DNA from: Candidatus Endomicrobiellum incisitermitis
Lineage (GTDB): Bacteria > Elusimicrobiota > Endomicrobiia > Endomicrobiales > Endomicrobiaceae
Length of the DNA: 64,000 nt
Reading direction: 5' to 3'
Assembly: GCA_031275795.1 (NCBI GenBank)
Contig: JAISOG010000005.1
Coordinates: forward strand, 69-64,068
Part shown: positions 1-64,000 of the stretch, one piece after another
Numbering within the stretch: the stretch's first letter is position 1
Layout: each line of letters opens with the position of its first letter
Made by a program: the position numbers and the translations under genes
Notes under the pieces: generated by a model
Seen by the model: only the letters and a program-made list of their open reading frames with translations
Database searches by the model: none
What the model was told of the DNA's origin: nothing

Positions 1-237
1 TAAGAAGATGTTGATAAAAAGCCTTTAAAGCAAGATTATGTTTAATAGCAACAAGAGCGCACATAAACAGACAACGTTTAACCATAGGTCTGCCATGGGA
101 AGTAGAGCGACGCTTAGAAGAAGAGCCAGAGTCCTTGGCAAAAGGAGCAAGGCCAGCCAAAGCAGCAATTTGCCTACGATTAATAAGGCCAAGTTCAGGT
201 AAGGCAGCTAATAAGGTCATAGTAGTCTTTTGACCAA
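1..237 (-). pseudogene. IS110-family transposase, C-terminal fragment (open at the left window edge, 5' part missing)
   Basis: Reverse-strand translation reads VGQKTTMTLLAALPELGLINRRQIAALAGLAPFAKDSGSSSKRRSTSHGRPMVKRCLFMCALVAIKHNLALKAFYQHLL, the conserved IS110 C-terminal block. Not in the ORF track because it is open-ended. Confidence 0.7.
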
Positions 238-425
238 CAGATTTAAGAGAACAGTTTTTTAACAGCTATGAAGGAGATTTAACAGACATTGAAGGAGTAG
301 AAGAAGACTTAAAAGACTACTTGTTTTGGTATAATAGCAAAAAGGTTCATCAAGGGTTAAATTGGCAAACGCCTTTTGATTTTACTCAACAGTGCTTAAT
401 CCTTCAAAAGTCTAATATGTTATGA
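234..425 (+). pseudogene. DDE (rve-type, IS481/IS3-like) transposase, C-terminal fragment
   Basis: Translation REQFFNSYEGDLTDIEGVEEDLKDYLFWYNSKKVHQGLNWQTPFDFTQQCLILQKSNML, stop at 423-425. It carries the W-YN-x3-H-x-L-x3-P tail typical of integrase-core transposases. A degraded copy lies at 50275-50470 (-). Confidence 0.65.
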
Positions 426-434
426 ACGCGTACA
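405..434 (+). repeat. IS terminal sequence caaaagtctaatatgttatgaacgcgtaca
   Basis: Near-identical copies at 34974-35003 (+), 50242-50274 (-) and 50614-50644 (+). Here it follows the transposase stop, as expected for an IS end. Confidence 0.7.
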
Positions 435-638
435 TGACATTGCTTATCCTAAAATTTAAAGTTTTTTAAGCGAAGTTTGTAAAACTTAAACTGTCAAGTT
501 TTTTTAACAGAAAGAAAATTTAATTATGAAAGAAAACAAAAGGTTAGCACCTAAATGGTTGGGGCAGGTTTTAAAGTTGTTGTGGATAACTTGATTTTAA
601 ATGTAAAATTTATGTGAATTTTTAGAGTGTTTGTTTAA

Positions 639-905
639 TTGACAACAGTACTTTTAAATTATAAAATAAAATATATGGGAGACATTGAAATTTTATCTTT
701 AAAAGTTAAAAAAGCTGTAGAGAAGTTAAAAAAACTTGACACTGAAAACCGTAGATTAAGATTAGAACTTGATTATTTAAAAAAAGAAAACGAAGAAAAC
801 AAAAGGAAAATAAGTCAATATATTGTATTGAAAAGAAATTCGCAAGAAGTAATCTCTAGAGTTGAACGTATTATAAAAAAAATTGACACAATAAAGGTTT
901 TGTAG
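639..905 (+). CDS. Small coiled-coil protein (ZapB-like), probable real start at M13 (675)
   Basis: Heptad-rich K/E/L sequence LKVKKAVEKLKKLDTENRRLRLELDYLKKENEENKRK, directly upstream of zapA with a 2-nt gap. Confidence 0.5.
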   Translation: MTTVLLNYKIKYMGDIEILSLKVKKAVEKLKKLDTENRRLRLELDYLKKENEENKRKISQYIVLKRNSQEVISRVERIIKKIDTIKVL

Positions 906-907
906 CT

Positions 908-1198
908 ATGGCAACAACCCGCGAAAGAATTATGGGTAGAGATATAGAGCTGAGTATAGATGATATAGATGAATTAAGTTTTAATAGAATAGTTAATTTT
1001 GTGAATGAACAATGGATGCAAGTGAGAAACGAAAACATTAAAGTTCCCGACACTCAGAAAATTGCAGCGCTAACTGCTGTAAAAATTGCAGCAGAGTTGC
1101 TTAAATTAAAGGATTTACAAGAAAGTATTTCAAATAATTATGAAAAGAAAATCAAAGATATTATTAAACAGTTAGACGAACACGATTACACTAATTGA
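908..1198 (+). CDS. zapA: Cell division protein ZapA
   Basis: 96 aa. The pattern IMGRDIELSIDD..VNEQWMQV..QKIAALTAVKIAAELLKLK matches the ZapA family layout (beta N-terminus plus coiled-coil tail). Confidence 0.7.
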   Translation: MATTRERIMGRDIELSIDDIDELSFNRIVNFVNEQWMQVRNENIKVPDTQKIAALTAVKIAAELLKLKDLQESISNNYEKKIKDIIKQLDEHDYTN

Positions 1199-1375
1199 AA
1201 TATTTTACATTTAATCTGCAGTGTTGGTGATGTTTTAGTTTTGTTTATTCCTACAAGTCTACTTTAGGAGAACAACAGTTGAGCGTATGCTCGTGGGCTT
1301 ATGCCACTGTATCTCACTTTAAAAAAAGAAGGCTTTAAACAGATTAAAACTAACGGCTCTGCGGGTTTTTTATTT

Positions 1376-2695
1376 ATGGAACAAACAGATTTTTTAAAAA
1401 ACGAGGCCAAAAGTAAACATAAACCTTTAGCTTTAAGGATGGCTCCAAAAGATTTAGAAAGCTTTATGGGGCAAGGTGGTATTGTTGGCGAAGGTAAATT
1501 GCTTAGACGTTTAATAGAATCTGATAGTTTAAGATCTGTGATTTTTTTTGGTCCCCCTGGCAGCGGTAAAAGTGCTTTAACTAGAATTATAGCTTCAAAA
1601 ACTAAAGCGTATTTCCAAGAAGCAAATGCAGTGACAGTAGGTATTGCAGATATTAGAAAAATAATAGATTCTGCAAAGGCACGGTTAGAAACTACTGGCA
1701 AAAAAACTATATTGATGTTAGATGAAATCCACCACTTTAATCGTTCTCAGCAGGATGCTTTGCTGCCGGATGTGGAAAGAGGGGTTGTAATATTAATAGG
1801 AATAACAACGGAAAACCCATTTTTTTATATAAATGCTGCTATTATTTCAAGAAGTACAGTTTTTGAGTTTTTTAGTTTAAATGATGAAGCTCTTTTAAAA
1901 ATAATGGAATCTGCTTTAGCAGATAAAGAGAATGGGCTTGGTAATTATAATGTTAAAATATCAGATGAAGCCAAAAAGCACTTAATTACAAACTCTAACG
2001 GCGATGCAAGAAAGTTGTTAAATGCTTTAGAGATAGGTGTACTTTCTACAAAGACAGACGCTAATGGTGTTAGAGTTTTTGATATTTTTGTAGCTCAAGA
2101 ATCTTTACAAAAAAGAGCTATAGTTTATGACAAAAGTTCTGATGCTCATTATGATCATGTTTCTGCATTTATAAAGTCTATGCGAGGTAGTGATCCAGAT
2201 GCCAGTGTTTATTGGTTAGCAAAGATGCTTTTGGCTGGCGAAGACCCTCGTTTTATAGCAAGAAGAATAATAATTTGTGCTTCAGAAGATGTAGGTATGG
2301 CAGATCCAAGAGCGTTAATGTTTGCTGTTTCTGCTTTAGAGGCTGTTAAATTTGTTGGCATGCCAGAGGCAAGAATTATTTTGTCTCAGGCAGCAATTTA
2401 TGTAGCGACAGCACCTAAATCTAACTCGACTTATCTTGCTATAGAAAAAGCTTTAAATGAAGTTAAAAATGGCAAAATTAGGCAAGTGCCAAACCATTTA
2501 AAAGATGCAACTCTTGACGGAGAAAAGTTAGGGCATGGTAAAGGGTATAAATATCCTCATGATTTTAAATATCATTATGTGCAACAGAATTATTTCCCAA
2601 ATCCAGTAGAACTTTATGTTCCGTCAAAAGAAGGGTATGAGGGCAAACTTTGTGAACGTTTGTTTAAACTTAAGCAAAAAGCAAATAAGAGCTAA
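1376..2695 (+). CDS. rarA: Replication-associated recombination protein A (AAA+ ATPase RarA/MgsA)
   Basis: PLALRMAPKDLESFMGQ, Walker A GPPGSGKSAL, Walker B MLDEIHHFNRSQQDALLP, and the C-terminal MgsA block YDHVSAFIKSMRGSDPDA. I prefer start M26 (1376) over the track start at 1301. Confidence 0.9.
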   Translation: MEQTDFLKNEAKSKHKPLALRMAPKDLESFMGQGGIVGEGKLLRRLIESDSLRSVIFFGPPGSGKSALTRIIASKTKAYFQEANAVTVGIADIRKIIDSAKARLETTGKKTILMLDEIHHFNRSQQDALLPDVERGVVILIGITTENPFFYINAAIISRSTVFEFFSLNDEALLKIMESALADKENGLGNYNVKISDEAKKHLITNSNGDARKLLNALEIGVLSTKTDANGVRVFDIFVAQESLQKRAIVYDKSSDAHYDHVSAFIKSMRGSDPDASVYWLAKMLLAGEDPRFIARRIIICASEDVGMADPRALMFAVSALEAVKFVGMPEARIILSQAAIYVATAPKSNSTYLAIEKALNEVKNGKIRQVPNHLKDATLDGEKLGHGKGYKYPHDFKYHYVQQNYFPNPVELYVPSKEGYEGKLCERLFKLKQKANKS

Positions 2696-3236
2696 GTTTT
2701 TAACTTTAAGAGATAACCAAGATTTTAAAGATTTACAAGGTTATAGTATGGAAATAGCTTGCAAGGCTAGAAAGCTTTCCTTATATAAGAAAGCAAAAAC
2801 TGTCATGGTTTATTTGTCTTGTGGGAGCGAGGTGTCAACAGATTGTTTAGTAAATTTTGCTTTTCAAGACAAAAAAGAAGTGTCTGTTGCTGCTATAACA
2901 GACATTAAAAATTCAACGATGCAAGCTGTAAGAATTTTAAAACTTGAAAATGCAAACCAACTTGTTTGTGGTATAAGACAACCCAAAACAGACAAGAGTG
3001 ATTTTGTAGGCAAAGATTCTATAGATTTAATTTTTGTGCCAGGCATTGTTTTTAGTAAGCAAGGCTACAGAATTGGTTCTGGAAAAGGGTTTTATGATAG
3101 ATGGTTGCAAGATGTCGATTGTGCAAAAACTGTAGGTCTTGCATACGATTTCCAAATTGTCAAAGAAGTTCCCAGTCTAGAATATGATTTGCCTGTTGGG
3201 TGTATAGTTACAGAAAAAAGAGTTGTAAAAGTTTAG
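2616..3236 (+). CDS. 5-formyltetrahydrofolate cyclo-ligase (MTHFS); start uncertain, overlaps the rarA end
   Basis: Family signature RIGSGKGFYDRWL plus the N-terminal KKQIRAKFL motif. Confidence 0.8.
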   Translation: MFRQKKGMRANFVNVCLNLSKKQIRAKFLTLRDNQDFKDLQGYSMEIACKARKLSLYKKAKTVMVYLSCGSEVSTDCLVNFAFQDKKEVSVAAITDIKNSTMQAVRILKLENANQLVCGIRQPKTDKSDFVGKDSIDLIFVPGIVFSKQGYRIGSGKGFYDRWLQDVDCAKTVGLAYDFQIVKEVPSLEYDLPVGCIVTEKRVVKV

Positions 3237-3254
3237 ATAATTGAGGAGTTTTAT

Positions 3255-4799
3255 ATGTGGCCAGTTATTATTGCGTTACTTTCCTTACTCTTAGGCTATG
3301 TTTTACGTTTAATATATGCCAAAGTTAATGCAAGGTCTGCAGAACAGATTTCAGAAAGAATTATAAAAGAAGCTAAAATGATAGCTGAAACAAAAACTAA
3401 AGAGGCTCTTTTAGAAGCTAAAGTTATTGTTGATAAGGAAAGGAAAGACTTTGAGCAAGAGATAAAGGAAAGGAAACAATCTATCCAAAATATGGAAAAT
3501 AGGCTTGGCCAGCGTGAGGAAAACTTATATAAAAAAATTGACTCAGTTGAAAAAAGAGAGAAAGAGTTGCTCGGTAAAGAAAAAGATATTTTTTCAAAAG
3601 AACAATTTTTAACTTCAAAGTTTGCAGAAATAGAGAAAATAAAAGAAGAAGAAAAAGCACTTTTAGAAAAAATTTCCGGGTTTACAAGAGAAGAAGCCAA
3701 AAAGTTGCTTATGAGTAAGATGGAACAAGAAGCCAAGCAAGATGCTGCCATTTTGGCACAAAGGCTGGAACAAGAAGTTAGAGAAAATGCGGATAAAAAG
3801 TCTAAAGAAATTTTATCTGTGGCAATACAGCGTGTAGCTGCAGACCATGCTGCAGATATTACAACGTCTACAATACAAATTCCCAACGATGAGATAAAAG
3901 GAAGAGTTATTGGTAGAGAAGGGAGAAATATTAGAGCTTTTGAGCAAGCTACAGGTGTAGATTTAATAGTAGACGACACTCCAGAAGCTATAACAGTTTC
4001 TGCTTTTGATGGAGTTAGAAGGCAAATAGCAAAAATAGCTTTAGAAAGGCTTATCGCAGATGGTAGAATTCACCCTGCAAGAATAGAAGAAGTTGTTGAT
4101 AAAGTCAGGAGAGAAATGGACCAACACTTAAAAGAGGTTGGAGAACAAGCTGCAATTGACGGTGGTGTTCCGGGCTTAAATATAGAAATTGTTAAACTTC
4201 TTGGCAAACTACAATACAGAACGTCTTATGGGCAAAACCAGCTTCAACATACTTTAGAAGTTACATGGCTTGCAGGTGCTATAGCTGGAGAGTTAGGTCT
4301 TGATGTAATGTTTTGCAAAAAGGCTGCTCTTCTTCACGATTTAGGCAAAGCTGTAGATCATGAAGTTGAAGGTACTCATCACCAAATTTCAGCAGATATA
4401 GCTAAAAAATATGGCGAATCGTCAAAAATGATAAACGCAATTTTATCTCATCATGAAGGTATAGAAGCTCCTGCAAGTCCTGAAGCTTTTGTAATAGCTG
4501 CAGCTGATGCAATTTCTGCTGCAAGACCAGGTGCAAGAAGGGAATCTATAGCACATTATTTAAAGCGTCTTGAAAAACTTGAAAAAGTTGCAAAGGAGTT
4601 TAAGGGAGTTTCTTTGGCTTATGCCATACAGGCCGGAAGAGAAGTTAGAATACTTGTAGAACCAGAAAAAGTAAACGATACTCAAGCTCAAGTGTTAGCT
4701 CGCGATATAGCTAAAAAAGTTGAGCAAGAATTAGAATATCCAGGACAAATTAAAATAACAGTAATAAGAGAAATACGCGCACAAGATATAGCCAAATAA
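3255..4799 (+). CDS. rny: Ribonuclease Y
   Basis: N-terminal TM helix, long coiled coil, KH block [17 protein letters not shown], and HD domain [10 protein letters not shown]. Confidence 0.95.
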
Positions 4800-4814
4800 A
4801 TTTTGAAACGTTTA

Positions 4815-4849
4815 AAGGTTTCTGCCGTTGAACAAAAGGCGGGAACCTT
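4815..4849 (+). terminator. Candidate hairpin terminator after rny
   Basis: aaggtttctgcc / ggcgggaacctt forms a 12-bp stem (2 G-U pairs) with an 11-nt loop. The trailing T-tract is weak. Confidence 0.4.
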
Positions 4850-4951
4850 TAATATATTTGTAATTATAATAAGCATTTAAAAAGACCATCAACCAAGACA
4901 TCCACAATCACGACCTGCATCGAGCTTTGTATCGTATAAGGAGTTATATTT

Positions 4952-5362
4952 ATGAGCTTAGATTTGTCTTCATTTAATAAAGCTATTAAAAGTCTTAAAG
5001 AAGCGGTTGTGGAATTTAGTAAAGATAAAACAAATGTCTTTGTAAAAGATTCTGTTATACAAAGATTTGAATACACTTACGAGCTGTCGCATAAAACTTT
5101 AAAACGTTTTTTAGAAAAATCTCAATTTAGTAGTCAAAATATAGATGAAATGTCATTTGCTGACATAGTGCGTACTGCAAATGAGAAAGGTCTTTTGCTT
5201 AACGATCTTGAAAAGTGGGCAATATATAGACAAAAACGCAATATAACAAGCCATACTTACGATGAGATTAAAGCAGATGAAGTGATTTCAATAGTTCCTA
5301 ATTTTTTAGAAGAAGTTGAGTTTTTGTTAAAAAAACTTATTGAAAAATCTAAAAATTTATGA
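4952..5362 (+). CDS. HEPN-type nucleotidyltransferase substrate-binding protein (HI0074 family)
   Basis: IQRFEYTYELSHKTLKRFL and the R-x4-H motif RNITSHTY. Its stop overlaps the ATG of the partner MNT (ATGA). Confidence 0.8.
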   Translation: MSLDLSSFNKAIKSLKEAVVEFSKDKTNVFVKDSVIQRFEYTYELSHKTLKRFLEKSQFSSQNIDEMSFADIVRTANEKGLLLNDLEKWAIYRQKRNITSHTYDEIKADEVISIVPNFLEEVEFLLKKLIEKSKNL

Positions 5363-5667
5363 AATTTAATATAGAGTCACGACATCTAAGTTTAGTATGC
5401 AAAATTTTAAATGAAAATTTAAAAAGTTCAAATGCATCTGTTTATGTTTTTGGTTCAAGGGTAACTGGTGGTACAAAAAAATATTCTGATTTAGATTTAG
5501 CTATAGATTATTCTGGACAAAAAATTCCATTTGAGCTATATACAAAACTATCTGCTGCTTTTGAAAAATCACTTTTGCCATATAAAGTTGATATTGTTGA
5601 TTTAAATTCAATTTCAGAACAATTTAGAAAAATTATTAATGATGATTTAACTATTTTAGATTACTAA
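5359..5667 (+). CDS. Minimal nucleotidyltransferase (MNT, HI0073-like)
   Basis: GS-x10-DxD motif VFGSRVTGGTKKYSDLDLAI, coupled to the upstream HEPN gene. Confidence 0.8.
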   Translation: MKFNIESRHLSLVCKILNENLKSSNASVYVFGSRVTGGTKKYSDLDLAIDYSGQKIPFELYTKLSAAFEKSLLPYKVDIVDLNSISEQFRKIINDDLTILDY

Positions 5668-5762
5668 CCATATTTTCCATTACTTAATTTAGTTTAAAAA
5701 TTTAATTAAAATCCGACTTTGCATAGCTAGTAAAATATAAAAACAAAATGCATTTTGTCCAT

Positions 5763-5895
5763 TAATCAAATTAGCAAACTCGCAAAATAATAAGACAAGA
5801 AAAACTTAACTGTATTTAGCTTCATACAATTTAACATTAAATGTTTATTGCTCATAAGCTGCTCTTTGAGGTAACATAGCAAAGATGCTAAACTT
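5763..5895. repeat. Partial copy of the ~190-bp hairpin repeat family
   Basis: Shares caaattagcaaact.gcaaaat ... ttaaatgtttattgctcata..c.gctctttgaggtaac with 15779-15972. It lacks the outer left block. Confidence 0.7.
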
Positions 5896-5955
5896 TATAT
5901 TTGCATTTAAGTAAATTTGATATAATATTTATGATAAATTTATAGATAAACATGT

Positions 5956-7188
5956 ATGAAACTAGACCTAAATGAAAGTTTTAATAACAGCCAAGATCGT
6001 TTAATATACACAGTTTCTCAAATAAGCAACAAAATCAAGCTTATTTTAGAAGATTCCTATCCTGCTGTTTGGGTAAGAGGAGAAATATCTAATTTTAAGA
6101 TTTATAGTTCTGGGCATACGTACTTTAATATAAAAGACTCAAGCAGCCAGATAAGAGTTGTAATGTTTAAAAATGCAAGCGTTGGTTTAGGTTTTGAGCC
6201 GAAAAATGGTGATGAAGTGTTAATTTTTGGCAGGATAAGTACTTATTTGAAAAGTGGTGATTATCAAATAATTGTAAATCGTATGGAACAGTATGGTCAA
6301 GGGTTGCTGTATGATGCGTATGAAAAGCTAAAAAGTAAGCTAGCAAAAGAAGGTCTTTTTGATCAAGAGCATAAGAAGAAAATCCCAGACATTGTTAATA
6401 AAATAGGCATTGTAACTTCTAAAGACGGTGCAGCTTTGTACGACATTTTAAAAGTAATAAATAGTTTAAATGTTAACGTTGATGTGTTAATATACCCTGC
6501 AAGGGTGCAAGGAGAACAAGCAGAAAAAGAAATTATCAGAGCTATAGAATATTTAAATATTCATCGTAAGGATTTAGACGTCTTATTTGTAGGTAGAGGT
6601 GGTGGACAACTAGAAGATTTGTTAGCGTTTAATAGTGAGACTGTTGCAAGGTCTATTTTTAGATCTAAAATACCAACAGTTTCTTGTGTGGGTCACGAAG
6701 TAGATTTTACTATAGCAGATTTTGTTGCAGACTTAAGAGCTCCAACTCCGTCTGCAGCAGCAGAAATTGTTTTAAGGAAAAAAATAGAACTTCAAAAACG
6801 ATTAGCATTTTTAAAAACAGAGCTCTGCAATGTTATGGATAACACTTTGTCAAACTGTAGACAATATTTAACTAAACTCAAAAATTCAAAAGCTTTAACT
6901 AGGCCTCAAGATTTGTACAAAGAAAAAATAGACTATGTTAATGAAGTGTCTGGCAAACTTCTAAAAAATATCGAAAGGATTGTTTATTATAAAACAGAAA
7001 AATTAGAAAACGTTAGTCATAAATTGCAAATTTTGTCTCCGTACAATGTTTTTAAAAGAGGTTTTGCTATTTGTTTTGACGAAAAAAATAAAGTTGTTAA
7101 GAGCGCAAAAGATGTCGATATCGGGCAACAAATAAAAGTGCAGTTGTATGTTGGCAACTTGTATGCAGAGGTGAAAAAATATGACTAA
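5956..7188 (+). CDS. xseA: Exodeoxyribonuclease VII large subunit
   Basis: OB-fold N-terminus VWVRGEISNFK..SGHTYFNIKD and catalytic block GRGGG..EDLLAFN. Overlaps xseB. Confidence 0.9.
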   Translation: MKLDLNESFNNSQDRLIYTVSQISNKIKLILEDSYPAVWVRGEISNFKIYSSGHTYFNIKDSSSQIRVVMFKNASVGLGFEPKNGDEVLIFGRISTYLKSGDYQIIVNRMEQYGQGLLYDAYEKLKSKLAKEGLFDQEHKKKIPDIVNKIGIVTSKDGAALYDILKVINSLNVNVDVLIYPARVQGEQAEKEIIRAIEYLNIHRKDLDVLFVGRGGGQLEDLLAFNSETVARSIFRSKIPTVSCVGHEVDFTIADFVADLRAPTPSAAAEIVLRKKIELQKRLAFLKTELCNVMDNTLSNCRQYLTKLKNSKALTRPQDLYKEKIDYVNEVSGKLLKNIERIVYYKTEKLENVSHKLQILSPYNVFKRGFAICFDEKNKVVKSAKDVDIGQQIKVQLYVGNLYAEVKKYD

Positions 7189-7399
7189 AAAACAGCCTCG
7201 TTTAGACTTTGAAAAATCTTTAAATAGACTTGAGGAGATAATTTCTGAAATAGAAAACACTTCTTTGGATTTAGATAAGGCTTTAGAATTATTTAAAGAA
7301 GGCAATATTCTTGTAAAAATGTGTTCTTTAAAACTTGATGAAGCAAAGAAAAAAGTTGAAATTATAACTTCTTCGGGAGTAGAGGAGTTTAAGGAGTAA
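7181..7399 (+). CDS. xseB: Exodeoxyribonuclease VII small subunit
   Basis: 72 aa with FEKSLNRLEEII..LE...LDLDKALELFKEG, the typical XseB helix hairpin. 8-nt overlap with xseA. Confidence 0.85.
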   Translation: MTKKQPRLDFEKSLNRLEEIISEIENTSLDLDKALELFKEGNILVKMCSLKLDEAKKKVEIITSSGVEEFKE

Positions 7400-7403
7400 A
7401 ATT

Positions 7404-8297
7404 TTGAAAAACATAAATCTAAAAACATATTTATTAAAAAAGGCAGAATACATAAATATGTCTTTAAAAAAATTTTTACCTAAAGACAAATCTATTATAT
7501 CTCAAAGTATGCGTTATAGTGTTTTGGCTGGTGGTAAAAGACTCCGCCCCATTTTTGTTGTTTTAACAGCAGAGCTTTTTGGAGTTAAGGCTAAAGATGT
7601 AATGCCAGCTGCTTGTGCTGTTGAGTATTTACACACATATTCTTTAGTGCACGACGACTTGCCAGCCATGGATAATGATGACTTGCGTAGAGGGATGCCT
7701 ACAAACCATAAAAAGTTTGGAGAAGCGTCTGCAATTTTATGTGGAGACGCTCTCCTTACAGAAGCTTTTAACTTAATAACGAAATCTAAAAGTAAAGCAG
7801 AATATATTGCACAGGCTGTACAAATCCTTTCGAGTTATAGTGGTTATAAAGGTATGATTGCCGGTCAAGCCGAAGACATTTTGGAAACAGGTAAGTGGAA
7901 CAAACAAAACAAAGTTTTTTTATATAAAAAATTAAAATTTATACAAACTCAAAAAACAGCAGCTTTAATGATAGCAAGCTTAAAAATAGGAGCGGTTTTA
8001 GCTGGGGCAGATAATAAGAGTATAAAAGTGCTTGAGTCTTACGGTTTTAATATAGGTATTGCTTTTCAAATAGTGGATGATATTTTAGATGTGTGTGCTG
8101 ACAAACAGCTTTTAGGTAAAAAAGGTAGCGATGTGGATAATGATAAGCTTACAGCATTGTCTTTGTACGGTAAAGATTTAGCACAAAAGAAGGTTGATTT
8201 GCATATCAAAAAGGCAAAAAAAGCAGTGTCAATATTTGGCCAAAAAGCAGAAATATTTAACTTGCTTGCTGACTATATTGCAAGCAGGTCTTGTTAG
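7404..8297 (+). CDS. ispA: Farnesyl diphosphate synthase (polyprenyl synthetase)
   Basis: First and second Asp-rich motifs LVHDDLPAMDNDDLRRG and QIVDDILD. Confidence 0.9.
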   Translation: MKNINLKTYLLKKAEYINMSLKKFLPKDKSIISQSMRYSVLAGGKRLRPIFVVLTAELFGVKAKDVMPAACAVEYLHTYSLVHDDLPAMDNDDLRRGMPTNHKKFGEASAILCGDALLTEAFNLITKSKSKAEYIAQAVQILSSYSGYKGMIAGQAEDILETGKWNKQNKVFLYKKLKFIQTQKTAALMIASLKIGAVLAGADNKSIKVLESYGFNIGIAFQIVDDILDVCADKQLLGKKGSDVDNDKLTALSLYGKDLAQKKVDLHIKKAKKAVSIFGQKAEIFNLLADYIASRSC

Positions 8298-8343
8298 TTA
8301 ACAAATTTTGTTTTTGTTGTTATGGAACTGAAGTGGAGATATA

Positions 8344-10185
8344 GTGAAAATATTAGAAACTATAAACAGTCCGCAAGATTTAAAAAAAGTAAATAAGGAA
8401 AACCTTTCTACTTTAGTCTTAGAAATTAGAGAAGAAATAATAAACACTATTTCAAAGAATGGCGGTCATTTAGCTTCAAGTTTAGGTGTTGTAGATTTGA
8501 CAGTAGCAATGCACTATGTTTTTGATTCTCCTAAAGACAAAATAATTTGGGATGTTGGCCATCAAGCTTATGCTCATAAAATTATTACAGGAAGAAGAGA
8601 GAAATTTAAAACTATAAGGATACACAATGGGTTAAGTGGGTTTCCAAAAATGGAAGAATCTTGCCATGATGCTTTTGGTGTTGGTCATGCTTCAACTTCA
8701 ATTTCTGCAGCTTTAGGTTTTGCTGTGTCAAGAGATTTGAAAAATGAGGCAAACAAAATTGTTGCAGTTATTGGCGATGGTTCTATGACGGGCGGACTTG
8801 CTTTTGAAGGCTTACAAAATGCAGGACATTTAAAAAAAGACATGCTTGTAATATTGAACGATAACGAAATGTTTATTTCTCAAAAAGTTGGTGCTGTGGC
8901 AGGCTATTTTGCAAAACTTTTAACAGCTGGAATGGCTAGGAAGTTTGAGGAAAAAGTTATAAAGACAGTAAGCAGATTTCACGGTTTTGGAGCATCTTTT
9001 AGAAAACTAATAAAAAGGGTAAAAGTAATGCTTTTCCCGGGTATGCTTTTTGAAGAAATGGGCTTTACGTATGTAGGTCCAGTGCAAGGTCATAATATAG
9101 ATAATTTGATAGTTATTTTGGAAAATATAAAGGATATGAAGGGTCCTGTGCTTTTGCACGTAGTAACAAAGAAAGGTAAAGGTTATTTCCCTGCAGAAAA
9201 TAATCCTATAAAATTTCATGGTGTTGGAAACTTTAATGTTCAGACAGGCACAACTGAAAAAAAACAAACAGTTACGTATACAAAAGTTTTTTCAGACACT
9301 TTAGTTAAATTAGCGCAAAATGACGAAAAAATTGTAGCAATAACTGCTGCTATGCCCGAAGGTACTGGTTTAGATAAATTTGCAAAAAAGTTTCCTGAAA
9401 GATATTTTGATGTTGGTATTGCAGAAGGGCATGCTGTGACATTTGCAGCTGCAATGGCTGCAGCTGGGTTAAAGCCTGTATGTGCAATATATTCAACTTT
9501 TATGCAAAGAGCAATAGATAATATAATACACGATGTTGCTTTGCAAAAGTTGCCAGTAGTTTTTGCTTTAGATCGTGCTGGTCTTGTTGGCGAAGATGGA
9601 GCCACACATCATGGAGCTTTTGACTTATCGTATCTAAACTATATACCAAACCTTATAATAATGTCGCCTTCAGATGAAAATGAATTGCAGCATATGTTAA
9701 AGACATCTTTAAATTCACGTAAACCGTGCGTGATAAGGTATCCAAAGGGTGAAGGTCTTGGCGTAAATCTAGATAAATCCCCGCGTGTACTTCAAATAGG
9801 TAAAGGTGTTACTTTAAGAGAGGGAGAAGATATTTGTTTTCTTGCTATAGGCAACCATGTAGCAACTTGTATGCAAGCAGCAGAACTTCTAGCAATTAAA
9901 AATATAAAAGCTAGTGTTGTCAATATGAGATTTTTAAAACCTTTAGATGTTAAACTTGTAAAAGAGATTTTCTTAAAAGTGAAAAAGTTTATTACTGTTG
10001 AAGAAAATTCGTTAATAGGTGGGTTTGGAGAAATTGTTAAATCTGTTCTTTGCGGTAGTGGCGTCGTTGTGGAATGTTTAGGTCTTCCTGACAAGTTTAT
10101 AGAACATGGCAATTTAAAAATTTTAAGAAATAAGTATGGGCTTACTGCAGAAAATATAGCTCAAAAAGCTTTACAAATGTTTTAA
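8344..10185 (+). CDS. dxs: 1-deoxy-D-xylulose-5-phosphate synthase
   Basis: GGHLASSLGVVDLTVA, GHASTSISAALG and the ThDP motif IGDGSMTGGLAFEGLNNAG-like. 613 aa. Confidence 0.95.
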   Translation: MKILETINSPQDLKKVNKENLSTLVLEIREEIINTISKNGGHLASSLGVVDLTVAMHYVFDSPKDKIIWDVGHQAYAHKIITGRREKFKTIRIHNGLSGFPKMEESCHDAFGVGHASTSISAALGFAVSRDLKNEANKIVAVIGDGSMTGGLAFEGLQNAGHLKKDMLVILNDNEMFISQKVGAVAGYFAKLLTAGMARKFEEKVIKTVSRFHGFGASFRKLIKRVKVMLFPGMLFEEMGFTYVGPVQGHNIDNLIVILENIKDMKGPVLLHVVTKKGKGYFPAENNPIKFHGVGNFNVQTGTTEKKQTVTYTKVFSDTLVKLAQNDEKIVAITAAMPEGTGLDKFAKKFPERYFDVGIAEGHAVTFAAAMAAAGLKPVCAIYSTFMQRAIDNIIHDVALQKLPVVFALDRAGLVGEDGATHHGAFDLSYLNYIPNLIIMSPSDENELQHMLKTSLNSRKPCVIRYPKGEGLGVNLDKSPRVLQIGKGVTLREGEDICFLAIGNHVATCMQAAELLAIKNIKASVVNMRFLKPLDVKLVKEIFLKVKKFITVEENSLIGGFGEIVKSVLCGSGVVVECLGLPDKFIEHGNLKILRNKYGLTAENIAQKALQMF

Positions 10186-10186
10186 A

Positions 10187-10924
10187 ATGAAAAAAAGTAA
10201 AAACAAAGAACGTTTAGACGTTGTTATGTTTAAAAAAGGCATGTCTGAAACTCGCACTAAAGCTCAGAGCTTTATAATGGCTGGCAATGCTTTTGTTAAT
10301 GGAGAAGTTGAATATAAACCCGGTGCTTTAGTTGATGAAAATGTCTTAATAGAAGTGAAGAATATAAACCCCTATGTTTCTAGGGGCGGTTTAAAACTAG
10401 AATCTGCTTTGAATGCTTTGAGTATTTCTGTAAAAGGGTATATTTGTTTAGATATAGGTGCTTCAACAGGTGGTTTTACAGATTGTATGCTTCAAAACGG
10501 AGCAAGTAAGGTTTATGCGGTAGATGTTGGGTCTGGGCAGCTGCACTACAAATTAAGAAATGACAATCGTGTTATAAATATAGAAAATGTTAATTTTAGA
10601 TATTTTGATATTTCAGTTTTGAAAGATCAAATAGATTTTGCAACAATAGATGTTTCTTTTATATCTTTAGATAAAATTTTGCCTATAGTTTATAAAAGTG
10701 TTAAGGAAAACGGGTTTGTTTTAGCTATGATAAAACCTCAATTTGAGTTAACTAGTGTAGAAGTAAAGAAAGGTGTTGTAAGAGAGGAAAATTTAAGACA
10801 AAAAGCGATAAGTAAAATTAAACAAGTTGCATTGGATTTAAATTTTAAAATTATTTCTGAAGCAGATTCTGATCTTAAAGGACCAAAAGGAAACTTAGAA
10901 CACTTTGTGTTATTGCAAAAATAG
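10187..10924 (+). CDS. tlyA: TlyA-family rRNA 2'-O-methyltransferase (S4 + FtsJ domains)
   Basis: RLDVVMFKKG..SRTKAQSFI (S4 domain) and the SAM motif CLDIGASTGGFTDCMLQNGA..VYAVDVG. The xseAB-ispA-dxs-tlyA order is a known conserved arrangement. Confidence 0.85.
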   Translation: MKKSKNKERLDVVMFKKGMSETRTKAQSFIMAGNAFVNGEVEYKPGALVDENVLIEVKNINPYVSRGGLKLESALNALSISVKGYICLDIGASTGGFTDCMLQNGASKVYAVDVGSGQLHYKLRNDNRVINIENVNFRYFDISVLKDQIDFATIDVSFISLDKILPIVYKSVKENGFVLAMIKPQFELTSVEVKKGVVREENLRQKAISKIKQVALDLNFKIISEADSDLKGPKGNLEHFVLLQK

Positions 10925-10938
10925 GAGCAGTAATTAAC

Positions 10939-11235
10939 ATGAAAAAACTTAATATGCTTTTAAATAGGTTGGAAAAACAAAAACCTTTACTAAAAAAATT
11001 ATATAAGGTAAAAAATATAGGTATTTTTGGTTCTTATTCAAAAGGGCAACAAAACGTGCAAAGCGATTTGGATATTCTTGTTGAATTCTCAAAACCTATA
11101 GGATTATTAGATTATTTGTCGCTTGAAGAAAAATTAAGTATCTGCACGAAAAAAAAAGTTGATTTAGTGATGAAATCTGCATTAAAACCAAAGATAGGAG
11201 AGAGAATTTTAAAAGAGGTTGTATATGTCAAGTGA
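10939..11235 (+). CDS. Minimal nucleotidyltransferase (MNT antitoxin-like)
   Basis: GIFGSYSKGQQNVQSDLDILVEF (GS-x-DxD). Confidence 0.8.
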   Translation: MKKLNMLLNRLEKQKPLLKKLYKVKNIGIFGSYSKGQQNVQSDLDILVEFSKPIGLLDYLSLEEKLSICTKKKVDLVMKSALKPKIGERILKEVVYVK

Positions 11236-11584
11236 TAAAGAATATATAGATTATATTCAGGATATTATCTTGTCATGCCTAGATGTGAAGTCTTTTATAA
11301 AGAATAGTTCAAAAGAAAATTTTTGTAGTGACAAAAAAACGATTTATGCAACTATAAGGGCTATTGAAATAATAGGTGAGGCTTCAAAAAAAATTCCATT
11401 GAATATACGTTCTCAATATATTAATATTCCTTGGAAAGAGATAGCAGGTATGAGAGATAAATTAATCCATGATTATTTTGGGATTGATGTTGAAGTTTTG
11501 TGGAAAACTGCTAAATATGATGTTGCTTATATTAAGTTTGAATTTGAAAAAATTTTAAAGAATATAAAAAAATATAAAATTTGA
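11219..11584 (+). CDS. HEPN/DUF86 (HepT-like) protein
   Basis: R-x4-H motif in AGMRDKLIHDYFGIDVEVLW. Overlaps the upstream MNT by 17 nt. Confidence 0.8.
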   Translation: MYMSSDKEYIDYIQDIILSCLDVKSFIKNSSKENFCSDKKTIYATIRAIEIIGEASKKIPLNIRSQYINIPWKEIAGMRDKLIHDYFGIDVEVLWKTAKYDVAYIKFEFEKILKNIKKYKI

Positions 11585-11594
11585 AGAAGGGAAA

Positions 11595-14039
11595 ATGGCA
11601 GATTATAATCATTCTAAAGTAGAAAAGAAATGGCAAGAGATATGGTCAAAAACTAAAGTTTTTGAGACTAAAGAGGATTTAAACAAAGAGAAATATTATT
11701 GTTTAGAAATGCTTCCTTATCCATCTGGAAACTTGCATATGGGCCATGTTAGGAATTATAGTATTGGTGATGTGAGTGCACGTTTTCATAGAATGAAAGG
11801 AAAAAATGTTTTATATCCTATGGGCTGGGATGCTTTTGGATTGCCTGCAGAAAATGCTGCAATAAAAAACAATGTTCATCCTGCAAAATGGACTAAACAA
11901 AATATTTCACGTATGAAAGAGCAATTAAAAGCTTTAGGGATCTCTTATGATTGGAGCAGGGAGATTGCAACATGTGATGCAGACTACTATAGATGGACTC
12001 AATGGCTTTTTATAAAAATGTGGGAAAAGGGCTTAGTTTTTAGAAAAAGTGCTAATGTTAATTGGTGTCCATCTTGCCAAACTGTGCTTGCAAACGAACA
12101 AGTTTCAAACGGTTTGTGTTGGAGATGTGATAGTCATACAGAGCATAGAGAGTTGGAACAATGGTTTATAAGGATTACAACTTATGCTGATGAGCTTTTA
12201 GAGGGGCATAAATATCTTGAAGGTTGGCCAGAACAGGTTTTGTTAATGCAGAAAAACTGGATAGGTAAATCTTGTGGGGCAGAGATAGGCTTTTCAGTAG
12301 CTGGTACAGATAAAAGGCTAAAAATATTTACAACAAGGCCAGACACTATTTTCGGTGTAACTTTTATGGTTATTGCTCCAGAACATGAACTTATTAATGA
12401 GATGAAATCTCAAATTGTAAATTATGATAAAGTATTAGAATATGTACTTGCTAGTAGCAGAAAGTCAAATATAGAAAGGTCTTCAAGTAAAGAAAAGACA
12501 GGTATAAGATTAGAAGGTGTTAATGCAATAAATCCAGCTACAGGAAAAGAAATTCCTATTTTTACAGCAGACTATGTTTTAACAGGGTACGGTACTGGAG
12601 CGATTATGGCTGTTCCTGCTCATGATCAGAGAGATTGGGACTTTGCTAAAAAATACAATGTCCCCATTATAGAAGTTATTAAGAGCGACAATTCTGATGT
12701 TAATAATTGCGCTTATGAAGGAGAAGGTAATCTTGTAAACTCAGGTCAATTTAATGATATAAAATCTACAGAAGCTTTTGATAGAATTACGCAATGGATA
12801 CAGGAACAAGGCTTTGGCAAACAAGCAGTTAACTTCAAGTTAAAAGATTGGCTTATATCCAGGCAAAGATATTGGGGAACACCCATACCTATGATTTATT
12901 GTAAAGATTGTGGGGTTGTGCCTGTGCCTGAAAAAGATTTGCCTGTATTGTTGCCAGAAGATGTTAAATTTACAGGTAAAGGAGAGTCCCCGTTAAAAAC
13001 CAGTAAAACTTTTGTGCATGTAAAATGCCCAAAATGTGGTAAAGATGCACAAAGAGAAACAGATACGATGGACACTTTTGTTGACTCTTCGTGGTACTAT
13101 GCAAGGTACTGCAATGTTGACAATAACAACGCTGTTTTTGATAGTTCGAAGTTAAATTATTGGATGCCTGTAAATCAGTATATAGGCGGTATAGACCATG
13201 CGTGCATGCATTTAATATATGCAAGGTTTTGGTATAAGTTTATGAGAGATTTGGGTATTGTAAAATATGACGAACCGTTTACAAATCTTTTAACTCAAGG
13301 AATGGTTACATTAGGTGGAAGTGCAATGTCTAAATCAAAAGGTAATATTGTAAGTCCTGATGAAATAATTCCAAAATATGGAGCAGATACTTTAAGACTT
13401 TTTATTCTTTTTGCTGCGCCTGTTGAAAAACAACTTGATTGGTCTTCAGATGGCCTTGAAGGGTGTTGGAGATTTGTAAACAGAGTGTGGCGTCTTTTTG
13501 ATATTGTAAATACTAAATCTGTTGAAGTTGCTTGTCAAAAAGATAAAGACAGTTTATTAAAATTAATGCATCAAACTATTAAGAAAGTTACTTGTGATAT
13601 TGAAGAAAAACTTCAACTTAACACCGCAATTTCTTTTATTATGGAACTTGTAAATGCCTTATATCTTTATAAATACCATTCAAATGATGAAGGCTTATCT
13701 TTGCAAGTATATAAAACTGTAATTCTTTTAATGGCTCCTTTTGCTCCACACCTTTGTGAAGAACTATGGCAAAAGTTAGGTCACAGCGACTCTATATCAA
13801 CACATGCGTGGCCTATTTTTGATGAAAACGCGATAAAAGAGTCTTATATAGAGATTCCTGTACAAATAAACGGAAAACTAAAAGGGAAAATAATAGTACC
13901 AATAGATGCAAAAGAAGTTGAAGTTAAAAATATTATAAACACAGACAACAAAATTATGTTGCATTTAGAAGGCAAGCAAATGTTAAAGTTTTTATATATT
14001 AAAAATGAGATAGTCACAATAGTAGTTAAAAATTTATAA
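11595..14039 (+). CDS. leuS: Leucine--tRNA ligase
   Basis: HMGH (PYPSGNLHMGHVRNY) and KMSKS (AMSKSKGN) motifs. 814 aa. Confidence 0.97.
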   Translation: MADYNHSKVEKKWQEIWSKTKVFETKEDLNKEKYYCLEMLPYPSGNLHMGHVRNYSIGDVSARFHRMKGKNVLYPMGWDAFGLPAENAAIKNNVHPAKWTKQNISRMKEQLKALGISYDWSREIATCDADYYRWTQWLFIKMWEKGLVFRKSANVNWCPSCQTVLANEQVSNGLCWRCDSHTEHRELEQWFIRITTYADELLEGHKYLEGWPEQVLLMQKNWIGKSCGAEIGFSVAGTDKRLKIFTTRPDTIFGVTFMVIAPEHELINEMKSQIVNYDKVLEYVLASSRKSNIERSSSKEKTGIRLEGVNAINPATGKEIPIFTADYVLTGYGTGAIMAVPAHDQRDWDFAKKYNVPIIEVIKSDNSDVNNCAYEGEGNLVNSGQFNDIKSTEAFDRITQWIQEQGFGKQAVNFKLKDWLISRQRYWGTPIPMIYCKDCGVVPVPEKDLPVLLPEDVKFTGKGESPLKTSKTFVHVKCPKCGKDAQRETDTMDTFVDSSWYYARYCNVDNNNAVFDSSKLNYWMPVNQYIGGIDHACMHLIYARFWYKFMRDLGIVKYDEPFTNLLTQGMVTLGGSAMSKSKGNIVSPDEIIPKYGADTLRLFILFAAPVEKQLDWSSDGLEGCWRFVNRVWRLFDIVNTKSVEVACQKDKDSLLKLMHQTIKKVTCDIEEKLQLNTAISFIMELVNALYLYKYHSNDEGLSLQVYKTVILLMAPFAPHLCEELWQKLGHSDSISTHAWPIFDENAIKESYIEIPVQINGKLKGKIIVPIDAKEVEVKNIINTDNKIMLHLEGKQMLKFLYIKNEIVTIVVKNL

Positions 14040-14081
14040 GTTTTATATCAAAACGTATAATTAAGTAATCTTGGAGGCAGT

Positions 14082-14660
14082 GTGAAAAAAATTATAATAA
14101 GTGTTTGTGTGCTTTTTATGTATTGTGTATTTTTTACATCTTGTGCGTCTGTGTATACTCCTGCAGATCAAATAATTCCAGAACATATTAAAAATATATA
14201 CGTTCAACCGGTTATTAATGCTACAAATCAGTTTGGTATAGAGGGTAGTTTTACAAACTATATAACAGACGAATTTATGATCGATGGTCGTTTGTCTGTG
14301 GTAAACTCTTCTAAAGAAGCTGATGCAGTTATTATAGTTACAATCAAAAGATATATTTTAGAACCGTTAACATACGATGTAAATGGTGTGGTAGAACAAT
14401 ACAAACTTTGGGTGATAGTTAGCGCGTCTTTAGTGGATAAAGATAATAATGTAAGTCTTTGGACAGAACCAAATTTAGAAGGTATACAAATTTATAGAGA
14501 TACAACAAGAAGACAATCTGGCGACTCCTTTGGTGATGGTATGACAGAAGAAGAAGCAAGACAGATTATATGGACAAAAGTGTCTAGAAATATTGTAAGA
14601 CGTGTTGTCAAAGGATTCGGTTCGGTTACAAGTATTTCATCAAAAAAGGTCCCTGCTTAA
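14082..14660 (+). CDS. lptE: LPS-assembly lipoprotein LptE-like
   Basis: Lipobox FFTSC after a signal peptide, ~190 aa, sitting in the conserved leuS-lptE-holA position. No diagnostic motif beyond that. Confidence 0.6.
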   Translation: MKKIIISVCVLFMYCVFFTSCASVYTPADQIIPEHIKNIYVQPVINATNQFGIEGSFTNYITDEFMIDGRLSVVNSSKEADAVIIVTIKRYILEPLTYDVNGVVEQYKLWVIVSASLVDKDNNVSLWTEPNLEGIQIYRDTTRRQSGDSFGDGMTEEEARQIIWTKVSRNIVRRVVKGFGSVTSISSKKVPA

Positions 14661-15679
14661 TGGCTATTTTAAAAGTAGCAGACTTTAATAAAATAATATC
14701 TTCACAAAAAATAGCTCCTGTATATTTATTTGCTGGGGAAGAAACTTATCTTGTAGATGCTTGTCTTAAATCAGTAGAGAAAATTGTCAATGCAAATAGT
14801 TTAAATAGAGAGATCTTTTACGCATCAGAAAGTTCTGCGCAAGATATTTTAAATGCACTTCAAACATTACCTTTTTTAGGTGAAAAAAGGTTGATTATTG
14901 TTAAAGGGGCAAATAAAATGAAAGCTTCTGATGCTGAGCAACTTTCAGATTATTTGTTAAACATTACAGAAACTTCAATATTAGTTTTGCTTTATAATGA
15001 TAATTATAAAAAGGAGACGATTGCTAAAAGAAAAGAGTTAATCAATAATTGCTTGTCTTCAAAAAGCTGTGTGTCAGTAGATTGTAGAAAACTTTACGAA
15101 AATGAAGTTAAAGAGTTTGTAAAAAAAGAGTTTAATTTTAGAAAGAAAAGTATTTCTCATGACACTATTTTAAAAATACTTGATAATAATGGTACGGATT
15201 TATTAAGCATTACAAGTGAAATAGAAAAAATATGTTTATTTGTTGGCGAAAATAAAAAAGAAGTTAATCAAGAGGATTTAGATTTAATTAGCGGTTATAC
15301 AAAGGAATTAAATATATATTCTCTTTCATCTTGCATAGAGTCAAAGGATTTAAAAAAGGCTTTATTTATATTAGATAAACTTCTAACTAAAGGGGAAGAG
15401 CCTGTTATGGTTTTGTCTGCTATTTCTTCTTCTATAAGAAAAATGCTTAATGCAAAAAGTATGCTAGAAGAACATTCAATGTCGACTCCACAAGTAGCAT
15501 TAAATCTTAAAATTCACAGTTTTTATAGTAGTGCTTTTTTTGCAAATTTAAAAAAACATAGTGTTGATAAACTAAAAGAAACATTAAAGAAAATTTTAGA
15601 AGCTGATATTGCAATTAAAACAGGTTCACTAGACACATCTTTTGCTTTAGAAAAAACTGTTATATATATGTGCACATAA
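14660..15679 (+). CDS. holA: DNA polymerase III delta subunit
   Basis: N-terminal PVYLFAGEETYLVD pattern, ~340 aa, TAATG overlap with lptE, conserved synteny. Confidence 0.8.
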   Translation: MAILKVADFNKIISSQKIAPVYLFAGEETYLVDACLKSVEKIVNANSLNREIFYASESSAQDILNALQTLPFLGEKRLIIVKGANKMKASDAEQLSDYLLNITETSILVLLYNDNYKKETIAKRKELINNCLSSKSCVSVDCRKLYENEVKEFVKKEFNFRKKSISHDTILKILDNNGTDLLSITSEIEKICLFVGENKKEVNQEDLDLISGYTKELNIYSLSSCIESKDLKKALFILDKLLTKGEEPVMVLSAISSSIRKMLNAKSMLEEHSMSTPQVALNLKIHSFYSSAFFANLKKHSVDKLKETLKKILEADIAIKTGSLDTSFALEKTVIYMCT

Positions 15680-15778
15680 TCAAAGAAATTTGAAAGGAAT
15701 TTATTCGTAAATTTTCAGTTTATGAAAAGCCCTGACAGTGCAATTAAGATGACAAAGGAAAGTGTTATAAAGAGGTTG

Positions 15779-15972
15779 CTCTAGTTAAGAATCTTATCTA
15801 CGTTACTAGAGCAATCGCAATAAACATTTAATCAAATTAGCAAACTTGCAAAATGATAAAACAAAAAAGACTTAAATGTATTTTGCTTCAGACAATGCTA
15901 ATTTGCAATATTAAATGTTTATTGCTCATAGACCGCTCTTTGAGGTAACTCCGATAAGATTCTAAACTAGAT
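15779..15972. repeat. Full copy of the ~190-bp long-hairpin repeat
   Basis: The two halves are imperfect inverted repeats: blocks ctagtt.agaatcttatc, aataaacatttaat and caaattagca each reappear as reverse complements. Related copies at 5763-5895, 46455-46560 and 46596-46790. Confidence 0.75.
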
Positions 15973-16171
15973 CCACATTATAAAAACAAACATTATAACA
16001 GGTGCAAAGTTATTTTATTGTAGTCTTTATGCTATAATTAATTGCTTTAAGTATAACTTTATATTTGCGTTTATGTTCAATCTCAAAAGGTTAAGTTGTG
16101 CAGGAAAGCTATACTTAAGTTTAATAAAAATACTATTAAATTTTAATAATTAATATGTGGAGGTTAGATGG

Positions 16172-17158
16172 ATGGCAACAGATATTAATGCGTTAAATAG
16201 CAAAATTGTACAAGAAAGTGTGCTTGTTTCAAAGCTTTTAAATGAGATTTCCAATGTTGTGGTAGGGCAAAGATATGTTTTGGAAAAAATGTTAATAGGA
16301 TTACTTTCTGGAGGGCACGTTTTGCTTGAAGGGTTGCCTGGTCTTGCAAAAACGCTTGCAGTAAGAAGCCTTGCTCAGACTGTACATGCAGACTATAAAA
16401 GAATACAGTTTACTCCAGACTTATTACCGTCAGATATAGTTGGCACTTTAATATATAGTATTCAAAGTGGGAATTTTTCTGTAAAGAAGGGGCCTGTATT
16501 TACAAATATAGTTCTTGCTGATGAAATAAACCGTGCACCCGCAAAAGTGCAAAGCGCTTTGCTGGAAGCTATGCAAGAAAAACAAGTTACTATTGGGGAA
16601 AACACTTATTTTCTTCCAAAACCATTTTTAGTTATGGCTACACAAAATCCTATAGAACAGGAAGGTACCTATCCTTTGCCTGAAGCTCAGGTTGACAGGT
16701 TTATGCTTAAACTAAAAGTTTCATATCCTACAAAAGAAGAAGAAAAAATTATATTGGAAAGAATGACTCACTCGATACCGCAAATAACTGCAGTTTTAAG
16801 TTTAGCAGATGTAGAGAGAATAAGAGGTTTAATAGAACAAATTTATGTAGATGAGAAAGTTAAAAGCTATATAGTAGACATTGTTTTTGCCTCTAGACAG
16901 CCCGAAGAATACGGACTTAAAGAATTAAAAAATTGTATATCTTTTGGCGCTTCTCCTAGAGCGACTATAAACTTAACACTTGCAGCAAAAGTGTATGCAT
17001 TTTTACAAGGTAGAGGATATGTAATTCCAGAAGATATAAAGGAAATAGGTCATGATGTTTTAAGGCATAGAGTTCTTACTACATATGAGGCAGAAGCCGA
17101 CTCTATTACTTCAGATGACATAATTACAAAAATCTTTTCAACTGTACTAGTTCCTTGA
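16172..17158 (+). CDS. MoxR-family AAA+ ATPase
   Basis: Walker A LLEGLPGLAKT, Walker B VLADEINRAPAKVQSALLEAMQE, and QNPIEQEGTYPLPEAQVDRF. GGAGG lies 8 nt before ATG 16172. Confidence 0.92.
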   Translation: MATDINALNSKIVQESVLVSKLLNEISNVVVGQRYVLEKMLIGLLSGGHVLLEGLPGLAKTLAVRSLAQTVHADYKRIQFTPDLLPSDIVGTLIYSIQSGNFSVKKGPVFTNIVLADEINRAPAKVQSALLEAMQEKQVTIGENTYFLPKPFLVMATQNPIEQEGTYPLPEAQVDRFMLKLKVSYPTKEEEKIILERMTHSIPQITAVLSLADVERIRGLIEQIYVDEKVKSYIVDIVFASRQPEEYGLKELKNCISFGASPRATINLTLAAKVYAFLQGRGYVIPEDIKEIGHDVLRHRVLTTYEAEADSITSDDIITKIFSTVLVP

Positions 17159-17204
17159 TCAAAGTCGGTTTTAAAACTTATTAAATTAACAGGGTGCTGC
17201 CATT

Positions 17205-18083
17205 ATGTTAGATAATATATTAGAAAAACAAATACGGCAACTTGAAATAAAGTCAAACAAACTTGTAAATGAGATTTTTGCAGGGCAATATCAAAGTATT
17301 TTCAAAGGGCAAGGTATAGAGTTTGCCGAGGTTAGAGAATATCAAATAGGTGATGATTTTAGAACTATTGATCGCAATGTTACAGCTCGCCAGGGCAAAC
17401 CTTATATAAAACTTTTTTCTGAAGAAAGAGAACTTACAGTAATTTTTCTTATAGATGTATCTGCATCACAAAATTTTGGTAGTTTTAGTAAACTAAAATC
17501 TGAAATTGCAGCTGAAGTTGCAGCCCTTCTTGCGTTTTCTGCTTTAAAAAATAATGACAGAGCAGGAATGTTATCTTTTACAGATAAAATAGAAAAAATT
17601 ATTACACCTAAAAAAGGTAAAAATAATATTTTAAGAATCATAAACGAGATACTAAACTCTAAATCTAACGGAACAAAAACGTCCATATCTAAAGCGCTTA
17701 AAGCGCTTAATGGAATATGGCGTAAAAAAGCTGTTGTGTTTTTGATTTCAGATTTTCAAGATAAAGATTACAAAAGAGATTTAGCGATAACTTCTAAAAG
17801 ACACGATTTAATATGTGTAAAGATAGAAGATCCAAAAGAAGTTTCTCTCCCTAAATTGGGTCTCATAGAGATGCAAGATCCAGAAACTAAAGAAATTATA
17901 ATGATAAATAGCAATGCAGTTTCTGAAAGTTTTAAGCAAAAAAATAAAGATTTTAACGAAGCAACAGATAAAATATTTAAAGAAGCTAATGTGGGTATAA
18001 TAAGTTTGTATACGCACCAGTCTTATGTAAAACCGTTGATAAAATTTTTTAAGGATAGACATTTACGTAAATCTATAGCTTAA
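17205..18083 (+). CDS. DUF58 (vWA-like) protein, MoxR partner
   Basis: VREYQIGDDFRTIDRNVTARQGKPYIKLFSEERE, the typical DUF58 core. Confidence 0.85.
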   Translation: MLDNILEKQIRQLEIKSNKLVNEIFAGQYQSIFKGQGIEFAEVREYQIGDDFRTIDRNVTARQGKPYIKLFSEERELTVIFLIDVSASQNFGSFSKLKSEIAAEVAALLAFSALKNNDRAGMLSFTDKIEKIITPKKGKNNILRIINEILNSKSNGTKTSISKALKALNGIWRKKAVVFLISDFQDKDYKRDLAITSKRHDLICVKIEDPKEVSLPKLGLIEMQDPETKEIIMINSNAVSESFKQKNKDFNEATDKIFKEANVGIISLYTHQSYVKPLIKFFKDRHLRKSIA

Positions 18084-18107
18084 TGTTATATAAAGATAAA
18101 GGCAAAA

Positions 18108-18983
18108 ATGAGAATACATTTAAAAATTGTTGGTTTAATTATATTTTCCTTTGTTTTTTGCACAAATTTGTGTGCAAGAGAAGAAGTAAGTGCTAGTTTA
18201 AGTAAAAATGAAATTTCTGTTGGAGATATTATAGATTTTACAGTAAAAGCAAAACTAGAACAAAATGCGCAAATAAGCGCAAATCAAGATTTTAGTTTTG
18301 ATGGTTTTGATATTTTAAATTTAGATATTGAGCATATTATTGTAGGCAAAGAAAATGTTTACGAGTTAAAGTTTAAGCTTTTAGCTGACAAGGTAGGAGA
18401 TGTTATTATAAATCCAAATGCAGTGTTTTTTATAAACGCTGACGGGACTAATAATTTGTTTTTTACTCCTAAAAAAAGTGTTGTGGTTAAAAGTATTTTA
18501 GGCCAGGACAATAACTATGATATAAAAGATATTAAAAAACTAAAAAAAATTAGATTAGGAACAATGTGTGTAGTATTAATTTCTATGTTGATAATTCTGA
18601 TTGGTTTAATTTTTTATTTACTTGTTTGTAGCTATATAAACCGACCAAAAGATATAGTAGAAGATCCACAGCTGGAAGCATTAAGAGAGTTAAGTTTATT
18701 GTACGAGACTAGAAGCAGTGTTGATGTGAAAGACTTTTACTATAAAATGTCAAAAATTTTGAGGACTTATATTTCAAAAAAATATAAGTTTTATGCTTTA
18801 GAAATGACAACTTCAGAATTTTTTAAAAAAATGAAACCATTACTACCTAGTACTATAAACGCGTTAGACTTTAAAAAATATTTATCGGTGTTTAACTTAG
18901 CAAGGTATGCTTCGTTTACTCCAAGTCAAACAGAAATAAAAAACAGTTATGATTTTACAAAGACCCTTTTGGAGATTTTATGA
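18108..18983 (+). CDS. Signal-peptide membrane protein of the Bat cluster (function unknown)
   Basis: Signal peptide, central TM helix (VVLISMLIILIGLIFYLLV), and the position between DUF58 and batA. Confidence 0.5.
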   Translation: MRIHLKIVGLIIFSFVFCTNLCAREEVSASLSKNEISVGDIIDFTVKAKLEQNAQISANQDFSFDGFDILNLDIEHIIVGKENVYELKFKLLADKVGDVIINPNAVFFINADGTNNLFFTPKKSVVVKSILGQDNNYDIKDIKKLKKIRLGTMCVVLISMLIILIGLIFYLLVCSYINRPKDIVEDPQLEALRELSLLYETRSSVDVKDFYYKMSKILRTYISKKYKFYALEMTTSEFFKKMKPLLPSTINALDFKKYLSVFNLARYASFTPSQTEIKNSYDFTKTLLEIL

Positions 18984-19984
18984 GATTTGCAAATCCAATA
19001 TTTTTTGTGATTTTTTTGCCTTTATTAATATTGGTATATTTTTACGTTAATGTTTTTAAAACAAAATTGTTTAGAACACATATGGATTTTTCGCGAGTAA
19101 ATTTTTTAAAAGAACTTTCAGTTTTTAATCTAAAAGCACGTCTTTATAAATTGTTGCAAGTTTTTAAGTATATAGCTTTAATTTTTGCCATTATAGCTTT
19201 AGCTAGACCTCAAGAAGGTAAGGTATTTGAAGAAAGTAATGATCAAGGGATAGATATTGTTATGGCCTTAGACACTTCTTCCAGCATGAGTTCTTTAGAT
19301 TTTAAACCTCTTAATAGGATGGAAGCAGCAAAAAAAGTGACTTGCGATTTTATAAGAGAACGTAAATACGATAGGGTTGGACTTGTAATTTTTTCAGGAC
19401 TTGCTTTTACTCAATGTCCTTTAACTACAGATAAAACTTCATTAATAGAATTTGTAAAGAATATCAATATAGGTGATACTGGTTTGGATGGTACAGCAGT
19501 AGGGTCAGCTATAATGACATCAGTTAACAGGTTAAAAGACTCTAAAGTTAAAAGTAAAATTATAATTGTTGTTACAGATGGCAACAATAATACGGGAGAA
19601 ATTGATCCTATAACCGCTTCAAAAATAGCTCAAAACTATAATATTAAAATTTATACTATTGGAGTTGGCAGTTTGGAAGGTGCCATTTATCAAGTAAAAG
19701 ATCCATTTTTCGGGATAAGAGAAGTTAGATCGTCACAAGATGCAATAAATGAAGATGTTTTAAAAGATATAGCAGCAAGTACTGGTGGAAAGTACTTTAG
19801 AGCTCAAGACACAAAATCTTTTGAGGATATTATGCAACAAATAAACAAACTTGAAAAATCTGAAATTAAAGTTACTCAGCACACATCCTACAACGAATTG
19901 TACAAGACTTTTTTGCTAATATCTTTGTGTTTATTGTTAATTACAGTTGTTTTAGAAAACACTTATTTACGAAAACTCCCATGA
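18980..19984 (+). CDS. batA: vWA-domain membrane protein BatA
   Basis: Two N-terminal TM helices, MIDAS motif DTSSSM, TDGNNNTG, and a C-terminal TM anchor. Confidence 0.85.
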   Translation: MRFANPIFFVIFLPLLILVYFYVNVFKTKLFRTHMDFSRVNFLKELSVFNLKARLYKLLQVFKYIALIFAIIALARPQEGKVFEESNDQGIDIVMALDTSSSMSSLDFKPLNRMEAAKKVTCDFIRERKYDRVGLVIFSGLAFTQCPLTTDKTSLIEFVKNINIGDTGLDGTAVGSAIMTSVNRLKDSKVKSKIIIVVTDGNNNTGEIDPITASKIAQNYNIKIYTIGVGSLEGAIYQVKDPFFGIREVRSSQDAINEDVLKDIAASTGGKYFRAQDTKSFEDIMQQINKLEKSEIKVTQHTSYNELYKTFLLISLCLLLITVVLENTYLRKLP

Positions 19985-20258
19985 TATGTATATAGTCCAG
20001 TGGGGCATGCAGTCTAAATTATTTTAAGTTTTGTAGATGTTTATCCCATAGTAAAATTCCTTCTTTTGTTTAATACCAGTGTTTAGATAAGAGAATAATT
20101 GTGTATAAATAATTAATATGATAAAAAATAATAAGATTATTTTAAGTAATGTATGTGTAATCAAATTTCCTAAAAAGGACAAAAAGATGTAGGATATAAT
20201 ATGTAAAGATAGTAAGTATTGAAGTATGTAATGATTAGAATATGGAAGAGAAAAAGGA

Positions 20259-20399
20259 ATGAAAAAATTACCGATAAGGATACAGGCATTTAATGTTTTA
20301 CGAAAAGATGGAGCAAGATATATAGATAAGACAGAGCATATATATAATTTGATAAGTAATGGAAGGATATATTTTTTATCGCGGCATATGTGTTGTTGA
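20259..20399 (+). pseudogene. N-terminal stub of an AAA-ATPase-like / PD-(D/E)XK (DUF1703-type) gene
   Basis: MKKLPIRIQAFNVLRKDGARYIDKTEHIYNLISNGRIYFLSR matches the stereotyped N-terminus of that family. It breaks off where PRRFGKS should follow. Confidence 0.65.
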
Positions 20400-20420
20400 G
20401 ATAGTGCTTATATATACAAA

Positions 20421-20585
20421 AACCCGATACAAGCGTTTAACAGGACAATGCGGAAAGCAGCAAAGAGAAAGGAAGTTTTTCCAAGAGAGGACGTATTGCT
20501 TAAAAATTTGTTTCATGCACGTGCAAGATAGAAAGGAAGTGGACTAAAGTTTGCAATTGTGGCAAAGCTTAGAGCCAATCAGGTT
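20421..20585 (+). pseudogene. IS256-family (mutator) transposase, C-terminal fragment with an internal stop
   Basis: NPIQAFNRTMRKAAKRKEVFPREDVLLKNLFHA then a TAG stop. This is the conserved N-x-IE-x-N-x3-RK-x5-FP tail. Confidence 0.65.
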
Positions 20586-20717
20586 TTAATTATTTTCAAC
20601 AAAAATTAACATTGTCAAAATGTGACTTTGCAAAATCTTATTGGCAGTCTCGAGGGTATTCCTATATCATTAGTCATCAAGCTGATTATTTCTTAAGAGC
20701 AGCGTAGGATTATAAAG

Positions 20718-21710
20718 ATGTTTGCAGATAAAAGTTATTTATTATTGCTAATATTGATTCCATTGCTTACAGTATTTTTTTATATTGCATTTAAAAAGAG
20801 AAAAGAGTCTCTTAACATGCTTATAACAGATGTTAATTTGCTTTCAGTGTGTGAAGTTAACTTAAATGCGTATAAAGTAAAAGATGTTTTGTTCTTATTT
20901 GGGCTTTTTTTTATAGTTCTTGCTCTTGCTAGGCCGCAATATGGGATTAAAAATCATAGAGTGGTAAAAGAAGCCTCAGAGATAGTGTTAGGTTTAGATG
21001 TTTCAAAAAGCATGCTTGCGCAGGACTTTAAGCCTAACAGATTAGAAAAAGCAAAATCTATTATGGTAGATGTTGTTAGGGCAAATCCAGGTGAAAAGAT
21101 GGGGGTTATAGTTTTTTCTGGAGATGCTATGTGGCAGTGCCCAATGACTTATGACTTGCAAGCTTTAAAAATATTTTTAGAAGATGTGGAGACAGGTGTT
21201 TTGCCAAACGGTGGTACGCAAATTGGAGATGCCATTATTCTTGCAAGCAAAGCGTTAAATGGCAGAGTTTCTAAAAGTAAAGTTATGCTTTTAGTTTCAG
21301 ATGGAGAAGATCATGATTCTAAGATAGACGAAGCCATAAGTATTGCAAAAAAGAACAAGTTAAAAGTTATTTGTGTAGCAATAGGTACCAAAGAAGGTGC
21401 TCCTGTTCCGGTTGTTGATGAAGTAGGAAAACTTAAAGATTACATTAAGGACAGTTCCGGGCAAGTGGTTGTAAGTAAAGTAAATTTTGATTTGTTACAA
21501 AGAGTATCAGAAGAAACTGGCGGTAAATTTTTTGACGCTTCAAATAAAAATATTTCTTACGATTTAATAAAAACAGTAAAAGCATTAGATAAAGACAATA
21601 ACGAAATAGACCAAATAAATAATAAGATAGACAGATTTCAAATATTTATTTTATTGGGGCTGATTTGTTTTATTATTGCTTTTGTTTATCCTCTGAGGCG
21701 TAAAAGATGA
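20718..21710 (+). CDS. batB: vWA-domain membrane protein BatB
   Basis: Same architecture as batA: DVSKSM MIDAS motif, SDGEDHD, and terminal TM helices. Confidence 0.85.
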   Translation: MFADKSYLLLLILIPLLTVFFYIAFKKRKESLNMLITDVNLLSVCEVNLNAYKVKDVLFLFGLFFIVLALARPQYGIKNHRVVKEASEIVLGLDVSKSMLAQDFKPNRLEKAKSIMVDVVRANPGEKMGVIVFSGDAMWQCPMTYDLQALKIFLEDVETGVLPNGGTQIGDAIILASKALNGRVSKSKVMLLVSDGEDHDSKIDEAISIAKKNKLKVICVAIGTKEGAPVPVVDEVGKLKDYIKDSSGQVVVSKVNFDLLQRVSEETGGKFFDASNKNISYDLIKTVKALDKDNNEIDQINNKIDRFQIFILLGLICFIIAFVYPLRRKR

Positions 21711-22630
21711 AAAGAATATTTATTTTAAGTGGCGTGCTAGTTTTTTTGATTATAGTTTTAGTTTTTCTTTTAATATTTTTCACTAAAAATTTAAGGGACA
21801 ATAACAAAGCTTTAAAATATTTTAATAAAGGTGATTTTAAAACAGCATCTGAAATTTTAAACAAACAAGTTCAAGATAATCCTAACAATAATGATATTTT
21901 AATAAATTCTTCAGGGGTAGATTATAAACTTAATAAATTTGACGAATCTAAATTAAAATATAATAAAGTTTTAAGTTCTTCTATGTCTGCTCAAGCTGAC
22001 AAATTTGTTTCTTACTACAATTTAGGCAATGCTGAATTTAAACAAGGTAACATTAATGAAGCTATTAATTTTTATAAAGAAGCAATAAAAATTAATCCAG
22101 ATGACAAAGATTCAAAATACAATTTAGAAGTTGCTTTAAAAAAGTTGAATGAAAAAGGTTTGTCCCAAAACCAGAATAAGCAGCAGGATAAAAACAAAGA
22201 TCAGCAAAACAAAAAAGAACAAGATTTAAAAAGACAAATGGAACAAAATGAGAAAGCACAAGAAGACAATAAAAAACAACAGCAAGATTTAAAAGACAAA
22301 AAAGATAAGGGAAATAATAAGAATAAGAATCAAAATTCTAAAAAAGAAAAAGAACTAAACAAAGAAAAGCAAAACCTTGATAAACAAAAACAAGAGATAA
22401 GTGAAAAAATCAAAAATTTACAAAATAGCGAGCTAGAAAAAAGTCAAAATAATCAAAAGGCAGAAAACAAACAAGAAAAAGGGGATGATTCTAAAGAGTC
22501 AAATAAAGAAAAAAAGGATACCTCAGGCTCAATACTTTTAAATTATTATAACGAGTCAGACAAAAATACAAACAGACCTAAAAAGAAACTAAAAGGATAT
22601 CAAATGGTTAAACCGCAAAAGGATTGGTAA
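21707..22630 (+). CDS. batC: TPR protein BatC with a K/Q/N/E-rich tail
   Basis: TPR-like YYNLGNAEFKQGNINEAINFYKEAIKINPDD, followed by ~150 aa of charged low complexity. Confidence 0.7.
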   Translation: MKRIFILSGVLVFLIIVLVFLLIFFTKNLRDNNKALKYFNKGDFKTASEILNKQVQDNPNNNDILINSSGVDYKLNKFDESKLKYNKVLSSSMSAQADKFVSYYNLGNAEFKQGNINEAINFYKEAIKINPDDKDSKYNLEVALKKLNEKGLSQNQNKQQDKNKDQQNKKEQDLKRQMEQNEKAQEDNKKQQQDLKDKKDKGNNKNKNQNSKKEKELNKEKQNLDKQKQEISEKIKNLQNSELEKSQNNQKAENKQEKGDDSKESNKEKKDTSGSILLNYYNESDKNTNRPKKKLKGYQMVKPQKDW

Positions 22631-22631
22631 A

Positions 22632-24425
22632 ATGTTTAAGAAAATAACTTGTCTCCTTTTATTAATATTTGCTGCAGTCGTTGCTTATTCAGACACTATC
22701 TCTTATAAAGCTTCTGTAAATAGAAAGACAGTGCCATTAAACGAATCTTTTGTATATTCGATTACTTTAAGCGGAGATGGGGCCGATCTTCCTGAACATC
22801 AAGTGTCAAATTTAACAGATTTTACAAAATTTGGCACGTCCACTTCTCAGAATATGTCTATAATAAATGGAAAAACTAATGTAAGCGTTACATATAAATA
22901 TACTTTAGGTCCAAAAAGAATAGGCAAATTTACTATACCTCCTGCAAGAATAACTTATAATGGTAAAACGTATCTTACTGAAACTGTAGATATTGAAGTT
23001 ATTCCGTCTCAAAGTGCGCAGAGTCTATCTAGCTCAAACACAAGTAATGTCACTAGCATGCACCAAAATAAAAAACAAGCTCAAGCAGCTAACCCGCCAG
23101 GCAAAGCTTTTGTAAAAGCTAGTGTAAATAAAAAGACAGTTTATGAAAATGAAAAATTAGTTTATAAGTTTAGTTTCTATACAAATGTGGACTTGATATC
23201 CAATCCAGAATATTTTCCTCCAAGTTTTGTTGGTTTTTGGAATGATGGATCTAAACCTAAAAGTCGTTTTGAAGTTGTTGATGGGATAAATTATCGCGTT
23301 GATGAAATAGAAACCGTATTGTACCCAATAGAAGTAGGCTTAAAAACTATTCAGCCAGCAAAAATAAAGATAGCTGTTATGGACTTTTCTTCTCCAGATG
23401 ATGCAGACGATTTTTTTAGTTTGTTTTCAAATATGGGTCGGGGGCAAATTAAAACATTAGAGACAAAGCCAGTTAATATAGATGTAATCTCTCTGCCAAA
23501 AAGTGGTAAGCCTGTTGATTTTTCTGGTGCAATAGGGGACTTTAAAATATCTGCTACTTTAGACAAAAAGCAAGCTCAAACAAATGACCCTGTAACTTTG
23601 ACAGTTATTGTTAAAGGTAATGGAAATATGAAAAGCATTAGCAGTATAAATTTTGCTTCTTATGAAGGTTTTAAAAAATATGAAACGATAATTTCAAACG
23701 ATTCGGAAAATATAAAAGAGTTTAAAACAATATTTATTCCCTTAGTTGCAGGCGTCCAGGAAATTCCATCTGCAAGTATTGCGTTTTTTAATCCAGTAAA
23801 GAAAAAGTATGAAACTATAAAAACTGCTGCGCAAAAAGTTGAGATAACAGGAGAAACTGTTAATTATGGTAACTTTGAAGATGCCAAATCTACTAGCGAT
23901 GTTGTACGTCAAGATATAAATTACAATAAACAAATTAAAAATGTAAACTTACATAAAGGGTATTTGCTAAAAAGTTCAAAATTTTATTTGATATTTATAC
24001 CTTTTTTTCTTTTGCTCATTTGCAGTATCTGTTATAAAGTGTACAGAAACAAACATTACGATGGTAAAAACTTCAAAAAAGTCAACTTGCGCGATGTTGA
24101 GAGATTAATTAAGGAAACGGAAATAGAAATTTCCAAAGGTAATTATAAAAGATCTTTAGATTTGTTAAATAGTGCGTTTATTAAATTTTTAGATACTCAA
24201 CTATGCAAAGAAAGTCAACTTTTGTCTAAAAATGAAATAATAGAAGAGTTAAAAAAATTAGAATTGAACAGTGAGAAGGTTGATAAAATACTAAAAATTT
24301 TTGAAGAATTTAATTTTTATAAATATTCTTCAGTAAACTTAAATAGAGATTACGTTTATAAGTTGTTAAACGATGTCAAATATCTTGTGACAAATATGCA
24401 AAAAATATGTTCTAAGAAGTTGTAA
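22632..24425 (+). CDS. batD: BatD (oxygen-tolerance) protein
   Basis: Signal peptide, repeated beta-sandwich-like segments (ASVNRKTV.LNESFVY / ASVNKKTVYENEKLVY), and a late TM helix. Last gene of the Bat cluster. Confidence 0.75.
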   Translation: MFKKITCLLLLIFAAVVAYSDTISYKASVNRKTVPLNESFVYSITLSGDGADLPEHQVSNLTDFTKFGTSTSQNMSIINGKTNVSVTYKYTLGPKRIGKFTIPPARITYNGKTYLTETVDIEVIPSQSAQSLSSSNTSNVTSMHQNKKQAQAANPPGKAFVKASVNKKTVYENEKLVYKFSFYTNVDLISNPEYFPPSFVGFWNDGSKPKSRFEVVDGINYRVDEIETVLYPIEVGLKTIQPAKIKIAVMDFSSPDDADDFFSLFSNMGRGQIKTLETKPVNIDVISLPKSGKPVDFSGAIGDFKISATLDKKQAQTNDPVTLTVIVKGNGNMKSISSINFASYEGFKKYETIISNDSENIKEFKTIFIPLVAGVQEIPSASIAFFNPVKKKYETIKTAAQKVEITGETVNYGNFEDAKSTSDVVRQDINYNKQIKNVNLHKGYLLKSSKFYLIFIPFFLLLICSICYKVYRNKHYDGKNFKKVNLRDVERLIKETEIEISKGNYKRSLDLLNSAFIKFLDTQLCKESQLLSKNEIIEELKKLELNSEKVDKILKIFEEFNFYKYSSVNLNRDYVYKLLNDVKYLVTNMQKICSKKL

Positions 24426-24465
24426 TACAGATTAGTTAATTATTAAGTTGAAAAAAGGAGGATTT

Positions 24466-24627
24466 ATGGAAAAAATGAAATGCAGTGTTTGTGGATATAT
24501 TTATGATCCGGATCTAGGAATTGAAGATAGTGGTATAGCTAAAGGTACATCTTTTGATCAGTTACCTCAAGACTGGCTGTGTCCTGTATGTGGAGCATCA
24601 AAAGATGCTTTTGAAGTAGAGAAATAG
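24466..24627 (+). CDS. Rubredoxin (53 aa, below the ORF-track size cutoff)
   Basis: [15 protein letters not shown]...[14 protein letters not shown] with two CxxCG knuckles. AGGAGG lies 6 nt upstream. Confidence 0.9.
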
Positions 24628-24636
24628 GATTAAGTT

Positions 24637-25893
24637 ATGAAGCATATATATTTGGACAATCAGTCTAACACGAAGTTAGATAATAATGTGCTTAATGCAA
24701 TGATGCCCTTTTTTGTTGAGTCTTATGGCAATCCTCAAAGTATCTATTCTTTAGGTGCTATTTCTAAAGATGCTCTAGATACCGCAAGGTTTCAAGTTGC
24801 AACTTTTATAAATGCAGATGCTAAAGAAATAACTTTTACTTCTTGCGCCACAGAGTCAAACAATTTAATAGTTAAAGGTATAGTAGAGTCGTTAAAGAGT
24901 AAAGGTAAACATATTATTGTTTCTTCTATAGAACATTTCTCTATTTTAAATCCTTTAAAAAAACTACAAAATGAGGGCTTTGAAATTACTTATTTGCCTG
25001 TGGATACAAAAGGGAACGTGAATGCTAAAGAACTTGAAAAGTCTTTAAGAAAGGACACTATTTTAGTGTCTATCCAACATTCTAACCCTGAGATTGGAAC
25101 TGTGCAAAATATTAAAGAGTTAGTAGCTATAGTTAAGAATAGTAAAATCAACGATTTTGTTGTTTTTCATACAGACGCTGTAAGTTCTTGCGGTTTTGTA
25201 CCTGTAGATGTTAAAGATTTAAATGTAGATGCTTTGACATTTTCTTCGTCTGTAATCTATGGTCCAAAAGGAGCCGCTGCTCTTTATGTTAAAAAAGGAA
25301 TAAAGGTAATTGCTCAAATTGAAGGTGGTGTTCAAGAAAATTCTAAACGGTCAGGCACAGAAAATGTTCCTGCCATAGTGGGTTTTGGTAAAGCTTGCCA
25401 AATTGCTAAAACAGAACTTGTTTCAAATGCACAAAAAATAAAAGAGTTAAGAGACATACTTATCAAAGAACTGCCAAAAAGAATAGAATATATTTATTTA
25501 AACGGTGCAACAGAAAATCGTTTACCTGGCAATGTAAATTTTTCAATTGAGTTTGTTGAGGGCGAATCTTTGTTTTTGCTTTTAGATGCTAAAGGGATAA
25601 TGGCTGCAAGTGGTTCTGCTTGTGCAAATAAGAACCTAAAACTTTCTCATGTGTTAAGTGCGATAAACGTAGATGTAGCTGTTGGGCAAGGGTCTATAGT
25701 TTTTACATTGTCAAAATACAATACAAAAGAAGAAATCGATTTTGTTTTAGAAGAGTTTCCTAAAATAGTTAACAGGCTTAGAGAAATGTCGCCTCTATAC
25801 TCGTATTTTTTAGAGACAGGCAAAAGAAAAGAGGCTGGCCCTGGCACAAATTTTGATCAAGATCATGACCATTGCCACATATATGAAGAATGA
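24637..25893 (+). CDS. IscS/NifS-like protein lacking the PLP Schiff-base lysine
   Basis: Collinear with E. coli IscS (TFTSCATES, EH, FHTDA, SGSAC). SGHKIYGPKG is replaced by SSSVIYGPKG, with Val at codon 206 (nt 25252-25254). Confidence 0.8.
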   Translation: MKHIYLDNQSNTKLDNNVLNAMMPFFVESYGNPQSIYSLGAISKDALDTARFQVATFINADAKEITFTSCATESNNLIVKGIVESLKSKGKHIIVSSIEHFSILNPLKKLQNEGFEITYLPVDTKGNVNAKELEKSLRKDTILVSIQHSNPEIGTVQNIKELVAIVKNSKINDFVVFHTDAVSSCGFVPVDVKDLNVDALTFSSSVIYGPKGAAALYVKKGIKVIAQIEGGVQENSKRSGTENVPAIVGFGKACQIAKTELVSNAQKIKELRDILIKELPKRIEYIYLNGATENRLPGNVNFSIEFVEGESLFLLLDAKGIMAASGSACANKNLKLSHVLSAINVDVAVGQGSIVFTLSKYNTKEEIDFVLEEFPKIVNRLREMSPLYSYFLETGKRKEAGPGTNFDQDHDHCHIYEE

Positions 25894-25966
25894 TTATTAT
25901 GTTGTAATTTTAAAAGATGTTTTAATTTATAGAGTTGTAAGTTGAAGTGAAATTGGAGGAAGAAGT

Positions 25967-26344
25967 ATGGCATTTTATTCAGAAAAAGTTATGGAGCATT
26001 TTTCAAATCCAAGAAACGTTGGACAGATAGAAAATGCAGATGGTGTAGGCGAAGTAGGAAACCCTGTATGTGGCGATATGATGACTTTTTACATAAAAGT
26101 TAAAGATGATAGAATAGAGGACGTGAAATTTAAAACTTTTGGATGTGGAGCAGCTATAGCCGTTTCTTCAATGGTTTCAGAAATGGCTAAAGGTAAAACT
26201 ATAGAAGAGGTTATGAATATTACAAACGATGATGTTGCAAAAGAGCTTGGAGGATTGCCTCCAAACAAAATGCATTGTTCTAATCTTGGAGCAGATGCAT
26301 TACATAAAGCTATAGAAAATTATAAATCAAAACAGGGTAAATAG
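25967..26344 (+). CDS. iscU: Fe-S cluster scaffold IscU/NifU-like
   Basis: Three ligand Cys in NPVCGD, FGCGAAIA and KMHCS. Confidence 0.9.
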   Translation: MAFYSEKVMEHFSNPRNVGQIENADGVGEVGNPVCGDMMTFYIKVKDDRIEDVKFKTFGCGAAIAVSSMVSEMAKGKTIEEVMNITNDDVAKELGGLPPNKMHCSNLGADALHKAIENYKSKQGK

Positions 26345-26345
26345 T

Positions 26346-26543
26346 ATGTGTAAAGATAATTGTTCTTGTCCGTATTGTCAAAGTGAGTTAAAAAACAGAT
26401 GTTTAAATCCAGAATTTTGTGAAGCTTGCTGTAAAACTGAAAATGTACATATAAAAATATGTGATGTTTGTAAATCTGAATATTCTAACGAATATGAAAA
26501 ATGTCCGATGTGTCAAGCAGAACAAGGTGTTAAGATGATGTAA
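26346..26543 (+). CDS. Small Cys-rich protein (13 Cys in 65 aa), function unknown
   Basis: CxxC-type pairs: CSCPYC, CEACC, CDVC, CPMC. Tightly packed between iscU and the flavodiiron gene. Confidence 0.5.
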   Translation: MCKDNCSCPYCQSELKNRCLNPEFCEACCKTENVHIKICDVCKSEYSNEYEKCPMCQAEQGVKMM

Positions 26544-26577
26544 AGTCTTTAGTTTATTAAAATAAAAGGTTGATTTT

Positions 26578-27765
26578 ATGACAACAAAATTAATAAAAGA
26601 AGGTATATATTCAGTTGGCGTAGTAGATTGGAATGAACGGCATTTTCATGGGTACACATATGTGACTAAAAGGGGTGTCACATATAATGCTTATTTAATT
26701 ATAGATGAAAAGATAACGTTAATTGATACTGTTAGAGAAGGGTTTCAAAAAGAGTTAATAGAGAACATCAAAAATGTTGTTGACCCTTCAAAGATAGACG
26801 TCATAATAATAAATCATATAGAGCCAGACCATTCTGGCGCATTTGCACAGATATTAAAAATTTGCCCTAATGCTAAAGTTTATGGTACAGAAAAAGCAAG
26901 ACAAGGCCTTTTAAAATATTATGGAGTATGTGGAGATTGGGTTACAGTAAAATCAGGCCAAAGCTTAAATATAGGAAAAAGAACATTAGACTTTATAGAT
27001 GTACCCATGATACATTGGCCTGATAGCATGTTTACGTATTCAGCTTACGATAAGACTTTATTTTCAAATGATGGATTTGGACAACATTATGCGACTAACA
27101 AAATTTTTGATGATGAAGTTAATTTTGATGTTTTAATGGACGAGTCTCAAAAATATTATGCAAACATACTTTGGCCATTTAATATGCTTGTATCATCAAA
27201 ACTTGCAGCAATAGGCAAATTAAGTCTAGATATTAAGTTTATAGCTCCAAGTCATGGGCTCATATGGCGTAAATATATACCAGAAATTATGCAAAAGTAT
27301 TTGTATTGGTCTTCACATTCGTGCAAGAATAGGGTTGCAGTTGTATATGAAACGATGTGGAACTCTACAGAGAAGATGGCAAAAAAGATTATAGAAGGAA
27401 TAACTTCAGAAGGTGTTGAAGCTATATTGTTTGATGTGACAAAAAATGATAGAACAGACATCTCTTCATATATGTTAGATGCCAAAGGGTGGGTGTTTGG
27501 TTCATCTACTCATGATGGAGAAATGTTGCCTGTAATTGCGGGCTTCTTGCACTTTCTTAAAGGTTCTAAAGCTAAAGGACGTAAATCTTTTGCGTTTGGT
27601 TCTTATGGTTGGAGCGGGGAGGCTGTAAAAGATATTGAAGATACAATTTCTAACGTTACATCTTTTGAACCTTCTTTAAGAGTGGTCTATAGTCCTAATC
27701 AGGATGAGCTGGATAAATGTTTCCAAGTAGGTAAATCTTTTGCTTTAAAAATAAAAAATGAATAA
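26578..27765 (+). CDS. Flavodiiron protein (FprA-type O2/NO reductase)
   Basis: Metallo-beta-lactamase di-iron motif NHIEPDHSG plus a C-terminal flavodoxin-like domain. Confidence 0.85.
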   Translation: MTTKLIKEGIYSVGVVDWNERHFHGYTYVTKRGVTYNAYLIIDEKITLIDTVREGFQKELIENIKNVVDPSKIDVIIINHIEPDHSGAFAQILKICPNAKVYGTEKARQGLLKYYGVCGDWVTVKSGQSLNIGKRTLDFIDVPMIHWPDSMFTYSAYDKTLFSNDGFGQHYATNKIFDDEVNFDVLMDESQKYYANILWPFNMLVSSKLAAIGKLSLDIKFIAPSHGLIWRKYIPEIMQKYLYWSSHSCKNRVAVVYETMWNSTEKMAKKIIEGITSEGVEAILFDVTKNDRTDISSYMLDAKGWVFGSSTHDGEMLPVIAGFLHFLKGSKAKGRKSFAFGSYGWSGEAVKDIEDTISNVTSFEPSLRVVYSPNQDELDKCFQVGKSFALKIKNE

Positions 27766-27914
27766 TAAATAATAAGTGATTTCTTATGCTTATTTCATTA
27801 AAAGTACCATAGCTTAATAGGATATTGTTTCATTTTTACAAAATATAAATTTTAATTGTTATTTTGGTTAATGAGTAAACATAGTATGTAAAATTGTAAT
27901 AAGAAGGAGGATGT

Positions 27915-28358
27915 ATGAAAGGACTAGTTTGTAAAGTGTGTGGGTACGTAGCTCTAGATGGCAACAAAGAGATATGTCCTATTTGTTATGCAAAAAATGT
28001 ATTTGAAGAAAGAGAAGACGCTTATAAAATGCCTGACTTTAAGGCCCCTTCAGGAGAGACTGAAAAAAAGCATATTCCTGATTTTACAGTTGTAGAAAAG
28101 TGTGGTTTAATTCCTGGAACTGGTTGTGTTGATGTCCATGTAAAAATTGGAGAGGTGTTACATCCTGCTTTGTCTGAACATCACATACAGGAAATAACTT
28201 TTTATATTGACAATAAATTTATTTCAAACGTTATGCTTACATCTAGCATTAACCCTGCTGCAGTTATCCATTTAAAAGGTGGGACAAAAGGTAAAGTTCA
28301 AGTTATAGAAACATGCAATCTTCATGGTAAATGGTTTAACGAGATAGAAATAAAATAA
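27915..28358 (+). CDS. Superoxide reductase (desulfoferrodoxin family) with an N-terminal CxxC...CxxC knuckle domain
   Basis: CKVCGY..CPIC, then the SOR ligand blocks EKKHIP, LSEHHI and CNLHGKW. Confidence 0.8.
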   Translation: MKGLVCKVCGYVALDGNKEICPICYAKNVFEEREDAYKMPDFKAPSGETEKKHIPDFTVVEKCGLIPGTGCVDVHVKIGEVLHPALSEHHIQEITFYIDNKFISNVMLTSSINPAAVIHLKGGTKGKVQVIETCNLHGKWFNEIEIK

Positions 28359-28401
28359 TATTGTATAAGAACTTGATTATAATAATGGAGGTAATAAAGT
28401 T

Positions 28402-28980
28402 ATGGCAAAATCAGTTAAAGGTACAAAGACCGAAAAACATTTATTAGAATCATTTGCAGGAGAATCACAAGCAAGGATGAGGTACACATATTTTGCTTCA
28501 AAAGCAAAAAAAGAAGGGTTTGAACAAATTGCTGCAATTTTTACAGAAACAGCAGACAACGAAAAAGAACATGCAGAAAGATTTTTTAAGTTTTTAGAAG
28601 GTGGCCCGCTTGAAATTACCGGCACTTTCCCTGCAGGTGTTATTAGTAATACGGTTGAAAATTTAAGACTTGCAGCTTCTGGAGAAAACGAAGAACATAC
28701 AAAACTTTATCCTAAAGCAGCCAAAGTTGCTGACGAAGAAGGATTTCCTGAAATAGCAGAATGTTTTAGAAGAATTTCTGTTGTTGAAAAGCATCATGAA
28801 GCAAGGTACTTAGAACTTCTTGACAATCTTGAAAACGATAGAGTGTTTAAAAAAGATATGCCAATAAAATGGAAATGCCGTAACTGTGGATATGTTTATG
28901 AAGGTAAAGAAGCTTTAGAAAAATGTCCAGCATGCTTACATCCTAAAGCTTATATGGAAGAATTAGCTGATAATTTTTAG
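28402..28980 (+). CDS. rbr: Rubrerythrin
   Basis: Ferritin-like [18 protein letters not shown] and EEHT, plus a C-terminal rubredoxin-like CRNCGY..CPAC. Confidence 0.92.
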
Positions 28981-29000
28981 GATATTTATTTGACAGTTAA

Positions 29001-29038
29001 AAAGGACAATGTAAATTTAATTTACATTGCCCTTTTAT
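29001..29038. terminator. Hairpin between convergent rbr (+) and HEPN (-) genes
   Basis: aaaggacaatgtaaa / tttacattgcccttt forms a 15-bp stem (1 mismatch) with a 5-nt loop, flanked by A/T runs on both sides. Confidence 0.6.
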
Positions 29039-29082
29039 TGTTTAATTTAATATAAAAAAGAGTTTCTTCTAAATATGGTTTG

Positions 29083-29475
29083 TTATAATTTGTTAATAAT
29101 ATTTTTTATAAAAAACTTTGCATCATTTAACATAATCTTAACAGTTACTAAGTCAGGTCGATATGCAAAATCATAATCACTTTTTTCTCTTATCAAGTAT
29201 ACATTTTTGTATATTTCATACATTTTGTTGTTAAAAATCTTTTTTTCATATATAAATTTTTTATTAAACCAGCCTTTTAATTGTGAATGGTTTGATGTTG
29301 AAAAATTATTTTTTATTGCTAAAGCATTTACAGAGTAAAAAACAGCATAGTAAATCCTATTTAAAGCTCCTTCTAAGTGTTTTGATTTTATATTTTCTTC
29401 AGCTGTTTTTAATGCTATTTTGGCTTTTTCTATTGTGAGTTTTATTAACTCTTTATTGTTATGCATAAAATACAC
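29083..29475 (-). CDS. HEPN-domain protein
   Basis: Classic HEPN pattern ALNRIYYAVFYSVNALAI...H and a distal REKSDY. Overlaps its upstream MNT partner. Confidence 0.75.
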   Translation of the reverse strand: MYFMHNNKELIKLTIEKAKIALKTAEENIKSKHLEGALNRIYYAVFYSVNALAIKNNFSTSNHSQLKGWFNKKFIYEKKIFNNKMYEIYKNVYLIREKSDYDFAYRPDLVTVKIMLNDAKFFIKNIINKL

Positions 29476-29770
29476 CCTTTCCTACAACTTCATTACAAAA
29501 TATATAATTGCGTTTTAGTTCAAGATATGTATATGGTTTTAAATCTATAACAATATTGTTGGCGTATTCTATTTTTGAAACTATAGTCCATACTACGCTT
29601 AGTTTTTCGAAATTATATTTACTAAAAATTACAACAATATCAACATCGCTATTTTTGTTGTACGTGCCGTTAACTTGTGAACCATAGATATACAATCCCT
29701 TAAAATCTTTAAAAGATTTTTTAAGTTCATTTTTCAACTCATTAACAATTTTATCTATTTTTTTTTTCAT
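29459..29770 (-). CDS. Minimal nucleotidyltransferase (MNT)
   Basis: LYIYGSQVNGTYNKNSDVDIVVIF (GS-x-DxD). Confidence 0.8.
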   Translation of the reverse strand: MKKKIDKIVNELKNELKKSFKDFKGLYIYGSQVNGTYNKNSDVDIVVIFSKYNFEKLSVVWTIVSKIEYANNIVIDLKPYTYLELKRNYIFCNEVVGKGVFYA

Positions 29771-29950
29771 ATAGTCTACTTTAACCTAACTTAATCGCTT
29801 AAATTATTAATTTTATTTGATTATATTGTTAGATATATAAATAGTATACAATAAATCGATTGGTTATAAAAATGTTTGTAATAAGAAAGATGGCATGTCC
29901 TACAGTGAAACTATTGATGTTGAAAACAACAAACAATATAAATATATAAT

Positions 29951-30526
29951 TTATTCAAACTTAAACCCAGCATAAAGTGTTATTGTTTGACAGTTGCAAT
30001 TAATAGTTCCTTCGTTCATCGGAGAAGAAAGAGTATAGTTATTTATTGCATATATTGCTTCTATAACTAAAGAGTTTATGCTAAAACCTATTCCAACACC
30101 ATAATAAAGACCTGTTTTTTGTGTTGCTCCATTTAAATCCGATAACATAGGTATTGCTCCACCTATCCTGCCAGAACAGAACATAAATGTGTTGTCTAGA
30201 CCAGAAAGAGGTGTACGCAATTTTAAAGCTGCAAAAAGTGGCATGAAAGATATATTTCTAGCATTATCATTTGTTTTTCTAGGGAAATCGTATGATGTTC
30301 CAAGACCTAAAGCAACAACATTGTTTAAGTATTGAAAATATTCAAGTCCTGTAGAAATTCCGAGGTTTGTGTTTTGACTCGTACTATTACCTTGAAATTC
30401 TTCTGACATTGTAGTTAAAGGTTGGAATCCAAGTTTTAAAATAAATTCTCTGTCATTTTTAGGTTTTGCAAGCACTGTAATTGCAGCTATACATAATAAA
30501 ACAAACGTCACTAAAACTTTTTTCAT
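29951..30526 (-). CDS. Small outer-membrane beta-barrel protein (OmpW/OmpA-like porin family)
   Basis: Signal peptide MKKVLVTFVLLCIAAITVLA, alternating-hydrophobic strands, and a terminal aromatic ...YAGFKFE. Start set at ATG 30526, which has a GGAGAAG RBS. Confidence 0.65.
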   Translation of the reverse strand: MKKVLVTFVLLCIAAITVLAKPKNDREFILKLGFQPLTTMSEEFQGNSTSQNTNLGISTGLEYFQYLNNVVALGLGTSYDFPRKTNDNARNISFMPLFAALKLRTPLSGLDNTFMFCSGRIGGAIPMLSDLNGATQKTGLYYGVGIGFSINSLVIEAIYAINNYTLSSPMNEGTINCNCQTITLYAGFKFE

Positions 30527-30773
30527 TTTCTTCTCCTTTCCTAAATACTCCTTATTTCTTTGTACAACTTTTGGAGTCATTAGCATCTTCAGGCGTTTTG
30601 TTTCGAAATGTTTATGAGACTCCTTTAAATTAAAATATTCTCAATTTTATAAAGCTTGATTGAGTTTTACTACTAGTAATTTGTAATTAAATTTCTATGC
30701 CAATAACATATCCTTACTCCTTAATTTTAGTAATTATTGTGTGTTAAATAGAAATTCAAGCTTTAAAGGCAAG

Positions 30774-31586
30774 TTACCATAAATCTTTTGTTGTTTCATA
30801 CATTATTATAGATGCAGCAATTGCAGCATTTAGGGATTGGCAACTTCCGTGCATATTTATTTTTATAAGTTGGTCAGCTAAGTTTTCAGTTTCGTTTTTT
30901 ATACCGTTAGCTTCGTTACCCACTACAAAAACACTTTTTTTTGGTATTTTAACAGTATTTAAATGTTTTTTTCCTTTCAATGATGCAGCAAAAATAGTAA
31001 ATTTTTCTTTTTTCAGCAATTTTACAAGATTCTGTATGTCTATATTGTCTACTACAGGCAAATGAAATATTGATCCCATTGTTGCACTTAAAGTTTTGTT
31101 GGAATAGATATCTGTGCTCCTTTTGGACACAAACACTGCTTTAAAAGCAAACGCATCTGCAGAGCGTATAATTGTGCCAAGATTGCCGGGGTCTTGAATA
31201 TTTTCTAAGATTATAAACATTCCCATATTGCTTATAACATCTTCAATTTTATAATGTTTTTTTTCTAAAACAGCTATTATTCCTTGAGGGGATTTTGTTG
31301 TAGACAGTTTATTGAATAGATGGTCTGAAAAAACTATTGCATTTTTAACGCTTTTTGCATTATTTTTATATTTTTCTGATATAAAGATTTGTTTTATGTT
31401 CCAATCTTTAGGAATTTCTTCAACTTGTTTTTTGCCTTCAATAAAAAAACAATTATTTTTATCGCGGAATTTTTTATCTTGAAGTTTGAGAGCTTCTTTA
31501 AATATATGGTTTTGTGTGCTAGTAATTATCTTGGATTTTATATCGTTACGCTGCACCTTTGTAAAAATAATTTTATTACTTGGCAT
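30774..31586 (-). CDS. TrmH/SpoU-family RNA 2'-O-methyltransferase
   Basis: SpoU motifs LENIQDPGNLGTIIRSA, VVGNEANG and SLNAAIAASIIMYE. Start set at MPSNK (31586), which has a GAGGA RBS. Confidence 0.85.
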   Translation of the reverse strand: MPSNKIIFTKVQRNDIKSKIITSTQNHIFKEALKLQDKKFRDKNNCFFIEGKKQVEEIPKDWNIKQIFISEKYKNNAKSVKNAIVFSDHLFNKLSTTKSPQGIIAVLEKKHYKIEDVISNMGMFIILENIQDPGNLGTIIRSADAFAFKAVFVSKRSTDIYSNKTLSATMGSIFHLPVVDNIDIQNLVKLLKKEKFTIFAASLKGKKHLNTVKIPKKSVFVVGNEANGIKNETENLADQLIKINMHGSCQSLNAAIAASIIMYETTKDLW

Positions 31587-31612
31587 CAAATCCTCTGTTC
31601 TTTTGTAACATC

Positions 31613-31921
31613 TCATTGTTCCTTAAAAAAGAATATAATAAATCGTATAAGGCGTTGGACATTTTGATGATTTAAAGCAACAAAATTAAAGCTAAAAGGA
31701 ATTTGGTAATTTAATCTACCATGATAACATTTAGTATTATACCAAATTAACCAATTGCTAATTCGTTTGTTTTCTTGATTACAATTTTCAATACATCTTT
31801 TGATCAAATAGTTAAATATGTATTTGAGATTTCTCAAAAATATGTGGATTTGTAGAAGTCCATAGCAGTATCTATATAGATTTTTGTTGTTTTTTATTCC
31901 AAAAATTATATCAGGATACAA
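31613..31921 (-). pseudogene. Degenerate rve-type transposase tail
   Basis: ISNWLIWYNTKCYHGRLNYQIPFSF (W-YN-x3-H-x-L-x3-P). Its last ~46 nt recur at 46401-46446. Confidence 0.5.
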
Positions 31922-32060
31922 ATGATGTGTAAAACAACAAATGCTTCTTCATTTTGGAATCACAAAATGTGATTTCAATAAAGTATAGTTGTAGTGTTAA
32001 ACAATGGAAAAGAAAATGTTATACTCTAAATATCAAAAAAGTTAAGCGCTGTTTATTTAT

Positions 32061-33719
32061 ATGGAGGAGATTGTGAGTAATTTTGAACTTAAAAATACAC
32101 CATGTTGGCAGAATCTTCAAAAGCATTATAAAGAAGAAATTCAAGGTGTTCATTTACGAGATTTATTTAAAGATGAAAATAGATTTAACGAATTTTCTGT
32201 ATGTGATAATAATATAGGTATAACTTTTGATTATTCAAAAAACATTATTAACTCTAAAACTTTTAAACTTCTGATAGATTTTGCAAAAGCAGCAAAAATA
32301 AGTGAATATGCAAAGAAGATGTTTTCAGGTGAAAAAATAAACTGGACAGAAAAAAGAGCGGTGTTGCATACGGCACTTAGAAACAGAAGTAACAACCCTG
32401 TCTATGTTGACGGCAAAGACGTTATGCCTCAAATTAATGCCGTACTTTCTAAAATGGAAAAGTTTAGTGATGATTTAAGAAGCGGTAAATGGACTGGTTT
32501 TACTGGCAAAAGAATTGCTGATGTTGTAAATATTGGTATAGGAGGGTCTGATTTAGGTCCTAAAATGGTTTGCGAAGCATTGAAGCACTATTCAGATACA
32601 GTAAATGTTCATTTTGTATCTAATATTGACGGTGCAGATATTGATGAAACATTAAAAAAATTAAATCCTGAGACAACTCTTTTTATACTAGCTTCAAAGA
32701 CTTTTACAACTATTGAAACAATAACAAATGCTTTAACTGCAAGGCAATGGATTGTAGAAAAATTTACAGACAAAGCTGTTGCTAATCATTTTGTTGCTCT
32801 TTCAACAAACATTAAAAAAGTAAAAGAATTTGGTATTTCCGAAAACAATGTATTTGAGTTTTGGGATTTTGTAGGTGGTAGGTATTCTCTTTGGTCTGCT
32901 ATAGGCCTTTCTATTTGTTGTTATATTGGCTTTGGAAAGTTTGCAGAGCTTTTAGAAGGTGCTTATTATATTGACCAACATTTTTTAAATACGCCTTATG
33001 AGAAAAATATTCCTATAATAATGGCTGTGTTAGGGTTTTGGTACAATAACTTTTTTAATGCTTCAACATGTGCAGTTTTGCCATATAGCCAATATTTACA
33101 TAGATTTGCTGCATATTTACAGCAAGGTGATATGGAAAGTAATGGCAAAACCATAGATTTTGAAAATAATAGGATTAATTATCAAACAGGTCCTATAATT
33201 TGGGGCGAACCTGGAACTAACGGACAACATTCATTTTATCAGCTTTTACATCAGGGCACAAAGTTTATCCCTTGCGATTTTATAGGCTATATAAATCCTG
33301 TAAAAAAAGTTGGAGATCATCATGAAAAATTGATGGCAAATTATTTTGCTCAAACAGAAGCTCTTGCTTTTGGTCTTACAAGAGAACAAGTGATAGCAAA
33401 TCTTAATCAAGCAGGATTTTTTCAAGATGACATAAAAGTTTTAACTAACCATAAAATATTTGATGGTAACAGGCCAACAAACAGCATCCTAATTAGTAGT
33501 CTTACTGCTAAAACGTTAGGAGCTTTAATTGCACTCTATGAACACAAAATATTTACACAAGGTATAATGTGGCGTATTAACAGTTTCGACCAATGGGGTG
33601 TAGAGCTGGGGAAAGTTTTAGCAAACGTGATTTTGCCTGAACTTAAAAATGGATCAAAGAGTACCCATGATTCTTCAACAGAGAATTTAATAAAAATTTT
33701 TAATTCAAATAAACAGTAG
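32061..33719 (+). CDS. pgi: Glucose-6-phosphate isomerase
   Basis: [25 protein letters not shown] and [15 protein letters not shown] signatures. Confidence 0.95.
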
Positions 33720-33725
33720 AGGTTT

Positions 33726-34757
33726 ATGAAAAAGTATATACTGGATTTAACAGATTCTCAATTAAAATCTTACTCAAAAGCATTTATAAAACAAGACTAT
33801 AGAATTAACCAAATTATTGATTGGATTTATGTAAAAAAAGTTTCTACTTTTGAAGAATTTACTTCTATTCCAAAAGATCTTAGACAGGAGCTTGAGAGAA
33901 AATTTTTGCTTAGATCTTTAAAAATAGTAAAAAAAAGACAATCTATAGTTGATGGAACAGTTAGATATACTTTTCAAAGCATAGATAAAAAGTATTTTTT
34001 TGCTGTTTATCTTCCTGAAAAAGGGAAAAAATCTGTTTGTATATCGTCGCAAATAGGTTGCCCTATGATGTGTTCTTTTTGTTTCTCAGGAAAAGTAAAA
34101 TATACAAGAAATTTAACTAGAGGCGAGATAATAGAACAAATTTTACAAATAGAAAATGACATCAAAGAAAAAGTGTCAGGCGTTTTGTTTATGGGTATGG
34201 GAGAACCAACTCTTAATTATAACAGTGTCACCTCAGCGTTAAGTTCCATTATGTCTAAAAAAGAGTTTGCCATAGGTAAAAGACATATAACTTTATCAAC
34301 TCTAGGCAATGTAACTGCAATTAAAAAACTTGCAGATGATAATTTTGGTATTCGTCTTGCTGTTTCTTTACATGCTACCACTGAAAAACAAAGAAAAAAG
34401 ATAATCCCAAACAGTTTTAATTTTTCTATAGAAGAAATACTAAGTGTGAGTAAATATTATCTTAAAAAAACAAAATCTAGGTTGACAATTGAATATGTTT
34501 TAATTAGAGAAATTAACGCTTCTCCTGCAGATGCTCATAGGCTTGTAAGACTTTTAAAACAGCATGATTTATTAAACCAAAACGTACAAATAAACTTAAT
34601 ACCGTATAACACTATAAAAGGTGTTAATTTTAACGCTCCTACACAAGAATCTATTCTTAAATTTAAAAATTTGTTAAAGTTAAGCAGAATTGTTGCAAAT
34701 ATAAGACAAGCAAAAGGATCAGATATTGGTGCAGCTTGTGGACAATTAGGTTATTAA
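33726..34757 (+). CDS. rlmN: 23S rRNA/tRNA m2A methyltransferase RlmN (radical SAM)
   Basis: CxxxCxxC as GCPMMCSFCFSG, with MGMGEP and GAACGQL at the C-terminus. Confidence 0.9.
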   Translation: MKKYILDLTDSQLKSYSKAFIKQDYRINQIIDWIYVKKVSTFEEFTSIPKDLRQELERKFLLRSLKIVKKRQSIVDGTVRYTFQSIDKKYFFAVYLPEKGKKSVCISSQIGCPMMCSFCFSGKVKYTRNLTRGEIIEQILQIENDIKEKVSGVLFMGMGEPTLNYNSVTSALSSIMSKKEFAIGKRHITLSTLGNVTAIKKLADDNFGIRLAVSLHATTEKQRKKIIPNSFNFSIEEILSVSKYYLKKTKSRLTIEYVLIREINASPADAHRLVRLLKQHDLLNQNVQINLIPYNTIKGVNFNAPTQESILKFKNLLKLSRIVANIRQAKGSDIGAACGQLGY

Positions 34758-34935
34758 TTAACATTGATTTAATTTTTAGAATATTTCTTGATAGCTTATA
34801 CAACAAGCATATGTTGGATTTAAACATACTGTATTAGGAGGTGGTATATAGGTGATGAAAATAGACGGTTTACAGAAAAGTGTGTGTTTGGTAATGGTAG
34901 GGATTCTAATAATATATATAAAGGTGTATAATTGA

Positions 34936-35003
34936 TAAACGCCTTTTGATTTTGCTCAACAGTGCTTAATGCTTCAAAAGTCTAATATGTTGTGAACGCG
35001 TAC
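34936..35003 (+). mobile_element. Solo IS end (last ~68 bp of the rve-type IS seen at 234-434)
   Basis: aaacgccttttgatttt.ctcaacagtgcttaat.cttcaaaagtctaatatgtt.tgaacgcgtaca aligns with 366-434. Confidence 0.7.
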
Positions 35004-35137
35004 ATTTTGTTGACAAATTCCAGTAATTTGTTGTATAATCATATAAAATATAAATACAATAGTAGTATTTAAATAAAACCTAACATAAAATCGTTTTTTC
35101 TTTTCAAAGAAAAGAAAAAAACGATGACAAACAGTGT

Positions 35138-35220
35138 GGGGGTGTGGCAGAGTGGTCTAATGCACCAGACTGTAAATCTGGCGGGATTTCCCTTCGGTGG
35201 TTCAAATCCATCCGCCCCCA
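35138..35220 (+). tRNA. tRNA-Tyr (GUA), long variable arm
   Basis: Hand-folded cloverleaf: acceptor GGGGGTG/CGCCCCC, anticodon arm CCAGA-CTGTAAA-TCTGG, T-loop GGTTCAAATCC. Confidence 0.9.
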
Positions 35221-35235
35221 TATTTAAATATATTT

Positions 35236-35306
35236 GCGAGAGTAGCACAATGGTAGTGCTCCAGCCTTCCAAGCTGGCCATACGGGTTCGATTCCCGTCT
35301 CTCGCT
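35236..35306 (+). tRNA. tRNA-Gly (UCC)
   Basis: Acceptor GCGAGAG/CTCTCGC, anticodon arm CCAGC-CTTCCAA-GCTGG, T-arm ACGGG-TTCGATT-CCCGT. Confidence 0.9.
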
Positions 35307-35334
35307 TTTTAGCTTTTGCATGATTTACGAGGGT

Positions 35335-35406
35335 GCCGGGGTGGCTCAGTGGTAGAGCACCTCCTTGGTAAGGAGGTGGCCGCGGGTTCAATTCCCGCCC
35401 TCGGCT
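35335..35406 (+). tRNA. tRNA-Thr (GGU)
   Basis: Acceptor GCCGGGG/CCTCGGC, anticodon arm CCTCC-TTGGTAA-GGAGG, T-arm GCGGG-TTCAATT-CCCGC. Confidence 0.9.
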
Positions 35407-35453
35407 TATTATTGTAAAAAAATCATAATAAAAATGAGGAGTGGACCAGAAAA

Positions 35454-36653
35454 ATGGCAAAGATGAAATTTGACAGGAGCAAGCCGCACGTAAACATAGG
35501 TACGATAGGGCACGTAGACCACGGCAAGACGACGTTAACAGCGGCGATCACGAAGGTGTTGGGTGATAAGGGGTTAGCAGAATATATATCGTACGATCAG
35601 GTGGCCAAGGCATCGGAGTCGCAAGGTAGGAGGGATGACAGCAAGATAGTGACGATAGCGGTAAGTCACGTAGAGTACAGTACAGACAAGAGGCACTACG
35701 CGCATATAGACTGTCCTGGGCATGCTGACTATGTAAAGAACATGATAACAGGTGCAGCGCAGATGGACGGAGCGATAGTAGTGGTAAGTGCGTTAGATGG
35801 GCCGATGCCACAGACAAGGGAGCACATACTGTTAGCAAGGCAGGTAAACGTACCGTCGCTAGTAGTATTTTTAAACAAATGTGATGCAGTAGAAGACAAA
35901 GAGTTATTAGACTTAGTAGAGATGGAAGTTAGAGACTTATTGAGCAAGTACGGATTTCCAGGAGACAAGACGCCGGTAATAAGGGGAAGTGCACTGCAAG
36001 CGTTAGAAGGGAAAAAGGAAGGGGTAGACTCGATAATGAGGTTGATGGAGGCAGTAGATGAGACGATTCCGTTACCGACCAGAGCCATAGACAAACCGTT
36101 TTTAATGAGTGTAGAGGACGTATTTTCGATAACAGGACGAGGGACAGTAGCTACAGGCAGGGTAGAGAAGGGGAAGGTAAAGGTAGGGGAGAACGTAGAG
36201 ATAATAGGGATACAAGATACGAGAAAGAGTGTAGTTACAGGTATAGAGATGTTCAAGAAGTTGTTAGATGAAGCGCAAGCGGGTGACAATATAGGTATGT
36301 TGTTGAGGGGAATAGAGAAGGACCAAGTAGAGAGGGGGCAAGTTATAGCAGAGCCAGGGACAATAAAACCGCACAAGAAGTTCAAGGGGCAGGTATACGT
36401 ACTGACTAAAGAGGAAGGAGGTAGGCACACCCCATTTTTCAACGGATACAGGCCGCAGTTTTACTTTAGGACAACGGACGTAACGGGGATAGCGCACTTA
36501 CCTGAGGGAGTAGACATGGTGATGCCGGGAGATAATATTACAATGGACATAGAGTTGCTAATGCCTGTAGCTCTGCAAGCGCAGTTGAGGTTTGCAATAA
36601 GAGAAGGCGGGAAAACTGTAGGGTCTGGCATTGTTACTGAAATCGTTCAATAG
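35454..36653 (+). CDS. tuf: Elongation factor Tu (divergent switch I; compositional outlier)
   Basis: [24 protein letters not shown] and [23 protein letters not shown]. Conserved position after tRNA-Tyr/Gly/Thr. Confidence 0.97.
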
Positions 36654-36739
36654 GTGGTGGGAATTAATAATGTCTTTTGAACTTTTTTGCTAAAATACAA
36701 TACTGTGTTGTACAAATTAGATTTGGAGAATTGAAAAAG

Positions 36740-36892
36740 ATGGCAGAAAGAGTTATTATAGCAATGGCTTGCAGTGAGTGCAAGAATAGAAATTATTATT
36801 TTGATAGAAGTAAAAAACAAGAAGGCAAGCTATCTCTAAAAAAATTTTGTAAAAATTGTCAAAAACGTACTGAACATAAAGAAACAAAATAA
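36740..36892 (+). CDS. rpmG: 50S ribosomal protein L33
   Basis: MAERVIIAMACSECKNRNYY...CKNCQKRTEHKETK with a zinc-ribbon CxxC pair. GGAGA RBS. Real start is M22 of the track ORF. Confidence 0.9.
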   Translation: MAERVIIAMACSECKNRNYYFDRSKKQEGKLSLKKFCKNCQKRTEHKETK

Positions 36893-36917
36893 TGTAATTT
36901 AAATAGTTAATTTTAGT

Positions 36918-36988
36918 GGGGGCGTAAGCTAACGGTAAACTGCTGGTCTCCAAAACCAGCTTTGGTGGTTCAAATCCATCCGCCCCTG
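36918..36988 (+). tRNA. tRNA-Trp (CCA)
   Basis: Acceptor GGGGGCG/CGCCCCT, anticodon arm CTGGT-CTCCAAA-ACCAG. Canonical position before secE. Confidence 0.9.
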
Positions 36989-37011
36989 CTTTTAACAATG
37001 TTAATGAAGGT

Positions 37012-37206
37012 ATGGAAATGAATTTAATAAAAAACGCCATGAATTTTTTTACAGATGCATATTACGAGCTTACAAAGGCAACTTGGCTTGGCAAAAAGGA
37101 AGTTGTTGGCACTACTGTAGTTGTGGTTGTTTTTGTTATTATAATGTCTATTTTTGTTAGTATAGTTGATTTATTTTTGGGCACAATAGTAGGTGTTATA
37201 TTATAA
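37012..37206 (+). CDS. secE: Preprotein translocase subunit SecE
   Basis: 64 aa, YYELTKATWLGKKEV followed by one TM helix. tRNA-Trp-secE-nusG synteny. Confidence 0.85.
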   Translation: MEMNLIKNAMNFFTDAYYELTKATWLGKKEVVGTTVVVVVFVIIMSIFVSIVDLFLGTIVGVIL

Positions 37207-37219
37207 GCTGGAGCAAAAA

Positions 37220-37753
37220 ATGGCAAATCAATGGTATGTTGTACATACATATTCAGGGCATGAAGATAAAGTAAAAAAAAGCTTAGAAATGGCTATTGCA
37301 AATTTAAATATGCATGATGTTGTTTCTCAAGTTCTTGTGCCAACTGAAGAAGTGGTTGAAGTAAAACAAAATAAAAAAATAATAAAAAAAAGAAAGTTTT
37401 TCCCAGGTTATGTTTTTCTTGAAATGACTGTAAACAATACGACCTACTGGCTTGTTAGAAATACTGCAGGTGTTACTGGTTTTCTGGGTGGAGTTAAACC
37501 TGTGCCGATGGGTGAGGATGAAGTTGACAGCTTTTTAAATAATATTGTAAGTCCAGATGCTTCTAAAAAACCTAGACCAGCAGTTTCTTTTGACAAAGAA
37601 GAAAATGTTCGTATTGTAGAAGGGCCGTTTAAGCATTTTATCGGTATTGTTGAAGAAGTTAACCAAGAAAGAGGAAAACTTAGAGTTATGGTCACCATAT
37701 TTGGTAGGCCAACACCAGTTGAACTGGATTTTTTACAGGTAGAAAAAATATAG
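37220..37753 (+). CDS. nusG: Transcription termination/antitermination factor NusG
   Basis: WYVVHTYSGHEDKV, FPGYVFLEM, and a KOW block VRIVEGPFKHFIGIVEEV. Confidence 0.95.
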   Translation: MANQWYVVHTYSGHEDKVKKSLEMAIANLNMHDVVSQVLVPTEEVVEVKQNKKIIKKRKFFPGYVFLEMTVNNTTYWLVRNTAGVTGFLGGVKPVPMGEDEVDSFLNNIVSPDASKKPRPAVSFDKEENVRIVEGPFKHFIGIVEEVNQERGKLRVMVTIFGRPTPVELDFLQVEKI

Positions 37754-37807
37754 AAATTCAAACGTTCTTGTAATTATAAAATTAGTAAGAGTATAGGAGT
37801 AAAGTAA

Positions 37808-38245
37808 ATGGCCCCAAAGAAAGTAAAAGCAATGATAAAATTACAAATTCCTGCAGGTGGAGCAAATCCTGCTCCTCCAGTTGGCCCTGCATTAGGACAG
37901 CAGGGTGTAAATATTATGGATTTTTGTAAACAATTTAATGAAAAAACAAAAACTATGGAAAAAGGTATTACTATACCTGTAGTTATAACAGTATTTGAAG
38001 ATAGATCGTTTACTTTTATAACAAAAATGCCTCCAGTTTCAGCTTTAGTAAAAAAGGTTGCTGGCATAGCTAAAGCTTCCGGTGTTCCTAATAGGAATAA
38101 GGTTGGAAAAATCACTAAAGCTCAGGTTGAAGATATTGCTAAGCAAAAAATGCCAGATCTAAATGCCAATGGCAACTTAGAAGCTGCTAAGCTTATGGTT
38201 GAAGGTACAGCAAGAAGTATGGGTGTAGATGTAGTAAATAAATAA
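37808..38245 (+). CDS. rplK: 50S ribosomal protein L11
   Basis: [35 protein letters not shown]. Confidence 0.97.
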
Positions 38246-38293
38246 TAAAAACGAAGTGTGGGAGCATGTAAGCGAAAACCACAAGGAGAAAAC

Positions 38294-38971
38294 ATGGGTA
38301 AGAGGTTGGAAAAAGTATCAAAGTTAGTTGATAAAAACAAAGTTTATACAGTTGAAGAAGCTGTATCTCTTGTAAAAGAAACTGCAAAAGCAAAGTTTGA
38401 TGAAACTGTTGAAGTTCATATAAGACTTGGTATAGATCCAAAGCAAAGTGATCAAATAGTAAGAGGTACGGTTTCTTTACCGCATGGCATAGGAAGAACA
38501 AGAAAGGTTGCTGTTTTAGTTAAAGGCGAAAAACAAAAAGAAGCCCAAACAGCAGGTGCAGATATTGTTGGTTCTGATGATTTAATTGAAGAAATATCAA
38601 AAGGTAAATTGGATTTTGATGTTTTGGTTGCAACTCCAGATATTATGAAAGATTTAAGTAAAGTTGCAAAAGTTCTTGGTCCTAAAGGTTTAATGCCAAG
38701 TCCAAAAGCAGGTACTGTTACTTTTGAAATTGGCAAAACAGTTGCAGAACTTAAAACGGGAAGAGTAGAATATAAAAATGATTCTTTTGGAATAATTCAC
38801 GTTCCAGTTGGAAAAGTATCTTTTGATAAAGAGAAACTAGTTGGTAATATTAAAGCTTTGGTTGAAGTTGTAATAAAAGCCAAACCTTCTAGTTCAAAGG
38901 GACAATATATGAAAAGTATATCTATTTCTTCAACAATGGGACCTGGTATATTTGTTGACCAAAGAGTATAG
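38294..38971 (+). CDS. rplA: 50S ribosomal protein L1
   Basis: FDETVEVHIRLGIDPKQSDQIVRGTVSLPHG. Start chosen at MGKRLEK (38294). Confidence 0.95.
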   Translation: MGKRLEKVSKLVDKNKVYTVEEAVSLVKETAKAKFDETVEVHIRLGIDPKQSDQIVRGTVSLPHGIGRTRKVAVLVKGEKQKEAQTAGADIVGSDDLIEEISKGKLDFDVLVATPDIMKDLSKVAKVLGPKGLMPSPKAGTVTFEIGKTVAELKTGRVEYKNDSFGIIHVPVGKVSFDKEKLVGNIKALVEVVIKAKPSSSKGQYMKSISISSTMGPGIFVDQRV

Positions 38972-39000
38972 TTGCTTTTTTATAAATATTTTGTGTATAA

Positions 39001-39030
39001 AAGGTGGCTTACAGCCGCCTTTTATTTTTT
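39001..39030 (+). terminator. Rho-independent terminator after rplA
   Basis: aaggtggc-ttaca-gccgcctt hairpin followed by ttatttttt. Confidence 0.7.
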
Positions 39031-39042
39031 AAGGGACTAAAT

Positions 39043-39498
39043 ATGAATAAAGTTAACAATATAGAAAGTTTACTCAGTGAAGTTTCTATTGAGAATAATA
39101 TTGAAATTGTTGATGTACAATATATTAAAGAGAATGGTGACTGGGTTTTACGAATTTTTATAGATAAAGATTCTGGCGTTACAATGAGCGATTGTGAAAA
39201 ATTTAGTTATATTTTTAATGAAATATTAGATAAAAGCAATATACTTCAAGAATCTTATATATTAGAAGTTTCTTCGCCTGGTTTAAATAGAGTATTAAAA
39301 CAAGAAAAAAGTTTTAAACGTTTTATAGGTAGTAAGGTTAGAATACAGACACATATTTCTATAAACAATCAAAAAAATTTTTTAGGGCCACTTTTGAGCT
39401 TTAATAATGGTATAGTTACTATAAATGATGTTACAAATGGTGTTGTTAATATAAATTTTTCAGATATTAAAAAAGCCAATTTAGAGACGGAAATTTAG
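39043..39498 (+). CDS. rimP: Ribosome maturation factor RimP
   Basis: WVLRIFIDKDSGVTMSDCEKFS...YILEVSSPGLNRVLK. Sits upstream of nusA. Confidence 0.9.
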   Translation: MNKVNNIESLLSEVSIENNIEIVDVQYIKENGDWVLRIFIDKDSGVTMSDCEKFSYIFNEILDKSNILQESYILEVSSPGLNRVLKQEKSFKRFIGSKVRIQTHISINNQKNFLGPLLSFNNGIVTINDVTNGVVNINFSDIKKANLETEI

Positions 39499-39506
39499 GA
39501 GGCAAA

Positions 39507-40757
39507 ATGGGTGAAAAGACTGAGCTTTTAATGGCTCTTGAACAAATAGAGAAAGATAAGAAAATTAAGAAAGAAGATATTTTAACTGTAATAGAAAACG
39601 CTTTAGTTTCAGCATACAAAAAGCACGTTGGGAAAAATGTTAATGTTGAAGCTAGTGTCGACCCTGAAACAGGTAAAATGGCCGCAAATATAGTTAAAAT
39701 TGTAGTTGAAGATATCGAAACTCCTATGCTTGAGATAAGTCTTCAGGACGCGAAAAAATTTAGTGGTAATATTGAAATTGGTTCTGAGATAAGAATCCCT
39801 CTTGATACGCAAGATTTTTCAAGAATTGCAGCTCAGACTGCAAAACAAGTTATAGTGCAAAAAATCAAAGAATCTGAAAAAGATTTTTTGTTTGACGAAC
39901 TGAAAAAAAAAATAGGACAAATTGTGAGTGGTGTTATATATAGAACATCAAATAAAAATCTTATTGTTGATTTAGGTAAAACCGAAGCTATACTTCCTAG
40001 CACTGAACAGGTTGTTCAGGAAAAGTTTAGTATTGGGCAACATATTAAAGCTATTGTATTAAAAGTTGATAAAAATATAAAAGGTTCTGGAGTGATTCTT
40101 TCGCGGACTAGTGTAAAACTTATCAGGAGACTTTTTGAATTGGAAGTGCCTGAAATTTATGAAAAGATTGTTGAAATAGTAAATGTTGTAAGAGAGCCAG
40201 GAGTAAGAACGAAAGTTGCTGTTATTTCTCATAATCCAAAGGTTGATCCAGTTGGCGCTTGTGTTGGTATAAAAGGTTCTAGAGTAAAACCGATCATAGA
40301 AGAGCTTAGAGGGGAAAGGGTTGATTTAGTTCAATTTTCTAATGATCCGGTAAAATATATACCAGCTTCTTTGACTCCAGCCAAGACTCTTTCTGCAACT
40401 ATTCTTTCTGATGCTAACAAGCGAGCTGAAGTTATTGTAAGTGACGATATGTTATCTTTAGCTATAGGGAAAAATGGTCATAATGCAAGACTTGCAGCAA
40501 AACTTACAGGTTGGTATATTGATGTGAAGTCTGAAAATCAAAAGAAACAAGGAAGTCAAACTAAGGCTGAAAGTAAAATTCAAACACTTGAAAAACTAGA
40601 AGGCCTTAGTGAAAAAGTAATAGAAATTCTTGTTAATGCAGGTTTTACTGACATAGAAAAGTTGTCGTCTTTTGCGGTTAAAGATCTTACGACTTTACCT
40701 GGCATAGGTCAAAAAACTGCAGAGAAAATTATAGAAGCAGCAAGGCGCGCTCTTTAA
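39507..40757 (+). CDS. nusA: Transcription termination/antitermination protein NusA
   Basis: S1 domain, two KH domains (DPVGACVGIKGSRVKPI, AIGKNGHNARLAAKLTGW), and a C-terminal HhH LPGIGQKTAEKI. Confidence 0.95.
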   Translation: MGEKTELLMALEQIEKDKKIKKEDILTVIENALVSAYKKHVGKNVNVEASVDPETGKMAANIVKIVVEDIETPMLEISLQDAKKFSGNIEIGSEIRIPLDTQDFSRIAAQTAKQVIVQKIKESEKDFLFDELKKKIGQIVSGVIYRTSNKNLIVDLGKTEAILPSTEQVVQEKFSIGQHIKAIVLKVDKNIKGSGVILSRTSVKLIRRLFELEVPEIYEKIVEIVNVVREPGVRTKVAVISHNPKVDPVGACVGIKGSRVKPIIEELRGERVDLVQFSNDPVKYIPASLTPAKTLSATILSDANKRAEVIVSDDMLSLAIGKNGHNARLAAKLTGWYIDVKSENQKKQGSQTKAESKIQTLEKLEGLSEKVIEILVNAGFTDIEKLSSFAVKDLTTLPGIGQKTAEKIIEAARRAL

Positions 40758-40803
40758 TATTATTGTCGTTTTAAAATTTAGTTAGAAAAAGGTAGGAGTG
40801 TTT

Positions 40804-43089
40804 ATGCTATCAAAAAAAATTGACAAATCTAAGACTAAGACTTCTCAAGAAAAAATTATAAAAAAGAAAACGTCATTACTAACAACTAAGAACAAAGACA
40901 CTACAGCAAAACAAATAACAAAAAAAGCTGCTACTTCGTCTGCAAAAAAAACGGCCAAAGCTAAAGTGGTGTCAAAAAAGTCAGAGTCAAGTTCTGATAA
41001 AAAAACTGACAAATCTAAGGAGATAAAGACTCGTTCTGTTAAAAACAAAACTGTTAAAAAAGATAGTTTGCAAGATAAAAAACAAATTGTAAAAAATGTG
41101 CAAGAAGAGTCATCAGCTGGTAAAAAGATAGCAGAACTTCAAGGACAAAATGAAGTGACAGACAATAGCACTAACATTTCATTTAATGAGGATAGTGTTA
41201 GAAAAAAAACTGAAGAAAGTTCGTTAATAGTTGATGCTGATAAGAAAGAACAAGAAATACAGCAAGATGAAATAGAAGTCAAACCAGAAGCGCTTAAAAA
41301 AGTTGAGCAACCTAAAAAAGAAGTTGTAGAGAACAAGTATAAGGCAGTCATTTCTATAAACGAGCTTATAACTGTAAGGGAGCTTGCAGAAAAAATGAGG
41401 TTTAGTGTAGGTGACGTGTTAAAAAAACTTTTGTCTATGGGCAGTCTTGCTACAATTAATCAGAGGTTAGATACAGACACAGCAATTCTTTTAGCCAATG
41501 AGTTTGGATATGATGCTAAAATTGATTCAATTTATTCTGAGGAAAAAGTTGTAACCTCAAAAGAAAAAGATCCTTCGAAACTGAAAACTCGTCCTCCGGT
41601 TGTTACAATAATGGGACATGTTGACCATGGAAAAACATCTCTCTTGGATGCTATAAGAGACAGCGATATTGTAAGTGGTGAGCATGGAGGTATTACTCAG
41701 CATATAGGCGCATATAAAGTAAAAACTTCAAGCGGACGCTATATTGCTTTTTTAGATACGCCTGGACATGAGGCTTTTACTGCGATGCGTTCTAGAGGTG
41801 CTCAAACTACAGATATTGTTGTTCTTGTTGTTTCTGCTGCTGATGGTGTTATGCCTCAAACAGTGGAAGCTATAAATCATGCAAAAGCTGCAAATGTGCC
41901 AATAATAGTTGCTGTAAACAAAATAGATTTGCCAACCAGTGACCCTCAAAAAATAAGACAAGAATTAAGTAACTATGGTCTTATTCCTGAAGAGTGGGGC
42001 GGCGATACAATAATGGTTGATATTTCTGCAAAACAAAGAAAAAATATAGATTCTTTGCTTGAAATGATTTTACTTAAAGCAGAGATGATGGAATTGAAAG
42101 CAAATCCTGATAAAAATGCAGAAGGTATTGTTATAGAAGCAAGACTAGATTCTCGTAAAGGTGTAGTTGCTACTTTGTTAGTACACAGCGGCACTTTAAA
42201 AGTTAGAGATAATATAGTTGTTGGCACAACTTATGGTAAAATAAGAGCAATAGCAGATGAGTATGGTAAAAGAATAAATTTAGCTACACCAAGTACTCCA
42301 GTTGCCGTTTTAGGTATTAATGAATCTCCGCAAGCTGGCGACAAATTTATTGTTGTTGTTAACGAATCACAAGCTAGACAAATTGCGCAGTCTAGAAAGG
42401 CAAAAGTTAAAGAAGCGTCTTTAAAGCCAAGACATCACTTATCTCTTGCAGATGTAAGTATGGGGCAAGTAAAAGATTTAAGAATAATATTAAAGGCAGA
42501 TGTTCAAGGATCTTTGGGTGCCTTATGTGATGCTTTGGAAAGACTTTCTACTCCAGAAATAAGTTTAAAAATAATACATAGAGATGCAGGTTCAATTACA
42601 GAATCAGATGTAGCTTTGGCGGTAGCTTCTGATGCTTTAATAGTAGGTTTTAATTTACGCCCTGATGCTACTGTGGAAAAGCTTGCTCAAACAGAAGGCA
42701 TAAGCATAAATATATATAGAATTATTTATGACTTAATTGCAGATATAAAGGCAGCTATGGAAGGCCTTCTTGATCCTGACATGAAAGAAGAGATATTAGG
42801 GAAAGCAGTTGTTAAACAAGTGTTTAAGCTTTCAACTTATGGAACCATTTCAGGTTGTTCTGTTATAGACGGCAAAATACAAAGAGGGGCTAAAGTAAGA
42901 CTTTTAAGAGATAATATTATAGTTTTTGAAGGAAATATTTCATCTCTAAAAAGGTTTAAAGAGGACGTTAAAGAAGTTGAGAAAGGTTATGAGTGTGGCA
43001 TAGGTTTAGAAAATTATTCAGATATTAAAGTTGGTGATATTGTTGAAAATTTTACTACTGAAAAAGTTGCAAGGAAATTAAGTAATTAA
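40804..43089 (+). CDS. infB: Translation initiation factor IF-2
   Basis: K/S/T-rich N-terminus, then the G domain [27 protein letters not shown] 40804 is 6 nt after AGGAG (the track lists 40798). Confidence 0.95.
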   Translation: MLSKKIDKSKTKTSQEKIIKKKTSLLTTKNKDTTAKQITKKAATSSAKKTAKAKVVSKKSESSSDKKTDKSKEIKTRSVKNKTVKKDSLQDKKQIVKNVQEESSAGKKIAELQGQNEVTDNSTNISFNEDSVRKKTEESSLIVDADKKEQEIQQDEIEVKPEALKKVEQPKKEVVENKYKAVISINELITVRELAEKMRFSVGDVLKKLLSMGSLATINQRLDTDTAILLANEFGYDAKIDSIYSEEKVVTSKEKDPSKLKTRPPVVTIMGHVDHGKTSLLDAIRDSDIVSGEHGGITQHIGAYKVKTSSGRYIAFLDTPGHEAFTAMRSRGAQTTDIVVLVVSAADGVMPQTVEAINHAKAANVPIIVAVNKIDLPTSDPQKIRQELSNYGLIPEEWGGDTIMVDISAKQRKNIDSLLEMILLKAEMMELKANPDKNAEGIVIEARLDSRKGVVATLLVHSGTLKVRDNIVVGTTYGKIRAIADEYGKRINLATPSTPVAVLGINESPQAGDKFIVVVNESQARQIAQSRKAKVKEASLKPRHHLSLADVSMGQVKDLRIILKADVQGSLGALCDALERLSTPEISLKIIHRDAGSITESDVALAVASDALIVGFNLRPDATVEKLAQTEGISINIYRIIYDLIADIKAAMEGLLDPDMKEEILGKAVVKQVFKLSTYGTISGCSVIDGKIQRGAKVRLLRDNIIVFEGNISSLKRFKEDVKEVEKGYECGIGLENYSDIKVGDIVENFTTEKVARKLSN

Positions 43090-43109
43090 AAAATTGTGGG
43101 TAAACTGTC

Positions 43110-43463
43110 ATGACATTACCGTATAAGAGAGCTGTAAGGGTAGGTGAATTAATACAACATACTGTTTCAAAAATTATAAAAGAAATGAAAGATTTAGATT
43201 CCAATTTTGTTACAATTATGAGTGTAAAACTTTCTGACGATTTGTTGAGTTGTAGGATATTTTATTCAGTGTTTGGTAGTCAAGAAGATAAACAAAAAGT
43301 TAGCGATATTTTAAAAAAACGTACAAATTCTCTTAGGCACGAGCTTGCTATACGTTTGAATTTAAGGCGTACACCTAGCATAAGTTTTGTCTATGATGAT
43401 GCAGTAGAAAGTGCTTCAAAAGTGTTTGATATACTTGAAAAAATAAAAGAAGAAAAAAGGTAG
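43110..43463 (+). CDS. rbfA: Ribosome-binding factor A
   Basis: RVGELIQHTVSKII... and LRRTPSISFVYDD. Confidence 0.9.
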   Translation: MTLPYKRAVRVGELIQHTVSKIIKEMKDLDSNFVTIMSVKLSDDLLSCRIFYSVFGSQEDKQKVSDILKKRTNSLRHELAIRLNLRRTPSISFVYDDAVESASKVFDILEKIKEEKR

Positions 43464-43486
43464 AATAAGTTGTTTAACAAGGAAAA

Positions 43487-44482
43487 ATGAATCAAAAAGA
43501 CAAAGTAGTAAATTCTGATTTAGATAAAATAGCAGAAATATCTAAAATCATAAAAGAGTCAAGAACTTTTTTTATTGCAGGGCATGTTAGGCCTGATGGT
43601 GATAGTTTGGGTTCTGCGTTGGCCTTGTTGTCTTTTTTAAATAGGATAGGCAAAGAAGCTTATGTTTATTGTAAAGATGAAGTGCCAACATATTTAAGGT
43701 TTTTGCACGGTTCAAATAAAATAAAAGTGGCAGCCAAGAAAACTGATTTTTTTGATTGTGGGATAATTCTTGAATCTCTAAATTTTGCCAGAATGGGTGA
43801 CATAATCACTCCAAGTCAAGTCAAAAAGATAATCAATATAGATCATCATCAAACTCACACGAAATTTGGAGATGTAAATTATGTTGTTCCAAAATCTTCC
43901 TCAACTGCAGAGTTAATAGTAAACATATTTGAATTTATGAAAGTTAAGTTGACTAAAGCAGAAGCAGAATGCCTCTATACTGGGATAGTTACAGACACGG
44001 GCCGTTTCCAAAATACGAATACAACTGCAAATTCACATATAACTTGTGCAAAGCTTATGGTGTATAATATAGATGTTAATAAAGTTCACAAACAAATTTA
44101 TGAAAGTACTTCTCTGCCTTCGTTAAAACTACAAGGTTTTGGGCTTTGTAACATGAAACTGATTTTTAACGGAAAAGTGGCTTACATAGTTTTGACTAAG
44201 GACATGTTTAAGAAAAGTAAGGCTAATTATAATGATTCTAAGGGTATAATAAACTATACATTGCGTGTACAGGGAGTCAAGGTAGGTTGTGTATTTAAAG
44301 AAATTAATAAGAAAAGCACTAGGGTTAGTCTGCGTTCAATTAAAAGTGTAAATTTGTTGAACATTGTAAAACAGTTTGATGGTGGTGGTCATAAAAATGC
44401 TGCAGGTTGTACAATAAATGCAGGTATTAATATGGCTATCAAAATGATTTTTGAAGTTTTAGAGGAGAAGTTTGATGGATAG
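43487..44482 (+). CDS. nrnA: DHH/DHHA1 phosphoesterase (NrnA-like)
   Basis: HVRPDGDSLGSA, IDHHQT and GGGHKNAAG. Confidence 0.85.
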   Translation: MNQKDKVVNSDLDKIAEISKIIKESRTFFIAGHVRPDGDSLGSALALLSFLNRIGKEAYVYCKDEVPTYLRFLHGSNKIKVAAKKTDFFDCGIILESLNFARMGDIITPSQVKKIINIDHHQTHTKFGDVNYVVPKSSSTAELIVNIFEFMKVKLTKAEAECLYTGIVTDTGRFQNTNTTANSHITCAKLMVYNIDVNKVHKQIYESTSLPSLKLQGFGLCNMKLIFNGKVAYIVLTKDMFKKSKANYNDSKGIINYTLRVQGVKVGCVFKEINKKSTRVSLRSIKSVNLLNIVKQFDGGGHKNAAGCTINAGINMAIKMIFEVLEEKFDG

Positions 44483-45170
44483 ATATTATAATAATGATAT
44501 TTCTGGAATCTTGCTAGTTGATAAACCTTCAAATATTACTTCCTTTAAAGTTGTAAAAACTTTAAGAAAAATTTTAAATGTAAAAAAGGCTGGGCACTGC
44601 GGTACTTTAGATCCTTCTGCAACTGGTCTTTTGCTTGTTTTGTTTGGTAAGGCTACTAAACTTCAAAGTAGATTTATAACAAAAGATAAGGTCTACTCAG
44701 GTTCTTTCCTTTTAGGAGTGACTACGGATACTTATGATTTAGATGGAAAAATACTTTCAATAAAACAAGTTCCTAATATAAGTATTGAAAAAATAAAAGT
44801 TTTAGCAAAAAGTTTTGAAGGAGAAATTTCCCAGGTTCCTCCAATGTATTCTGCGTTAAAGATTAATGGTCAAAGATTATATGAACTGGCTAGGAAAGGT
44901 ATCGAAATTAATCGTGAGCCACGCAAAGTTGTAGTTTATAAATTTGATATATTAAACTTTAATAAAAATGTTTTAAATGTAAAAATACATTGCTCAAGTG
45001 GTACATATGTTCGTTGTTTAGCTAAAGATTTAGGTGATGCTTTGGGTTGTGGTGCTACAGTGAAAAATTTAAGAAGAGAAAAAATATATAAATTTGATGT
45101 TAAATACGCTTTGCCTTTTGAAAAGACAAATAACTTAGATAGAGTAGTAAGAAATATAATTCCTTTATAA
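44472..45170 (+). CDS. truB: tRNA pseudouridine-55 synthase
   Basis: GILLVDKP...S, catalytic HCGTLDPSATGLL, and PPMYSALKINGQRLYELARKG. Confidence 0.93.
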   Translation: MMDRYYNNDISGILLVDKPSNITSFKVVKTLRKILNVKKAGHCGTLDPSATGLLLVLFGKATKLQSRFITKDKVYSGSFLLGVTTDTYDLDGKILSIKQVPNISIEKIKVLAKSFEGEISQVPPMYSALKINGQRLYELARKGIEINREPRKVVVYKFDILNFNKNVLNVKIHCSSGTYVRCLAKDLGDALGCGATVKNLRREKIYKFDVKYALPFEKTNNLDRVVRNIIPL

Positions 45171-45194
45171 AATACTGGTTGATATTTAAACAAA

Positions 45195-46097
45195 ATGTTA
45201 AAAAAATCTGTTATAACTATAGGTACTTTTGATGGTGTTCATAAAGGACATCAACTTCTTATTCAAAAAACTTTATCTGTTGCTAAGAAAAAAAAGTTGC
45301 GCAGCGTTTTAATTGCTCTTGAAAAACCTGTTAAAAAAGTTTCTGGCGTTCTAACTACTTATCAAGAAAAAGAAGATGAACTTAAACTTTTCGCTTTAGA
45401 AGAAATTTATGTGTTAAAAGTGCCTTCAGATATTTTACGTATGTCTCCAAACAGATTTTTTGATGATTTTTTGATTAATATATTTAATGTAGATACTATC
45501 ATTTGTAGTTTTGATTTTGCTTTTGGCAAAGATCGCAAAGGGGATATTGTTTGGCTAACAAAAAAAGCAAAAGAGAATAATGTAACCCTTCAAATACTTA
45601 ATCCTTTAAAAGTTTTGTCAAAACAAATTTCGTCTTCTTATATACGAAAATTAATTGAACTTGGTAATGTTAAAAATGTTGTAAATTTTTTAGGAAGATT
45701 TTATTCTTTTGTTGGTAAACCTTTTAGAAACCAAGGTCTTGCAACAAAGCTAGGATATCCTACAGTAAATTTAAAGGTTGATAAAGAAAAACTTTTGCCT
45801 AAAGGAGTATACTTAAGTACTATATCTAATGGCGATAATATTTATGCATCAGTTACAAATATAGGGGTTAGAGCAACTTTTAATATGGGTAGCAAAATTG
45901 TTCCAGAAACACACATTTTAGATTTTAAAGGTAAGTGGAAAAAAACTTTGACAAAAGTTACATTGCTAAAAAAAATAAGAGATGAGAAACGGTTTAATGA
46001 TATTAACGCTTTAAAAAAACAAATTGCAAAAGATGTAGAAAAAGCTACAAAATTTTTTTGCAGCAAGCAATCTTTTTTGTCTGATTTGGCCTTTTGA
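45195..46097 (+). CDS. ribF: Bifunctional riboflavin kinase / FMN adenylyltransferase; last ~9 codons lie in IS-derived DNA
   Basis: TIGTFDGVHKGHQ (FAD synthetase) and GYPTVNL (riboflavin kinase). Confidence 0.88.
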   Translation: MLKKSVITIGTFDGVHKGHQLLIQKTLSVAKKKKLRSVLIALEKPVKKVSGVLTTYQEKEDELKLFALEEIYVLKVPSDILRMSPNRFFDDFLINIFNVDTIICSFDFAFGKDRKGDIVWLTKKAKENNVTLQILNPLKVLSKQISSSYIRKLIELGNVKNVVNFLGRFYSFVGKPFRNQGLATKLGYPTVNLKVDKEKLLPKGVYLSTISNGDNIYASVTNIGVRATFNMGSKIVPETHILDFKGKWKKTLTKVTLLKKIRDEKRFNDINALKKQIAKDVEKATKFFCSKQSFLSDLAF

Positions 46098-46249
46098 CCG
46101 TAGCTTGAAATGAATAAGCGAACTTTACGACCTTGAGCTCTATGGACGACATTAAATCCATTAGAGATAAGATAGTTGACAAGGAGGTTCTCATAGCCAC
46201 CAGTTAAGTCAACTAAAACCAAACCGATAAAATGAGCGTATAAGGACAT
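46070..46249 (-). pseudogene. IS110-family transposase internal fragment
   Basis: LVLVDLTGGYENLLVNYLISNGFNVVHRAQGRKVRLFISSYGQKAKSDKKD matches the IS110 N-domain block (EATGGYE...G..V..VNP..V..F....KAKTDKIDA). Confidence 0.6.
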
Positions 46250-46359
46250 AAAAACCTCTATAAGAAATGGTAATAAGCTAGCTTACAATTGTTCACAAGC
46301 GTCATAAGGCAATTATGAGCTTTTGAACCCATCGCTATTACCTAGAAGCGTTAGAGATT

Positions 46360-46446
46360 GTGATGCATAACCGGGCATTAAGCCCTGTGTTTGATCAATC
46401 GTCCAACGCCTTATATGCTTTATTATATTCTTTTTTTAAGGAACAA
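46360..46446 (+). pseudogene. Transposase-tail / IS-end remnant related to 31613-31665
   Basis: gtccaacgccttata.g.tttattatattcttttttaagg is shared at about 90% identity over ~46 nt with the reverse complement of 31615-31660. Confidence 0.5.
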
Positions 46447-46454
46447 GTGTTTGA

Positions 46455-46560
46455 GCAAAATTCATTCATGTCTTTCTTGTCTTTTCATTTTGCAAGTTTG
46501 CTAATTTGTTTAAATGTTTGCTGCGATTGCTCTAGTAACGTAGTTAAGATTCTAAACTGG
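46455..46560. repeat. Half copy (one arm) of the hairpin repeat
   Basis: gcaaaattcatt..tctttcttgtc.tttcattttgc.agtttgctaatttgtttaaatgttt..tgcgattgctct.agtaacgtag.taag.ttctaaact matches 46681-46785. Confidence 0.75.
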
Positions 46561-46595
46561 ACCAAACAAACTATTTCTGTGTCAGTGGATATTGA

Positions 46596-46790
46596 TCTAG
46601 TTTAGAACCTTAACGGAGTTACCTCTAAGAGCGGCTTATGAGCAACAAACATTTAATAGTTCAAATTAGCACTGTATGAAGCAAAATTCATTTAAGTCTT
46701 TCTTGTCCTTTCATTTTGCGAGTTTGCTAATTTGTTTAAATGTTTCTTGCGATTGCTCTTAGTAACGTAGATAAGGTTCTAAACTAGACC
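46596..46790. repeat. Full copy of the hairpin repeat (opposite orientation to 15779-15972)
   Basis: Reverse complement aligns with 15779-15972 block by block. Outer arms are ctagtttagaacctta... / ...taaggttctaaactag. Confidence 0.75.
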
Positions 46791-46960
46791 AACCAAACTA
46801 ATATATGTCAGGTGAGCTGGTAGGAGGTTTGAGTGTCTGTGCGACGTATATGCGGTTGCTTAATGACTTATGAACATAGATAAAATGCTAAGCTATCTTT
46901 AATAATAAAATTTAATAATTGAATTAAATTAACAAAAATAAATAGGAAACAAAATTAAAA

Positions 46961-48307
46961 ATGATTCAAGAAAAAAGTTTTTTACAACGTTTTGCCTCTG
47001 GCATAGACATTTGGCTTATTTTTGCAGTTTCTGTACTTCTCTTGATAAGTTTTTGCGCTATATACTCTGCAAGTTTTTCTTATGGTTTATCTTTTAAATA
47101 TATTTTTGTACAACTTGTCGCCATCGGTGTTGGTCTAGCATGCCTTTTATTTTTAGCAGGTTTTAATTATCAATACTATAAACATTTTAATAAAACTGTT
47201 TACGTTTTATCTTTGATGCTTCTAATATCTGTGCTCGTGTTCGGCTCTTTTAAAAGAGGCACAAAAGGTTGGTTTGATTTTGGTTTTGTTTCTTTTCAAC
47301 CTGTAGAGATTGTCAAAATAATGTTCGTTTTGATACTAGCTGCATTTTTAGACGCTAAAGCAAAAATGTCAAAATCTGTTTCTTTTTTAGTTCGTGTGTT
47401 TGCAATACTTATGAGCCATTTAATTCTTATAATGATGCAACCGGACTTTTCTTCCACACTCTCATATTTTCCTGTTACTTTGGTTTTGCTTTTTGTAGCA
47501 GGTGTAAAGCCTTTTTACCTTTTTTGTATGATCGTTTTTGGCGGGCTAGCTGTAGGGATTCCTCTTCTGGAAACATTTATAGACTTACAGCTTAAATTCG
47601 TACAAGATGAAACGCTTTTGTTTAAATTGGTCACATTTTTAAAAAACGATAAAAATATCATATATATAATATTTTCAAGTTTAGTCTTTATTATGGGCAT
47701 TTGGCGTTTTTTATGGAAATTAAAAATCGAGATTCCAGTTATATATCCTGTTATTTTATGTTTATCTGTATTGTTAGGTGCTGTATCATCTGTCCCTGTA
47801 CAAAAATCTTTAAAAGATTATCAAAGAAAAAGGTTAGTAGTTTTTTTTAACCCTAATGTAGACCCTAAAGGAGCAGGGTACAATATAATACAATCTAAAA
47901 TAGCTATAGGATCAGGAGAAATTTTAGGTAAAGGCTTTAAAAAAGGCACACAAACTCAGCTAGGATTCCTGCCTGAACAACATACAGACTTTATATTTTC
48001 TGTTATAGGAGAGGAAGGTGGTTGGCTAATGTCTCAAGCCACACTCATGCTTTATTTCCTTTTCATTTGGCGCGCTTTAGTTATAGCAAGAAAGGCTCGC
48101 GACAGATATGGATCTTTAGTTGCTATTGGGATTGCCACAATGTTTACTTTTTATGTTGTTATAAACATAGGAATGGTTATGGGTATGATGCCTGTAACGG
48201 GAATGCCATTACCTTTACTTTCTTACGGAGGATCTTCAATACTTTCTTCTTTATGCGCAATAGGAATTTTATGTTCTATCAGTTTAAGAAAACATATTTA
48301 TTACTAA
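46961..48307 (+). CDS. FtsW/RodA/SpoVE-family (SEDS) peptidoglycan polymerase
   Basis: About 10 TM helices, QPVEIVKI, LPEQHTDFIFSVIGEEGG and PVTGMPLPLLSYGGSS. Confidence 0.9.
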   Translation: MIQEKSFLQRFASGIDIWLIFAVSVLLLISFCAIYSASFSYGLSFKYIFVQLVAIGVGLACLLFLAGFNYQYYKHFNKTVYVLSLMLLISVLVFGSFKRGTKGWFDFGFVSFQPVEIVKIMFVLILAAFLDAKAKMSKSVSFLVRVFAILMSHLILIMMQPDFSSTLSYFPVTLVLLFVAGVKPFYLFCMIVFGGLAVGIPLLETFIDLQLKFVQDETLLFKLVTFLKNDKNIIYIIFSSLVFIMGIWRFLWKLKIEIPVIYPVILCLSVLLGAVSSVPVQKSLKDYQRKRLVVFFNPNVDPKGAGYNIIQSKIAIGSGEILGKGFKKGTQTQLGFLPEQHTDFIFSVIGEEGGWLMSQATLMLYFLFIWRALVIARKARDRYGSLVAIGIATMFTFYVVINIGMVMGMMPVTGMPLPLLSYGGSSILSSLCAIGILCSISLRKHIYY

Positions 48308-48529
48308 TCTAATAAAATTTCAGATATTTTAAATATTAAAAAGGAAAATAGAACTGTGATTTATCATGAAGAACATAAAGTGAAAATAAATAATGTTGAA
48401 TACGTCCATATAGATGTTTTTCTATAAAATAAGAAGATTAAATACAATTCCTACAAACTGTCAAGAGATAGTATGTAAAGTTGCATAGACATTAGTTGTT
48501 TTTACTTGAAAATAATTAATTAAAAGTTG

Positions 48530-49936
48530 TTATTTTTTTATTGTATATCTGTTAGATATGTTTATTTCTTCTAAAAATGTGCTATCGTGAGAAACTATTA
48601 TTATAGCGCCAGGATACTTTTTTAGCACTTGTATTACGTGTTCTCTTGTTTCTAAGTCAATATTGTTTGATATTTCATCTAATAGTAATAGTTTTGGCGT
48701 TTTAATAGCTATTTTTGCAAGTGATAGTCTTGCCCTTTCTCCGCCAGATAAAACAGACACATGTTTGTTTACTTCTTCGTTTTTTCTAAATAAAAAGTCG
48801 TTTAAAAATGATCTTATTTGTGAAAATGTTTTGCCAGGTGATAAGTCTATTATTGTTTCTAGAACAGTTTTTGTGTTATCTAAAGAACTATAATGCTGGT
48901 CTAAATAGCCTACATCTTTATCGTTTGGTGTGTCCCACATCCCGCCTTTTATTATTTCAGGGCAGTTTAAAATGGCTTTTAGTAGTGTGGTTTTACCAGT
49001 TCCGTTGTTGCCTACTATAGCTAAATGGTCGTTGCCTGTAACAAACAAATTAATGTCTTTTATGATTGGTTTGTCTTTATATCCAACAGATCCTGAACTT
49101 ATAGAGACAATAGTTTTTGAGTTTGTATCTTTAAAGTTAAGTGTAAAAGAAGGTTTAAGCGGTTCAACAATCTTTAAGTCTGCAAGATGTTCATGTAACA
49201 GTTCTCTCTTTGCGGCGTTGTCGGCATAGTTTTTCCCTGCAGCTTTTCTTGCGTAACTTGCTTTTAAGTCACCAACAGCTGGAAGCCACTTTTTTTGTGC
49301 AACGAACTTTTCTCCTCTATCTTTACTTTTTTTTGCTCGTTCTTGTTCTCTCATGAGCGCTTTGTGAGTTTCTTTTTTTTCTTTTACAAGAGTTTTAAGT
49401 TCATCTTTAATATGTTGACGATTTTGTAATGTCAAATTAGTATAATTATCATAGGTTCCAGTAAAGACGGTTACTTTTTTGTTGTTTATATGCCAAAAAG
49501 AGGATATGTTTTTTAGAAGTTCTTTATCGTGCGAAACTGTTATTAAAGTCCCCTTGTAAAAGTTTAACATTTTCATTAAAGAAGCACGGTTTTTTAAGTC
49601 TAGGTGGTTTGTTGGTTCGTCTAGAAGCAAAATGTCTGGCTGGTTAGAAAGAGCAAGACTTAACGTTTTGTTAAATTTTTCTGCGCCACTTAAAGTGTTG
49701 TGCTCATAAATTAGTTGTGGCACGTATCCAAAAACAATGTTTTTGTTGGTCTCTATAGTGCCTCTAGAAGGGAGTAAGTCCCCTTTGATAATTTTTAATA
49801 AAGAAGATTTTCCAGATCCGTTTGCGCCGATTATTGCTATATGGGCACACGGCATAATTTGGATTGAAAAATTTTCAAAATATGTTTGATTGTCAAAAAG
49901 TAAACTTATATTTTTTAAAAGAATTGGTTTATGCAT
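48530..49936 (-). CDS. ABC-F family ATPase (two ABC domains, no TM domain)
   Basis: Two Walker A motifs (GANGSGKSS, GNNGTGKTT), two signatures (LSGAEK, LSGGER), and a charged inter-domain linker. Confidence 0.85.
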   Translation of the reverse strand: MHKPILLKNISLLFDNQTYFENFSIQIMPCAHIAIIGANGSGKSSLLKIIKGDLLPSRGTIETNKNIVFGYVPQLIYEHNTLSGAEKFNKTLSLALSNQPDILLLDEPTNHLDLKNRASLMKMLNFYKGTLITVSHDKELLKNISSFWHINNKKVTVFTGTYDNYTNLTLQNRQHIKDELKTLVKEKKETHKALMREQERAKKSKDRGEKFVAQKKWLPAVGDLKASYARKAAGKNYADNAAKRELLHEHLADLKIVEPLKPSFTLNFKDTNSKTIVSISSGSVGYKDKPIIKDINLFVTGNDHLAIVGNNGTGKTTLLKAILNCPEIIKGGMWDTPNDKDVGYLDQHYSSLDNTKTVLETIIDLSPGKTFSQIRSFLNDFLFRKNEEVNKHVSVLSGGERARLSLAKIAIKTPKLLLLDEISNNIDLETREHVIQVLKKYPGAIIIVSHDSTFLEEINISNRYTIKK

Positions 49937-50099
49937 GTGTTAAATATAAAAAAAATAAACTAAAAAAACAACAAGCTTAAAAATATGAATTTAGATTAGG
50001 TTCTTTACAGTATAGTTAATAAAATTACAGGACTCTTTAAAGGGGTGTAATTAACTGGATTACTTTTTTTTTACAATGTTTAGGTCAAGTTGTTGAGGG

Positions 50100-50172
50100 T
50101 GGGCAGTACAGGATTTGAACCTGTGACCCCTTCCTTGTAAGGGAAATGCTCTCCCAGCTGAGCTAACTGCCC
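50100..50172 (-). tRNA. tRNA-Val (UAC)
   Basis: Reverse complement folds as GGGCAGT..GCTC-AGCTGGGA-GAGC, anticodon arm TTTCC-CTTACAA-GGAAG, T-arm ACAGG-TTCAAAT-CCTGT, acceptor ACTGCCC-A. CCA is not encoded. Confidence 0.88.
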
Positions 50173-50241
50173 AAAATGAAAAGTTTATAGTCCATTAAAC
50201 TTGTGGTAGGATACCATATTTGTATGTTAAAGTCAAACACG

Positions 50242-50644
50242 TGTACGCGTTCATAACATATTAGACTTTTGAAGCATTAATGACTGTTGAATGAAATCAA
50301 AAGGCGTTTGCCAATTTAACCCTTGATGAACCTTTTTGCTATTATACCAAATAATCTTTTAAGTCCTTCAATGTCTGTTAAATCTCCTTTATAGCTGTTT
50401 AAAAACTGTTCTCTTAAAGTTCTGTTGAAACGCTCTATGTAGGCATTACTCTTTTGACTTCTTGGCTTATTTGGCTTTCTACTACTGCTTTTTGCAGGGC
50501 TTTTATTGCCTGTTTTGCTACAATTTTGTGGTAAATTTGAATATAGCTCATATTAGAATTTTGCCTTTATTAAAGGTAGGATACCCTTCCTTTAACAAAG
50601 GATTATATATTTTCAAAGTCTAATATGTTATGAACGCGCGTACA
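50242..50644. mobile_element. Internally deleted rve-type IS remnant bounded by ~30-bp inverted ends
   Basis: Ends tgtacgcgttcataacatattagacttttgaag (50242-50274) and tcaaagtctaatatgttatgaacgcgcgtaca (50614-50644) are inverted copies. The inner minus strand reads RSQKSNAYIERFNRTLREQFLNSYKGDLTDIEG and then frame decay. Confidence 0.7.
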
Positions 50645-50803
50645 GTACATATAATAAAATGTATAATTAATGTATAATAAAATATGTGTAGTTTGTAAAG
50701 TTAAAATTTTAGTTTACATGATTTTTAAAGTAGGATTAAGTTTTTGAGCTATTATATTAGCGATAGATGATGTTTTTCAGTTGTGCTTTAAAAGGAGCAT
50801 AAG

Positions 50804-51163
50804 GTGAAGAACGTAAAAGAAGTGTTAAGTTTAAAAATTGTAAACTTTAAAGAAATTAGGTGTTTATTAAACAAAAATATAGCAGCGCTTGTGATTGTTT
50901 TTTGTATGGGAGTAAATGGAATTGTTCCAAAAGAAGTTAATATTAACAAAAACAGTTTAGTTTTAGTGGTTGATTTAGCCAGAGACACTGCAGTTAGAGA
51001 TATTTTTAAACGTTGTAACGAGAGTCTAATCATAATATCTAGTAAAATATCAAAAGAATTACAAATTTTTTTATTTCAAAGCTCTACTAATAGTAGTTAC
51101 ATGTCAGCGCAAAAAAGCACGCAGAACAATAAAATAAATGAATATTCAGGTAGGTTTTTATGA
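50804..51163 (+). CDS. Small hypothetical membrane protein, translationally coupled to the giant ORF
   Basis: GTG start 6 nt after AAAGGAG. One hydrophobic segment, IAALVIVFCMGVNGIV. Its TGA overlaps the giant ORF ATG (ATGA). Confidence 0.55.
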   Translation: MKNVKEVLSLKIVNFKEIRCLLNKNIAALVIVFCMGVNGIVPKEVNINKNSLVLVVDLARDTAVRDIFKRCNESLIIISSKISKELQIFLFQSSTNSSYMSAQKSTQNNKINEYSGRFL

Positions 51164-51288
51164 ACTTTAAAAGTAAGAAGTTGGACTACTTTAAAGAACA
51201 TTGGAAAAGACAGATATTTTTAAAAGGTGTATGTATGATTGTTAGTGCATGCATAATTTTAAACATAATAAATCTGCCAGCATATGCA
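51160..51288 (+). other. Giant ORF: N-terminal signal peptide / signal anchor
   Basis: MNFKSKKLDYFKEHWKRQIFLKGVCMIVSACIILNIINLPAYA: a basic n-region, a hydrophobic core, and A-x-A. Confidence 0.6.
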
Positions 51289-54200
51289 AATACACAAGAA
51301 GATCTTAGGAAGAAAGCTTTTAGCAGGGAAAACAAACAACAAGATGTTCTATATCAAAAAGACACGAGCTTTAATAGTGTTAGTGTGATGAACAGTTTGG
51401 AAGCAAATATAAAGATTGATAAAAAGACAGAAAATATATTTGTAGGCAAAGAGCTAAAAGGATTTTTGTCAAAAGAAAAAGATGGGCAAGGGCGTAGAAA
51501 AGTAATGGTGCATAAGGGAGAAAGTTTTGAGGAAGATGAAGTTTTAACAGCCATGGTAGACAATAAGCTTAAAGGCAGAAAGTCTAGTAGTGGTGTTGAA
51601 ACAAGACAGATATCACAAGATCAAAGATCACAAGATCAAAGATCGCAAGAGCAATCGCTAAGTGTAAAAGAAGGAGAATCCACACGACAACAAAAAGACA
51701 AAAGTGCCCAAGAGCAAGAAAGCAAAGAAGAAGTAAAAGAAGAAACTAGACAGTCTCAAAGCCCAAAAGAAGAAAGAGTAGCAAAACAACAAGGAGCTAA
51801 AGAAGGAGTAGAAAAAGAAGCCATAGAGGAAGCAAGAAGGGAACAAGAGCAAAGATCTAAGCAGGAAAGTCAAGGAGAGCAAGAAGAAAGGGAAACTGAA
51901 AGAGAAGGATCTATCAACGCACAAGAGCAGGTTTTACAAGGACAAAGAGATATAGATGTTGAAAAGGCTAGTTATACATCAAAAAGAGTGCAAGAACTGG
52001 CAGAATCTTTAGAAAAAGAAGAAAAAGATAGAGATAAAGTTATTGAAGAAATAGCAGAACAAACAGGGTTAAGTAAAGAGCAAGTAGAAGAAGAACTCTC
52101 AAAGCTAGATGAAGCGCAAAGAAAAGGAGTAATAGCAGCATTAGCTAAATTGTTTGGGCAAGGGAAAGATATAGTCTACTGCGTGGCAGAGGTTTTAGGG
52201 ACAGTGCTAAATGAAACAAATAAAGGGTTGTTAGGATTTGCAGCTATTTTAGCAGAGGCAATAGCAGGGATATTTGTAAAAAATAACCAAGATTTAATAA
52301 GTGGCAAATCTGAGCAGCTAATGTTAAGTGCGCAAGCAATACAAACAGTACTGAGAAAGTATGGTAAAGAGTATGTTGGGATAGATACAAATATTGATGA
52401 TATAATAGCAGGGCTTAATGTAGGAGAATCAGCAATAGTGCATGTTGGGACAAACCATTTTATAACAATAACAAAAAATGAAGATGGGACGTTTACAAAG
52501 ACAGACATAAACAAGTCTCAAGAAACATTAACAGCAAAGGAGCTTAAGTCAGCTCTGGAAAGGGAGTACGGTTTAAAGGAAGGCCAAACAACAACAGTAC
52601 TTGTAAAAGATGATAATGAGAAGTTTAAAGGGATAAAACGGGTAGATACACTGGGCGAAGTTTTAGGAGCAGAGCGAGAAGAATATGTTGGCATAGAAAT
52701 AAATATTAACCATATAATTGAGGGGCTTAATGTAGGGGAATCAGTAATAGTGTACGTTGTCAGAGACCGTTGTGTAACAATAACAAAGAATGAAGATGGA
52801 ACGTTTACAAAGACAGACAACGTAAACAATACACCAGAAACATTAACAGCACAGGAGCTTAAGCGTGTTATGGTAGAGCAGTACGACTTAAAGGAAGAAC
52901 AAATAACAAGAGTAGTTGTAAGAGCAGATAATGAGAAGTTTAAAAGGATTGTATATGATCTGAGCGAAGCTATAGGAGCACAGCGTCAATGGGATAAGAG
53001 CCAATTTGAAGGGAAATCGCAAGAAGAGTATTATAGGCAATATGGGGAAGAGTCGTACGAAAAGCTTATGATACAGATGTACGGGACAACAAGCTTAAGT
53101 CCAGAACAGTCAAGGGAGTTTGCAGCATTTTATGAAAAATTTTTAGAAGCAGCTATTATAGATATAGATAAAACAATGTCAGATGAAAAGGCATCAGAAG
53201 AATCCAAAGAAGTTGCAAAAGCATTAAAAACGCAGGCAGCAAAAGAGCTAGCAATTATTGAAGGGACGTTGGAAGTGTTAAGAGAACATGTAGGAGTAGT
53301 TAGTGGACAAGTAGGGCAAGTATTGCTTATACAAGAGAGGGCATATCCAAACGAAAGCCAAGGTATTGCAGAAGGAGAGTATTATCAAGTTATTACAATT
53401 TATGCAGACGATCTAAAAGAACAACATAGTATTGTAGGATCAGACGGAAAAAGTGTGTCTATAGAGAGTTATCGAATAAGTAGAGGGTGGTCAATAAGTA
53501 CAAGAGAAGGGGTAAGAGTAACGCGCAGTGATGGCAGCACATATCAAGTTTTTGGTATAGGAGGCAAGTTTGAAGGGATGGAAGTTGGATTTGAATATAT
53601 AGTTGCATATAATGCAAACGGAACATTTTATATGGACGAGCAAGCAAATATATATTTGCTAAATGATACAGATAGAGTTTATCAAGCAAGAGAAGAAAGA
53701 GGATCAAGGCCACCAACAAGTGGGATGTATAAAGGAGCAGCGCCAGAAAGAGAAAATTGGACGCATGGGAAAATAATAGAGACAGAGTCAGGATATATGA
53801 TATATGGAGCAGGAAGCAAAATTACTGTAAGAAAGACAAGCAGAGGATGGGAAGCAGACGCCATAGGAATAGGGACAGAGGCTATGAGAGGATCAGTGTT
53901 AAGAATATCAGCAAATGATCCAAACGGAGTAGCAGCGACGATATTCTTAGATATTAAAGAAGGGTTTATGGTGTATGCAGGGAACTATTGGGTACCTTCA
54001 GATGGATTTATCTGGCAATATGATGAAAGTGTAACTGCAGAGCAAATAGAACAATTCATAAAAAATACGATAAGTACGCAACTAGGATCCAATGCAGAGG
54101 GAATAGAAGAGATAGAGCTAATATATGGAGAAGCAGTAGAAGCAGCAAAAGCAAAAGCAAAAGAAAAAGCAGAAGAAGAAATAGAAGAAGAAAGAAAAAA

Positions 54201-57200
54201 ATATGCATCAGAGATCCCCCCAGCGCAATATAAGGCTGCACATAAAAAAGAGATAGAAGAAAAAGCACAAGAGTACTATGAGGATATATATGAACAAGAG
54301 GTAGCACAAACAAAAGAGGACTTTAAAAACAAAAAAATGCTAGGAGCGCCGTTTTCTACAGAGGCAATTTTTAAGTCTATGGGGATAAGTGCCAAAATCC
54401 ATACAAAAGCAGGGTTTACATATGATGGCACAAAATCTGATGGAGACATATATAAGCTTACAATAGAATCTGCTACAGTACTAGAAATAAAAGAGCAAGA
54501 TGGCGAGTTAGTTACGGTTGCAACAGAAGACATTAGAGTGAAAGCGGTTATAAGTGAAGGAGGTTGGGAGCTTGATAGTGGAGGCACTACACTGACTGAT
54601 AGTATTAAACAAGGGCAAGTGTTTTCATTTGCCACGGTGCTAAATAACGCAGGAAGGCAAATAGTAAATACAAGAGAAATTGAAATAATTACAGGATATG
54701 AAATTAGTGGGCATGATGAGAAGGGTAATAATTATTACGATTATAGTAAACCAAAATATTCAAAAATGGATCCTGGAACTTTTAAAGTAGGAGGAAATAG
54801 CGATGGGAAGTACATTTTAATAAATAATCTTTATATAAGTATTAGCAAGGGGAATTGGGAGGTGATGCAAGAGCAGTCTGGTAGTCAGTACGACAAAACA
54901 GAGGAAAATTGTGCGTATTGGCATGAAGGAGCCCAGATAACAATTTCTAAAAGAGGTAATACGTTTGATATTAGTATAAGTAAAGGGGACCTTACAGTAA
55001 AAAATCTAACAGTTACGTTATATCACAAGATGAACGATAGTAGTGGTGGAGGGGATGATAGTGATGATAGCTATGAAGGACCTAGGATAGAGGGAGCCTA
55101 TATAACAGATTATAAAGAGCTTTACAATAATATGTACTCATATAAAATACAAACAGGAACATTTAAAGGAGTTTCAGGAGAGCAAGGAACGCAAAACAGT
55201 TTAGGAAACTTTATGTTTGTTCCAGGCTCAGACTTCAAAAAAGGTTCGATTATACAAGCAGATGCGACAAGGGCAAAATATGATTCTAAGATAAAGAAGG
55301 ATGGGAGTATAGATGCCTACGGTGCAAAATGGTATGAAAAGCTCAGGGACGGGATAGTAGGATTCTTTAGTATATTAGCATTTTCTTTAATGACTATTTT
55401 TACGTTAGGAGCAATGATATGGGCAAAAGAAATGAAAGGGATGGGCTGGGCAAAAGAATGGGCAGCCATAACGTATGGGTATTGGAATCATGTGGAAGCA
55501 GACGGGAGTAATAAAGAAGCAGTACAAAGAGGGATGGATTTAGGAATAGCAGGACTTGCAGCAGTAGCAATATTAGTAGTAGCGGCAATATCTATAGCAG
55601 GTTCTATTTTTACAGGAGGAGCAAGTATTATAGGAGCAATAGGAGCAGTGGTGGCCCTAGCAGGAGCAGTAGCAAGTTCAGTAAGTGCAATAAATTTGAC
55701 AAATTCAGCAATACAAGCGTTTAGAGCAGGCAAAGGAGGGCAAGGAGCGTTAATGTTGTTTTTTGCATTGCTGACAGTAGTACTTGCATGCGTAGGAGCA
55801 GGGCAGATGGGCAGTACAATAGCGTCTGGGTTGGCAACATTAGGGAAACAATTTTTTATAAAGATGGCAGTAGGAGCAGTAATAGGAGCAGCAGCAGGAG
55901 CAGGAATAGCAGCAGCATCTTATGGTATAAGATATGCTATAGATAAATCAAAAGGTAGAGCTGAGGATTTTGACTGGGCAGAGTTTGGGAAAGAAGTAGG
56001 AATAGGAGCAATAACAGGAGCGTTTGCAGGAGCAGCAGCAGGAGCACAAGTGGCAACTGCAGTGGCAAAAAGTGTAGCAAAAGGAGTTGCTCAGGAGGTA
56101 GCAAAAGGAGTAGGAGAAGGAGTGGCAAAAGCGGTAGGAGAGGAAGTAGCAGAAGATGTTTCAAAAGAGATAACAAAGCAAGTGTCTAAAGAGGTAGGAG
56201 AAGAACTAGCCGGAAGCATAGCTGGAAAAGTTTCAAAAGATGTATTATCACAAATAACGGGAAGTTTAACAAAAGGAGTAAGTGTTGAAGTAGGTAAAGA
56301 AGTAGCAAAAAACGTTGCAAAAGAGGTAGGAGAAGGAGTGGCAGAAGAAGTAGCAAAAGATGTTAGTAAGGAAGTAGCAAAAAATGTTGTAGATGATTTA
56401 GCAACAAATGTAGCAAAAAGTGTAGAAGCGCAAATTGTGAAGGAGTTATCAGGTGAAGTTTCAAAAGAAGTAGGAGAAAAAATAGCAAAAAGTGTAGCAG
56501 AAAAAGTGGCAAAAAGCATATCAAGAAGTATCGCAGAGAAGGTAGGTGAGGAAGTTCCTGTGGGTGTTGGAGAAATAGCAAAAGAGCTGATTTTGGGAGG
56601 GACAAGTTTTAAAAGACAGGCAGGGCAAACCACTTTACAATTTGTAGGTACAGTTACAAAGTCAGTGATAACAGTAGTTAGCAGGGTTGGGATGCAAGCA
56701 TTAAATGGATATATGACGTACATGTCGGCAAAGAGTTTTGTTGATTGTATGGAAAAGGGAGATGTATTGGGCGCAGCCAAAGCATTGTACACACTGGTTT
56801 CCATAAACATAATAATGCCTGTTATGTCAGGCCATTCAGCAATTAAAGAGGACGGGACTTTAAAAGCATCAGATCTAGCAAAAGAAGGTGCAGGAGATTT
56901 GACAAGTACAGCAAAAAATACTGAGGTTGTTACTAAAGGTATAACAATCCAAGGGATGTCAATAGGTTGGAAAGTAGGATCAGTAGCTATAACGACAGTA
57001 GTAGGGGCTGGTGTAGGAGTGGGAATATCTGTTATAATAGATTTAGTAAGTGGTAAAAAGATAAAAGCTAAAGATCTCATAATAGGAGGAGGAGTTGGTG
57101 CGACTATTGGGTTCGGGTTTGGCGCACTTGCAACGAAAGCAGATTGGACTATGCTGGGCAACTCTGTTAAGACATCTCTAGCGAAAACCTTTGCGCCTTT

Positions 57201-60200
57201 TGCAGGGAGGACTGCCAACCTTGTGAGGGGCGCAGATGGTGATATTGTAGTTCAAGAGTTGAGTGAATTTAGTGGATCAACAATGGTTAGGTCCTGGGTT
57301 GGTCTTGTAGGAGGAGGAGCAATAGGAGTAGGTATAGGGGCAGGGATATGGGCAGTTAAAGGCCATAAGAAAGAAGATATGGCCAGGTATCTTATAGTAG
57401 GAGGAGTAGGAGGAAGTGTGGTAGGAGCAGGATTTGCAAATGCGTGGTCATCAGGAGGATATAAAGGAGCGTGGGCCAATTTTAAAGCAAATCCAAAAGC
57501 TGTTTTTATGGAAGCAAAAGGATATCTGCAAGAGTCTCTAGTTAAAAGTGTTACGATGGTGCAAGAGATAAATATGTTCAACACGTATATGGCCTATAGT
57601 ACAGGAATACTAAACCAAATATATAATAAAATTACAGGGGAGTCATTAGCAAATACAGATATTGTTAAATTTATTAATAAAGTAACAGGGATGAGTTTGT
57701 TCAAGTCGCAAGCAGATATAGAAGAAGATACAGAATTTGAAAAGAGGAAGAAGAAAGCACAAGAAAAAGGAGAAGAGTTTAAAGAAGAGGGAGTAGTTTA
57801 CAAAGCGGAGTTTGGACAGGAAGAAGCTAATGCGGTAATAGAGCAAAATTGGGGAAGTCTTACAAGTCCAACGATGTATGCAAGTAATGTAGTGGGAGGA
57901 TTTTTAAAGCCAGTGTTAGGGCCAGCGCTGCAACATTCGCCAATTTTAGGGAGTGTGATGAATGTTATGGAAAGTGCAGGAAGCGTGTCTATAATGCAAA
58001 AGCATAAAATAGTAAGTATGTTTTACAACATGGGAGTAAAAATAAGATTATTAAACATTATTTCAAAGCAAGTGTTTGACGATCCGAATGATCCAGAGGA
58101 TGATCAGATAGCAGAAGTTCTGGGAGGATTTGCATTTATGCAAATGTTTGAGACAATGGCACCTCAAACAATGCCAGCTCAAACCCAGGCAGAAGCAGAG
58201 AAATTTTTAACATCTGGGCAAGAAATTAGTAAGATGGTAGATGGTAACCAAATAAAAGTAGCCCTTGGTGAAGAAGTTTATAATTCAGCGACGTTGCTGA
58301 AGAAGGCAAGTAGTAAAGAAAAGTTTGAAGGTAACTTGAAAACAGTTTGTAGTAATTTAGGGTTAAGTTATGAAGTAGTTAGTCAGGAAGTAGGATTAGG
58401 CAAAAACTATAACCAAATAGTTAGCAGTCTTGTTATAGAGTACGTGTTAAAGGGAGTAAGTGAAAGAGGAGCATTGCCAGAGCAGATTCAAAAGGTTAGA
58501 AGTGAGTTAAATACAATAGTAGAAACAAGCCCAATAATGAAGCAAGGAGCAGGGTTATCTAGCTTTGATATAATTAATTCAATTTCATGTAAACTAAATT
58601 ATTTATATGCAAGTGCAAAAATACTAGAATTAAATGTAGAAGGAATAAGAGTAGAGAGTATTGCTAGTGGGAGTCTTAGTAAGGGAGAATATAAAAAAAT
58701 ACTTCAAGCTCAAGACGCAAAAGAAACAGGTTCAGGAGTAGTTTTACTTATGAACTACCTATCAGGAATAAGTTCAGTAAATAGTTTGCCAATAAATGAG
58801 CTTATAGGAGCAGTAAGTGAATATAATAATAAATTATTTGAGTTAAAGGAAGCAACAAAAGCAACACTAGCAGCACTTAAATTATTAAATCTAAGTGAAG
58901 ATCAAATTAATAGAATAAGTGAAATAGTGTTAAAAGAAGGATCAGTTAGTGCTGAGAATAAGTTAACAGAAGGAGCTAGCCAAGAAATAAGTAAGGTTTT
59001 AGGAAAAGCAGGGACAGAAGTTGTTGTAAAGCTAATAGTTGGAAATCTTGAAAGAAATATCAATATAGGGAGTATAAGAAACGCATTTGAGAATGTATAT
59101 TCTCAAAGAACAAAGATTACAATAGGGTATATGATGAGTATGCTTGCTACATCAGTTGTATCAAAAGAGGATCCTTTGACAAAAGAGTTGATGAGATCAT
59201 TAGAAAAACAATTATTTAGGGCAGATACATATGTTGTGTATACTACTTTTAGAGATAGTCCTGCGCTCAAAGAGGTAGGTGAAATAGAAAGTCTAAGAAA
59301 TATTATTCAACAAGCAAAAGCTGATCTTACATCAACACTTAAGTCATTAAGTGCGTTAAAGTTATCTGATATGCAAATTAATAAAATAAATGAAATAGTG
59401 TTAAAAGAAGGAGCAGTTGGTTCTGACAATAAGTTAACAAGGGAAGCTCAAGAGGGAATACAAGAAGTTGTTGGAAGTAAAGTTGTAACTAATCTTGTAG
59501 TTAGAAATATTGAAGAACTTAGAAGTATAGAAGGGACAAAACTTAGTGCAGAACAGAAAGGGCAGTTAGCATTGCTAGAAGCAATATATATGCCTCAAGA
59601 AATATCTTTAAATACTGCAATTAATAATCTAGTCAAGGAAGTTGCAAGTGGAAAATTGAGTTATGAAGAGTTTAACTTAGTAATAGGGGCATCAGACATT
59701 TTATATTCTAGAGTTACAAGTGTAGAACAAAGGAAGAAACTTGCTGATTATAGGAAGGAGATCACAGTAGCAGCAGTTAATATGACAAAAGAAGTTATCA
59801 AAGAGACAGCTAAATTACAAAAAGAAGGACAAATAACCAAAGGAGAAGCAAAGGGATTTTCAGAAAGTATTAGAAATGCTTTTAATGAAGTAGGCAAAGT
59901 AGGCAATATTAGCAGTTTGATGGGAGCAAATGCAAATGCTAGACGTATGTTAAGCTCTATTAGGGAAAGAGATATAGTGCAAGTAGTAGATGCACAGGGG
60001 AAGTTTTTATCATTTGATACTTCTGCTGGGAAAAATGTGATAGAAGTAAATAGGATAGAAAGTACAGCAAAAGGGATGAAGATAAACCTTACTGTTGACG
60101 GGAAAAATATAGGGGATGTAGTATTGAAAGGGAATCTTGAAGCGCTATCTAAAAACGAAAAGTTAGCACAAGCTATTGTAGAGAAATATCCTAATATGCT

Positions 60201-63200
60201 GGCCACAGATATTGCATTAAATAGAGCTTTAAGTGAGGCTATAAAACCGAATTTAGAAGTTCAGGCCAACAAAATAATAGAAATAGCAAGTAAAGCAGAG
60301 TCATTAGATGCCGATAAAAAAGTGACAAAAGAAGCCAGAATAGAGATAGAAGAAGTTGTAGGGAGTAAAGATATAGCAAACAAGATTATTAATAGTATAG
60401 AAGATGGAAATATTGGAGGCGTAAAAGATGTAGTGTATAGTTCAGTTGAGAAGATAATTGAAGTTTTAAATATGCAAGAAGCGTTTAGTAAAGAAGATGT
60501 TAATAAGTTGACAGAAGTATCCAAGAAGACAATACAAGAGCTAGTGAGAAACAAAGAAGTGGCAAATAATATTATAAGAAGTATAGAAGAAGTTAAGTTT
60601 TCAGATTTAAAAAAGGCACTACAAGAAGCATTATCAGGGCCAGAAGCATTAGTTTTAGGGGAAGGGTCATTTAGGATAGATGGTGAGGGCAAACAAATAG
60701 AAAACAAGGGATATATTTTATCGTCACAAGCAAAGAGTGCAATATTTAATTTATTAGGAGCAACAAATGCGACAAGAGTAATAGATAGTATAGATGCTCA
60801 GTTGAATACAGAAAAGATAGTAAACGACATAAAAACATTTAAGACTGATGCAAGCCAATTAATAAAGTTGTGTTCAGCAAATGTAAACCCTAGGGCAATA
60901 TCGATGTTATTTAGTCATTTAGAAGCAGATATCTCACCGCCAGACGGTAAAATAAAAATGTCTTTAGCAGATTTAGCTATATTGTGTGAGCAAACGCAAA
61001 ATGCAATAGCGCCACAACTAAAAGCGATGATAAATAAGATGATAAATGATAAGATGATAGATGATGAAAAGGAAGTAGAAAAAGCCGTTGACCAACTTTC
61101 TAAGTATTTAAAAGATTCAAGTTTACCTGAGAGAGAGACAATTTTTGAGCAAGTAAAAGAGAAAGTTAAATATAGTAATAATGTTGAAAATTCACAACTG
61201 TACGAAATAGTTAACCAGCATTTGGATGTTAGTAAGATTGTAAGTATTGCTATAGAAGAAATAGAGTTAATGAAAGGAGAAGGAAAATCTGAAGAAGAAA
61301 TAGTTGACAATGCAAATTTAAAGTTTGTTTTTGAAAATTCAGGATACCTTAGTCCGGATGCTTTATTACCAAGATTAAAACTATTAAGAGAGGAAAGTGC
61401 AGGTAAAACAAGATTAGAAATGATACAAGAGGAATTTTATGGAAAAGGAGGATATGTAGAGCAAGCAAAAGGATTTATAGAAACAAATACAATAGAGGTA
61501 GAAGGGAAAAAGAAGTTAAAGGAAGGGACAATAGATAGTTTAAGGGCGAAAGTGATAGCAATGGATTTGGAAGGGAAAGGGACAGAGGCAGTAAATTTGT
61601 TGAGGATAACATTAAATGAGTGTATGAGGCAAGCAGTAGGATTTGGGATAAGAGGATCACAGTCAGAACTAACAACGACATTACAAAATGATATAAATGC
61701 AGCATTGGGGATGGGAGGAGGAAAGACAGTATCCTTAGCATTAGATGCGGCGACGCAAAGGGTGTTGATGGGAAGTGCATTAAATTTAGAGATTTTGGTG
61801 GGCAATAGTGATTTAGAGAATTATGTAGGAGGGAGCTCACAAGCGCGAAAGTTTTTTGAGTTTGTAGGGATGAAAGCAGTAAGTATTAACGACTTTAAAC
61901 CAGAAGGAGGGCAAACAAACATAGGAAAGCTAAAAGAGGCATATCAAGACCCGAATGTAGTAGTGATAATGGACCCGACAATGAGGGGACATATGATGAA
62001 CGAAGCAGTAAGCAGAGGAGGAGAATCTGGGAGGGAACTAAGAGAAGTGTTGGAAAGTGTAAACAGGGTTACAGTAGACGAGGTACATTTGTGGGCGCTG
62101 ACGCGGACAGCAGCAGTAATAGGGGGAGATAACAAGCCACCAGATAAAGGGATAATAAAGAAGGCAGTAAAAATCGGAGATCTTATTAATGCTGAAAAGA
62201 TATATAAGCAGATAATAAAACCAGGAGCGATAGAGAAAACAATTACAATAGAAAAGAAAGAAGTTCTGGTAAAGCGTTTTAACAAAGAAGCAGATCTAAT
62301 AGAAGCGAAAGTGGAAGGGGAATATATAGCAATAATAGGAGAACAAACAGCGAGTATAGAAATAAGGATGTCAAAAGGAATAAGGGATGTATTGATAAAT
62401 AAGATAGGAAGCGCGCCAAAAGGATATACACCCGCAGGGATGTTATACAGTGTGATAAAGGGATTGTTTACAAGTTCAGAGAATGGGGGGATGGCAATAG
62501 GAGAGGACGGGAAAGTAAAACCAGTGGGAGCCACAGGAGTGCAGGAAAACATGGTTATTAATGATATATATTCACAGTTAGGGTTTGCATTAAAGAAAGG
62601 AATAGAGAAGAGAGTGTTTGATATAAGGGGATATATGTCAAAGAGTACGCAAATGAGTAATACAAGCATGCAGACGTCCCTAGCAGCGATATATAGTGGA
62701 GCAAGTGCGCGTATGGTAGGGATATCAGGGACAGTATCAGGGTTGGAGCAGCTAATAATAAACAGGACAGGATCAGGGAAGATATATAATATAACGGGAG
62801 AAAGAGTAGACCCGTCGATGTTTAATAGTGTTATGGAGATAGGGACTGCTTTATCAAAAGAAGTTATAAAAGAAAATCTTAAATCTTTAAGTGAATTGAA
62901 TTTGAATGAAAGTGTAATTAATGACATAGCTGAAATTGTTGCAAAGAAAGGAGCATTAGATGGTAATAACAAATTAACTCAAGAAGCTCAGGAAGAAATA
63001 AAAGAAATAATAGAAAAAGCTAAAGCTATTAAAAATCTTGAGAGGAATAAGGACAGTATAGAGGACAGTATAAGTATAGAGGACAGAATAAAGATTATTA
63101 GTGGAAGTATAGGGGATGGGTTAAGAGCAAAAATAACAAACGTTTTAATAAAAGCAATGCAAGATAAAACATTGTCACCAGACCCAGCATTAAATAATGC

Positions 63201-64000
63201 GCTGCTATTAGGGAAAACACAGGGGACAATAGAAAATTTTAGAAGTGCGGTTAAAAAAGCAATAGAAAATGTAGGAGGGATAGAAGCACTAGATGGGAAA
63301 GTAGAAATATTTGAGTTTACAGACAAGCAAGGGAAATGGACAGGAATAAATGAGAAGAGAGAAGTAGAAGTTAGTGGAGATTTAGGAAATAATATGAAAA
63401 GTATCACAGATGTGGCAAAGAATAAGAATATAAGACGAATAATAATAGCAAATGAGATGGGAGCAACAGGAGTAGATTATCAAGGGAATTATTTAAATAT
63501 AATAGCAGATGCACATTTGATGAGTAATACAGACTTAGCGCAAGCATTAAAGAGGACAGCGCGACCGAACAATTCTTTTAGTAAAGAAGGAGGATTGCAA
63601 AGGTGGACAACAGAAAGGGTAATAATGTACGACAAAGTAAAAGTGCAAAGTGAGTTGGATGCATTTAAAAATAATGGAGTATTTGTAGAGTATGCAAAGA
63701 AGTTGTGGGAAGGAGCAAAAGCAGGTGGTAATATGGAAGATGCAAAAAGTGTCAAATGGTTAGAAGTAATGGAGAAGGGGAATTTTGACATTTCAAATGC
63801 AGAAGTTATAGAGGGTTTGTATAAGTTAAGTGGAGGATATAAAGAAGGGGATAAAATAGATACAAAAAGCCCGGAAGTTATAGATATAGCGATGAAAGAA
63901 GCGATAACATTTATATCAAAGATCCAGGATTTGAGATCAGTAGACGGGTCAATAAGATTTACAATAAATGATTCAATAAGAGACAGGATGGTATTGAGTG
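51160..64000 (+). CDS. Giant multidomain membrane protein, 3'-incomplete (more than 4,280 codons, no stop before the window end)
   Basis: ATG 51160 with GGTAGG 5 nt upstream; an in-frame TAG at 51151-51153 bounds it upstream. I translated every 60-nt line in this frame to 64000 and found no stop. It is absent from the ORF track because it has no stop in the window. Confidence 0.9.
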   Translation, partial: MNFKSKKLDYFKEHWKRQIFLKGVCMIVSACIILNIINLPAYANTQEDLRKKAFSRENKQQDVLYQKDTSFNSVSVMNSLEANIKIDKKTENIFVGKELKGFLSKEKDGQGRRKVMVHKGESFEEDEVLTAMVDNKLKGRKSSSGVETRQISQDQRSQDQRSQEQSLSVKEGESTRQQKDKSAQEQESKEEVKEETRQSQSPKEERVAKQQGAKEGVEKEAIEEARREQEQRSKQESQGEQEERETEREGSINAQEQVLQGQRDIDVEKASYTSKRVQELAESLEKEEKDRDKVIEEIAEQTGLSKEQVEEELSKLDEAQRKGVIAALAKLFGQGKDIVYCVAEVLGTVLNETNKGLLGFAAILAEAIAGIFVKNNQDLISGKSEQLMLSAQAIQTVLRKYGKEYVGIDTNIDDIIAGLNVGESAIVHVGTNHFITITKNEDGTFTKTDINKSQETLTAKELKSALEREYGLKEGQTTTVLVKDDNEKFKGIKRVDTLGEVLGAEREEYVGIEININHIIEGLNVGESVIVYVVRDRCVTITKNEDGTFTKTDNVNNTPETLTAQELKRVMVEQYDLKEEQITRVVVRADNEKFKRIVYDLSEAIGAQRQWDKSQFEGKSQEEYYRQYGEESYEKLMIQMYGTTSLSPEQSREFAAFYEKFLEAAIIDIDKTMSDEKASEESKEVAKALKTQAAKELAIIEGTLEVLREHVGVVSGQVGQVLLIQERAYPNESQGIAEGEYYQVITIYADDLKEQHSIVGSDGKSVSIESYRISRGWSISTREGVRVTRSDGSTYQVFGIGGKFEGMEVGFEYIVAYNANGTFYMDEQANIYLLNDTDRVYQAREERGSRPPTSGMYKGAAPERENWTHGKIIETESGYMIYGAGSKITVRKTSRGWEADAIGIGTEAMRGSVLRISANDPNGVAATIFLDIKEGFMVYAGNYWVPSDGFIWQYDESVTAEQIEQFIKNTISTQLGSNAEGIEEIELIYGEAVEAAKAKAKEKAEEEIEEERKKYASEIPPAQYKAAHKKEIEEKAQEYYEDIYEQEVAQTKEDFKNKKMLGAPFSTEAIFKSMGISAKIHTKAGFTYDGTKSDGDIYKLTIESATVLEIKEQDGELVTVATEDIRVKAVISEGGWELDSGGTTLTDSIKQGQVFSFATVLNNAGRQIVNTREIEIITGYEISGHDEKGNNYYDYSKPKYSKMDPGTFKVGGNSDGKYILINNLYISISKGNWEVMQEQSGSQYDKTEENCAYWHEGAQITISKRGNTFDISISKGDLTVKNLTVTLYHKMNDSSGGGDDSDDSYEGPRIEGAYITDYKELYNNMYSYKIQTGTFKGVSGEQGTQNSLGNFMFVPGSDFKKGSIIQADATRAKYDSKIKKDGSIDAYGAKWYEKLRDGIVGFFSILAFSLMTIFTLGAMIWAKEMKGMGWAKEWAAITYGYWNHVEADGSNKEAVQRGMDLGIAGLAAVAILVVAAISIAGSIFTGGASIIGAIGAVVALAGAVASSVSAINLTNSAIQAFRAGKGGQGALMLFFALLTVVLACVGAGQMGSTIASGLATLGKQFFIKMAVGAVIGAAAGAGIAAASYGIRYAIDKSKGRAEDFDWAEFGKEVGIGAITGAFAGAAAGAQVATAVAKSVAKGVAQEVAKGVGEGVAKAVGEEVAEDVSKEITKQVSKEVGEELAGSIAGKVSKDVLSQITGSLTKGVSVEVGKEVAKNVAKEVGEGVAEEVAKDVSKEVAKNVVDDLATNVAKSVEAQIVKELSGEVSKEVGEKIAKSVAEKVAKSISRSIAEKVGEEVPVGVGEIAKELILGGTSFKRQAGQTTLQFVGTVTKSVITVVSRVGMQALNGYMTYMSAKSFVDCMEKGDVLGAAKALYTLVSINIIMPVMSGHSAIKEDGTLKASDLAKEGAGDLTSTAKNTEVVTKGITIQGMSIGWKVGSVAITTVVGAGVGVGISVIIDLVSGKKIKAKDLIIGGGVGATIGFGFGALATKADWTMLGNSVKTSLAKTFAPFAGRTANLVRGADGDIVVQELSEFSGSTMVRSWVGLVGGGAIGVGIGAGIWAVKGHKKEDMARYLIVGGVGGSVVGAGFANAWSSGGYKGAWANFKANPKAVFMEAKGYLQESLVKSVTMVQEINMFNTYMAYSTGILNQIYNKITGESLANTDIVKFINKVTGMSLFKSQADIEEDTEFEKRKKKAQEKGEEFKEEGVVYKAEFGQEEANAVIEQNWGSLTSPTMYASNVVGGFLKPVLGPALQHSPILGSVMNVMESAGSVSIMQKHKIVSMFYNMGVKIRLLNIISKQVFDDPNDPEDDQIAEVLGGFAFMQMFETMAPQTMPAQTQAEAEKFLTSGQEISKMVDGNQIKVALGEEVYNSATLLKKASSKEKFEGNLKTVCSNLGLSYEVVSQEVGLGKNYNQIVSSLVIEYVLKGVSERGALPEQIQKVRSELNTIVETSPIMKQGAGLSSFDIINSISCKLNYLYASAKILELNVEGIRVESIASGSLSKGEYKKILQAQDAKETGSGVVLLMNYLSGISSVNSLPINELIGAVSEYNNKLFELKEATKATLAALKLLNLSEDQINRISEIVLKEGSVSAENKLTEGASQEISKVLGKAGTEVVVKLIVGNLERNINIGSIRNAFENVYSQRTKITIGYMMSMLATSVVSKEDPLTKELMRSLEKQLFRADTYVVYTTFRDSPALKEVGEIESLRNIIQQAKADLTSTLKSLSALKLSDMQINKINEIVLKEGAVGSDNKLTREAQEGIQEVVGSKVVTNLVVRNIEELRSIEGTKLSAEQKGQLALLEAIYMPQEISLNTAINNLVKEVASGKLSYEEFNLVIGASDILYSRVTSVEQRKKLADYRKEITVAAVNMTKEVIKETAKLQKEGQITKGEAKGFSESIRNAFNEVGKVGNISSLMGANANARRMLSSIRERDIVQVVDAQGKFLSFDTSAGKNVIEVNRIESTAKGMKINLTVDGKNIGDVVLKGNLEALSKNEKLAQAIVEKYPNMLATDIALNRALSEAIKPNLEVQANKIIEIASKAESLDADKKVTKEARIEIEEVVGSKDIANKIINSIEDGNIGGVKDVVYSSVEKIIEVLNMQEAFSKEDVNKLTEVSKKTIQELVRNKEVANNIIRSIEEVKFSDLKKALQEALSGPEALVLGEGSFRIDGEGKQIENKGYILSSQAKSAIFNLLGATNATRVIDSIDAQLNTEKIVNDIKTFKTDASQLIKLCSANVNPRAISMLFSHLEADISPPDGKIKMSLADLAILCEQTQNAIAPQLKAMINKMINDKMIDDEKEVEKAVDQLSKYLKDSSLPERETIFEQVKEKVKYSNNVENSQLYEIVNQHLDVSKIVSIAIEEIELMKGEGKSEEEIVDNANLKFVFENSGYLSPDALLPRLKLLREESAGKTRLEMIQEEFYGKGGYVEQAKGFIETNTIEVEGKKKLKEGTIDSLRAKVIAMDLEGKGTEAVNLLRITLNECMRQAVGFGIRGSQSELTTTLQNDINAALGMGGGKTVSLALDAATQRVLMGSALNLEILVGNSDLENYVGGSSQARKFFEFVGMKAVSINDFKPEGGQTNIGKLKEAYQDPNVVVIMDPTMRGHMMNEAVSRGGESGRELREVLESVNRVTVDEVHLWALTRTAAVIGGDNKPPDKGIIKKAVKIGDLINAEKIYKQIIKPGAIEKTITIEKKEVLVKRFNKEADLIEAKVEGEYIAIIGEQTASIEIRMSKGIRDVLINKIGSAPKGYTPAGMLYSVIKGLFTSSENGGMAIGEDGKVKPVGATGVQENMVINDIYSQLGFALKKGIEKRVFDIRGYMSKSTQMSNTSMQTSLAAIYSGASARMVGISGTVSGLEQLIINRTGSGKIYNITGERVDPSMFNSVMEIGTALSKEVIKENLKSLSELNLNESVINDIAEIVAKKGALDGNNKLTQEAQEEIKEIIEKAKAIKNLERNKDSIEDSISIEDRIKIISGSIGDGLRAKITNVLIKAMQDKTLSPDPALNNALLLGKTQGTIENFRSAVKKAIENVGGIEALDGKVEIFEFTDKQGKWTGINEKREVEVSGDLGNNMKSITDVAKNKNIRRIIIANEMGATGVDYQGNYLNIIADAHLMSNTDLAQALKRTARPNNSFSKEGGLQRWTTERVIMYDKVKVQSELDAFKNNGVFVEYAKKLWEGAKAGGNMEDAKSVKWLEVMEKGNFDISNAEVIEGLYKLSGGYKEGDKIDTKSPEVIDIAMKEAITFISKIQDLRSVDGSIRFTINDSIRDRMVLS
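52141..52515 (+). other. Giant ORF: putative papain-fold (C39-like) cysteine peptidase module
   Basis: FGQGKDIVYCVAEVLG (Gln then Cys341, nt 52180-52182) ... LRKYGKEYVGI ... ESAIVHVGTNHFITITKNEDGTFTKTD (His433 at nt 52456-52458, downstream Asp). This parallels the C39 order Q..C ... H(F/Y)VV ... D. Confidence 0.5.
52369..52992 (+). repeat. Giant ORF: tandem 2 x 312-nt (104-aa) duplication
   Basis: Unit 1 is EYVGIDTNIDDIIAGLNVGESAIVHVGTNHFITITKNEDGTFTKTD...DNEKFKGI...LGAERE. Unit 2 is EYVGIEININHIIEGLNVGESVIVYVVRDRCVTITKNEDGTFTKTD...DNEKFKRI...IGAQRQ. Long stretches are identical at the nucleotide level. Confidence 0.85.
55351..56040 (+). other. Giant ORF: first cluster of Gly/Ala-rich hydrophobic (TM-like) segments
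   Basis: GIVGFFSILAFSLMTIFTLGAMIW; LGIAGLAAVAILVVAAISIAGSIF; ASIIGAIGAVVALAGAVASSV; ALMLFFALLTVVLACVGAG; MAVGAVIGAAAGAGIAAA; VGIGAITGAFAGAAAGA. Confidence 0.7.
56041..56568 (+). repeat. Giant ORF: 44 consecutive 4-residue repeats [small]-x-x-[V/I/L]
   Basis: GAQV ATAV AKSV AKGV AQEV AKGV GEGV AKAV GEEV AEDV SKEI TKQV ... AEKV GEEV PVGV. Strict 12-nt periodicity with no indel over 528 nt. Confidence 0.9.
56941..57450 (+). other. Giant ORF: second cluster of glycine-zipper hydrophobic segments
   Basis: VGSVAITTVVGAGVGVGISVIIDLV; LIIGGGVGATIGFGFGALA; WVGLVGGGAIGVGIGAGIWAV; YLIVGGVGGSVVGAGFANAW. Confidence 0.7.
58876..59004 (+). repeat. Giant ORF: helical module, copy A
   Basis: LKLLNLSEDQINRISEIVLKEGSVSAENKLTEGASQEISKVLG. 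Confidence 0.8.
59356..59478 (+). repeat. Giant ORF: helical module, copy B
   Basis: LKLSDMQINKINEIVLKEGAVGSDNKLTREAQEGIQEVVGS. Confidence 0.8.
61561..63600 (+). other. Giant ORF: SecA-like DEAD-motor ATPase region (NBD1 / insert / NBD2)
   Basis: Walker A GMGGGKT (61708-61728), Walker B DEVH (62077-62088), GISGTVSG, ANEMGATGVDY (63448-63480) and QALKRTARP (63541-63567). These are collinear with the E. coli SecA motif blocks. Confidence 0.7.
62896..63018 (+). repeat. Giant ORF: helical module, copy C (inside the ATPase region)
   Basis: LNLNESVINDIAEIVAKKGALDGNNKLTQEAQEEIKEIIEK. Confidence 0.8.

What the first reader, a model, noticed from the sequence alone, without database searches (positions are those of the whole stretch)
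51160..64000. Giant ORF hidden from the ORF track: more than 4,280 codons open to the window edge
Seen directly: the frame set by ATG 51160 has no stop through 64000. I checked this line by line; every 60-nt line starts in frame. An upstream in-frame TAG at 51151-51153 fixes the start region. The ATG overlaps the stop of the preceding small ORF (ATGA) and follows GGTAGG. The track shows only antisense ORFs with L/S/F/P-rich nonsense translations, as expected opposite a strongly purine-rich coding strand. The protein order is: signal anchor, Q/E/K/R-rich linker, Cys-His peptidase-like module, ~800 aa beta-looking region, multi-pass glycine-zipper membrane region with a tetrad repeat, ~1,400 aa helical region, then a SecA-like ATPase. 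Inference: a membrane-embedded, ATP-driven machine with a large exported part. Giant ORFs have been reported in some uncultivated lineages, but I cannot place this one, and its end lies beyond the window.
Basis: seen in the sequence. Interest (0 to 1): 0.92.

Follow-up and report, generated by a model that had tools for sequence, protein, structure and literature searches.

The report
Giant membrane protein with SecA-like motor
The open frame is real: it is the first roughly 80% of a gene for a protein of about 5,400 amino acids in an uncultivated termite-gut Endomicrobium. The protein joins an exported cysteine protease, a multi-pass membrane anchor and a very divergent SecA-type ATPase, a design so far described only for giant proteins of Omnitrophota, and its function is untested.

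Summary
**Observation.** It is confirmed. ATG 51160 opens 4,280 codons with no stop to the window edge (chance about 1e-164). The start matches the N-termini of homologues. The source contig, an Endomicrobium sp. MAG of 64,105 bp, ends there too. A complete collinear orthologue of about 5,164 aa implies about 1,170 missing residues, so about 5,450 aa in total.

**Modules.**
- The N-terminus is an extended, conserved signal peptide.
- A charged linker follows it.
- Next is a divergent C39/papain-type Cys-His-Asp peptidase.
- A beta-rich region follows, modelled only at low confidence.
- About nine glycine-zipper transmembrane helices flank a 4-residue periodic repeat.
- The ATPase model matches SecA best, and its insertion sits at the position of SecA's PPXD domain.

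**Family.** It is rare: 51 representatives among 1.84 billion proteins. It is nearly free of Pfam matches. Close members come from Endomicrobiaceae and Elusimicrobiota MAGs.

**Neighbours and relatives.** A small upstream gene is conserved and translationally coupled. A close relative carries the gene broken by a 5-nt insertion.

**Verdict.** This is a real gene and a new variant of the C39 + transmembrane + SecA-like giant-protein design reported from Omnitrophota. The proposed mechanism, an ATP-driven polypeptide translocation machine, is inferred and not shown.

The parts
50804..51163 (+). Small conserved upstream gene (119 aa, GTG start). It has one hydrophobic segment with a Cys (NIAALVIVFCMGVNG), and its stop overlaps the giant gene's ATG (ATGA).
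   Evidence: It is 36% identical (E 2e-19) to the ORF directly upstream of the orthologous giant gene in L003. It is 72% identical to L022:2452-2775, upstream of the orthologue there. It has no Pfam or NCBIfam match.
51160..64000 (+). Giant ORF: 4,280 codons, open at the window and contig end. The estimated full length is about 5,450 aa.
   Evidence: no stop; P about 1e-164. (complete collinear orthologue in L006:35-15550; the window end corresponds to its residue 4006 of 5172). (contig 64,105 bp).
51160..51288 (+). Extended signal peptide or signal anchor, aa 1-43 (MNFKSKKLDYFKEHWKRQ - hydrophobic 19-37 - NLPAYA|N).
   Evidence: Hydropathy peak of 2.42 at aa 19-37. The N-terminus is conserved in L006, P0003 and P0054. 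Cleavage and orientation are inferred from the positive-inside rule and the AxA motif.
51547..52149 (+). E/K/Q/R-rich low-complexity linker, aa ~130-330, with 15-nt tandem repeats.
   Evidence: Composition; tandem repeats at 51601-51654 and 51770-51820.
52147..52659 (+). Divergent C39/papain-type cysteine peptidase domain, aa ~330-500. Candidate triad: C341 (52180-52182), H433 (52456-52458) and the Asp of TDIN.
   Evidence: Cys, His and Asp are conserved in all orthologues. Pfam PF03412 is the top hit in 5 of 5 orthologous segments: E 0.011 here, 7.8e-5 in P0003, which is above the gathering score. In the AF2 model pLDDT is 75-90 over this domain, with the Cys at a helix N-terminus and the His on a strand. 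Foldseek matches are Josephin DUB, PCAT1, LahT and ComA peptidase domains, E 2e-3 to 0.2.
52672..52959 (+). Window-specific tandem duplicate of the C-terminal half of the peptidase domain, aa 505-600. It lacks the His (VVRDRCV in place of VGTNHFI).
   Evidence: The alignment shows a gap of about 100 aa in all orthologues. Overlapping subject ranges appear in BLAST. The duplicate is absent in the 84%-identical relative L022.
53317..55344 (+). Exported beta-rich region of unknown fold, aa ~720-1395.
   Evidence: It is conserved in L006, P0053, P0014 and P0008 at 30-45% identity. AF2 predicts beta strands for aa 720-960, but at pLDDT below 50. It has no Pfam or NCBIfam match.
55351..55929 (+). 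Transmembrane cluster 1, aa 1398-1590: about 5 helices rich in GxxxG/AxxxG.
   Evidence: Hydropathy peaks at aa 1398, 1461, 1490, 1530 and 1565. Equivalent clusters occur in L006 and P0003.
56047..56559 (+). Tetrad repeat (V-[AGS]-[KE]-x)n, aa ~1630-1800. It is predicted to be cytoplasmic and lies between the two transmembrane clusters.
   Evidence: 12/24/36-nt tandem arrays at 56049-56516. An analogous A/G/Q/K repeat sits at the same place in L006 and P0017. The NCBIfam T3SS-translocon hit (E 2.9e-7, 30 bits against a cut-off of 540) is judged compositional.
56977..57459 (+). Transmembrane cluster 2, aa ~1940-2100: two repeats of a glycine-zipper helical hairpin, about 4 helices.
   Evidence: Hydropathy peaks at aa 1942, 1973 and 2047. 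The fourth helix (LIVGGVGGSVVGAGFANAW) was read from the sequence.
57460..61578 (+). Region of about 1,370 aa, predicted to be cytoplasmic, with no database match. It holds three copies of a ~60-aa module (LSxxQINxIxEIVxKxGAxxxxNKLT) at aa 2563-2633, 2723-2779 and 3023-3067.
   Evidence: Internal BLAST E 8e-12, 9e-12 and 2.5e-4. There is a weak Pfam hit to wHTH-PRTase_assc. No other Pfam or NCBIfam hit was found.
61579..63999 (+). SecA-like two-RecA-domain ATPase, aa 3474-4280. Motifs: Walker A GMGGGKT (61708-61728), Walker B DEVH (62077-62088), motif III SGT (62725-62733), motif V NEMGATG (63451-63471) and motif VI QALKRTAR (63541-63564). A ~210-aa insertion lies between Walker B and motif III.
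   Evidence: All motifs are invariant in 13 sequences of 20-45% identity. AF2 gives pLDDT 73.9. The Foldseek PDB top 6 are SecA or SecA2, E 1.2e-9 to 1.4e-8, followed by MDA5/RIG-I. hhalign sub-alignments to E. coli SecA are collinear at motifs I, II, III and VI but individually weak. Pfam Helicase_C or DEAD hits occur in 4 and 2 of the 13 members respectively.
62845..63039 (+). Fourth copy of the 60-aa module, inserted between the two RecA-like domains of the ATPase (aa 3896-3960). It is absent at this position in the homologues.
   Evidence: Homologue HSPs break at aa ~3891-4002, with only about 13-25 residues on their side. Internal repeat search. Model pLDDT here is 55-65.

Best explanation
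**What it is.** This is the 5' ~80% of a real chromosomal gene in an uncultivated Endomicrobium (Elusimicrobiota, a diderm). It encodes a single inner-membrane protein of about 5,450 aa.

**Proposed layout** (topology inferred from hydropathy and charge):
- An extended Sec-type signal peptide exports the first ~1,350 residues to the periplasmic side.
- That exported part carries a charged linker, a C39/papain-type Cys-His-Asp protease and a beta-rich region.
- About nine glycine-zipper helices, in clusters of 5 and 4, anchor the protein and return the chain to the cytoplasm.
- By homology, a further ~1,170-aa tail with one more transmembrane segment lies beyond the contig end.

**Proposed mechanism** (inferred). 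The SecA-type motor uses ATP to push polypeptide across the membrane. The path would be either a pore formed by the protein's own glycine-zipper helices or SecYEG. The external protease then trims or releases exported material.

The motor is translated about 3,400 residues after the exported part. It therefore more likely acts on other copies or on separate client proteins than on its own N-terminus.

The conserved, translationally coupled small upstream protein is a probable partner.
For: **The gene is real.** The frame is open and collinear homologues cover it end to end.

**Host and setting.**
- Window proteins match an Endomicrobium sp. MAG exactly.
- The relatives found lie almost entirely in Endomicrobium, Endomicrobiaceae or Elusimicrobium MAGs; one locus is binned as Lachnospiraceae.
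- Relatives encode BamA, LpxC and LpxD next to the gene, so the host is a diderm.
- The window carries tuf-secE-nusG-rplKA, nusA-infB and leuS, so this is chromosome and not a mobile element.

**Protease.** The Cys, His and Asp are conserved. C39 is the top Pfam hit in 5 of 5 orthologous segments. The fold matches C39 and Josephin domains.

**Membrane part.** Hydropathy gives helices in clusters of 5 and 4. With an N-in signal anchor, this puts the N-terminal part outside and the ATPase inside. Signal-like N-termini, transmembrane clusters upstream of the ATPase and transmembrane segments downstream of it recur in distant relatives.

**Motor.**
- The motifs are invariant across 13 sequences.
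- SecA and SecA2 are the best structural matches.
- The ~210-aa insertion lies between Walker B and motif III, where SecA carries its preprotein-binding domain. In RIG-I-like helicases the insertion lies in the second RecA domain (secondary structure; established knowledge of SecA and RLR architecture).
- SecA-typical strings align: FDYLRDNMA with RGHMMNEAV, DEARTPLIISG with LTRTAAVIGG, and QTLASIT...KLAGMTGTA with QTSLAAIY...RMVGISGTV (and direct reading).

**Literature.** Omnitrophota giant proteins combine an N-terminal C39 domain near a signal peptide, many transmembrane helices and divergent SecA domains (bioRxiv 10.1101/2023.11.21.568195; 10.64898/2026.06.07.730766).

**Partner gene.** It is conserved in the three loci that have upstream sequence: the window, L003 and L022.
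Against: **No sequence-profile link to SecA.**
- Pfam SecA_DEAD and SecA_PP_bind do not hit any of the 13 family members, even at E 0.1.
- A family profile finds neither SecA nor any helicase in the PDB sequences.
- hhalign to E. coli SecA gives a probability below 2%.

**Foldseek separates the candidates only modestly.** SecA scores 1e-9 and MDA5 2.5e-8, and TM-scores are low (~0.34). Walker B is DExH, as in RIG-I-type helicases, and not the DEVD of SecA.

**Topology is crude.** It rests on a hydropathy count. No dedicated predictor was available, and an even number of helices would put the protease and the ATPase on the same side.

**Known C39 domains are cytoplasmic.**

**The beta region model is unreliable**.

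**The gene may be dispensable.** A close relative has it broken by a 5-nt insertion and a second frame change.

**There is no expression or biochemical evidence.**
Confidence: 0.55

Rival explanations
1. The ATPase is a membrane-tethered SF2 nucleic-acid helicase or translocase of the DExH/RIG-I-like kind. On this reading the giant protein handles DNA or RNA at the membrane, for example in uptake, export or defence, and does not translocate polypeptide.
For: - Walker B is DEVH.
- Pfam hits in family members are to Helicase_C (4 of 13, best 2.4e-5), DEAD, ResIII and a type I restriction R domain. None is to SecA.
- MDA5, RIG-I and Dicer helicases follow SecA closely in Foldseek, at E 2.5e-8 and up.
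Against: - The six best structural hits are SecA or SecA2.
- The large insertion is in RecA domain 1, between motifs II and III, as in SecA and not as in RLRs.
- SecA-typical strings flank motifs Ib, II and III.
- No nucleic-acid-binding domain was detected anywhere in the 4,280 aa.
- Transmembrane segments lie on both sides of the motor.
Confidence: 0.15
2. The product is a polyprotein or pro-protein. The ORF is translated once and then cut, by its own C39-type protease or by other proteases, into several independent proteins. On this reading 'one giant machine' is the wrong picture.
For: - A conserved protease lies near the N-terminus.
- West-Roberts et al. raise the same possibility for C39/S8 domains of Omnitrophota giants.
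- Long low-complexity linkers separate the modules.
- In a close relative the gene exists as separate reading frames.
Against: - By the topology count the protease is on the opposite side of the membrane from about 60% of the chain.
- No conserved double-glycine sites were identified.
- The break in the relative is a 5-nt frameshifting insertion with an immediate stop and no new start signal, which looks like decay and not a designed split.
Confidence: 0.15
3. The exported N-terminal part is the functional end. It would be a surface or periplasmic adhesin or hydrolase used in contact with other cells or with a protist host. The SecA-like domain would then serve only to export or insert this one protein, as proposed for Omnitrophota giants.
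For: - The architecture parallels Omnitrophota giants, for which self-export was proposed.
- The best fold match of the protease is a chlamydial Josephin-type deubiquitinase.
- Many Endomicrobia live in or on termite-gut flagellates (established knowledge).
Against: - The motor is synthesised about 3,400 residues after the exported region, so export in cis would have to be post-translational.
- No adhesin, lectin or glycoside-hydrolase domain was detected.
- The most conserved parts of the family are the motor and the protease, not the beta region.
Confidence: 0.12
4. The ORF is an assembly artefact: a chimeric or collapsed contig, or a decaying pseudogene that happens to stay open.
For: - The sequence is a short-read MAG contig that ends inside the gene.
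- The gene contains internal repeats.
- A close relative carries a frameshifted copy.
Against: - The chance of 4,280 open codons is about 1e-164.
- Independent homologues are collinear over the whole length.
- Catalytic motifs are invariant.
- A complete orthologue of 5,164 aa exists in another genus.
Confidence: 0.03

Closest known systems
Giant membrane proteins of Omnitrophota with C39 and SecA-like domains ('Archaeovorin' and related classes; West-Roberts et al. 2023, bioRxiv 10.1101/2023.11.21.568195; Nielsen & Lui 2026, bioRxiv 10.64898/2026.06.07.730766)
   Same: - The order of parts is the same: signal peptide, N-terminal C39-type peptidase, numerous transmembrane helices, and a divergent SecA-type DEAD motor with transmembrane segments nearby.
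- Most of the chain has no annotation.
- The hosts are uncultivated PVC-related bacteria.
   Different: - The host is Endomicrobium (Elusimicrobiota), not Omnitrophota.
- The size is about 5.4 kaa, against 10-147 kaa.
- No glycosyl hydrolase, glycosyl transferase, dockerin or other enzyme domains were found.
- The SecA-like and C39 domains fall below Pfam thresholds here, whereas those papers found theirs with HMMs.
- A phmmer search of 1.84 billion representatives with the motor returned no protein longer than 7,000 aa. There is therefore no detectable sequence link to the >10-kaa giants.
SecA / SecA2 preprotein translocase ATPases
   Same: - The motor has two RecA-like domains.
- A large insertion lies between Walker B and motif III.
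- These are the best structural matches (1tf5, 5k9t, 6t4h).
- SecA-typical sequence strings lie around motifs Ib, II and III.
   Different: - No Pfam SecA_DEAD or SecA_PP_bind hit was found.
- Walker B is DExH.
- The motor is embedded in a membrane protein of about 5,400 aa, whereas SecA is a soluble ~100-kDa protein.
- An extra 60-aa module sits between the RecA domains.
- The scaffold and wing domains could not be examined because they lie beyond the contig end.
Peptidase-containing ABC transporters (PCAT1, ComA, LahT; family C39)
   Same: - The protease is papain-like with a Cys/His/Asp triad.
- It is fused in one chain to transmembrane helices and an ATP-driven motor.
- Fold matches to PCAT1, LahT and ComA peptidase domains were found.
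- C39 is the best Pfam family.
   Different: - The motor is SecA-type and not an ABC cassette.
- The protease follows a signal peptide and is predicted to be extracytoplasmic, whereas PCAT peptidases are cytoplasmic.
- No double-glycine substrate gene was identified.
- The protein is about eight times larger.
RIG-I-like / DExH SF2 helicases (MDA5, RIG-I, Dicer helicase)
   Same: - Walker B is DExH.
- The core has two RecA-like domains with an inserted domain.
- These are the second-best group of fold matches.
   Different: - The insertion is in RecA domain 1, not domain 2.
- No RNA-binding C-terminal domain was found.
- The setting is membrane-embedded.

Membership tests
SecA family (Pfam PF07517 SecA_DEAD + PF01043 SecA_PP_bind) | Sequence-profile match to SecA_DEAD or SecA_PP_bind at the gathering score | tested here: not met
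   No hit for the window protein (whole or in segments, E up to 1), nor for any of the 13 family members at E up to 0.1. A family profile against PDB sequences finds no SecA.
SecA family (Pfam PF07517 SecA_DEAD + PF01043 SecA_PP_bind) | Two RecA-like nucleotide-binding domains with intact Walker A, Walker B and motifs III, V and VI | tested here: met
   G47 G48 K49, D167 E168 H170, G381 T385, N625 G631 and Q655 R659 R662 are invariant in 13 sequences. The AF2 model shows an alpha/beta core.
SecA family (Pfam PF07517 SecA_DEAD + PF01043 SecA_PP_bind) | Preprotein-binding domain inserted in NBD1 between motif II and motif III | tested here: inconclusive
   A ~210-aa alpha/beta insertion lies exactly there, and full-length SecA structures are the best Foldseek matches. 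The insertion was not compared with PPXD as a separate domain.
SecA family (Pfam PF07517 SecA_DEAD + PF01043 SecA_PP_bind) | Helical scaffold and wing domains after NBD2 | not testable with these tools
   This region lies beyond the window and contig end. The model ends in a long helix (residues 765-806) of low confidence. The tails of the homologues have no Pfam match.
Peptidase family C39 (Pfam PF03412) | Profile match at the gathering score (22 bits) | tested here: not met
   The window segment scores 16.0 bits, E 0.011. C39 is nevertheless the top hit in all five orthologous segments, and P0003 reaches 22.9 bits.
Peptidase family C39 (Pfam PF03412) | Catalytic Cys at a helix N-terminus, His on a beta strand, and a downstream Asp | tested here: met
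   C341, H433 and the Asp of TD[IP]N are conserved in all orthologues. Their positions in the model are helix 31-41 and strand 124-130.
Peptidase family C39 (Pfam PF03412) | Papain-like fold matching solved C39 domains | tested here: inconclusive
   Foldseek matches PCAT1, LahT and ComA peptidase domains (probability ~1.0, but E only 1.5e-2 to 0.17). A Josephin DUB ranks first at 2e-3.
Omnitrophota-type giant C39/TM/SecA proteins | Architecture: signal peptide + N-terminal C39 + many transmembrane helices + divergent SecA-like motor | tested here: met
   compared with the description.
Omnitrophota-type giant C39/TM/SecA proteins | Detectable sequence homology to those proteins, and a length of at least 10,000 aa | tested here: not met
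   The exhaustive phmmer search with the motor returned 51 proteins, none longer than 6,999 aa. The estimated length here is about 5,450 aa. Named relatives are from Elusimicrobiota and one 'Deltaproteobacteria' MAG.

The most novel reading that the evidence does not exclude
The conserved core may be a previously unrecognised secretion or translocation system built as a single polypeptide. That core is an external papain-type protease, a glycine-zipper membrane bundle and a SecA-type motor, plus a small coupled partner protein. The motor would be fused to its own channel, would work independently of SecYEG, and would be shared in very divergent form between Endomicrobia, other Elusimicrobiota, some 'Deltaproteobacteria' and the Omnitrophota giants.
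Probability: 0.15. Interest if true: 0.85.

Novelty: new variant of a known kind. Interest (0 to 1): 0.55.

Why it matters
**It widens the known range of the design.** Giant bacterial genes are usually lost to assembly fragmentation and ORF-calling rules, as happened here. This case shows that the C39 + transmembrane + SecA-like design reported for predatory Omnitrophota also exists in a much smaller form. That form is invisible to Pfam, and it sits in termite-gut Endomicrobia and a few other lineages.

**It offers a more tractable model.** At about 5.4 kaa it is compact: one protease, one membrane bundle, one motor and a small partner gene. That makes it far easier to study than the 40-150-kaa proteins when asking what a SecA-type motor does inside a membrane protein.

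**It suggests how to find more.** Structure-based searches, and not HMM libraries, are needed to find the rest of this class.

**It hints at lineage-specific use.** The broken copy in a close relative suggests the gene is dispensable in some lineages, which could be correlated with lifestyle (free-living or endosymbiotic).

Tried and rejected
**Searches that failed or found nothing**
- The word-indexed homology search with all 4,280 aa timed out.
- The same search with the 13-sequence profile A1 returned nothing at all.
- A single-sequence search and a profile search against PDB sequences found no SecA, helicase or protease.
- Pfam and NCBIfam on the whole protein and on 8-9 segments gave nothing significant. 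Two near-hits were set aside as compositional or spurious. One was the fungal adhesin domain DIPSY, at 24.4 bits against a cut-off of 25, inside the degenerate peptidase duplicate. The other was the T3SS translocon model NF011889, on the tetrad repeat.
- Pfam on the C-terminal tails of four homologues and on four distant full-length relatives gave essentially nothing.

**Attempts to recover the missing 3' end**
- Looking up the neighbouring ABC-F gene returned only a 3.4-kb contig.
- The GTDB and JGI scans did not return the source contig.
- The source contig ends with the window.
- Following RodA orthologues in related MAGs showed a different gene order and no giant gene downstream.

**Other checks that led nowhere**
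- Downstream neighbours of the orthologues are unrelated housekeeping genes, so there is no conserved downstream operon.
- Self-BLAST with default settings showed no internal repeats. A module-seeded search was needed.

**Ideas considered and dropped**
- That the 60-aa LSxxQINxI...G module is a double-glycine leader recognised by the C39 domain. The spacing does not fit, and the modules are predicted to lie on the other side of the membrane.
- That the N-terminus is an ESPR or KxYKxGKxW-type signal. There is no Pfam hit.
- That the region is a mobile element or prophage. The context is core chromosome.
Full report
**1.
- Translating 51160-63999 with table 11 gives 4,280 codons without a stop. 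The nearest upstream in-frame stop is TAG 51151-51153.
- With the local base composition, a random codon is a stop with probability 0.085. The chance of such an open frame is about 1e-164, and the other two + frames hold 580 and 368 stops.
- The ORF lister omits ORFs that run off the source, so it shows only three antisense ORFs across this stretch.
- ATG 51160 overlaps the stop of a small ORF (ATGA) and follows AGGTAGG.
- Orthologues start at the same residue with the same sequence, MN[FL]K[ST]K..YF...WK, so the start codon is right.
- Codon usage in frame 0 fits the housekeeping genes of the window best.

**2. Where it comes from.**
- The window is ordinary chromosome. It carries tRNAs, tuf-rpmG-secE-nusG-rplK-rplA, rimP-nusA-infB-rbfA-truB-ribF, rodA, leuS, dxs and pgi.
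- Exact protein matches identify it as a 64,105-bp contig of an NCBI MAG named Endomicrobium sp., with proteins MDR2066330 to MDR2066367. The contig, not just the window, ends inside the gene.
- Relatives of the giant protein lie next to BamA, OmpH, LpxD, LpxC-FabZ and LpxA, so the hosts are diderms.

**3. How long it really is.**
- An exhaustive phmmer search of 1.84 billion representative proteins with aa 3081-4280 found only 51 proteins. Full-length or near full-length members have 4,826 to 6,999 aa.
- Scans of GTDB genomes and JGI metagenomes found 8 and 5 loci. All named ones belong to Endomicrobium, Endomicrobiaceae or Elusimicrobium MAGs from termite gut, rumen and groundwater, apart from one bin labelled Lachnospiraceae that is probably mis-binned.
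- In 'Ca. Endomicrobiellum meruensis' (L006) the orthologue is complete. It is about 5,164 aa long and collinear from the first residue. The window end corresponds to its residue 4006 of 5172.
- The window gene therefore probably lacks about 1,170 residues and encodes about 5,450 aa.
- Together the homologues cover all of aa 1-4280 collinearly, which argues against a chimera.

**4. Anatomy, N to C.**
- *aa 1-43.* A K/R-rich stretch is followed by a hydrophobic segment and NLPAYA|N. This N-terminus is longer and more conserved than an ordinary signal peptide.
- *aa ~130-330.* An E/K/Q/R-rich linker with 15-nt tandem repeats.
- *aa ~330-500.* A divergent C39-type peptidase.
  - C341, H433 and an Asp are conserved in every orthologue.
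  - Peptidase_C39 is the top Pfam hit in all five orthologous segments, with E from 7.8e-5 to 0.011. One hit is above the gathering score; the window copy is below it.
  - The AF2 model is confident here (pLDDT 75-90) and places the Cys at a helix N-terminus and the His on a strand.
  - Foldseek returns only papain-fold peptidases among its high-probability hits: a Josephin DUB and the PCAT1, LahT and ComA C39 domains. The E-values are weak, 2e-3 and above.
- *aa 505-600.* A tandem duplicate of the second half of the peptidase that has lost the His. It is found only in this genome.
- *aa ~720-1395.* A conserved region predicted as beta strands but modelled with low confidence.
- *aa 1398-1590 and ~1940-2100.* About 5 and about 4 glycine-zipper helices.
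- *Between those two clusters.* A (V-[AGS]-[KE]-x)n repeat, visible in the DNA as 12/24/36-nt arrays. It is conserved in kind in the orthologues.
- *aa 2101-3473.* No database match. This region holds three copies of a 60-aa module. A fourth copy is inserted inside the ATPase, only in this genome.
- *aa 3474-4280.* The ATPase, described next.

**5. The ATPase is SecA-like by fold and topology but not by profile.**
- In an alignment of 13 family members (20-45% identity), Walker A, Walker B (DExH) and motifs III, V and VI are invariant. The motor is therefore under selection as an active ATPase.
- Pfam detects only generic Helicase_C or DEAD in a minority of members, and never SecA_DEAD or SecA_PP_bind.
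- The family profile finds nothing in the PDB sequences.
- An AF2 model (pLDDT 73.9, pTM 0.57) matches SecA and SecA2 best. The top six hits have E from 1.2e-9 to 1.4e-8. MDA5/RIG-I-type helicases follow about twenty-fold behind.
- Two further points favour SecA.
  - The ~210-aa insertion sits between Walker B and motif III. That is the place of SecA's preprotein-binding domain, whereas RLR helicases carry their insertion in the second RecA domain (family knowledge).
  - hhalign sub-alignments to E. coli SecA are collinear over motifs I, II, III and VI. They bring together SecA-typical strings: DYLRDN with RGH..N, ARTPLIISG with TRTAAVIGG, and QTLASI...KLAGMTGTA with QTSLAAI...RMVGISGTV. Each sub-alignment is individually insignificant.
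- I rate 'SecA-type motor' at about 0.7 and 'generic nucleic-acid helicase' at about 0.15.

**6. Topology and mechanism (inferred).**
- The positive-inside rule and the AYA site put the N-terminal ~1,350 aa outside the cytoplasm.
- Nine helices then return the chain to the cytoplasm.
- Homologues add one or more transmembrane segments in the tail after the motor.
- The same plan recurs in distant relatives that share only the motor: a signal-like N-terminus, transmembrane helices before the motor and transmembrane segments after it.
- The most economical reading is an ATP-driven polypeptide-translocating membrane machine with an external protease.
- The motor is made minutes after the exported part, so I favour action on other copies or on clients over export in cis.
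- None of this has been shown experimentally.

**7. Neighbours.**
- Downstream genes of the orthologues are unrelated.
- Upstream, the 119-aa ORF 50804-51163 is conserved in both other loci where upstream sequence exists: 36% identity in L003 and 72% in L022. In the window it is translationally coupled to the giant gene, so it is a likely partner.

**8. Comparison with what is known.**
- West-Roberts et al. (bioRxiv 10.1101/2023.11.21.568195) describe Omnitrophota giant proteins with N-terminal C39 domains near signal peptides, many transmembrane helices and divergent SecA domains that lack the scaffold and wing. They suggest self-export.
- They note very large genes in Elusimicrobiota but do not analyse them.
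- A 2026 preprint finds C39 and SecA_DEAD to be the largest architecture clusters among 916 long Omnitrophota proteins.
- No paper found here deals with Endomicrobia.
- The present protein shares the design but differs in several ways. It is 2-30 times smaller and lacks all the enzyme and dockerin domains. It is invisible to Pfam. It shows no sequence link to any protein above 7,000 aa in an exhaustive search.
- Distant relatives of 3,800-4,900 aa also have essentially no Pfam matches.
- It is therefore best filed as a new variant of a known kind. It is not a member of the SecA family, nor formally of C39, by profile criteria.

**9. A sign of dispensability.**
- In a relative about 84% identical at the DNA level, the orthologue carries a 5-nt insertion (ACTAT) after codon ~397. 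The insertion creates a TAG stop, and there is another frame change near codon ~800. Two independent assemblies show the same breaks.
- The gene is thus being lost, or is split, in at least one sister lineage, while it is intact over 4,280 codons here.

**10. Verdict.**
- It is still a rare, unannotated family with an untested and potentially new translocation mechanism, and it may be the most compact example of that design.
- Interest is 0.55.

Noticed in passing
window 50246-50269 and 50615-50638; also 407-430 (-) and 34977-35000 (-): A perfect 24-nt inverted repeat (CGCGTTCATAACATATTAGACTTT) flanks 345 nt between tRNA-Val and the small upstream gene. On the minus strand the enclosed stretch reads like the stop-riddled C-terminal end of a transposase. 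The same 24-mer occurs at two more places in the window, against 0 expected by chance. This looks like an IS or MITE family.
   Followed up: partly
L022:3151-6174 and L023:449-2476 (relatives; equivalent to window 51160-54200): In an Endomicrobium relative about 84% identical, the giant gene is broken. A 5-nt insertion (ACTAT) after codon ~397 gives a TAG stop, and there is a second frame change near codon ~800. Two assemblies show the same breaks, so this is probably a pseudogene.
   Followed up: yes
window 52672-52959: A tandem duplication of about 100 aa covers the C-terminal half of the peptidase domain. The catalytic His is replaced in the copy. The duplication is absent from all orthologues, including the 84%-identical relative, so it is recent.
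   Followed up: yes
window 62845-63039, with further copies at 58846-59058, 59326-59496 and 60226-60360: A 60-aa module (LSxxQINxIxEIVxKxGA....NKLT, with a weak Pfam wHTH-PRTase_assc hit) occurs four times. One copy has been inserted between the two RecA-like domains of the ATPase in this genome only.
   Followed up: partly
window 51160-63999 compared with housekeeping genes of the window: Third codon positions of the giant gene are 49% A and 26% T. The housekeeping genes on the same strand have 37% A and 39% T. The giant gene therefore has a marked extra purine bias, which remains unexplained.
   Followed up: no
window 46098-46960 and 46961-48307 (rodA); L020, L021: In related Endomicrobium MAGs, rodA follows mreB-mreC-mreD-pbp2, and no giant gene lies downstream. 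In the window, rodA follows ribF after an 860-nt gap that has only a dubious ORF. The region has therefore been rearranged, and the giant-gene locus is not syntenic.
   Followed up: partly
L012 (JAISGP010000049.1) and P0053: Two fragments of Endomicrobia-type giant genes, 42-45% identical to the window protein, are deposited under 'Lachnospiraceae bacterium' termite-gut bins. This is most likely mis-binning.
   Followed up: no
window 56230-56568 (aa 1690-1803): The tetrad repeat gives an NCBIfam hit to a type III secretion translocon protein (NF011889) at E 2.9e-7, but at 30 bits against a cut-off of 540. The hit is probably compositional.
   Followed up: no

Follow-up and report, generated by a model that had tools for sequence, protein, structure and literature searches.

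Introduction

Known small-xxx-small motifs span two to four units inside the bilayer. The 11/3 amphipathic repeats have a period of 3.67 and keep one flat apolar face, and stable single alpha-helix (SAH) domains carry dense opposite-charge Glu/Lys/Arg pairs at i to i+4 (and i+3) and contain little Gly and few hydrophobic residues.

Tetrapeptide arrays have been described in Plasmodium LSA-3, which carries long [V/I]-x-x-x arrays rich in Glu, Ala, and Ser (VEES, VAEN, VAEK, IASS, and others); these are described as organised in alpha-helices, and their length varies between isolates by whole tetrapeptides only, from 22 to 150 units (PMC2774867). The tetrapeptide of TLP-4-type glycofibrils has a conserved Pro (dihydroxyproline) beside Ser/Thr in each unit (PMC11725842). 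Giant multi-pass proteins with divergent SecA_DEAD domains are known from the Omnitrophota as the “Archaeovorins” and their relatives, for which no tetrad array is described (bioRxiv 10.1101/2023.11.21.568195). Here we analyse an uninterrupted array of 44 tetrads in a giant membrane protein encoded in a 64,000-nucleotide window of the Candidatus Endomicrobiellum incisitermitis genome.

Results

Host protein and membrane module

The array is hosted by a giant open reading frame on the forward strand (51160..63999), with more than 4280 codons in the window and 4292 residues up to the contig end. The protein is open at that end and exceeds 4292 residues; its full-length homologues have 5054 and 5510. 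It starts with a signal-like N-terminal hydrophobic segment and a long N-terminal region; a multi-pass membrane module comes next, and the C-terminal region is again long. A Kyte-Doolittle scan finds at least 10 hydrophobic segments in the protein.

Within the module, all on the forward strand, hydrophobic cluster 1 (residues 1395–1588; 55342..55923) comprises about five Gly/Ala-rich helices predicted to lie in the membrane by the Kyte-Doolittle scan and is conserved in the remote homologues P0008, P0009, P0010, and P0013. A marginally hydrophobic glycine-zipper helix, read from the sequence as GAIT GAFA GAAA (residues 1607–1627; 55978..56040), lies between this cluster and the array. Its motif, GAxxGxFAGAxxG, is conserved in remote homologues, and its G-x-x-x-G register continues unbroken into the array (GAQV ATAV AKSV ...). 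On the other side, the post-array helices (residues 1804–1895; 56569..56844; ..LGGTSF..QAGQTTLQFVG...ALNGYMTYMSAKSF...LYTLVSINIIMP) are found in all module homologues and form the C-terminal anchor of the linker. Hydrophobic cluster 2 (residues 1938–2100; 56971..57459) follows, with about four Gly-rich predicted membrane helices and Lys-rich loops between them. Both ends of the array are tied to conserved hydrophobic helices, and the first-pass annotation had rightly placed it between two membrane clusters, both built of Gly/Ala-rich hydrophobic helices.

The stop of a small upstream open reading frame (119 residues with one hydrophobic segment; 50804..51163, forward strand) overlaps the start of the giant frame. 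A homologous small frame also precedes the giant gene in L001; no Pfam family matched the 119-residue product. The whole giant protein gave nothing meaningful against Pfam and zero matches against the PDB, either by phmmer or with a three-sequence profile. Its sequence shows Walker-like GMGGGKT and DEVH motifs; Pfam and PDB sequence searches gave no SecA match and detected no C39 either.

Sequence and periodicity of the array

The [small]-[K/E]-[E/x]-[V/I/L] array (56041..56568, forward strand; residues 1628–1803) was characterised by sequence, selection, and hydrophobic-moment analyses. It is read in the frame of the giant gene (51160..>63999) and translates into 176 residues. The number of unbroken x-x-x-[V/I/L] tetrads given at first pass is exact: the fourth residue is V in 33, I in 7, and L in 4 of the 44 consecutive units, with zero indels, and neither end can be extended by another such tetrad. 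At the V/I/L frequency of the host protein outside the array (0.23), the chance of 44 such residues in a row is ~8e-29. Only five V/I/L residues fall elsewhere in the array.

Unit-by-unit counts match the residue preferences previously reported for the other positions. Position 1 is small in 39 of the 44 units (A20 G8 S8 T3, plus five others), position 2 is K20 E10 G4 plus others, and position 3 is E14 S7 G6 Q4 D4 K4 plus others. The array contains A24, K24, and E25, 37 Val (21%), 18 Gly (10%), and one Pro, and 31% of its residues are charged, 30 of them acidic, for a net charge of −5. The abundance of the helix formers A, K, and E counts for a helical reading.

Fourier analysis of the hydropathy of residues 1628–1803, a check suggested at first pass, gave a single sharp peak at period 4.00, with a power of 626 versus 244 at 4.05 and 120 at 2.0. 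With nothing at 3.5–3.75, we rejected heptad, 11/3, and 15/4 coiled coils. The period had been taken to fit neither heptad coiled coils nor beta strands; it is indeed not a heptad, but it has precedents: i/i+4 ridges on alpha-helices have it, as does small-xxx-small (glycine-zipper) spacing.

Selection and DNA-level history

Position 4 is encoded by GTA (18), GTT (9), GTG (6), ATA (5), TTA (3), and other codons. The 12-nt units have a mean pairwise identity of 54%, neighbours are no closer to each other than distant units, and 4 of 946 pairs are identical; TRF reports degenerate 12/24/36-nt periodicity only, with 64–79% matches. Recent DNA-level expansion does not account for the array, as had been concluded from codons that differ between units, and the unit identity and missing neighbour effect support that conclusion. 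Against one Endomicrobiellum homologue (dS ~1.07), omega is 0.24 in the array as a whole, 0.16 at the fourth position of its units, and 0.15 over the remaining module. These values, together with a period that is kept in close homologues, bear out the earlier claim that the periodicity is selected, and we conclude from the sequence comparison that it is maintained by purifying selection. An open frame of 375 codons on the minus strand (56091..57218) spans the array; it is S/T/P/F/A-rich with repetitive “SFATS”, and we rejected it as a gene, considering it a shadow frame.

Length and register in homologues

Word-based homologue searches recovered only two Endomicrobium proteins. Period 4 persists in the close homologues P0004, P0005, and P0006. 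Relative to the array, homologues carry a 16-residue (four-tetrad) insertion after residue 1676 and a 12-residue (three-tetrad) deletion covering residues 1723–1734 (alignment A1), and P0006 lacks about 11 tetrads (counted by eye). Conservation of register, which the first-pass annotation had put forward as a check, therefore holds in part: every close homologue retains the period, but a one-residue deletion in P0005 shifts the phase of the whole array after tetrad 6, and the remoter homologues have only ~10–130 residues at this site. The linker measures ~10 residues in P0010, ~45 in P0008 and P0009, ~130 in P0013, and 140–190 in the close set. This range points to a lineage-expanded linker of dispensable length. 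A relative in sequencing run X3 is fragmented within the array.

Predicted structure

AlphaFold2 was run on 219 and on 725 residues, with alignments of only three close sequences. In the 219-residue run the arms of the array are helical, with block-mean pLDDT values of 73–83 and a pTM of 0.50; in the 725-residue run the array is the best-scoring part, with pLDDT 54–70. Overall mean pLDDT values of 56 and 40 in the two runs indicate moderate confidence at best. Disorder, which the first-pass annotation had named as evidence for a mere low-complexity linker, is not what is predicted: the array comes out helical, with pLDDT up to ~83. Beta structure was rejected on composition and on these helices.

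Both runs break the helix at the same three places, all of them Gly-rich tetrads. The first predicted break falls at residues ~1677–1680 (SKEV/GEEL AGSI; 56188..56199, forward strand) in the models, and the deletion in P0006 starts there. A predicted apex or turn, non-helical in both models, lies near the midpoint of the array at residues ~1720–1727 (GEGV AEEV; 56317..56340, forward strand), and the second break at residues ~1761–1768 (VKEL SGEV; 56440..56463, forward strand). The breaks are mirrored in the models, the first lying ~44 residues before the apex and the second ~40 residues past it. The 16-residue insertion and 12-residue deletion of the homologues coincide with two of these three sites.

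A Foldseek search of the model against the PDB gave no match below E = 0.1, the best TM-score being at most 0.29. Phmmer of the array against the PDB returned chance-level matches only (FliG, IpgB2, and the chain named THR2, which we take to be a designed protein; all E ≥ 0.03).

Discussion

A candidate helical hairpin

Our preferred, still tentative, reading is that the array is an alpha-helical, lineage-expanded linker in a conserved membrane module of a giant protein from an Endomicrobium-type symbiont of the termite gut, most likely a kinked hairpin stalk of variable length. The hairpin is read from the secondary structure and the pLDDT pattern of the models only, and we infer its geometry, its role as stalk or spacer, and its side of the membrane. 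The helix would start at the membrane as the glycine zipper GAIT GAFA GAAA and would carry the same four-residue register on as [small]-K-E-V tetrads. On an alpha-helix, V/I/L would then form one i/i+4 ridge and A/G/S the next, with Lys and Glu on the other two. At the Gly-rich tetrads near the midpoint the chain would fold back, with one mirrored kink per arm, into antiparallel arms of ~85–90 residues each, and so would come back to the membrane on the side it had left, at the start of the next conserved helices. The units being equivalent, slippage of the degenerate 12-nt repeat could add or remove whole tetrads; we propose that the length of the array varies because such slippage leaves the packing intact. 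The phase shift in P0005 implies that a perfectly continuous seam is not required. The array looks like an adjustable spacer rather than a catalytic or recognition part. A positive-inside count by eye slightly favours the cytoplasmic side of the membrane, but the periplasm would fit equally well should both marginal flanking helices be membrane-spanning.

Several features count against the hairpin. Beta-branched Val and the 18 Gly among 176 residues both lower helix propensity, and the Glu ridges of the two arms would face each other in an antiparallel pair. On a 3.6-residue helix, an apolar ridge of period 4.0 winds once around every 36 residues, and two straight helices zipped over 85 residues need strong right-handed supercoiling or kinks. 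If the hairpin is right, it is a clear example from nature of a helical element with an exact 4.0 period, in which selection, rather than recent expansion, keeps 44 of 44 positions hydrophobic and length changes by whole units at predicted turns. It would also serve as a model for the packing of helices by i/i+4 ridges outside membranes, with a geometry beyond coiled-coil theory.

Competing explanations

The array could instead be a low-complexity flexible linker left by past 12-nt slippage, with no defined structure and a periodicity that is a historical residue. The length of the site, from ~10 to ~190 residues in the family, means that the core module does not need the array; every larger indel consists of whole tetrads, as slippage predicts; degenerate 12/24/36-nt periodicity persists in the DNA; a shift of phase is tolerated in one homologue; and omega in the array (0.24) is somewhat above that of the flanks (0.15). 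We nevertheless hold this explanation to be unlikely: the 12-nt units are only 54% identical and show no neighbour effect, position 4 stays V/I/L at an omega of 0.16 although dS (~1.07) is near saturation, the predicted helices reach pLDDT ~83 and not the very low values usual for disorder, and a neutral relic would not have kept 44 of 44 hydrophobic positions. A membrane-surface element, suggested at first pass, would be a helix lying on the bilayer beside both transmembrane clusters, with its V/A ridge in the interface. The hydrophobic moment at 100 degrees per residue is 0.49 in 11-residue windows, in favour of this idea, but it drops to 0.37 in windows of 18 residues and to 0.08 in windows of 36; a long flat face would therefore require underwinding of the helix to 4.0 residues per turn. 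A segment with 30 acidic residues and a net charge of −5 is poorly suited to anionic bacterial membranes, its hydrophobic positions hold Val and not Leu, Phe, or Trp, and the element is missing entirely from paralogues whose linker is 10 residues long. Even given the placement of the array directly between membrane helices, the AKEV-type arrays that come after transmembrane helices in SseC-like translocator proteins, and the match of a 12-residue piece to a frog antimicrobial peptide family (33.7 bits versus a cut-off of 22), whose members are amphipathic helices, surface binding seems quite improbable.

Protein copies or arms might also associate in a tight right-handed supercoil along the small-xxx-small/V ridge, as an oligomerisation zipper of a new geometry; it would carry the right-handed helix packing of GxxxG type over a longer, soluble segment. 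An angular scan sustains a moment (0.55) only at 90 degrees per residue, and position 1, small in 39 of 44 units, stands beside V/I/L in register with the preceding glycine zipper. By a geometric estimate, a 4.0 period on a 3.63-residue helix needs ~9 degrees per residue of compensation, and the crossing angle would be ~40 degrees at a separation of 6–7 Å, like that of known GxxxG dimers; many unrelated proteins, moreover, keep long strict period-4 arrays. Yet we know of no solved structure with so continuous a supercoil, the curvature needed is an estimated ~4 times that of a canonical coiled coil, AlphaFold2 gives four helix pieces and no supercoil, and P0005 tolerates a phase shift, so that we consider the idea very doubtful. 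The least probable explanation, and one we give hardly any weight, is a rigid SAH-type ruler of ~26 nm held by Glu-Lys salt bridges. Its dense E-to-K pattern at i+4 is not seen, opposite charges being paired 16 times and like charges 19 times at this spacing, and a 26-nm straight rod cannot satisfy a segment with both ends tied to neighbouring membrane helices or a predicted helix broken at three places. The well-mixed K and E (31% charged), the Ala-rich composition, and the helical prediction do suit a ruler, but 21% Val and 10% Gly do not; we rejected an SAH domain on charge spacing and on the 37 Val and 18 Gly that the array contains.

More speculatively, x-x-x-[V/I/L] arrays, this one and the AKEV-type arrays that follow the membrane helices of SseC-like proteins, could form a distinct unsolved structural class, a “tetrad coiled coil”, in which a beta-branched i/i+4 ridge beside a small-residue ridge may drive a tight right-handed helix-helix zipper; we rate this as a long shot. 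If it were true, each unit would be able to pair with every other, and membrane proteins would gain a self-associating stalk of adjustable length.

Comparison with known systems

The host of the array resembles the Archaeovorins in its length of several thousand residues and its many transmembrane helices; the likeness concerns the host protein only. Unlike them, it is of Endomicrobia type rather than from the Omnitrophota, and it has ~5,000 rather than over 30,000 residues. The array shares K, E, G, V, A, and T/S and long repeated helices near membranes with the 11/3 lipid-binding repeats of alpha-synuclein, apolipoproteins, and perilipins, and differs from them in its period of 4.0 and in a moment of only 0.08 over 36 residues at 100 degrees. 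A glycofibril core of the TLP-4 type was rejected on the single Pro in 176 array residues.

Period-4 arrays as such are not confined to this protein. At least 20 x-x-x-[V/I/L] tetrads occur in 97 of the 150 best HMMER matches, and long arrays turned up in far more than a hundred protein clusters with no relation to one another, several adjoining membrane helices, in addition to the published LSA-3. For none of the surveyed arrays did we find a solved structure, and our literature searches on four-residue periodicity, translocator glycine zippers, and DUF6745 yielded no structural treatment of such arrays.

Among the closest parallels are the environmental type III secretion translocator-like proteins of the SseC family (PF04888) P0018, P0030, P0046, and P0084, in which 60–200 residues of (A/S/G)(K/E)(E/x)V tetrads directly follow Gly/Ala-rich hydrophobic helices. 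The locus tags of the P0018 metagenome-assembled genome resemble those of module homologues. The array alone matches positions 150–237 of Pfam SseC (E = 2e-4, 21.5 bits), the array with its flanks scores 18.8 bits, and the whole protein gives no match; an hhalign comparison of A2 with A4 aligns 111 columns, all within tetrads and none in the flanks. The curated gathering threshold of PF04888 is 30.2 bits, and we rejected membership in the family on this score and on a match confined to the repeats. The host protein, moreover, is 10 times larger than the SseC-like proteins and differently built. The likeness is one of repeats, not of family membership.

With glycine zippers the array shares the period of 4 and a small residue at each fourth position beside a beta-branched one; the small residue at i, i+4, and i+8 is supplied by position 1, in register with GAIT GAFA GAAA GAQV. 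Unlike a glycine zipper, the array runs to 44 units and has Lys/Glu in its two remaining positions, which makes the segment water-soluble, and no 19-residue window of it exceeds a Kyte-Doolittle value of 1.5. The LSA-3 repeats differ from the array in that they belong to a strongly acidic antigen of a eukaryotic parasite, consist of near-identical, recently expanded units, and have no flanking membrane helices. Their structure is unsolved, and homology to the array is not expected. The repeat type is thus uncommon but not unique: in its uninterrupted [V/I]xxx units and whole-tetrad indels the array resembles LSA-3, and the two fall together in a descriptive class rather than a homology family.

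Sequence and periodicity of the array

The tetrad array (56041–56568, plus strand) encodes residues 1628–1803, 176 amino acids in frame within one ORF, beginning GAQV ATAV AKSV AKGV and ending GEEV PVGV. Each fourth residue is Val (33), Ile (7), or Leu (4) through 44 tetrads; position 1 is Ala, Gly, Ser, or Thr in 39 of the 44 units, position 2 is mostly Lys or Glu, and position 3 is mostly Glu, Ser, Gly, Gln, Asp, or Lys. The run cannot be extended either way beyond these residues. At a background V/I/L frequency of 0.23, 44 consecutive occurrences have a chance probability of ~8e-29, and the Fourier power of hydropathy is maximal at exactly 4.0. The unbroken four-residue register reported in the first-pass annotation is borne out in full by translation and by this Fourier peak, and its statement that codons differ between units is correct: GTA, GTT, and GTG all serve for Val, mean identity among the 12-nt units is 54%, and adjacent units are not more similar than distant ones. 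Identical units account for 4 of 946 pairs, and TRF detects only degenerate 12/24/36-nt periodicity.

An open frame on the minus strand (56091–57218) is a repetitive Ser/Thr/Pro/Phe/Ala shadow of the array and was rejected as a gene. A 12-residue piece (array residues 148–159) scores 33.7 bits against Pfam Antimicrobial_2, the frog antimicrobial peptides (curated threshold 22); we ascribe this match to a likeness among short amphipathic helices rather than to homology.

The host protein and its surroundings

The giant ORF starts at 51160 (plus strand) and runs off the window without a stop codon; the database copy of its product is 4292 aa long, cut by the end of the 64,105-bp contig. In the full-length homologues P0004 and P0005, a third Gly/Ala-rich hydrophobic cluster lies near the C-terminus (near residue 4880 of P0004), a position beyond the contig end, so that the window's protein lacks its last ~800–1200 residues.

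By hydropathy, the giant protein has a signal-like hydrophobic segment at its N-terminus, a first hydrophobic cluster (residues 1395–1588), a marginal glycine-zipper helix directly before the array (residues 1607–1627), and conserved, moderately hydrophobic helices that follow the array and precede a second cluster (residues 1938–2100). The upstream glycine zipper, GAIT GAFA GAAA, shares the four-residue register of the array. Pfam recognizes no family in the giant protein, and PDB sequence searches by phmmer with the C-terminal 800 residues and by a three-sequence profile of the whole protein were empty. GMGGGKT and DEVH motifs at 61597–63999 (residues ~3480–4280) would fit a SecA-like ATPase; a SecA-like domain in this region was matched by none of phmmer, the three-sequence profile against the PDB, and Pfam, and would thus lie beyond sequence-level detection by these methods. 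Giant multi-pass proteins with SecA-like domains have been described in Omnitrophota and other phyla (bioRxiv 10.1101/2023.11.21.568195).

Directly upstream, a small ORF (50804–51163, plus strand) whose stop overlaps the start codon of the giant gene matches no Pfam family. Its homologue occupies the same position on L001, a Candidatus Endomicrobiellum cubanum contig bearing the homologous giant gene (L001 1030–1692); the N-terminal ~95 residues are clearly similar, the L001 copy being longer (220 aa), and the adjacency in both indicates a conserved pair. The neighboring genes are ordinary chromosomal ones (EF-Tu, nusA, infB, truB, ribF, ftsW, and an ABC ATPase).

Selection and variation among homologues

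In a codon alignment with the gene on L001, the array has dS = 1.07, dN = 0.26, and ω = 0.24, and the rest of the multi-pass membrane module around it has dS = 1.27, dN = 0.19, and ω = 0.15. Tetrad position 4 (dS = 1.37, dN = 0.22, ω = 0.16; 17 synonymous changes in 41 codons compared) has the lowest ω among the three estimable positions, position 3 being inestimable because its synonymous sites are saturated. The low ω at near-saturated dS indicates that the periodicity is maintained by purifying selection and rules out a recent expansion, both as first proposed, and argues against the array being a neutral relic.

Word-based searches returned only two full-length homologues (5510 and 5054 aa), both from Endomicrobium MAGs and 62–64% identical across the module. 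An exhaustive HMMER search added P0006, a fragment at 76% identity with a JGI/IMG label only, and four remote proteins (P0008, P0009, P0010, and P0013) that share both hydrophobic clusters at 25–50% identity. NCBI labels the MAGs of these four as two Endomicrobium sp., one Lachnospiraceae bacterium, and one Lactobacillus sp., the latter two sequences being partial; similar locus tags suggest a single MAG project.

The period-4 signal persists throughout the close set, in which the larger array indels all comprise whole tetrads: in the alignment, an insertion of 16 aa and a deletion of 12 aa, and in P0006, by eye, a loss of roughly 11 tetrads. Only single-residue changes depart from this: one difference at the array's C-terminal edge and a deletion after tetrad 6 of P0005, beyond which the remaining ~40 units are still periodic in a new phase. 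The period is therefore kept among close homologues, and the phase has moved by one in P0005. In the remote proteins, the site is bounded by a GAxxGxFAGAxxG helix and a G..SF....L.FVG...ALN.Y.TY helix and holds ~10 residues in P0010, ~45 of the AKTA AETA type in P0008 and P0009, and ~130 in P0013, A/G/E/V-rich and still roughly period-4. These lengths show the array to be an insert of variable length, expanded in one lineage, and no fixed part of the module. A structureless linker, which the variation in length would favor and the selected periodicity would not, is unlikely.

In X3, a second termite-gut metagenome run, a relative is represented within the array only by short assembled fragments (56126–56345), most aligned pieces being <90% alike to the window and two alternative 118-nt contigs covering 56170–56287. 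Variation between strains, or assembly breaks caused by the repeat, may account for this fragmentation.

Helical geometry and predicted structure

Two AlphaFold2 runs, each with a three-sequence alignment only, predict the array to be helical. In the 725-residue module (mean pLDDT 40) it is the best part (pLDDT 54–70); the 219-residue run (residues 1607–1825; mean pLDDT 56, pTM 0.50) places helices at 1624–1676, 1678–1720, 1726–1760, and 1766–1795, with 10-residue block means of 73–83 flanking the central turn. Breaks at ~1677–1680, ~1720–1727, and ~1761–1768 are common to both runs and all fall in Gly-rich tetrads, the central one near the array midpoint and the outer ones ~44 residues before it and ~40 after. 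The homologues' insertion (after residue 1676) and deletion (residues 1723–1734) both coincide with predicted breaks. A Foldseek search with the model gave no significant match.

The Eisenberg hydrophobic moment at 100° per residue falls from 0.49 (11-residue windows) to 0.37 (18) and 0.08 (36), and at 90° it holds at 0.55. The Val ridge and the small-residue ridge would thus circle a normal α-helix once per nine tetrads, which speaks against an extended helix lying flat on the membrane surface; a net charge of −5 and the use of Val do so too. The helical character first described stands, together with selection; the membrane-surface binding proposed with it is probably wrong, and we consider it less likely than a linker. 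For the same reason, a straight seam between two helices requires kinks or strong right-handed supercoiling to persist. A right-handed zipper or oligomer of a new kind is more doubtful still. A single-helix rod, consistent with the predicted helicity, is very improbable, and a single-α-helix domain was rejected on charge spacing, opposite-charge pairs at i+4 numbering 16 and same-charge pairs 19.

From the predicted secondary structure and the pLDDT pattern we infer a kinked antiparallel helical hairpin; such a hairpin fits with both array ends being tied to neighboring membrane-associated helices. In the best-supported reading, which we hold tentatively, the array forms an adjustable-length stalk within the membrane module, a kinked helical hairpin that expanded in one lineage.

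Comparison with other period-4 arrays

Period 4 had been thought to fit no known structural pattern, mistakenly, since both the i/i+4 ridge and small-xxx-small motifs have this period; the array is unusual in length, not in kind. The exhaustive search gave matches in 200 proteins at E ≤ 1e-3, most of them to the array alone, and among the best 150, 97 have at least 20 x-x-x-[VILMF] tetrads with ≥85% hydrophobic at one phase, some with 70–113 strict units (up to 113 in P0024). Compositions vary widely (GAQV/WDQV, SQPV, AEPV TKSL, RDEV, and others), and many of the proteins bear unrelated domains, DUF6745 adjoining GAQV/WDQV/RDQV-type arrays in 22 of 83 scanned. Long period-4 arrays are thus a recurrent kind of repeat, probably convergent, and those found among P0012–P0155 look like a large, structurally uncharacterized class.

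Four SseC-like (type III translocator-like) proteins from environmental or termite-gut metagenomes (P0018, P0030, P0046, and P0084) carry (A/S/G)(K/E)xV arrays, with AKEV-type tetrads over 60–200 residues, directly after Gly/Ala-rich hydrophobic helices. P0018 belongs to a Puniceicoccales MAG with locus tags resembling those of the module homologues. The 4814-aa giant protein P0121 has the same local layout at residues ~100–400, hydrophobic helices then AKDV/EKNV tetrads; by eye, its N-terminus is WXG100-like, and the sequence has an actinobacterial look. SseC family membership of the array was rejected, the Pfam score being 21.5 bits against a threshold of 30.2 and the profile–profile alignment with SseC-like proteins being confined to the repeats; the resemblance is that of a repeat. 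In P. falciparum LSA-3, 22–150 [V/I]xxx tetrapeptides are described as α-helical and as varying only in unit number (PMC2774867), whereas the TLP-4 glycofibril tetrapeptides differ from the array in requiring Pro plus Ser/Thr (PMC11725842).

Follow-up and report, generated by a model that had tools for sequence, protein, structure and literature searches.

SecA-like domains (SecA_DEAD plus preprotein-binding) have been described in giant transmembrane (TM) proteins of Omnitrophota, Actinobacteriota and other phyla (West-Roberts et al. 2023, bioRxiv 10.1101/2023.11.21.568195), and a PF07517 architecture cluster has been reported among giant proteins (bioRxiv 10.64898/2026.06.07.730766). In the published layout, TM regions are followed by SecA-like domains without wing or scaffold, and a C39 peptidase is also present (West-Roberts et al. 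2023). Its authors propose that these domains function in export of the giant protein or of accessory proteins, and this self-export hypothesis is the extent of published work on the roles of such motors. SecA-like helicase-related domains are also found in Amoebophilus effectors (Zhang et al. 2012, PMC3482391).

This study was concerned with a 64,000-nucleotide stretch of DNA from Ca. Endomicrobiellum incisitermitis, referred to as the window, in which a SecA-like motor within a giant protein had been predicted. Ca. Endomicrobiellum is a genus of flagellate endosymbionts with genomes averaging 1.13 Mbp and 32.3% GC. The module analyzed here spans residues ~3485-4157 (61612..63630, + strand), as delimited by the family alignment, AlphaFold, Foldseek and hhalign. 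On balance we read it as a deeply diverged SecA-like SF2 ATPase that would move or remodel polypeptide at the membrane, an interpretation we hold to be somewhat better than evenly probable.

Architecture of the giant protein

Every peptide quoted in the original prediction is present in the frame 1 translation of 61561-63600, and all of the quoted motifs lie in a single uninterrupted + strand ORF, which has 4,280 codons or more. This giant ORF runs past the window edge (51160..64000, + strand), as indicated by the open frame and a collinear orthologue. No stop interrupts the frame between the one at 51151 and the end of the window, the 4,280 codons being counted from the ATG at 51160, and the frame stays open for 12.8 kb within DNA of 32.6% GC across the window. 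The orthologue L006, from Ca. Endomicrobiellum cubanum, is collinear with the giant ORF over its full length, with 46-74% identity in the main collinear segments. Because its reading frame has 5,516 codons, ~1,280 more residues are expected past the window end. An exact-match scan of GTDB genomes with the last 71 bases of the window gave no match. Ordinary housekeeping genes are also present in the window, and sec genes are not.

The protein begins with a Lys/Arg-rich start followed by a hydrophobic segment (residues 19-37; 51214..51270, + strand), seen in the hydropathy scan and the sequence, which is a predicted signal peptide or signal anchor. A C39-like peptidase domain lies near the N-terminus (52324..52551, + strand), and a partial duplicate follows it near residues 500-565. 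The Peptidase_C39 profile is sub-threshold in the window (E 0.01) and scores 3.9e-4 in the relative P0001 and 7e-5 (23.1 bits, cut-off 22) in the relative P0002; the C-terminal tail of P0001 also scores E 0.017. The hydropathy scan further identified a cluster of ~8 Gly/Ala-rich TM-like segments upstream of the motor (residues 1398-2065; 55351..57354, + strand), and the motor begins ~1,400 residues after this cluster. The results support the claim of a cis fusion in which the motor comes after the membrane region of the same protein. Upstream TM-like clusters are also present in most long relatives, and downstream clusters were seen in relatives as well, with more TM-like segments 600-1,100 residues past motif VI. 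Since TM-like segments precede the motor, and also follow it in relatives, the motor is most likely tethered to the membrane on the cytoplasmic side, where it would be held at the membrane face on a long loop. In hmmscan searches with Pfam and NCBIfam no nucleic-acid-binding domain was detected over all 4,280 residues, and neither a glycosyl hydrolase, a dockerin nor another enzymatic domain was detected by hmmscan in the giant protein.

Motifs and boundaries of the ATPase module

All features of the module are on the + strand. The NBD1 core (61702..62127) was aligned with residues 99-227 of E. coli SecA. Its translation contains Walker A GGGKT (ALGMGGGKTVSLAL, residues 3515-3528, nt 61702-61743), which is located at residue 3,521 of the giant ORF counted from the ATG at 51160, followed by motif Ia LEILVGN (LEILVGNSDLENYV, residues 3543-3556, nt 61786-61827), the FEFVGM stretch (ARKFFEFVGMKAV, residues 3562-3574, nt 61843-61881), motif Ib DPTMRGHMMN (AYQDPNVVVIMDPTMRGHMMNEA, residues 3594-3616, nt 61939-62007), and Walker B DEVH with the RTAAVIGG stem (VTVDEVHLWALTRTAAVIGG, residues 3637-3656, nt 62068-62127). 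Between motifs II and III, in the position of SecA's preprotein cross-linking domain (PPXD), hhalign and the secondary structure of the model place an alpha/beta insert (residues 3657-3849; 62128..62706). It measures 193 aa between ...AVIGG and ARMVG, and within the 95% probability hhalign match its stretch DGKVKPVG...NDIYSQLGFALKKG is aligned to DGEV.IVDE...SDGLHQAIEAKEG of SecA. The motif III region TSMQTSLAAIY...ARMVGISGTVSG (62662..62742; ARMVGISGTVSG being residues 3850-3861) corresponds by hhalign to ITFQNYFRLY..GMTGTA of SecA. DEVH and GISGT are separated by 214 aa; in E. coli SecA the corresponding DEVD and GMTGTA are separated by 180 aa.

NBD2 (63187..63630) was placed from the model and from a match of motif VI to SecA 554-582 (E 0.006). 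In the AlphaFold model its first strand is ALLLG (63199-63219), and the translation contains motif V (IIIANEMGATGVDY, residues 4094-4107, nt 63439-63480) and motif VI QALKRTARP (residues 4128-4136, nt 63541-63567), followed by the strand RWTTERVIMY. Motif V reads NEMGATGVD in the window and NMAGRGTD in E. coli SecA. As had been noticed originally, there is no Arg at the E. coli R509 position in the window; it is also absent in the close clade, and some distant family members have an Arg two residues upstream of that position (N-x-R-G).

The suggestion that NBD2 is split by a ~200-aa insert carrying a copy of a helical module was right as to the copy and wrong as to size and site. Comparison with the relatives, the orthologue and the internal repeats identified a lineage-specific helical insert of ~93 aa (residues 3895-3987; 62842..63120) at the NBD1/NBD2 junction, before the first NBD2 strand. 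It is the fourth copy of the internal helical module, 38-46% identical to residues 2563-2633, 2719-2791 and 3012-3082. The insert is missing from all relatives, and the orthologue L006 has 8 aa at the site. Its resemblance to the SecA PPXD stretch VNLTERG...KEGIMDEGESLY is faint (E 0.14 and 1.8) and was taken as noise.

Behind NBD2 starts a ~300-aa helical region that family comparison showed to be kept across the family (63631..64000, ending at the window edge in ...IRFTINDSIRDRMVLS), with the conserved block F.IQD..R...VI.PL. This region, of which the window covers 144 residues past motif VI, has one weak match to SecA, at 780-815 (E 0.0077, prob 5%), and may be scaffold-like. The domain order, with NBD1, an insert of ~190 aa where SecA has its PPXD, NBD2 and a conserved helical region, appears to be that of SecA.

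Relatives and residue conservation

Relatives were gathered by an exhaustive phmmer search. It recovered 50, of which 13 have an E below 1e-30 and the best reaches 1e-144. Most belong to proteins of 2,000-7,000 aa, and the ones with an assignable origin are from Endomicrobiaceae/Elusimicrobiota MAGs. In an alignment of 17 relatives (21-49% identity), positions G55, K56, D174, E175, H177, G388, T392, N632, G638 and Q662 are invariant, and T57, R666 and R669 are kept in at least 90% of members. The GKT, DExH, SGT, N..G.TG and Q...R..R motifs are invariant or nearly so in the family, and invariance at this level of identity indicates that the motifs are not due to chance. With two RecA-like domains and motifs I, II, III, V and VI, the module belongs to the SF2 ATPase/helicase superfamily. 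Conservation of these residues suggests that it is probably active as an ATPase.

Sec genes were not found adjacent to the giant gene, either in the window or in six related loci for which genes had been called, and no other conserved neighbor genes were found in the loci examined. The distant relative P0021 adjoins Tad/secretin genes and another ORF of 11,468 aa. A word-indexed search of 5.8 billion proteins, with the single sequence and with the alignment, returned no matches though relatives exist, and tblastn against plasmids gave no module match.

Profile and structure comparisons

The original prediction anticipated a match to SecA_DEAD, SecA preprotein-binding or P-loop profiles. Here it failed: the Pfam SecA_DEAD, SecA_PP_bind and P-loop profiles, PF01043 included, did not match the window module or any of 16 relatives. 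No SecA family was found at E<=1 in these sequences, which stayed below the curated PF07517 and NCBIfam SecA thresholds, and homology is visible only with the family profile or the model. Searches of the whole 4,280-aa protein and of the module against Pfam and NCBIfam (hmmscan) and PDB sequences (phmmer) returned nothing relevant. Among the relatives, Pfam gave weak Helicase_C (3 members, best 2e-5) and DEAD (2 members) matches, and the family profile searched against PDB sequences identified eIF4A and RecQ (E 0.03-0.06) and no SecA. PADLOC found no defense-system match, and a defense helicase was considered and rejected; faint Cas3, BrxH and Snf2 matches occurred in single members (PADLOC, NCBIfam).

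Direct comparison with E. coli SecA placed the similarity in the correct region. The best BLASTP HSP covers Walker A to the FEF(L/V)G stretch (pairwise E 0.12), and hhalign against the single sequence was weak (E 0.0096, prob 4%). Against a SecA profile of 14 sequences taken from plasmid and chromid records, the family scored prob 95-96% and E 2e-8 to 1.6e-9 over 326-329 columns, at 17-18% identity. This match spans SecA 71-415 (NBD1, PPXD and motif III), and relaxed settings extended it to SecA 58-597. Thus, the collinearity with the E. coli SecA blocks was reproduced by both BLASTP and hhalign. A DEAD-box control profile of 5 sequences gave prob 75% and E 2.5e-5, compared with 92.7% and E 4.2e-7 for a SecA profile of 5 sequences. 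The DEAD-box alignment ends at motif II, and a further match of 52 columns covers motifs V-VI, so that hhalign found no continuous DEAD + Helicase_C match. The family scores no higher against SecA than SecA does against DEAD-box helicases, and by sequence its distance from SecA is about that between SecA and those helicases. The 193-aa insert alone mapped to SecA 308-364, the correct PPXD stretch, at a non-significant E of 0.57, and the PPXD-only, NBD2-only and tail-only profile comparisons were each weak. The stem signature R-T-x-x-[VI]-I-G-G after Walker B is common to the family and SecA only; the stem of SecA reads RTPLIISG.

An AlphaFold model from the single sequence was unusable (pLDDT 39.8). 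With the family alignment pLDDT was 76.7, and the model has two alpha/beta RecA-like halves with SecA/SecA2 as the best PDB matches, as the original prediction would have it. In Foldseek against the PDB, SecA/SecA2 structures take all of the first ten places (E 3.4e-10 to 5.7e-8, TMq 0.38-0.40), followed by MDA5, LGP2, RIG-I and DinG (E from 8e-8, TMq ~0.3-0.36), and the lead of SecA over MDA5 is ~240-fold in E-value. There were 123 matches at E<=0.001, and the best 50 of the 123 are SecA or other SF2 helicase/translocase proteins. The ten best structures, the hhalign probability of 95-96% and the RTxx[VI]IGG signature uphold the claim that the module resembles SecA rather than a generic SF2 protein; the preference is real but modest.

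Proposed function and alternative explanations

By analogy with SecA, the module would most likely carry out ATP-driven binding, movement or remodelling of a polypeptide at the membrane, and the substrate may be a partner protein or segments of the giant protein itself, acted on in cis or by another copy. Translation reaches the motor long after the N-terminal, putatively exported region has been made, which speaks against a simple export of this region in cis. Several results were counted against the SecA-like interpretation, namely the missing motif V Arg, the undemonstrated scaffold and wing, the absence of Sec genes and other conserved neighbors in the loci examined, the lack of a SecA profile match, a score against SecA that does not exceed that of SecA against DEAD-box helicases, the recovery of eIF4A and RecQ in the PDB search and the E of 0.57 for the insert alone. 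A housekeeping SecA was rejected; the module fails the Pfam/NCBIfam SecA models and lies in a giant membrane protein. We also considered that the giant protein could be a self-contained export or insertion machine independent of SecYEG, in which a membrane-tethered SecA-derived motor and the protein's own Gly/Ala-rich TM bundle would thread parts of the protein itself or host-directed cargo across the endosymbiont membrane. This would explain the keeping of a ~16.5 kb gene (~1.5% of a ~1.1 Mb genome), and we regard it as quite improbable.

The Helicase_C, DEAD, eIF4A and RecQ matches would also be expected of a membrane-tethered, nucleic-acid-dependent SF2 helicase or translocase whose likeness to SecA reflects no more than SF2 ancestry and an accessory insert that is by chance at the same site, a domain for which RIG-I/MDA5, DinG or Cas3 would be the model. 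The DExH box is typical of helicases, the RIG-I-like proteins and DinG come close behind SecA in Foldseek, hhalign gives the DEAD-box profile a probability of 75%, and the faint Cas3, BrxH and Snf2 matches point the same way. However, the ten best structures are all SecA/SecA2 with higher TM-scores, and the SecA alignment carries on across the insert and through motif III, whereas the one to the DEAD-box profile ends at motif II. The RT..(V/I)IGG stem and a D...Q...A stretch are common to SecA only, the 4,280 residues contain no detected nucleic-acid-binding domain, and the context is a membrane-embedded giant protein. We judge this explanation unlikely. We give a similarly low probability to an ATP-dependent conformational switch or assembly scaffold which would bind and hydrolyze ATP to control or order the cytoplasmic part of the giant protein and would not translocate a polymer, or to a catalytically weakened relic. 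Loss of the motif V Arg in the window's clade, tolerance at the domain junction of a 93-aa helical insert absent in the closest orthologue, and the lack of conserved partner genes in the loci examined would fit such a protein. However, the Lys of Walker A and the Asp-Glu of Walker B do not vary and both arginines of motif VI are kept in at least 90% of members at 21-49% identity, which implies selection for hydrolysis, and the insert at the PPXD position and the post-motor helical region are likewise conserved. That the motifs are a chance likeness in a low-complexity giant ORF, or that there is no real gene, would agree with the empty Pfam, NCBIfam, PDB sequence and word-indexed protein searches. 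This has already been refuted by the 12.8-kb open frame at 32.6% GC, the 50 homologues down to E 1e-144, the full-length collinear orthologue, the invariant catalytic motifs and the confident model with SecA at the top, and its probability is negligible.

Comparison with known systems

Canonical SecA/SecA2 (E. coli b0098; PDB 1tf2, 5k9t, 6t4h and 5eul) is the best structural match of the module. The two have motifs I, Ia, Ib, II, III, V and VI in collinear order, and they also have in common an insert of ~190 aa at the site of the PPXD, the stem RTxx(V/I)IxG, a D...Q...A stretch in the distal part of the PPXD and RxGRxG within motif VI. The module differs in that it reads DEVH where SecA has DEVD and lacks a counterpart of R509, and HSD, HWD and the C-terminal linker were not demonstrated. 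In addition, SecA is a soluble protein of 800-900 aa, whereas the module is embedded in a giant membrane protein. The DEAD-box/DExH SF2 helicases (eIF4A, RhlE and RecQ) have the two RecA-like domains, motifs I, II, V and VI and weak profile matches in common with the module. However, their motif III follows DEAD by ~25-35 residues, compared with 193 aa after the motif II region here, and DEAD-box helicases rank below SecA in the structural matches.

In the Amoebophilus effectors and a plasmid protein of Legionella geestiana (L030, 2,948 aa), too, a SecA-derived motor is part of a very large protein, and the bacteria are host-associated or intracellular. Direct detection with E. coli SecA succeeds for L030 (tblastn, 25% identity, E 4e-27) and not for the window module.

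The closest likeness is to the SecA-like domains of published giant proteins, which also occur in very long ORFs with many TM segments, with the motor after the TM regions, a wing and scaffold that are not demonstrable, highly diverged domains and, within one and the same protein, a C39-type peptidase domain (sub-threshold in the window). The Tad/secretin genes and further giant ORF beside the distant relative P0021 are another point of likeness. Such fusions downstream of TM regions are already published, and the novelty is lower than the original prediction assumed. The published examples were recognized through Pfam SecA_DEAD, whereas the family described here is invisible to PF07517 or PF01043. 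The host of the window protein belongs to the Endomicrobiaceae (Elusimicrobiota) and is probably a termite-gut endosymbiont of flagellates whose genome is small, not a predatory ultra-small bacterium, and the protein is ~5,500 aa compared with over 10,000-85,000 for the published giants. The window module also has an additional insert, derived from the internal repeat, where NBD1 and NBD2 join, and no glycosyl hydrolase, dockerin or other enzymatic domains were detected in the protein.

We class the module as a new, very divergent representative of the published giant-protein SecA-like domains, extending the SecA-motor fusion in giant proteins to Endomicrobiaceae. Retention of a ~16.5 kb gene in such a small genome would argue for strong selection. 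Since a whole motor clade is undetected by Pfam SecA_DEAD, surveys using that profile undercount such motors, and the 17-sequence alignment could seed a new profile. With ~5,500 aa, few other domains and a TM-bracketed motor, this protein is simpler than the 30,000-85,000-aa proteins of Omnitrophota and thus easier to test experimentally.

Position and architecture of the giant protein

The giant open reading frame follows a stop at 51151 and stays open from its first ATG at 51160 (+ strand) to the window end, giving at least 4,280 codons in a window of 32.6% GC. The closest orthologue, in Ca. Endomicrobiellum cubanum, has a 5,516-codon frame that is collinear with all 4,280 residues of the window protein, with 46-74% identity across the main collinear segments. 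Thus, to judge from this alignment, the giant protein probably extends ~1,280 residues past the window end. A 119-aa ORF (50804-51163, +) terminates 4 bases into the region of the first ATG codon, and a 198-aa ORF likewise lies upstream of the giant gene at another compared locus (L005). Two antisense ORFs inside the giant gene, at 56091-57218 (-, 375 aa) and 61944-62972 (-, 342 aa), have low-complexity translations and are probably an artefact of its biased codon composition rather than genes. The window also contains the housekeeping genes infB, rbfA, truB, ribF, ftsW, leuS, dxs, tuf, nusA and pgi; no gene neighbours were conserved across the related loci examined.

The protein has a basic start and an N-terminal hydrophobic segment (residues 19-37), directly followed by a low-complexity tract rich in E, Q, K and S (51600-52060, residues ~150-300; SQDQRSQDQRSQEQ..., KEE.KEE...). 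A C39-like peptidase domain with a partial tandem duplicate occupies 52147-52860 (residues ~330-565). Its match to Pfam Peptidase_C39 falls under the Pfam cut-off in the window (E 0.01), and the homologous segment of the relative P0002 scores above it (7e-5). Candidate Cys and His residues lie in ...IVYCVAEVLG... and ...GTNHFITITKNEDG..., respectively, and the duplicate repeats the GLNVGES...ITKNEDGTFTKTD half. Upstream of the motor is a cluster of ~8 Gly/Ala-rich TM-like segments (residues 1398-2065), within which an extended series of short amphipathic repeats such as VAK.V.EEV and GKEVAKNV (56047-56560, residues ~1630-1800), without a family match, separates two TM-like groups. About 1,400 largely helical, repeat-containing residues connect this cluster to the motor, and a ~300-aa helical region immediately after the motor is conserved family-wide. 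Since the relatives have further TM-like segments 600-1,100 residues past motif VI, the motor is placed on a long stretch with membrane segments on both sides.

Motor motifs and the helical insert

Every motif peptide quoted in the original prediction is present in the stop-free frame 1 translation of 61561-63600. On the + strand these include Walker A GGGKT (61702-61743, ~residue 3,521), DEVH with RTAAVIGG (62068-62127), GISGT (62707-62742), NEMGATGVD (63439-63480) and QALKRTARP (63541-63567). The stretch at the position of the SecA preprotein cross-linking domain (PPXD), originally put at ~190 aa, measured 193 aa from ...AVIGG to ARMVG. The family alignment comprised 17 sequences with 21-49% identity to the window motor. 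Its invariant or near-invariant residues are Walker A GK[T], Walker B D-E-x-H, motif III G...T, motif V N.....G and motif VI Q...R..R. That precisely the catalytic residues stay conserved at such identities argues, at the sequence level, for an active ATPase.

The helical insert had been put at ~200 aa, which is too long. All relatives, including the Ca. E. cubanum orthologue, have only ~8-10 aa between window-protein residues ~3894 and 3988, and the insert specific to the window protein is therefore ~93 aa (nt 62842-63120). As proposed, it contains a copy of a helical module of ~70 aa (consensus ...L.LS....N.I.EIV.KEG....DNKLT.EAQE.I.E..), which occurs at residues 2563-2633, 2719-2791, 3012-3082 and 3899-3975 (nt 58846-60405 and 62854-63084). 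The copy inside the ATPase has 38-46% identity to the other three, and in the AlphaFold model the insert forms four helices preceding the first strand of NBD2, the second RecA-like half. The insert is an intragenic module copy at the NBD1/NBD2 junction, evidently tolerated by the motor. Because this fourth copy is missing from the closest orthologue, the comparison points to a recent intragenic duplication into the motor domain.

Relationship to SecA

Structure and profile-profile comparison supported the claim that the motor is SecA-like rather than a generic SF2 helicase; curated family models did not. In Pfam, NCBIfam and PDB sequence searches, neither the module nor the whole protein gave a match to SecA, a helicase or a P-loop; the lack of a SecA or P-loop profile hit is, read literally, the outcome that the original prediction had named as counting against it. 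BLASTP against E. coli SecA gave a best HSP running exactly from Walker A to FEF(L/V)G (pairwise E 0.12). AlphaFold with a single sequence reached pLDDT 39.8; with the family alignment and without templates it reached pLDDT 76.7 and pTM 0.53, and two alpha/beta halves were predicted. The ten best Foldseek matches of this model in the PDB were all SecA or SecA2 (E 3.4e-10 to 5.7e-8, TMq 0.38-0.40; entries 1tf2, 5k9t, 1tf5, 3jv2, 5eul, 2ibm, 6t4h, 3iqy and 2ipc). These were followed, from E 8e-8, by the insertion-bearing helicases MDA5, LGP2, RIG-I, DinG and MrfA (TMq 0.29-0.36).

In hhalign, the family matched a profile of 14 SecA/SecA2 sequences from plasmid and chromid records with probability 95-96% (E 2e-8 to 1.6e-9, 326-329 columns). 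The match covers family residues 19-415 and E. coli SecA 71-415, thus spanning NBD1, the PPXD in full and motif III, and widens to SecA 58-597, the full motor, with relaxed settings. A 5-sequence DEAD-box control profile gave 75% (E 2.5e-5) over 135 columns only, to motif II, with a separate 52-column match over motifs V-VI, compared with 92.7% (E 4.2e-7) for a size-matched SecA profile. SecA scored against DEAD-box proteins equally to the family against SecA. These controls temper the preference for SecA, and three further results do likewise. The relatives gave weak Pfam matches to Helicase_C or DEAD and never to SecA_DEAD, the family HMM matched eIF4A and RecQ among PDB sequences, with SecA absent from its matches, and the 193-aa insert alone maps to the correct stretch of the PPXD (SecA 308-364), at E 0.57. 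Two signatures are common to the family and SecA only: R-T-x-x-[VI]-I-G-G, which follows Walker B (RTPLIISG in SecA), and DG.V.PV...D...Q...A..G, aligned to SecA DGEV.IVDE...SDGLHQAIEAKEG. In our reading, the motor represents a deeply diverged, SecA-like SF2 lineage with SecA architecture and SecA as its closest fold, which the Pfam and NCBIfam SecA models do not recognize as a member.

Relatives and their distribution

A word-indexed protein search returned zero relatives. Exhaustive phmmer against 1.84 billion cluster representatives found 50, 13 of them below 1e-30, and most lie within very long proteins (6,999, 6,133, 4,826, 6,942, 6,651, 6,158 and 4,878 aa). In a scan of GTDB species genomes, the closer relatives were found in termite-gut and rumen MAGs of Endomicrobiaceae/Elusimicrobiota, and the best match was Ca. 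E. cubanum. Endomicrobiellum are flagellate endosymbionts with genomes averaging 1.13 Mbp and 32.3% GC. The 32.6% GC of the window agrees with this, and base composition together with the one orthologue suggests such a host. The Endomicrobia genome paper makes no mention of giant proteins or SecA (PMC11257099).

At one locus (L003, 1-17425, ENA scaffold_2885), the relative P0003 (2,474 aa) shares 17 bases with the end of the >4,119-aa ORF before it; a frameshift or sequencing error has probably divided a single giant gene of >6,500 aa into these two. At another (L038), the distant relative P0021 lies inside a 3,924-aa protein, whose gene has Tad/secretin/RcpC/TadE pilus genes to one side and, to the other, the beginning of an 11,468-aa ORF (1-7336, 24797-27775). 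This setting resembles the published link of giant genes with type II/IV secretion-like clusters.

Possible function

As to function, we infer, and lean towards, an ATP-hydrolysing motor of the SecA type, tethered to the membrane, that would bind polypeptide and move or remodel it. It would be tethered at the cytoplasmic face of the membrane, where ATP hydrolysis would drive the binding and the movement or remodelling. Export in cis of the N-terminal part during translation is unlikely, because translation reaches the motor only long after the exported N-terminal part; other copies, downstream segments or a partner would be more plausible targets.

That the motor is instead a helicase acting on nucleic acid, its insert being accessory, is doubtful. 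It is equally improbable that the domain is a non-translocating ATP switch or a weakened relic. The Arg of the GRGTD motif is missing, as originally noted: the motor has no equivalent of E. coli R509 (NMAGRGTD), the window's clade having N-E-x-G-x-T-G and some distant members N-x-R-G. Both motif VI arginines are retained. Chance can be practically dismissed as an explanation.

Comparison with known giant-protein SecA-like domains

Helicase-related domains of a SecA-like kind were noted in large effectors of intracellular bacteria in 2012 (PMC3482391). Full-length giant genes of Omnitrophota, Actinobacteriota and further phyla code for many TM regions, and most of these genes also for diverged SecA DEAD helicase and preprotein-binding domains that lack the wing/scaffold, placed after a TM anchor and often accompanied by C39 peptidase domains (West-Roberts et al. 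2023, 10.1101/2023.11.21.568195). These authors proposed that the SecA-like part has a role in the export of the giant protein or of accessory proteins. In long Omnitrophota proteins, PF07517 and PF03412 form the two largest architecture clusters (2026 preprint, 10.64898/2026.06.07.730766).

Other SecA-like proteins were seen on plasmids. In Legionella geestiana (NZ_CP041715.1), a 2,948-aa hypothetical protein fills most of a 13.8-kb plasmid, and its SecA-like region (match 3001-4500) is directly detected by E. coli SecA (25% identity, E 4e-27). A Pontibrevibacter plasmid encodes, at 2366-4351, a truncated 661-aa protein annotated as a DEAD/DEAH box helicase, which matches SecA only to ~residue 650 and is flanked by a PqqD-family gene and by RND adaptor genes; comparable matches (H24, H27) are annotated as prepilin peptidase fusions.

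The window protein is like the giant proteins of West-Roberts et al. in every architectural respect tested. However, it is smaller, comes from another host lineage and is undetectable by PF07517. The motor is a very divergent new member of the SecA-like giant-protein domains already described.
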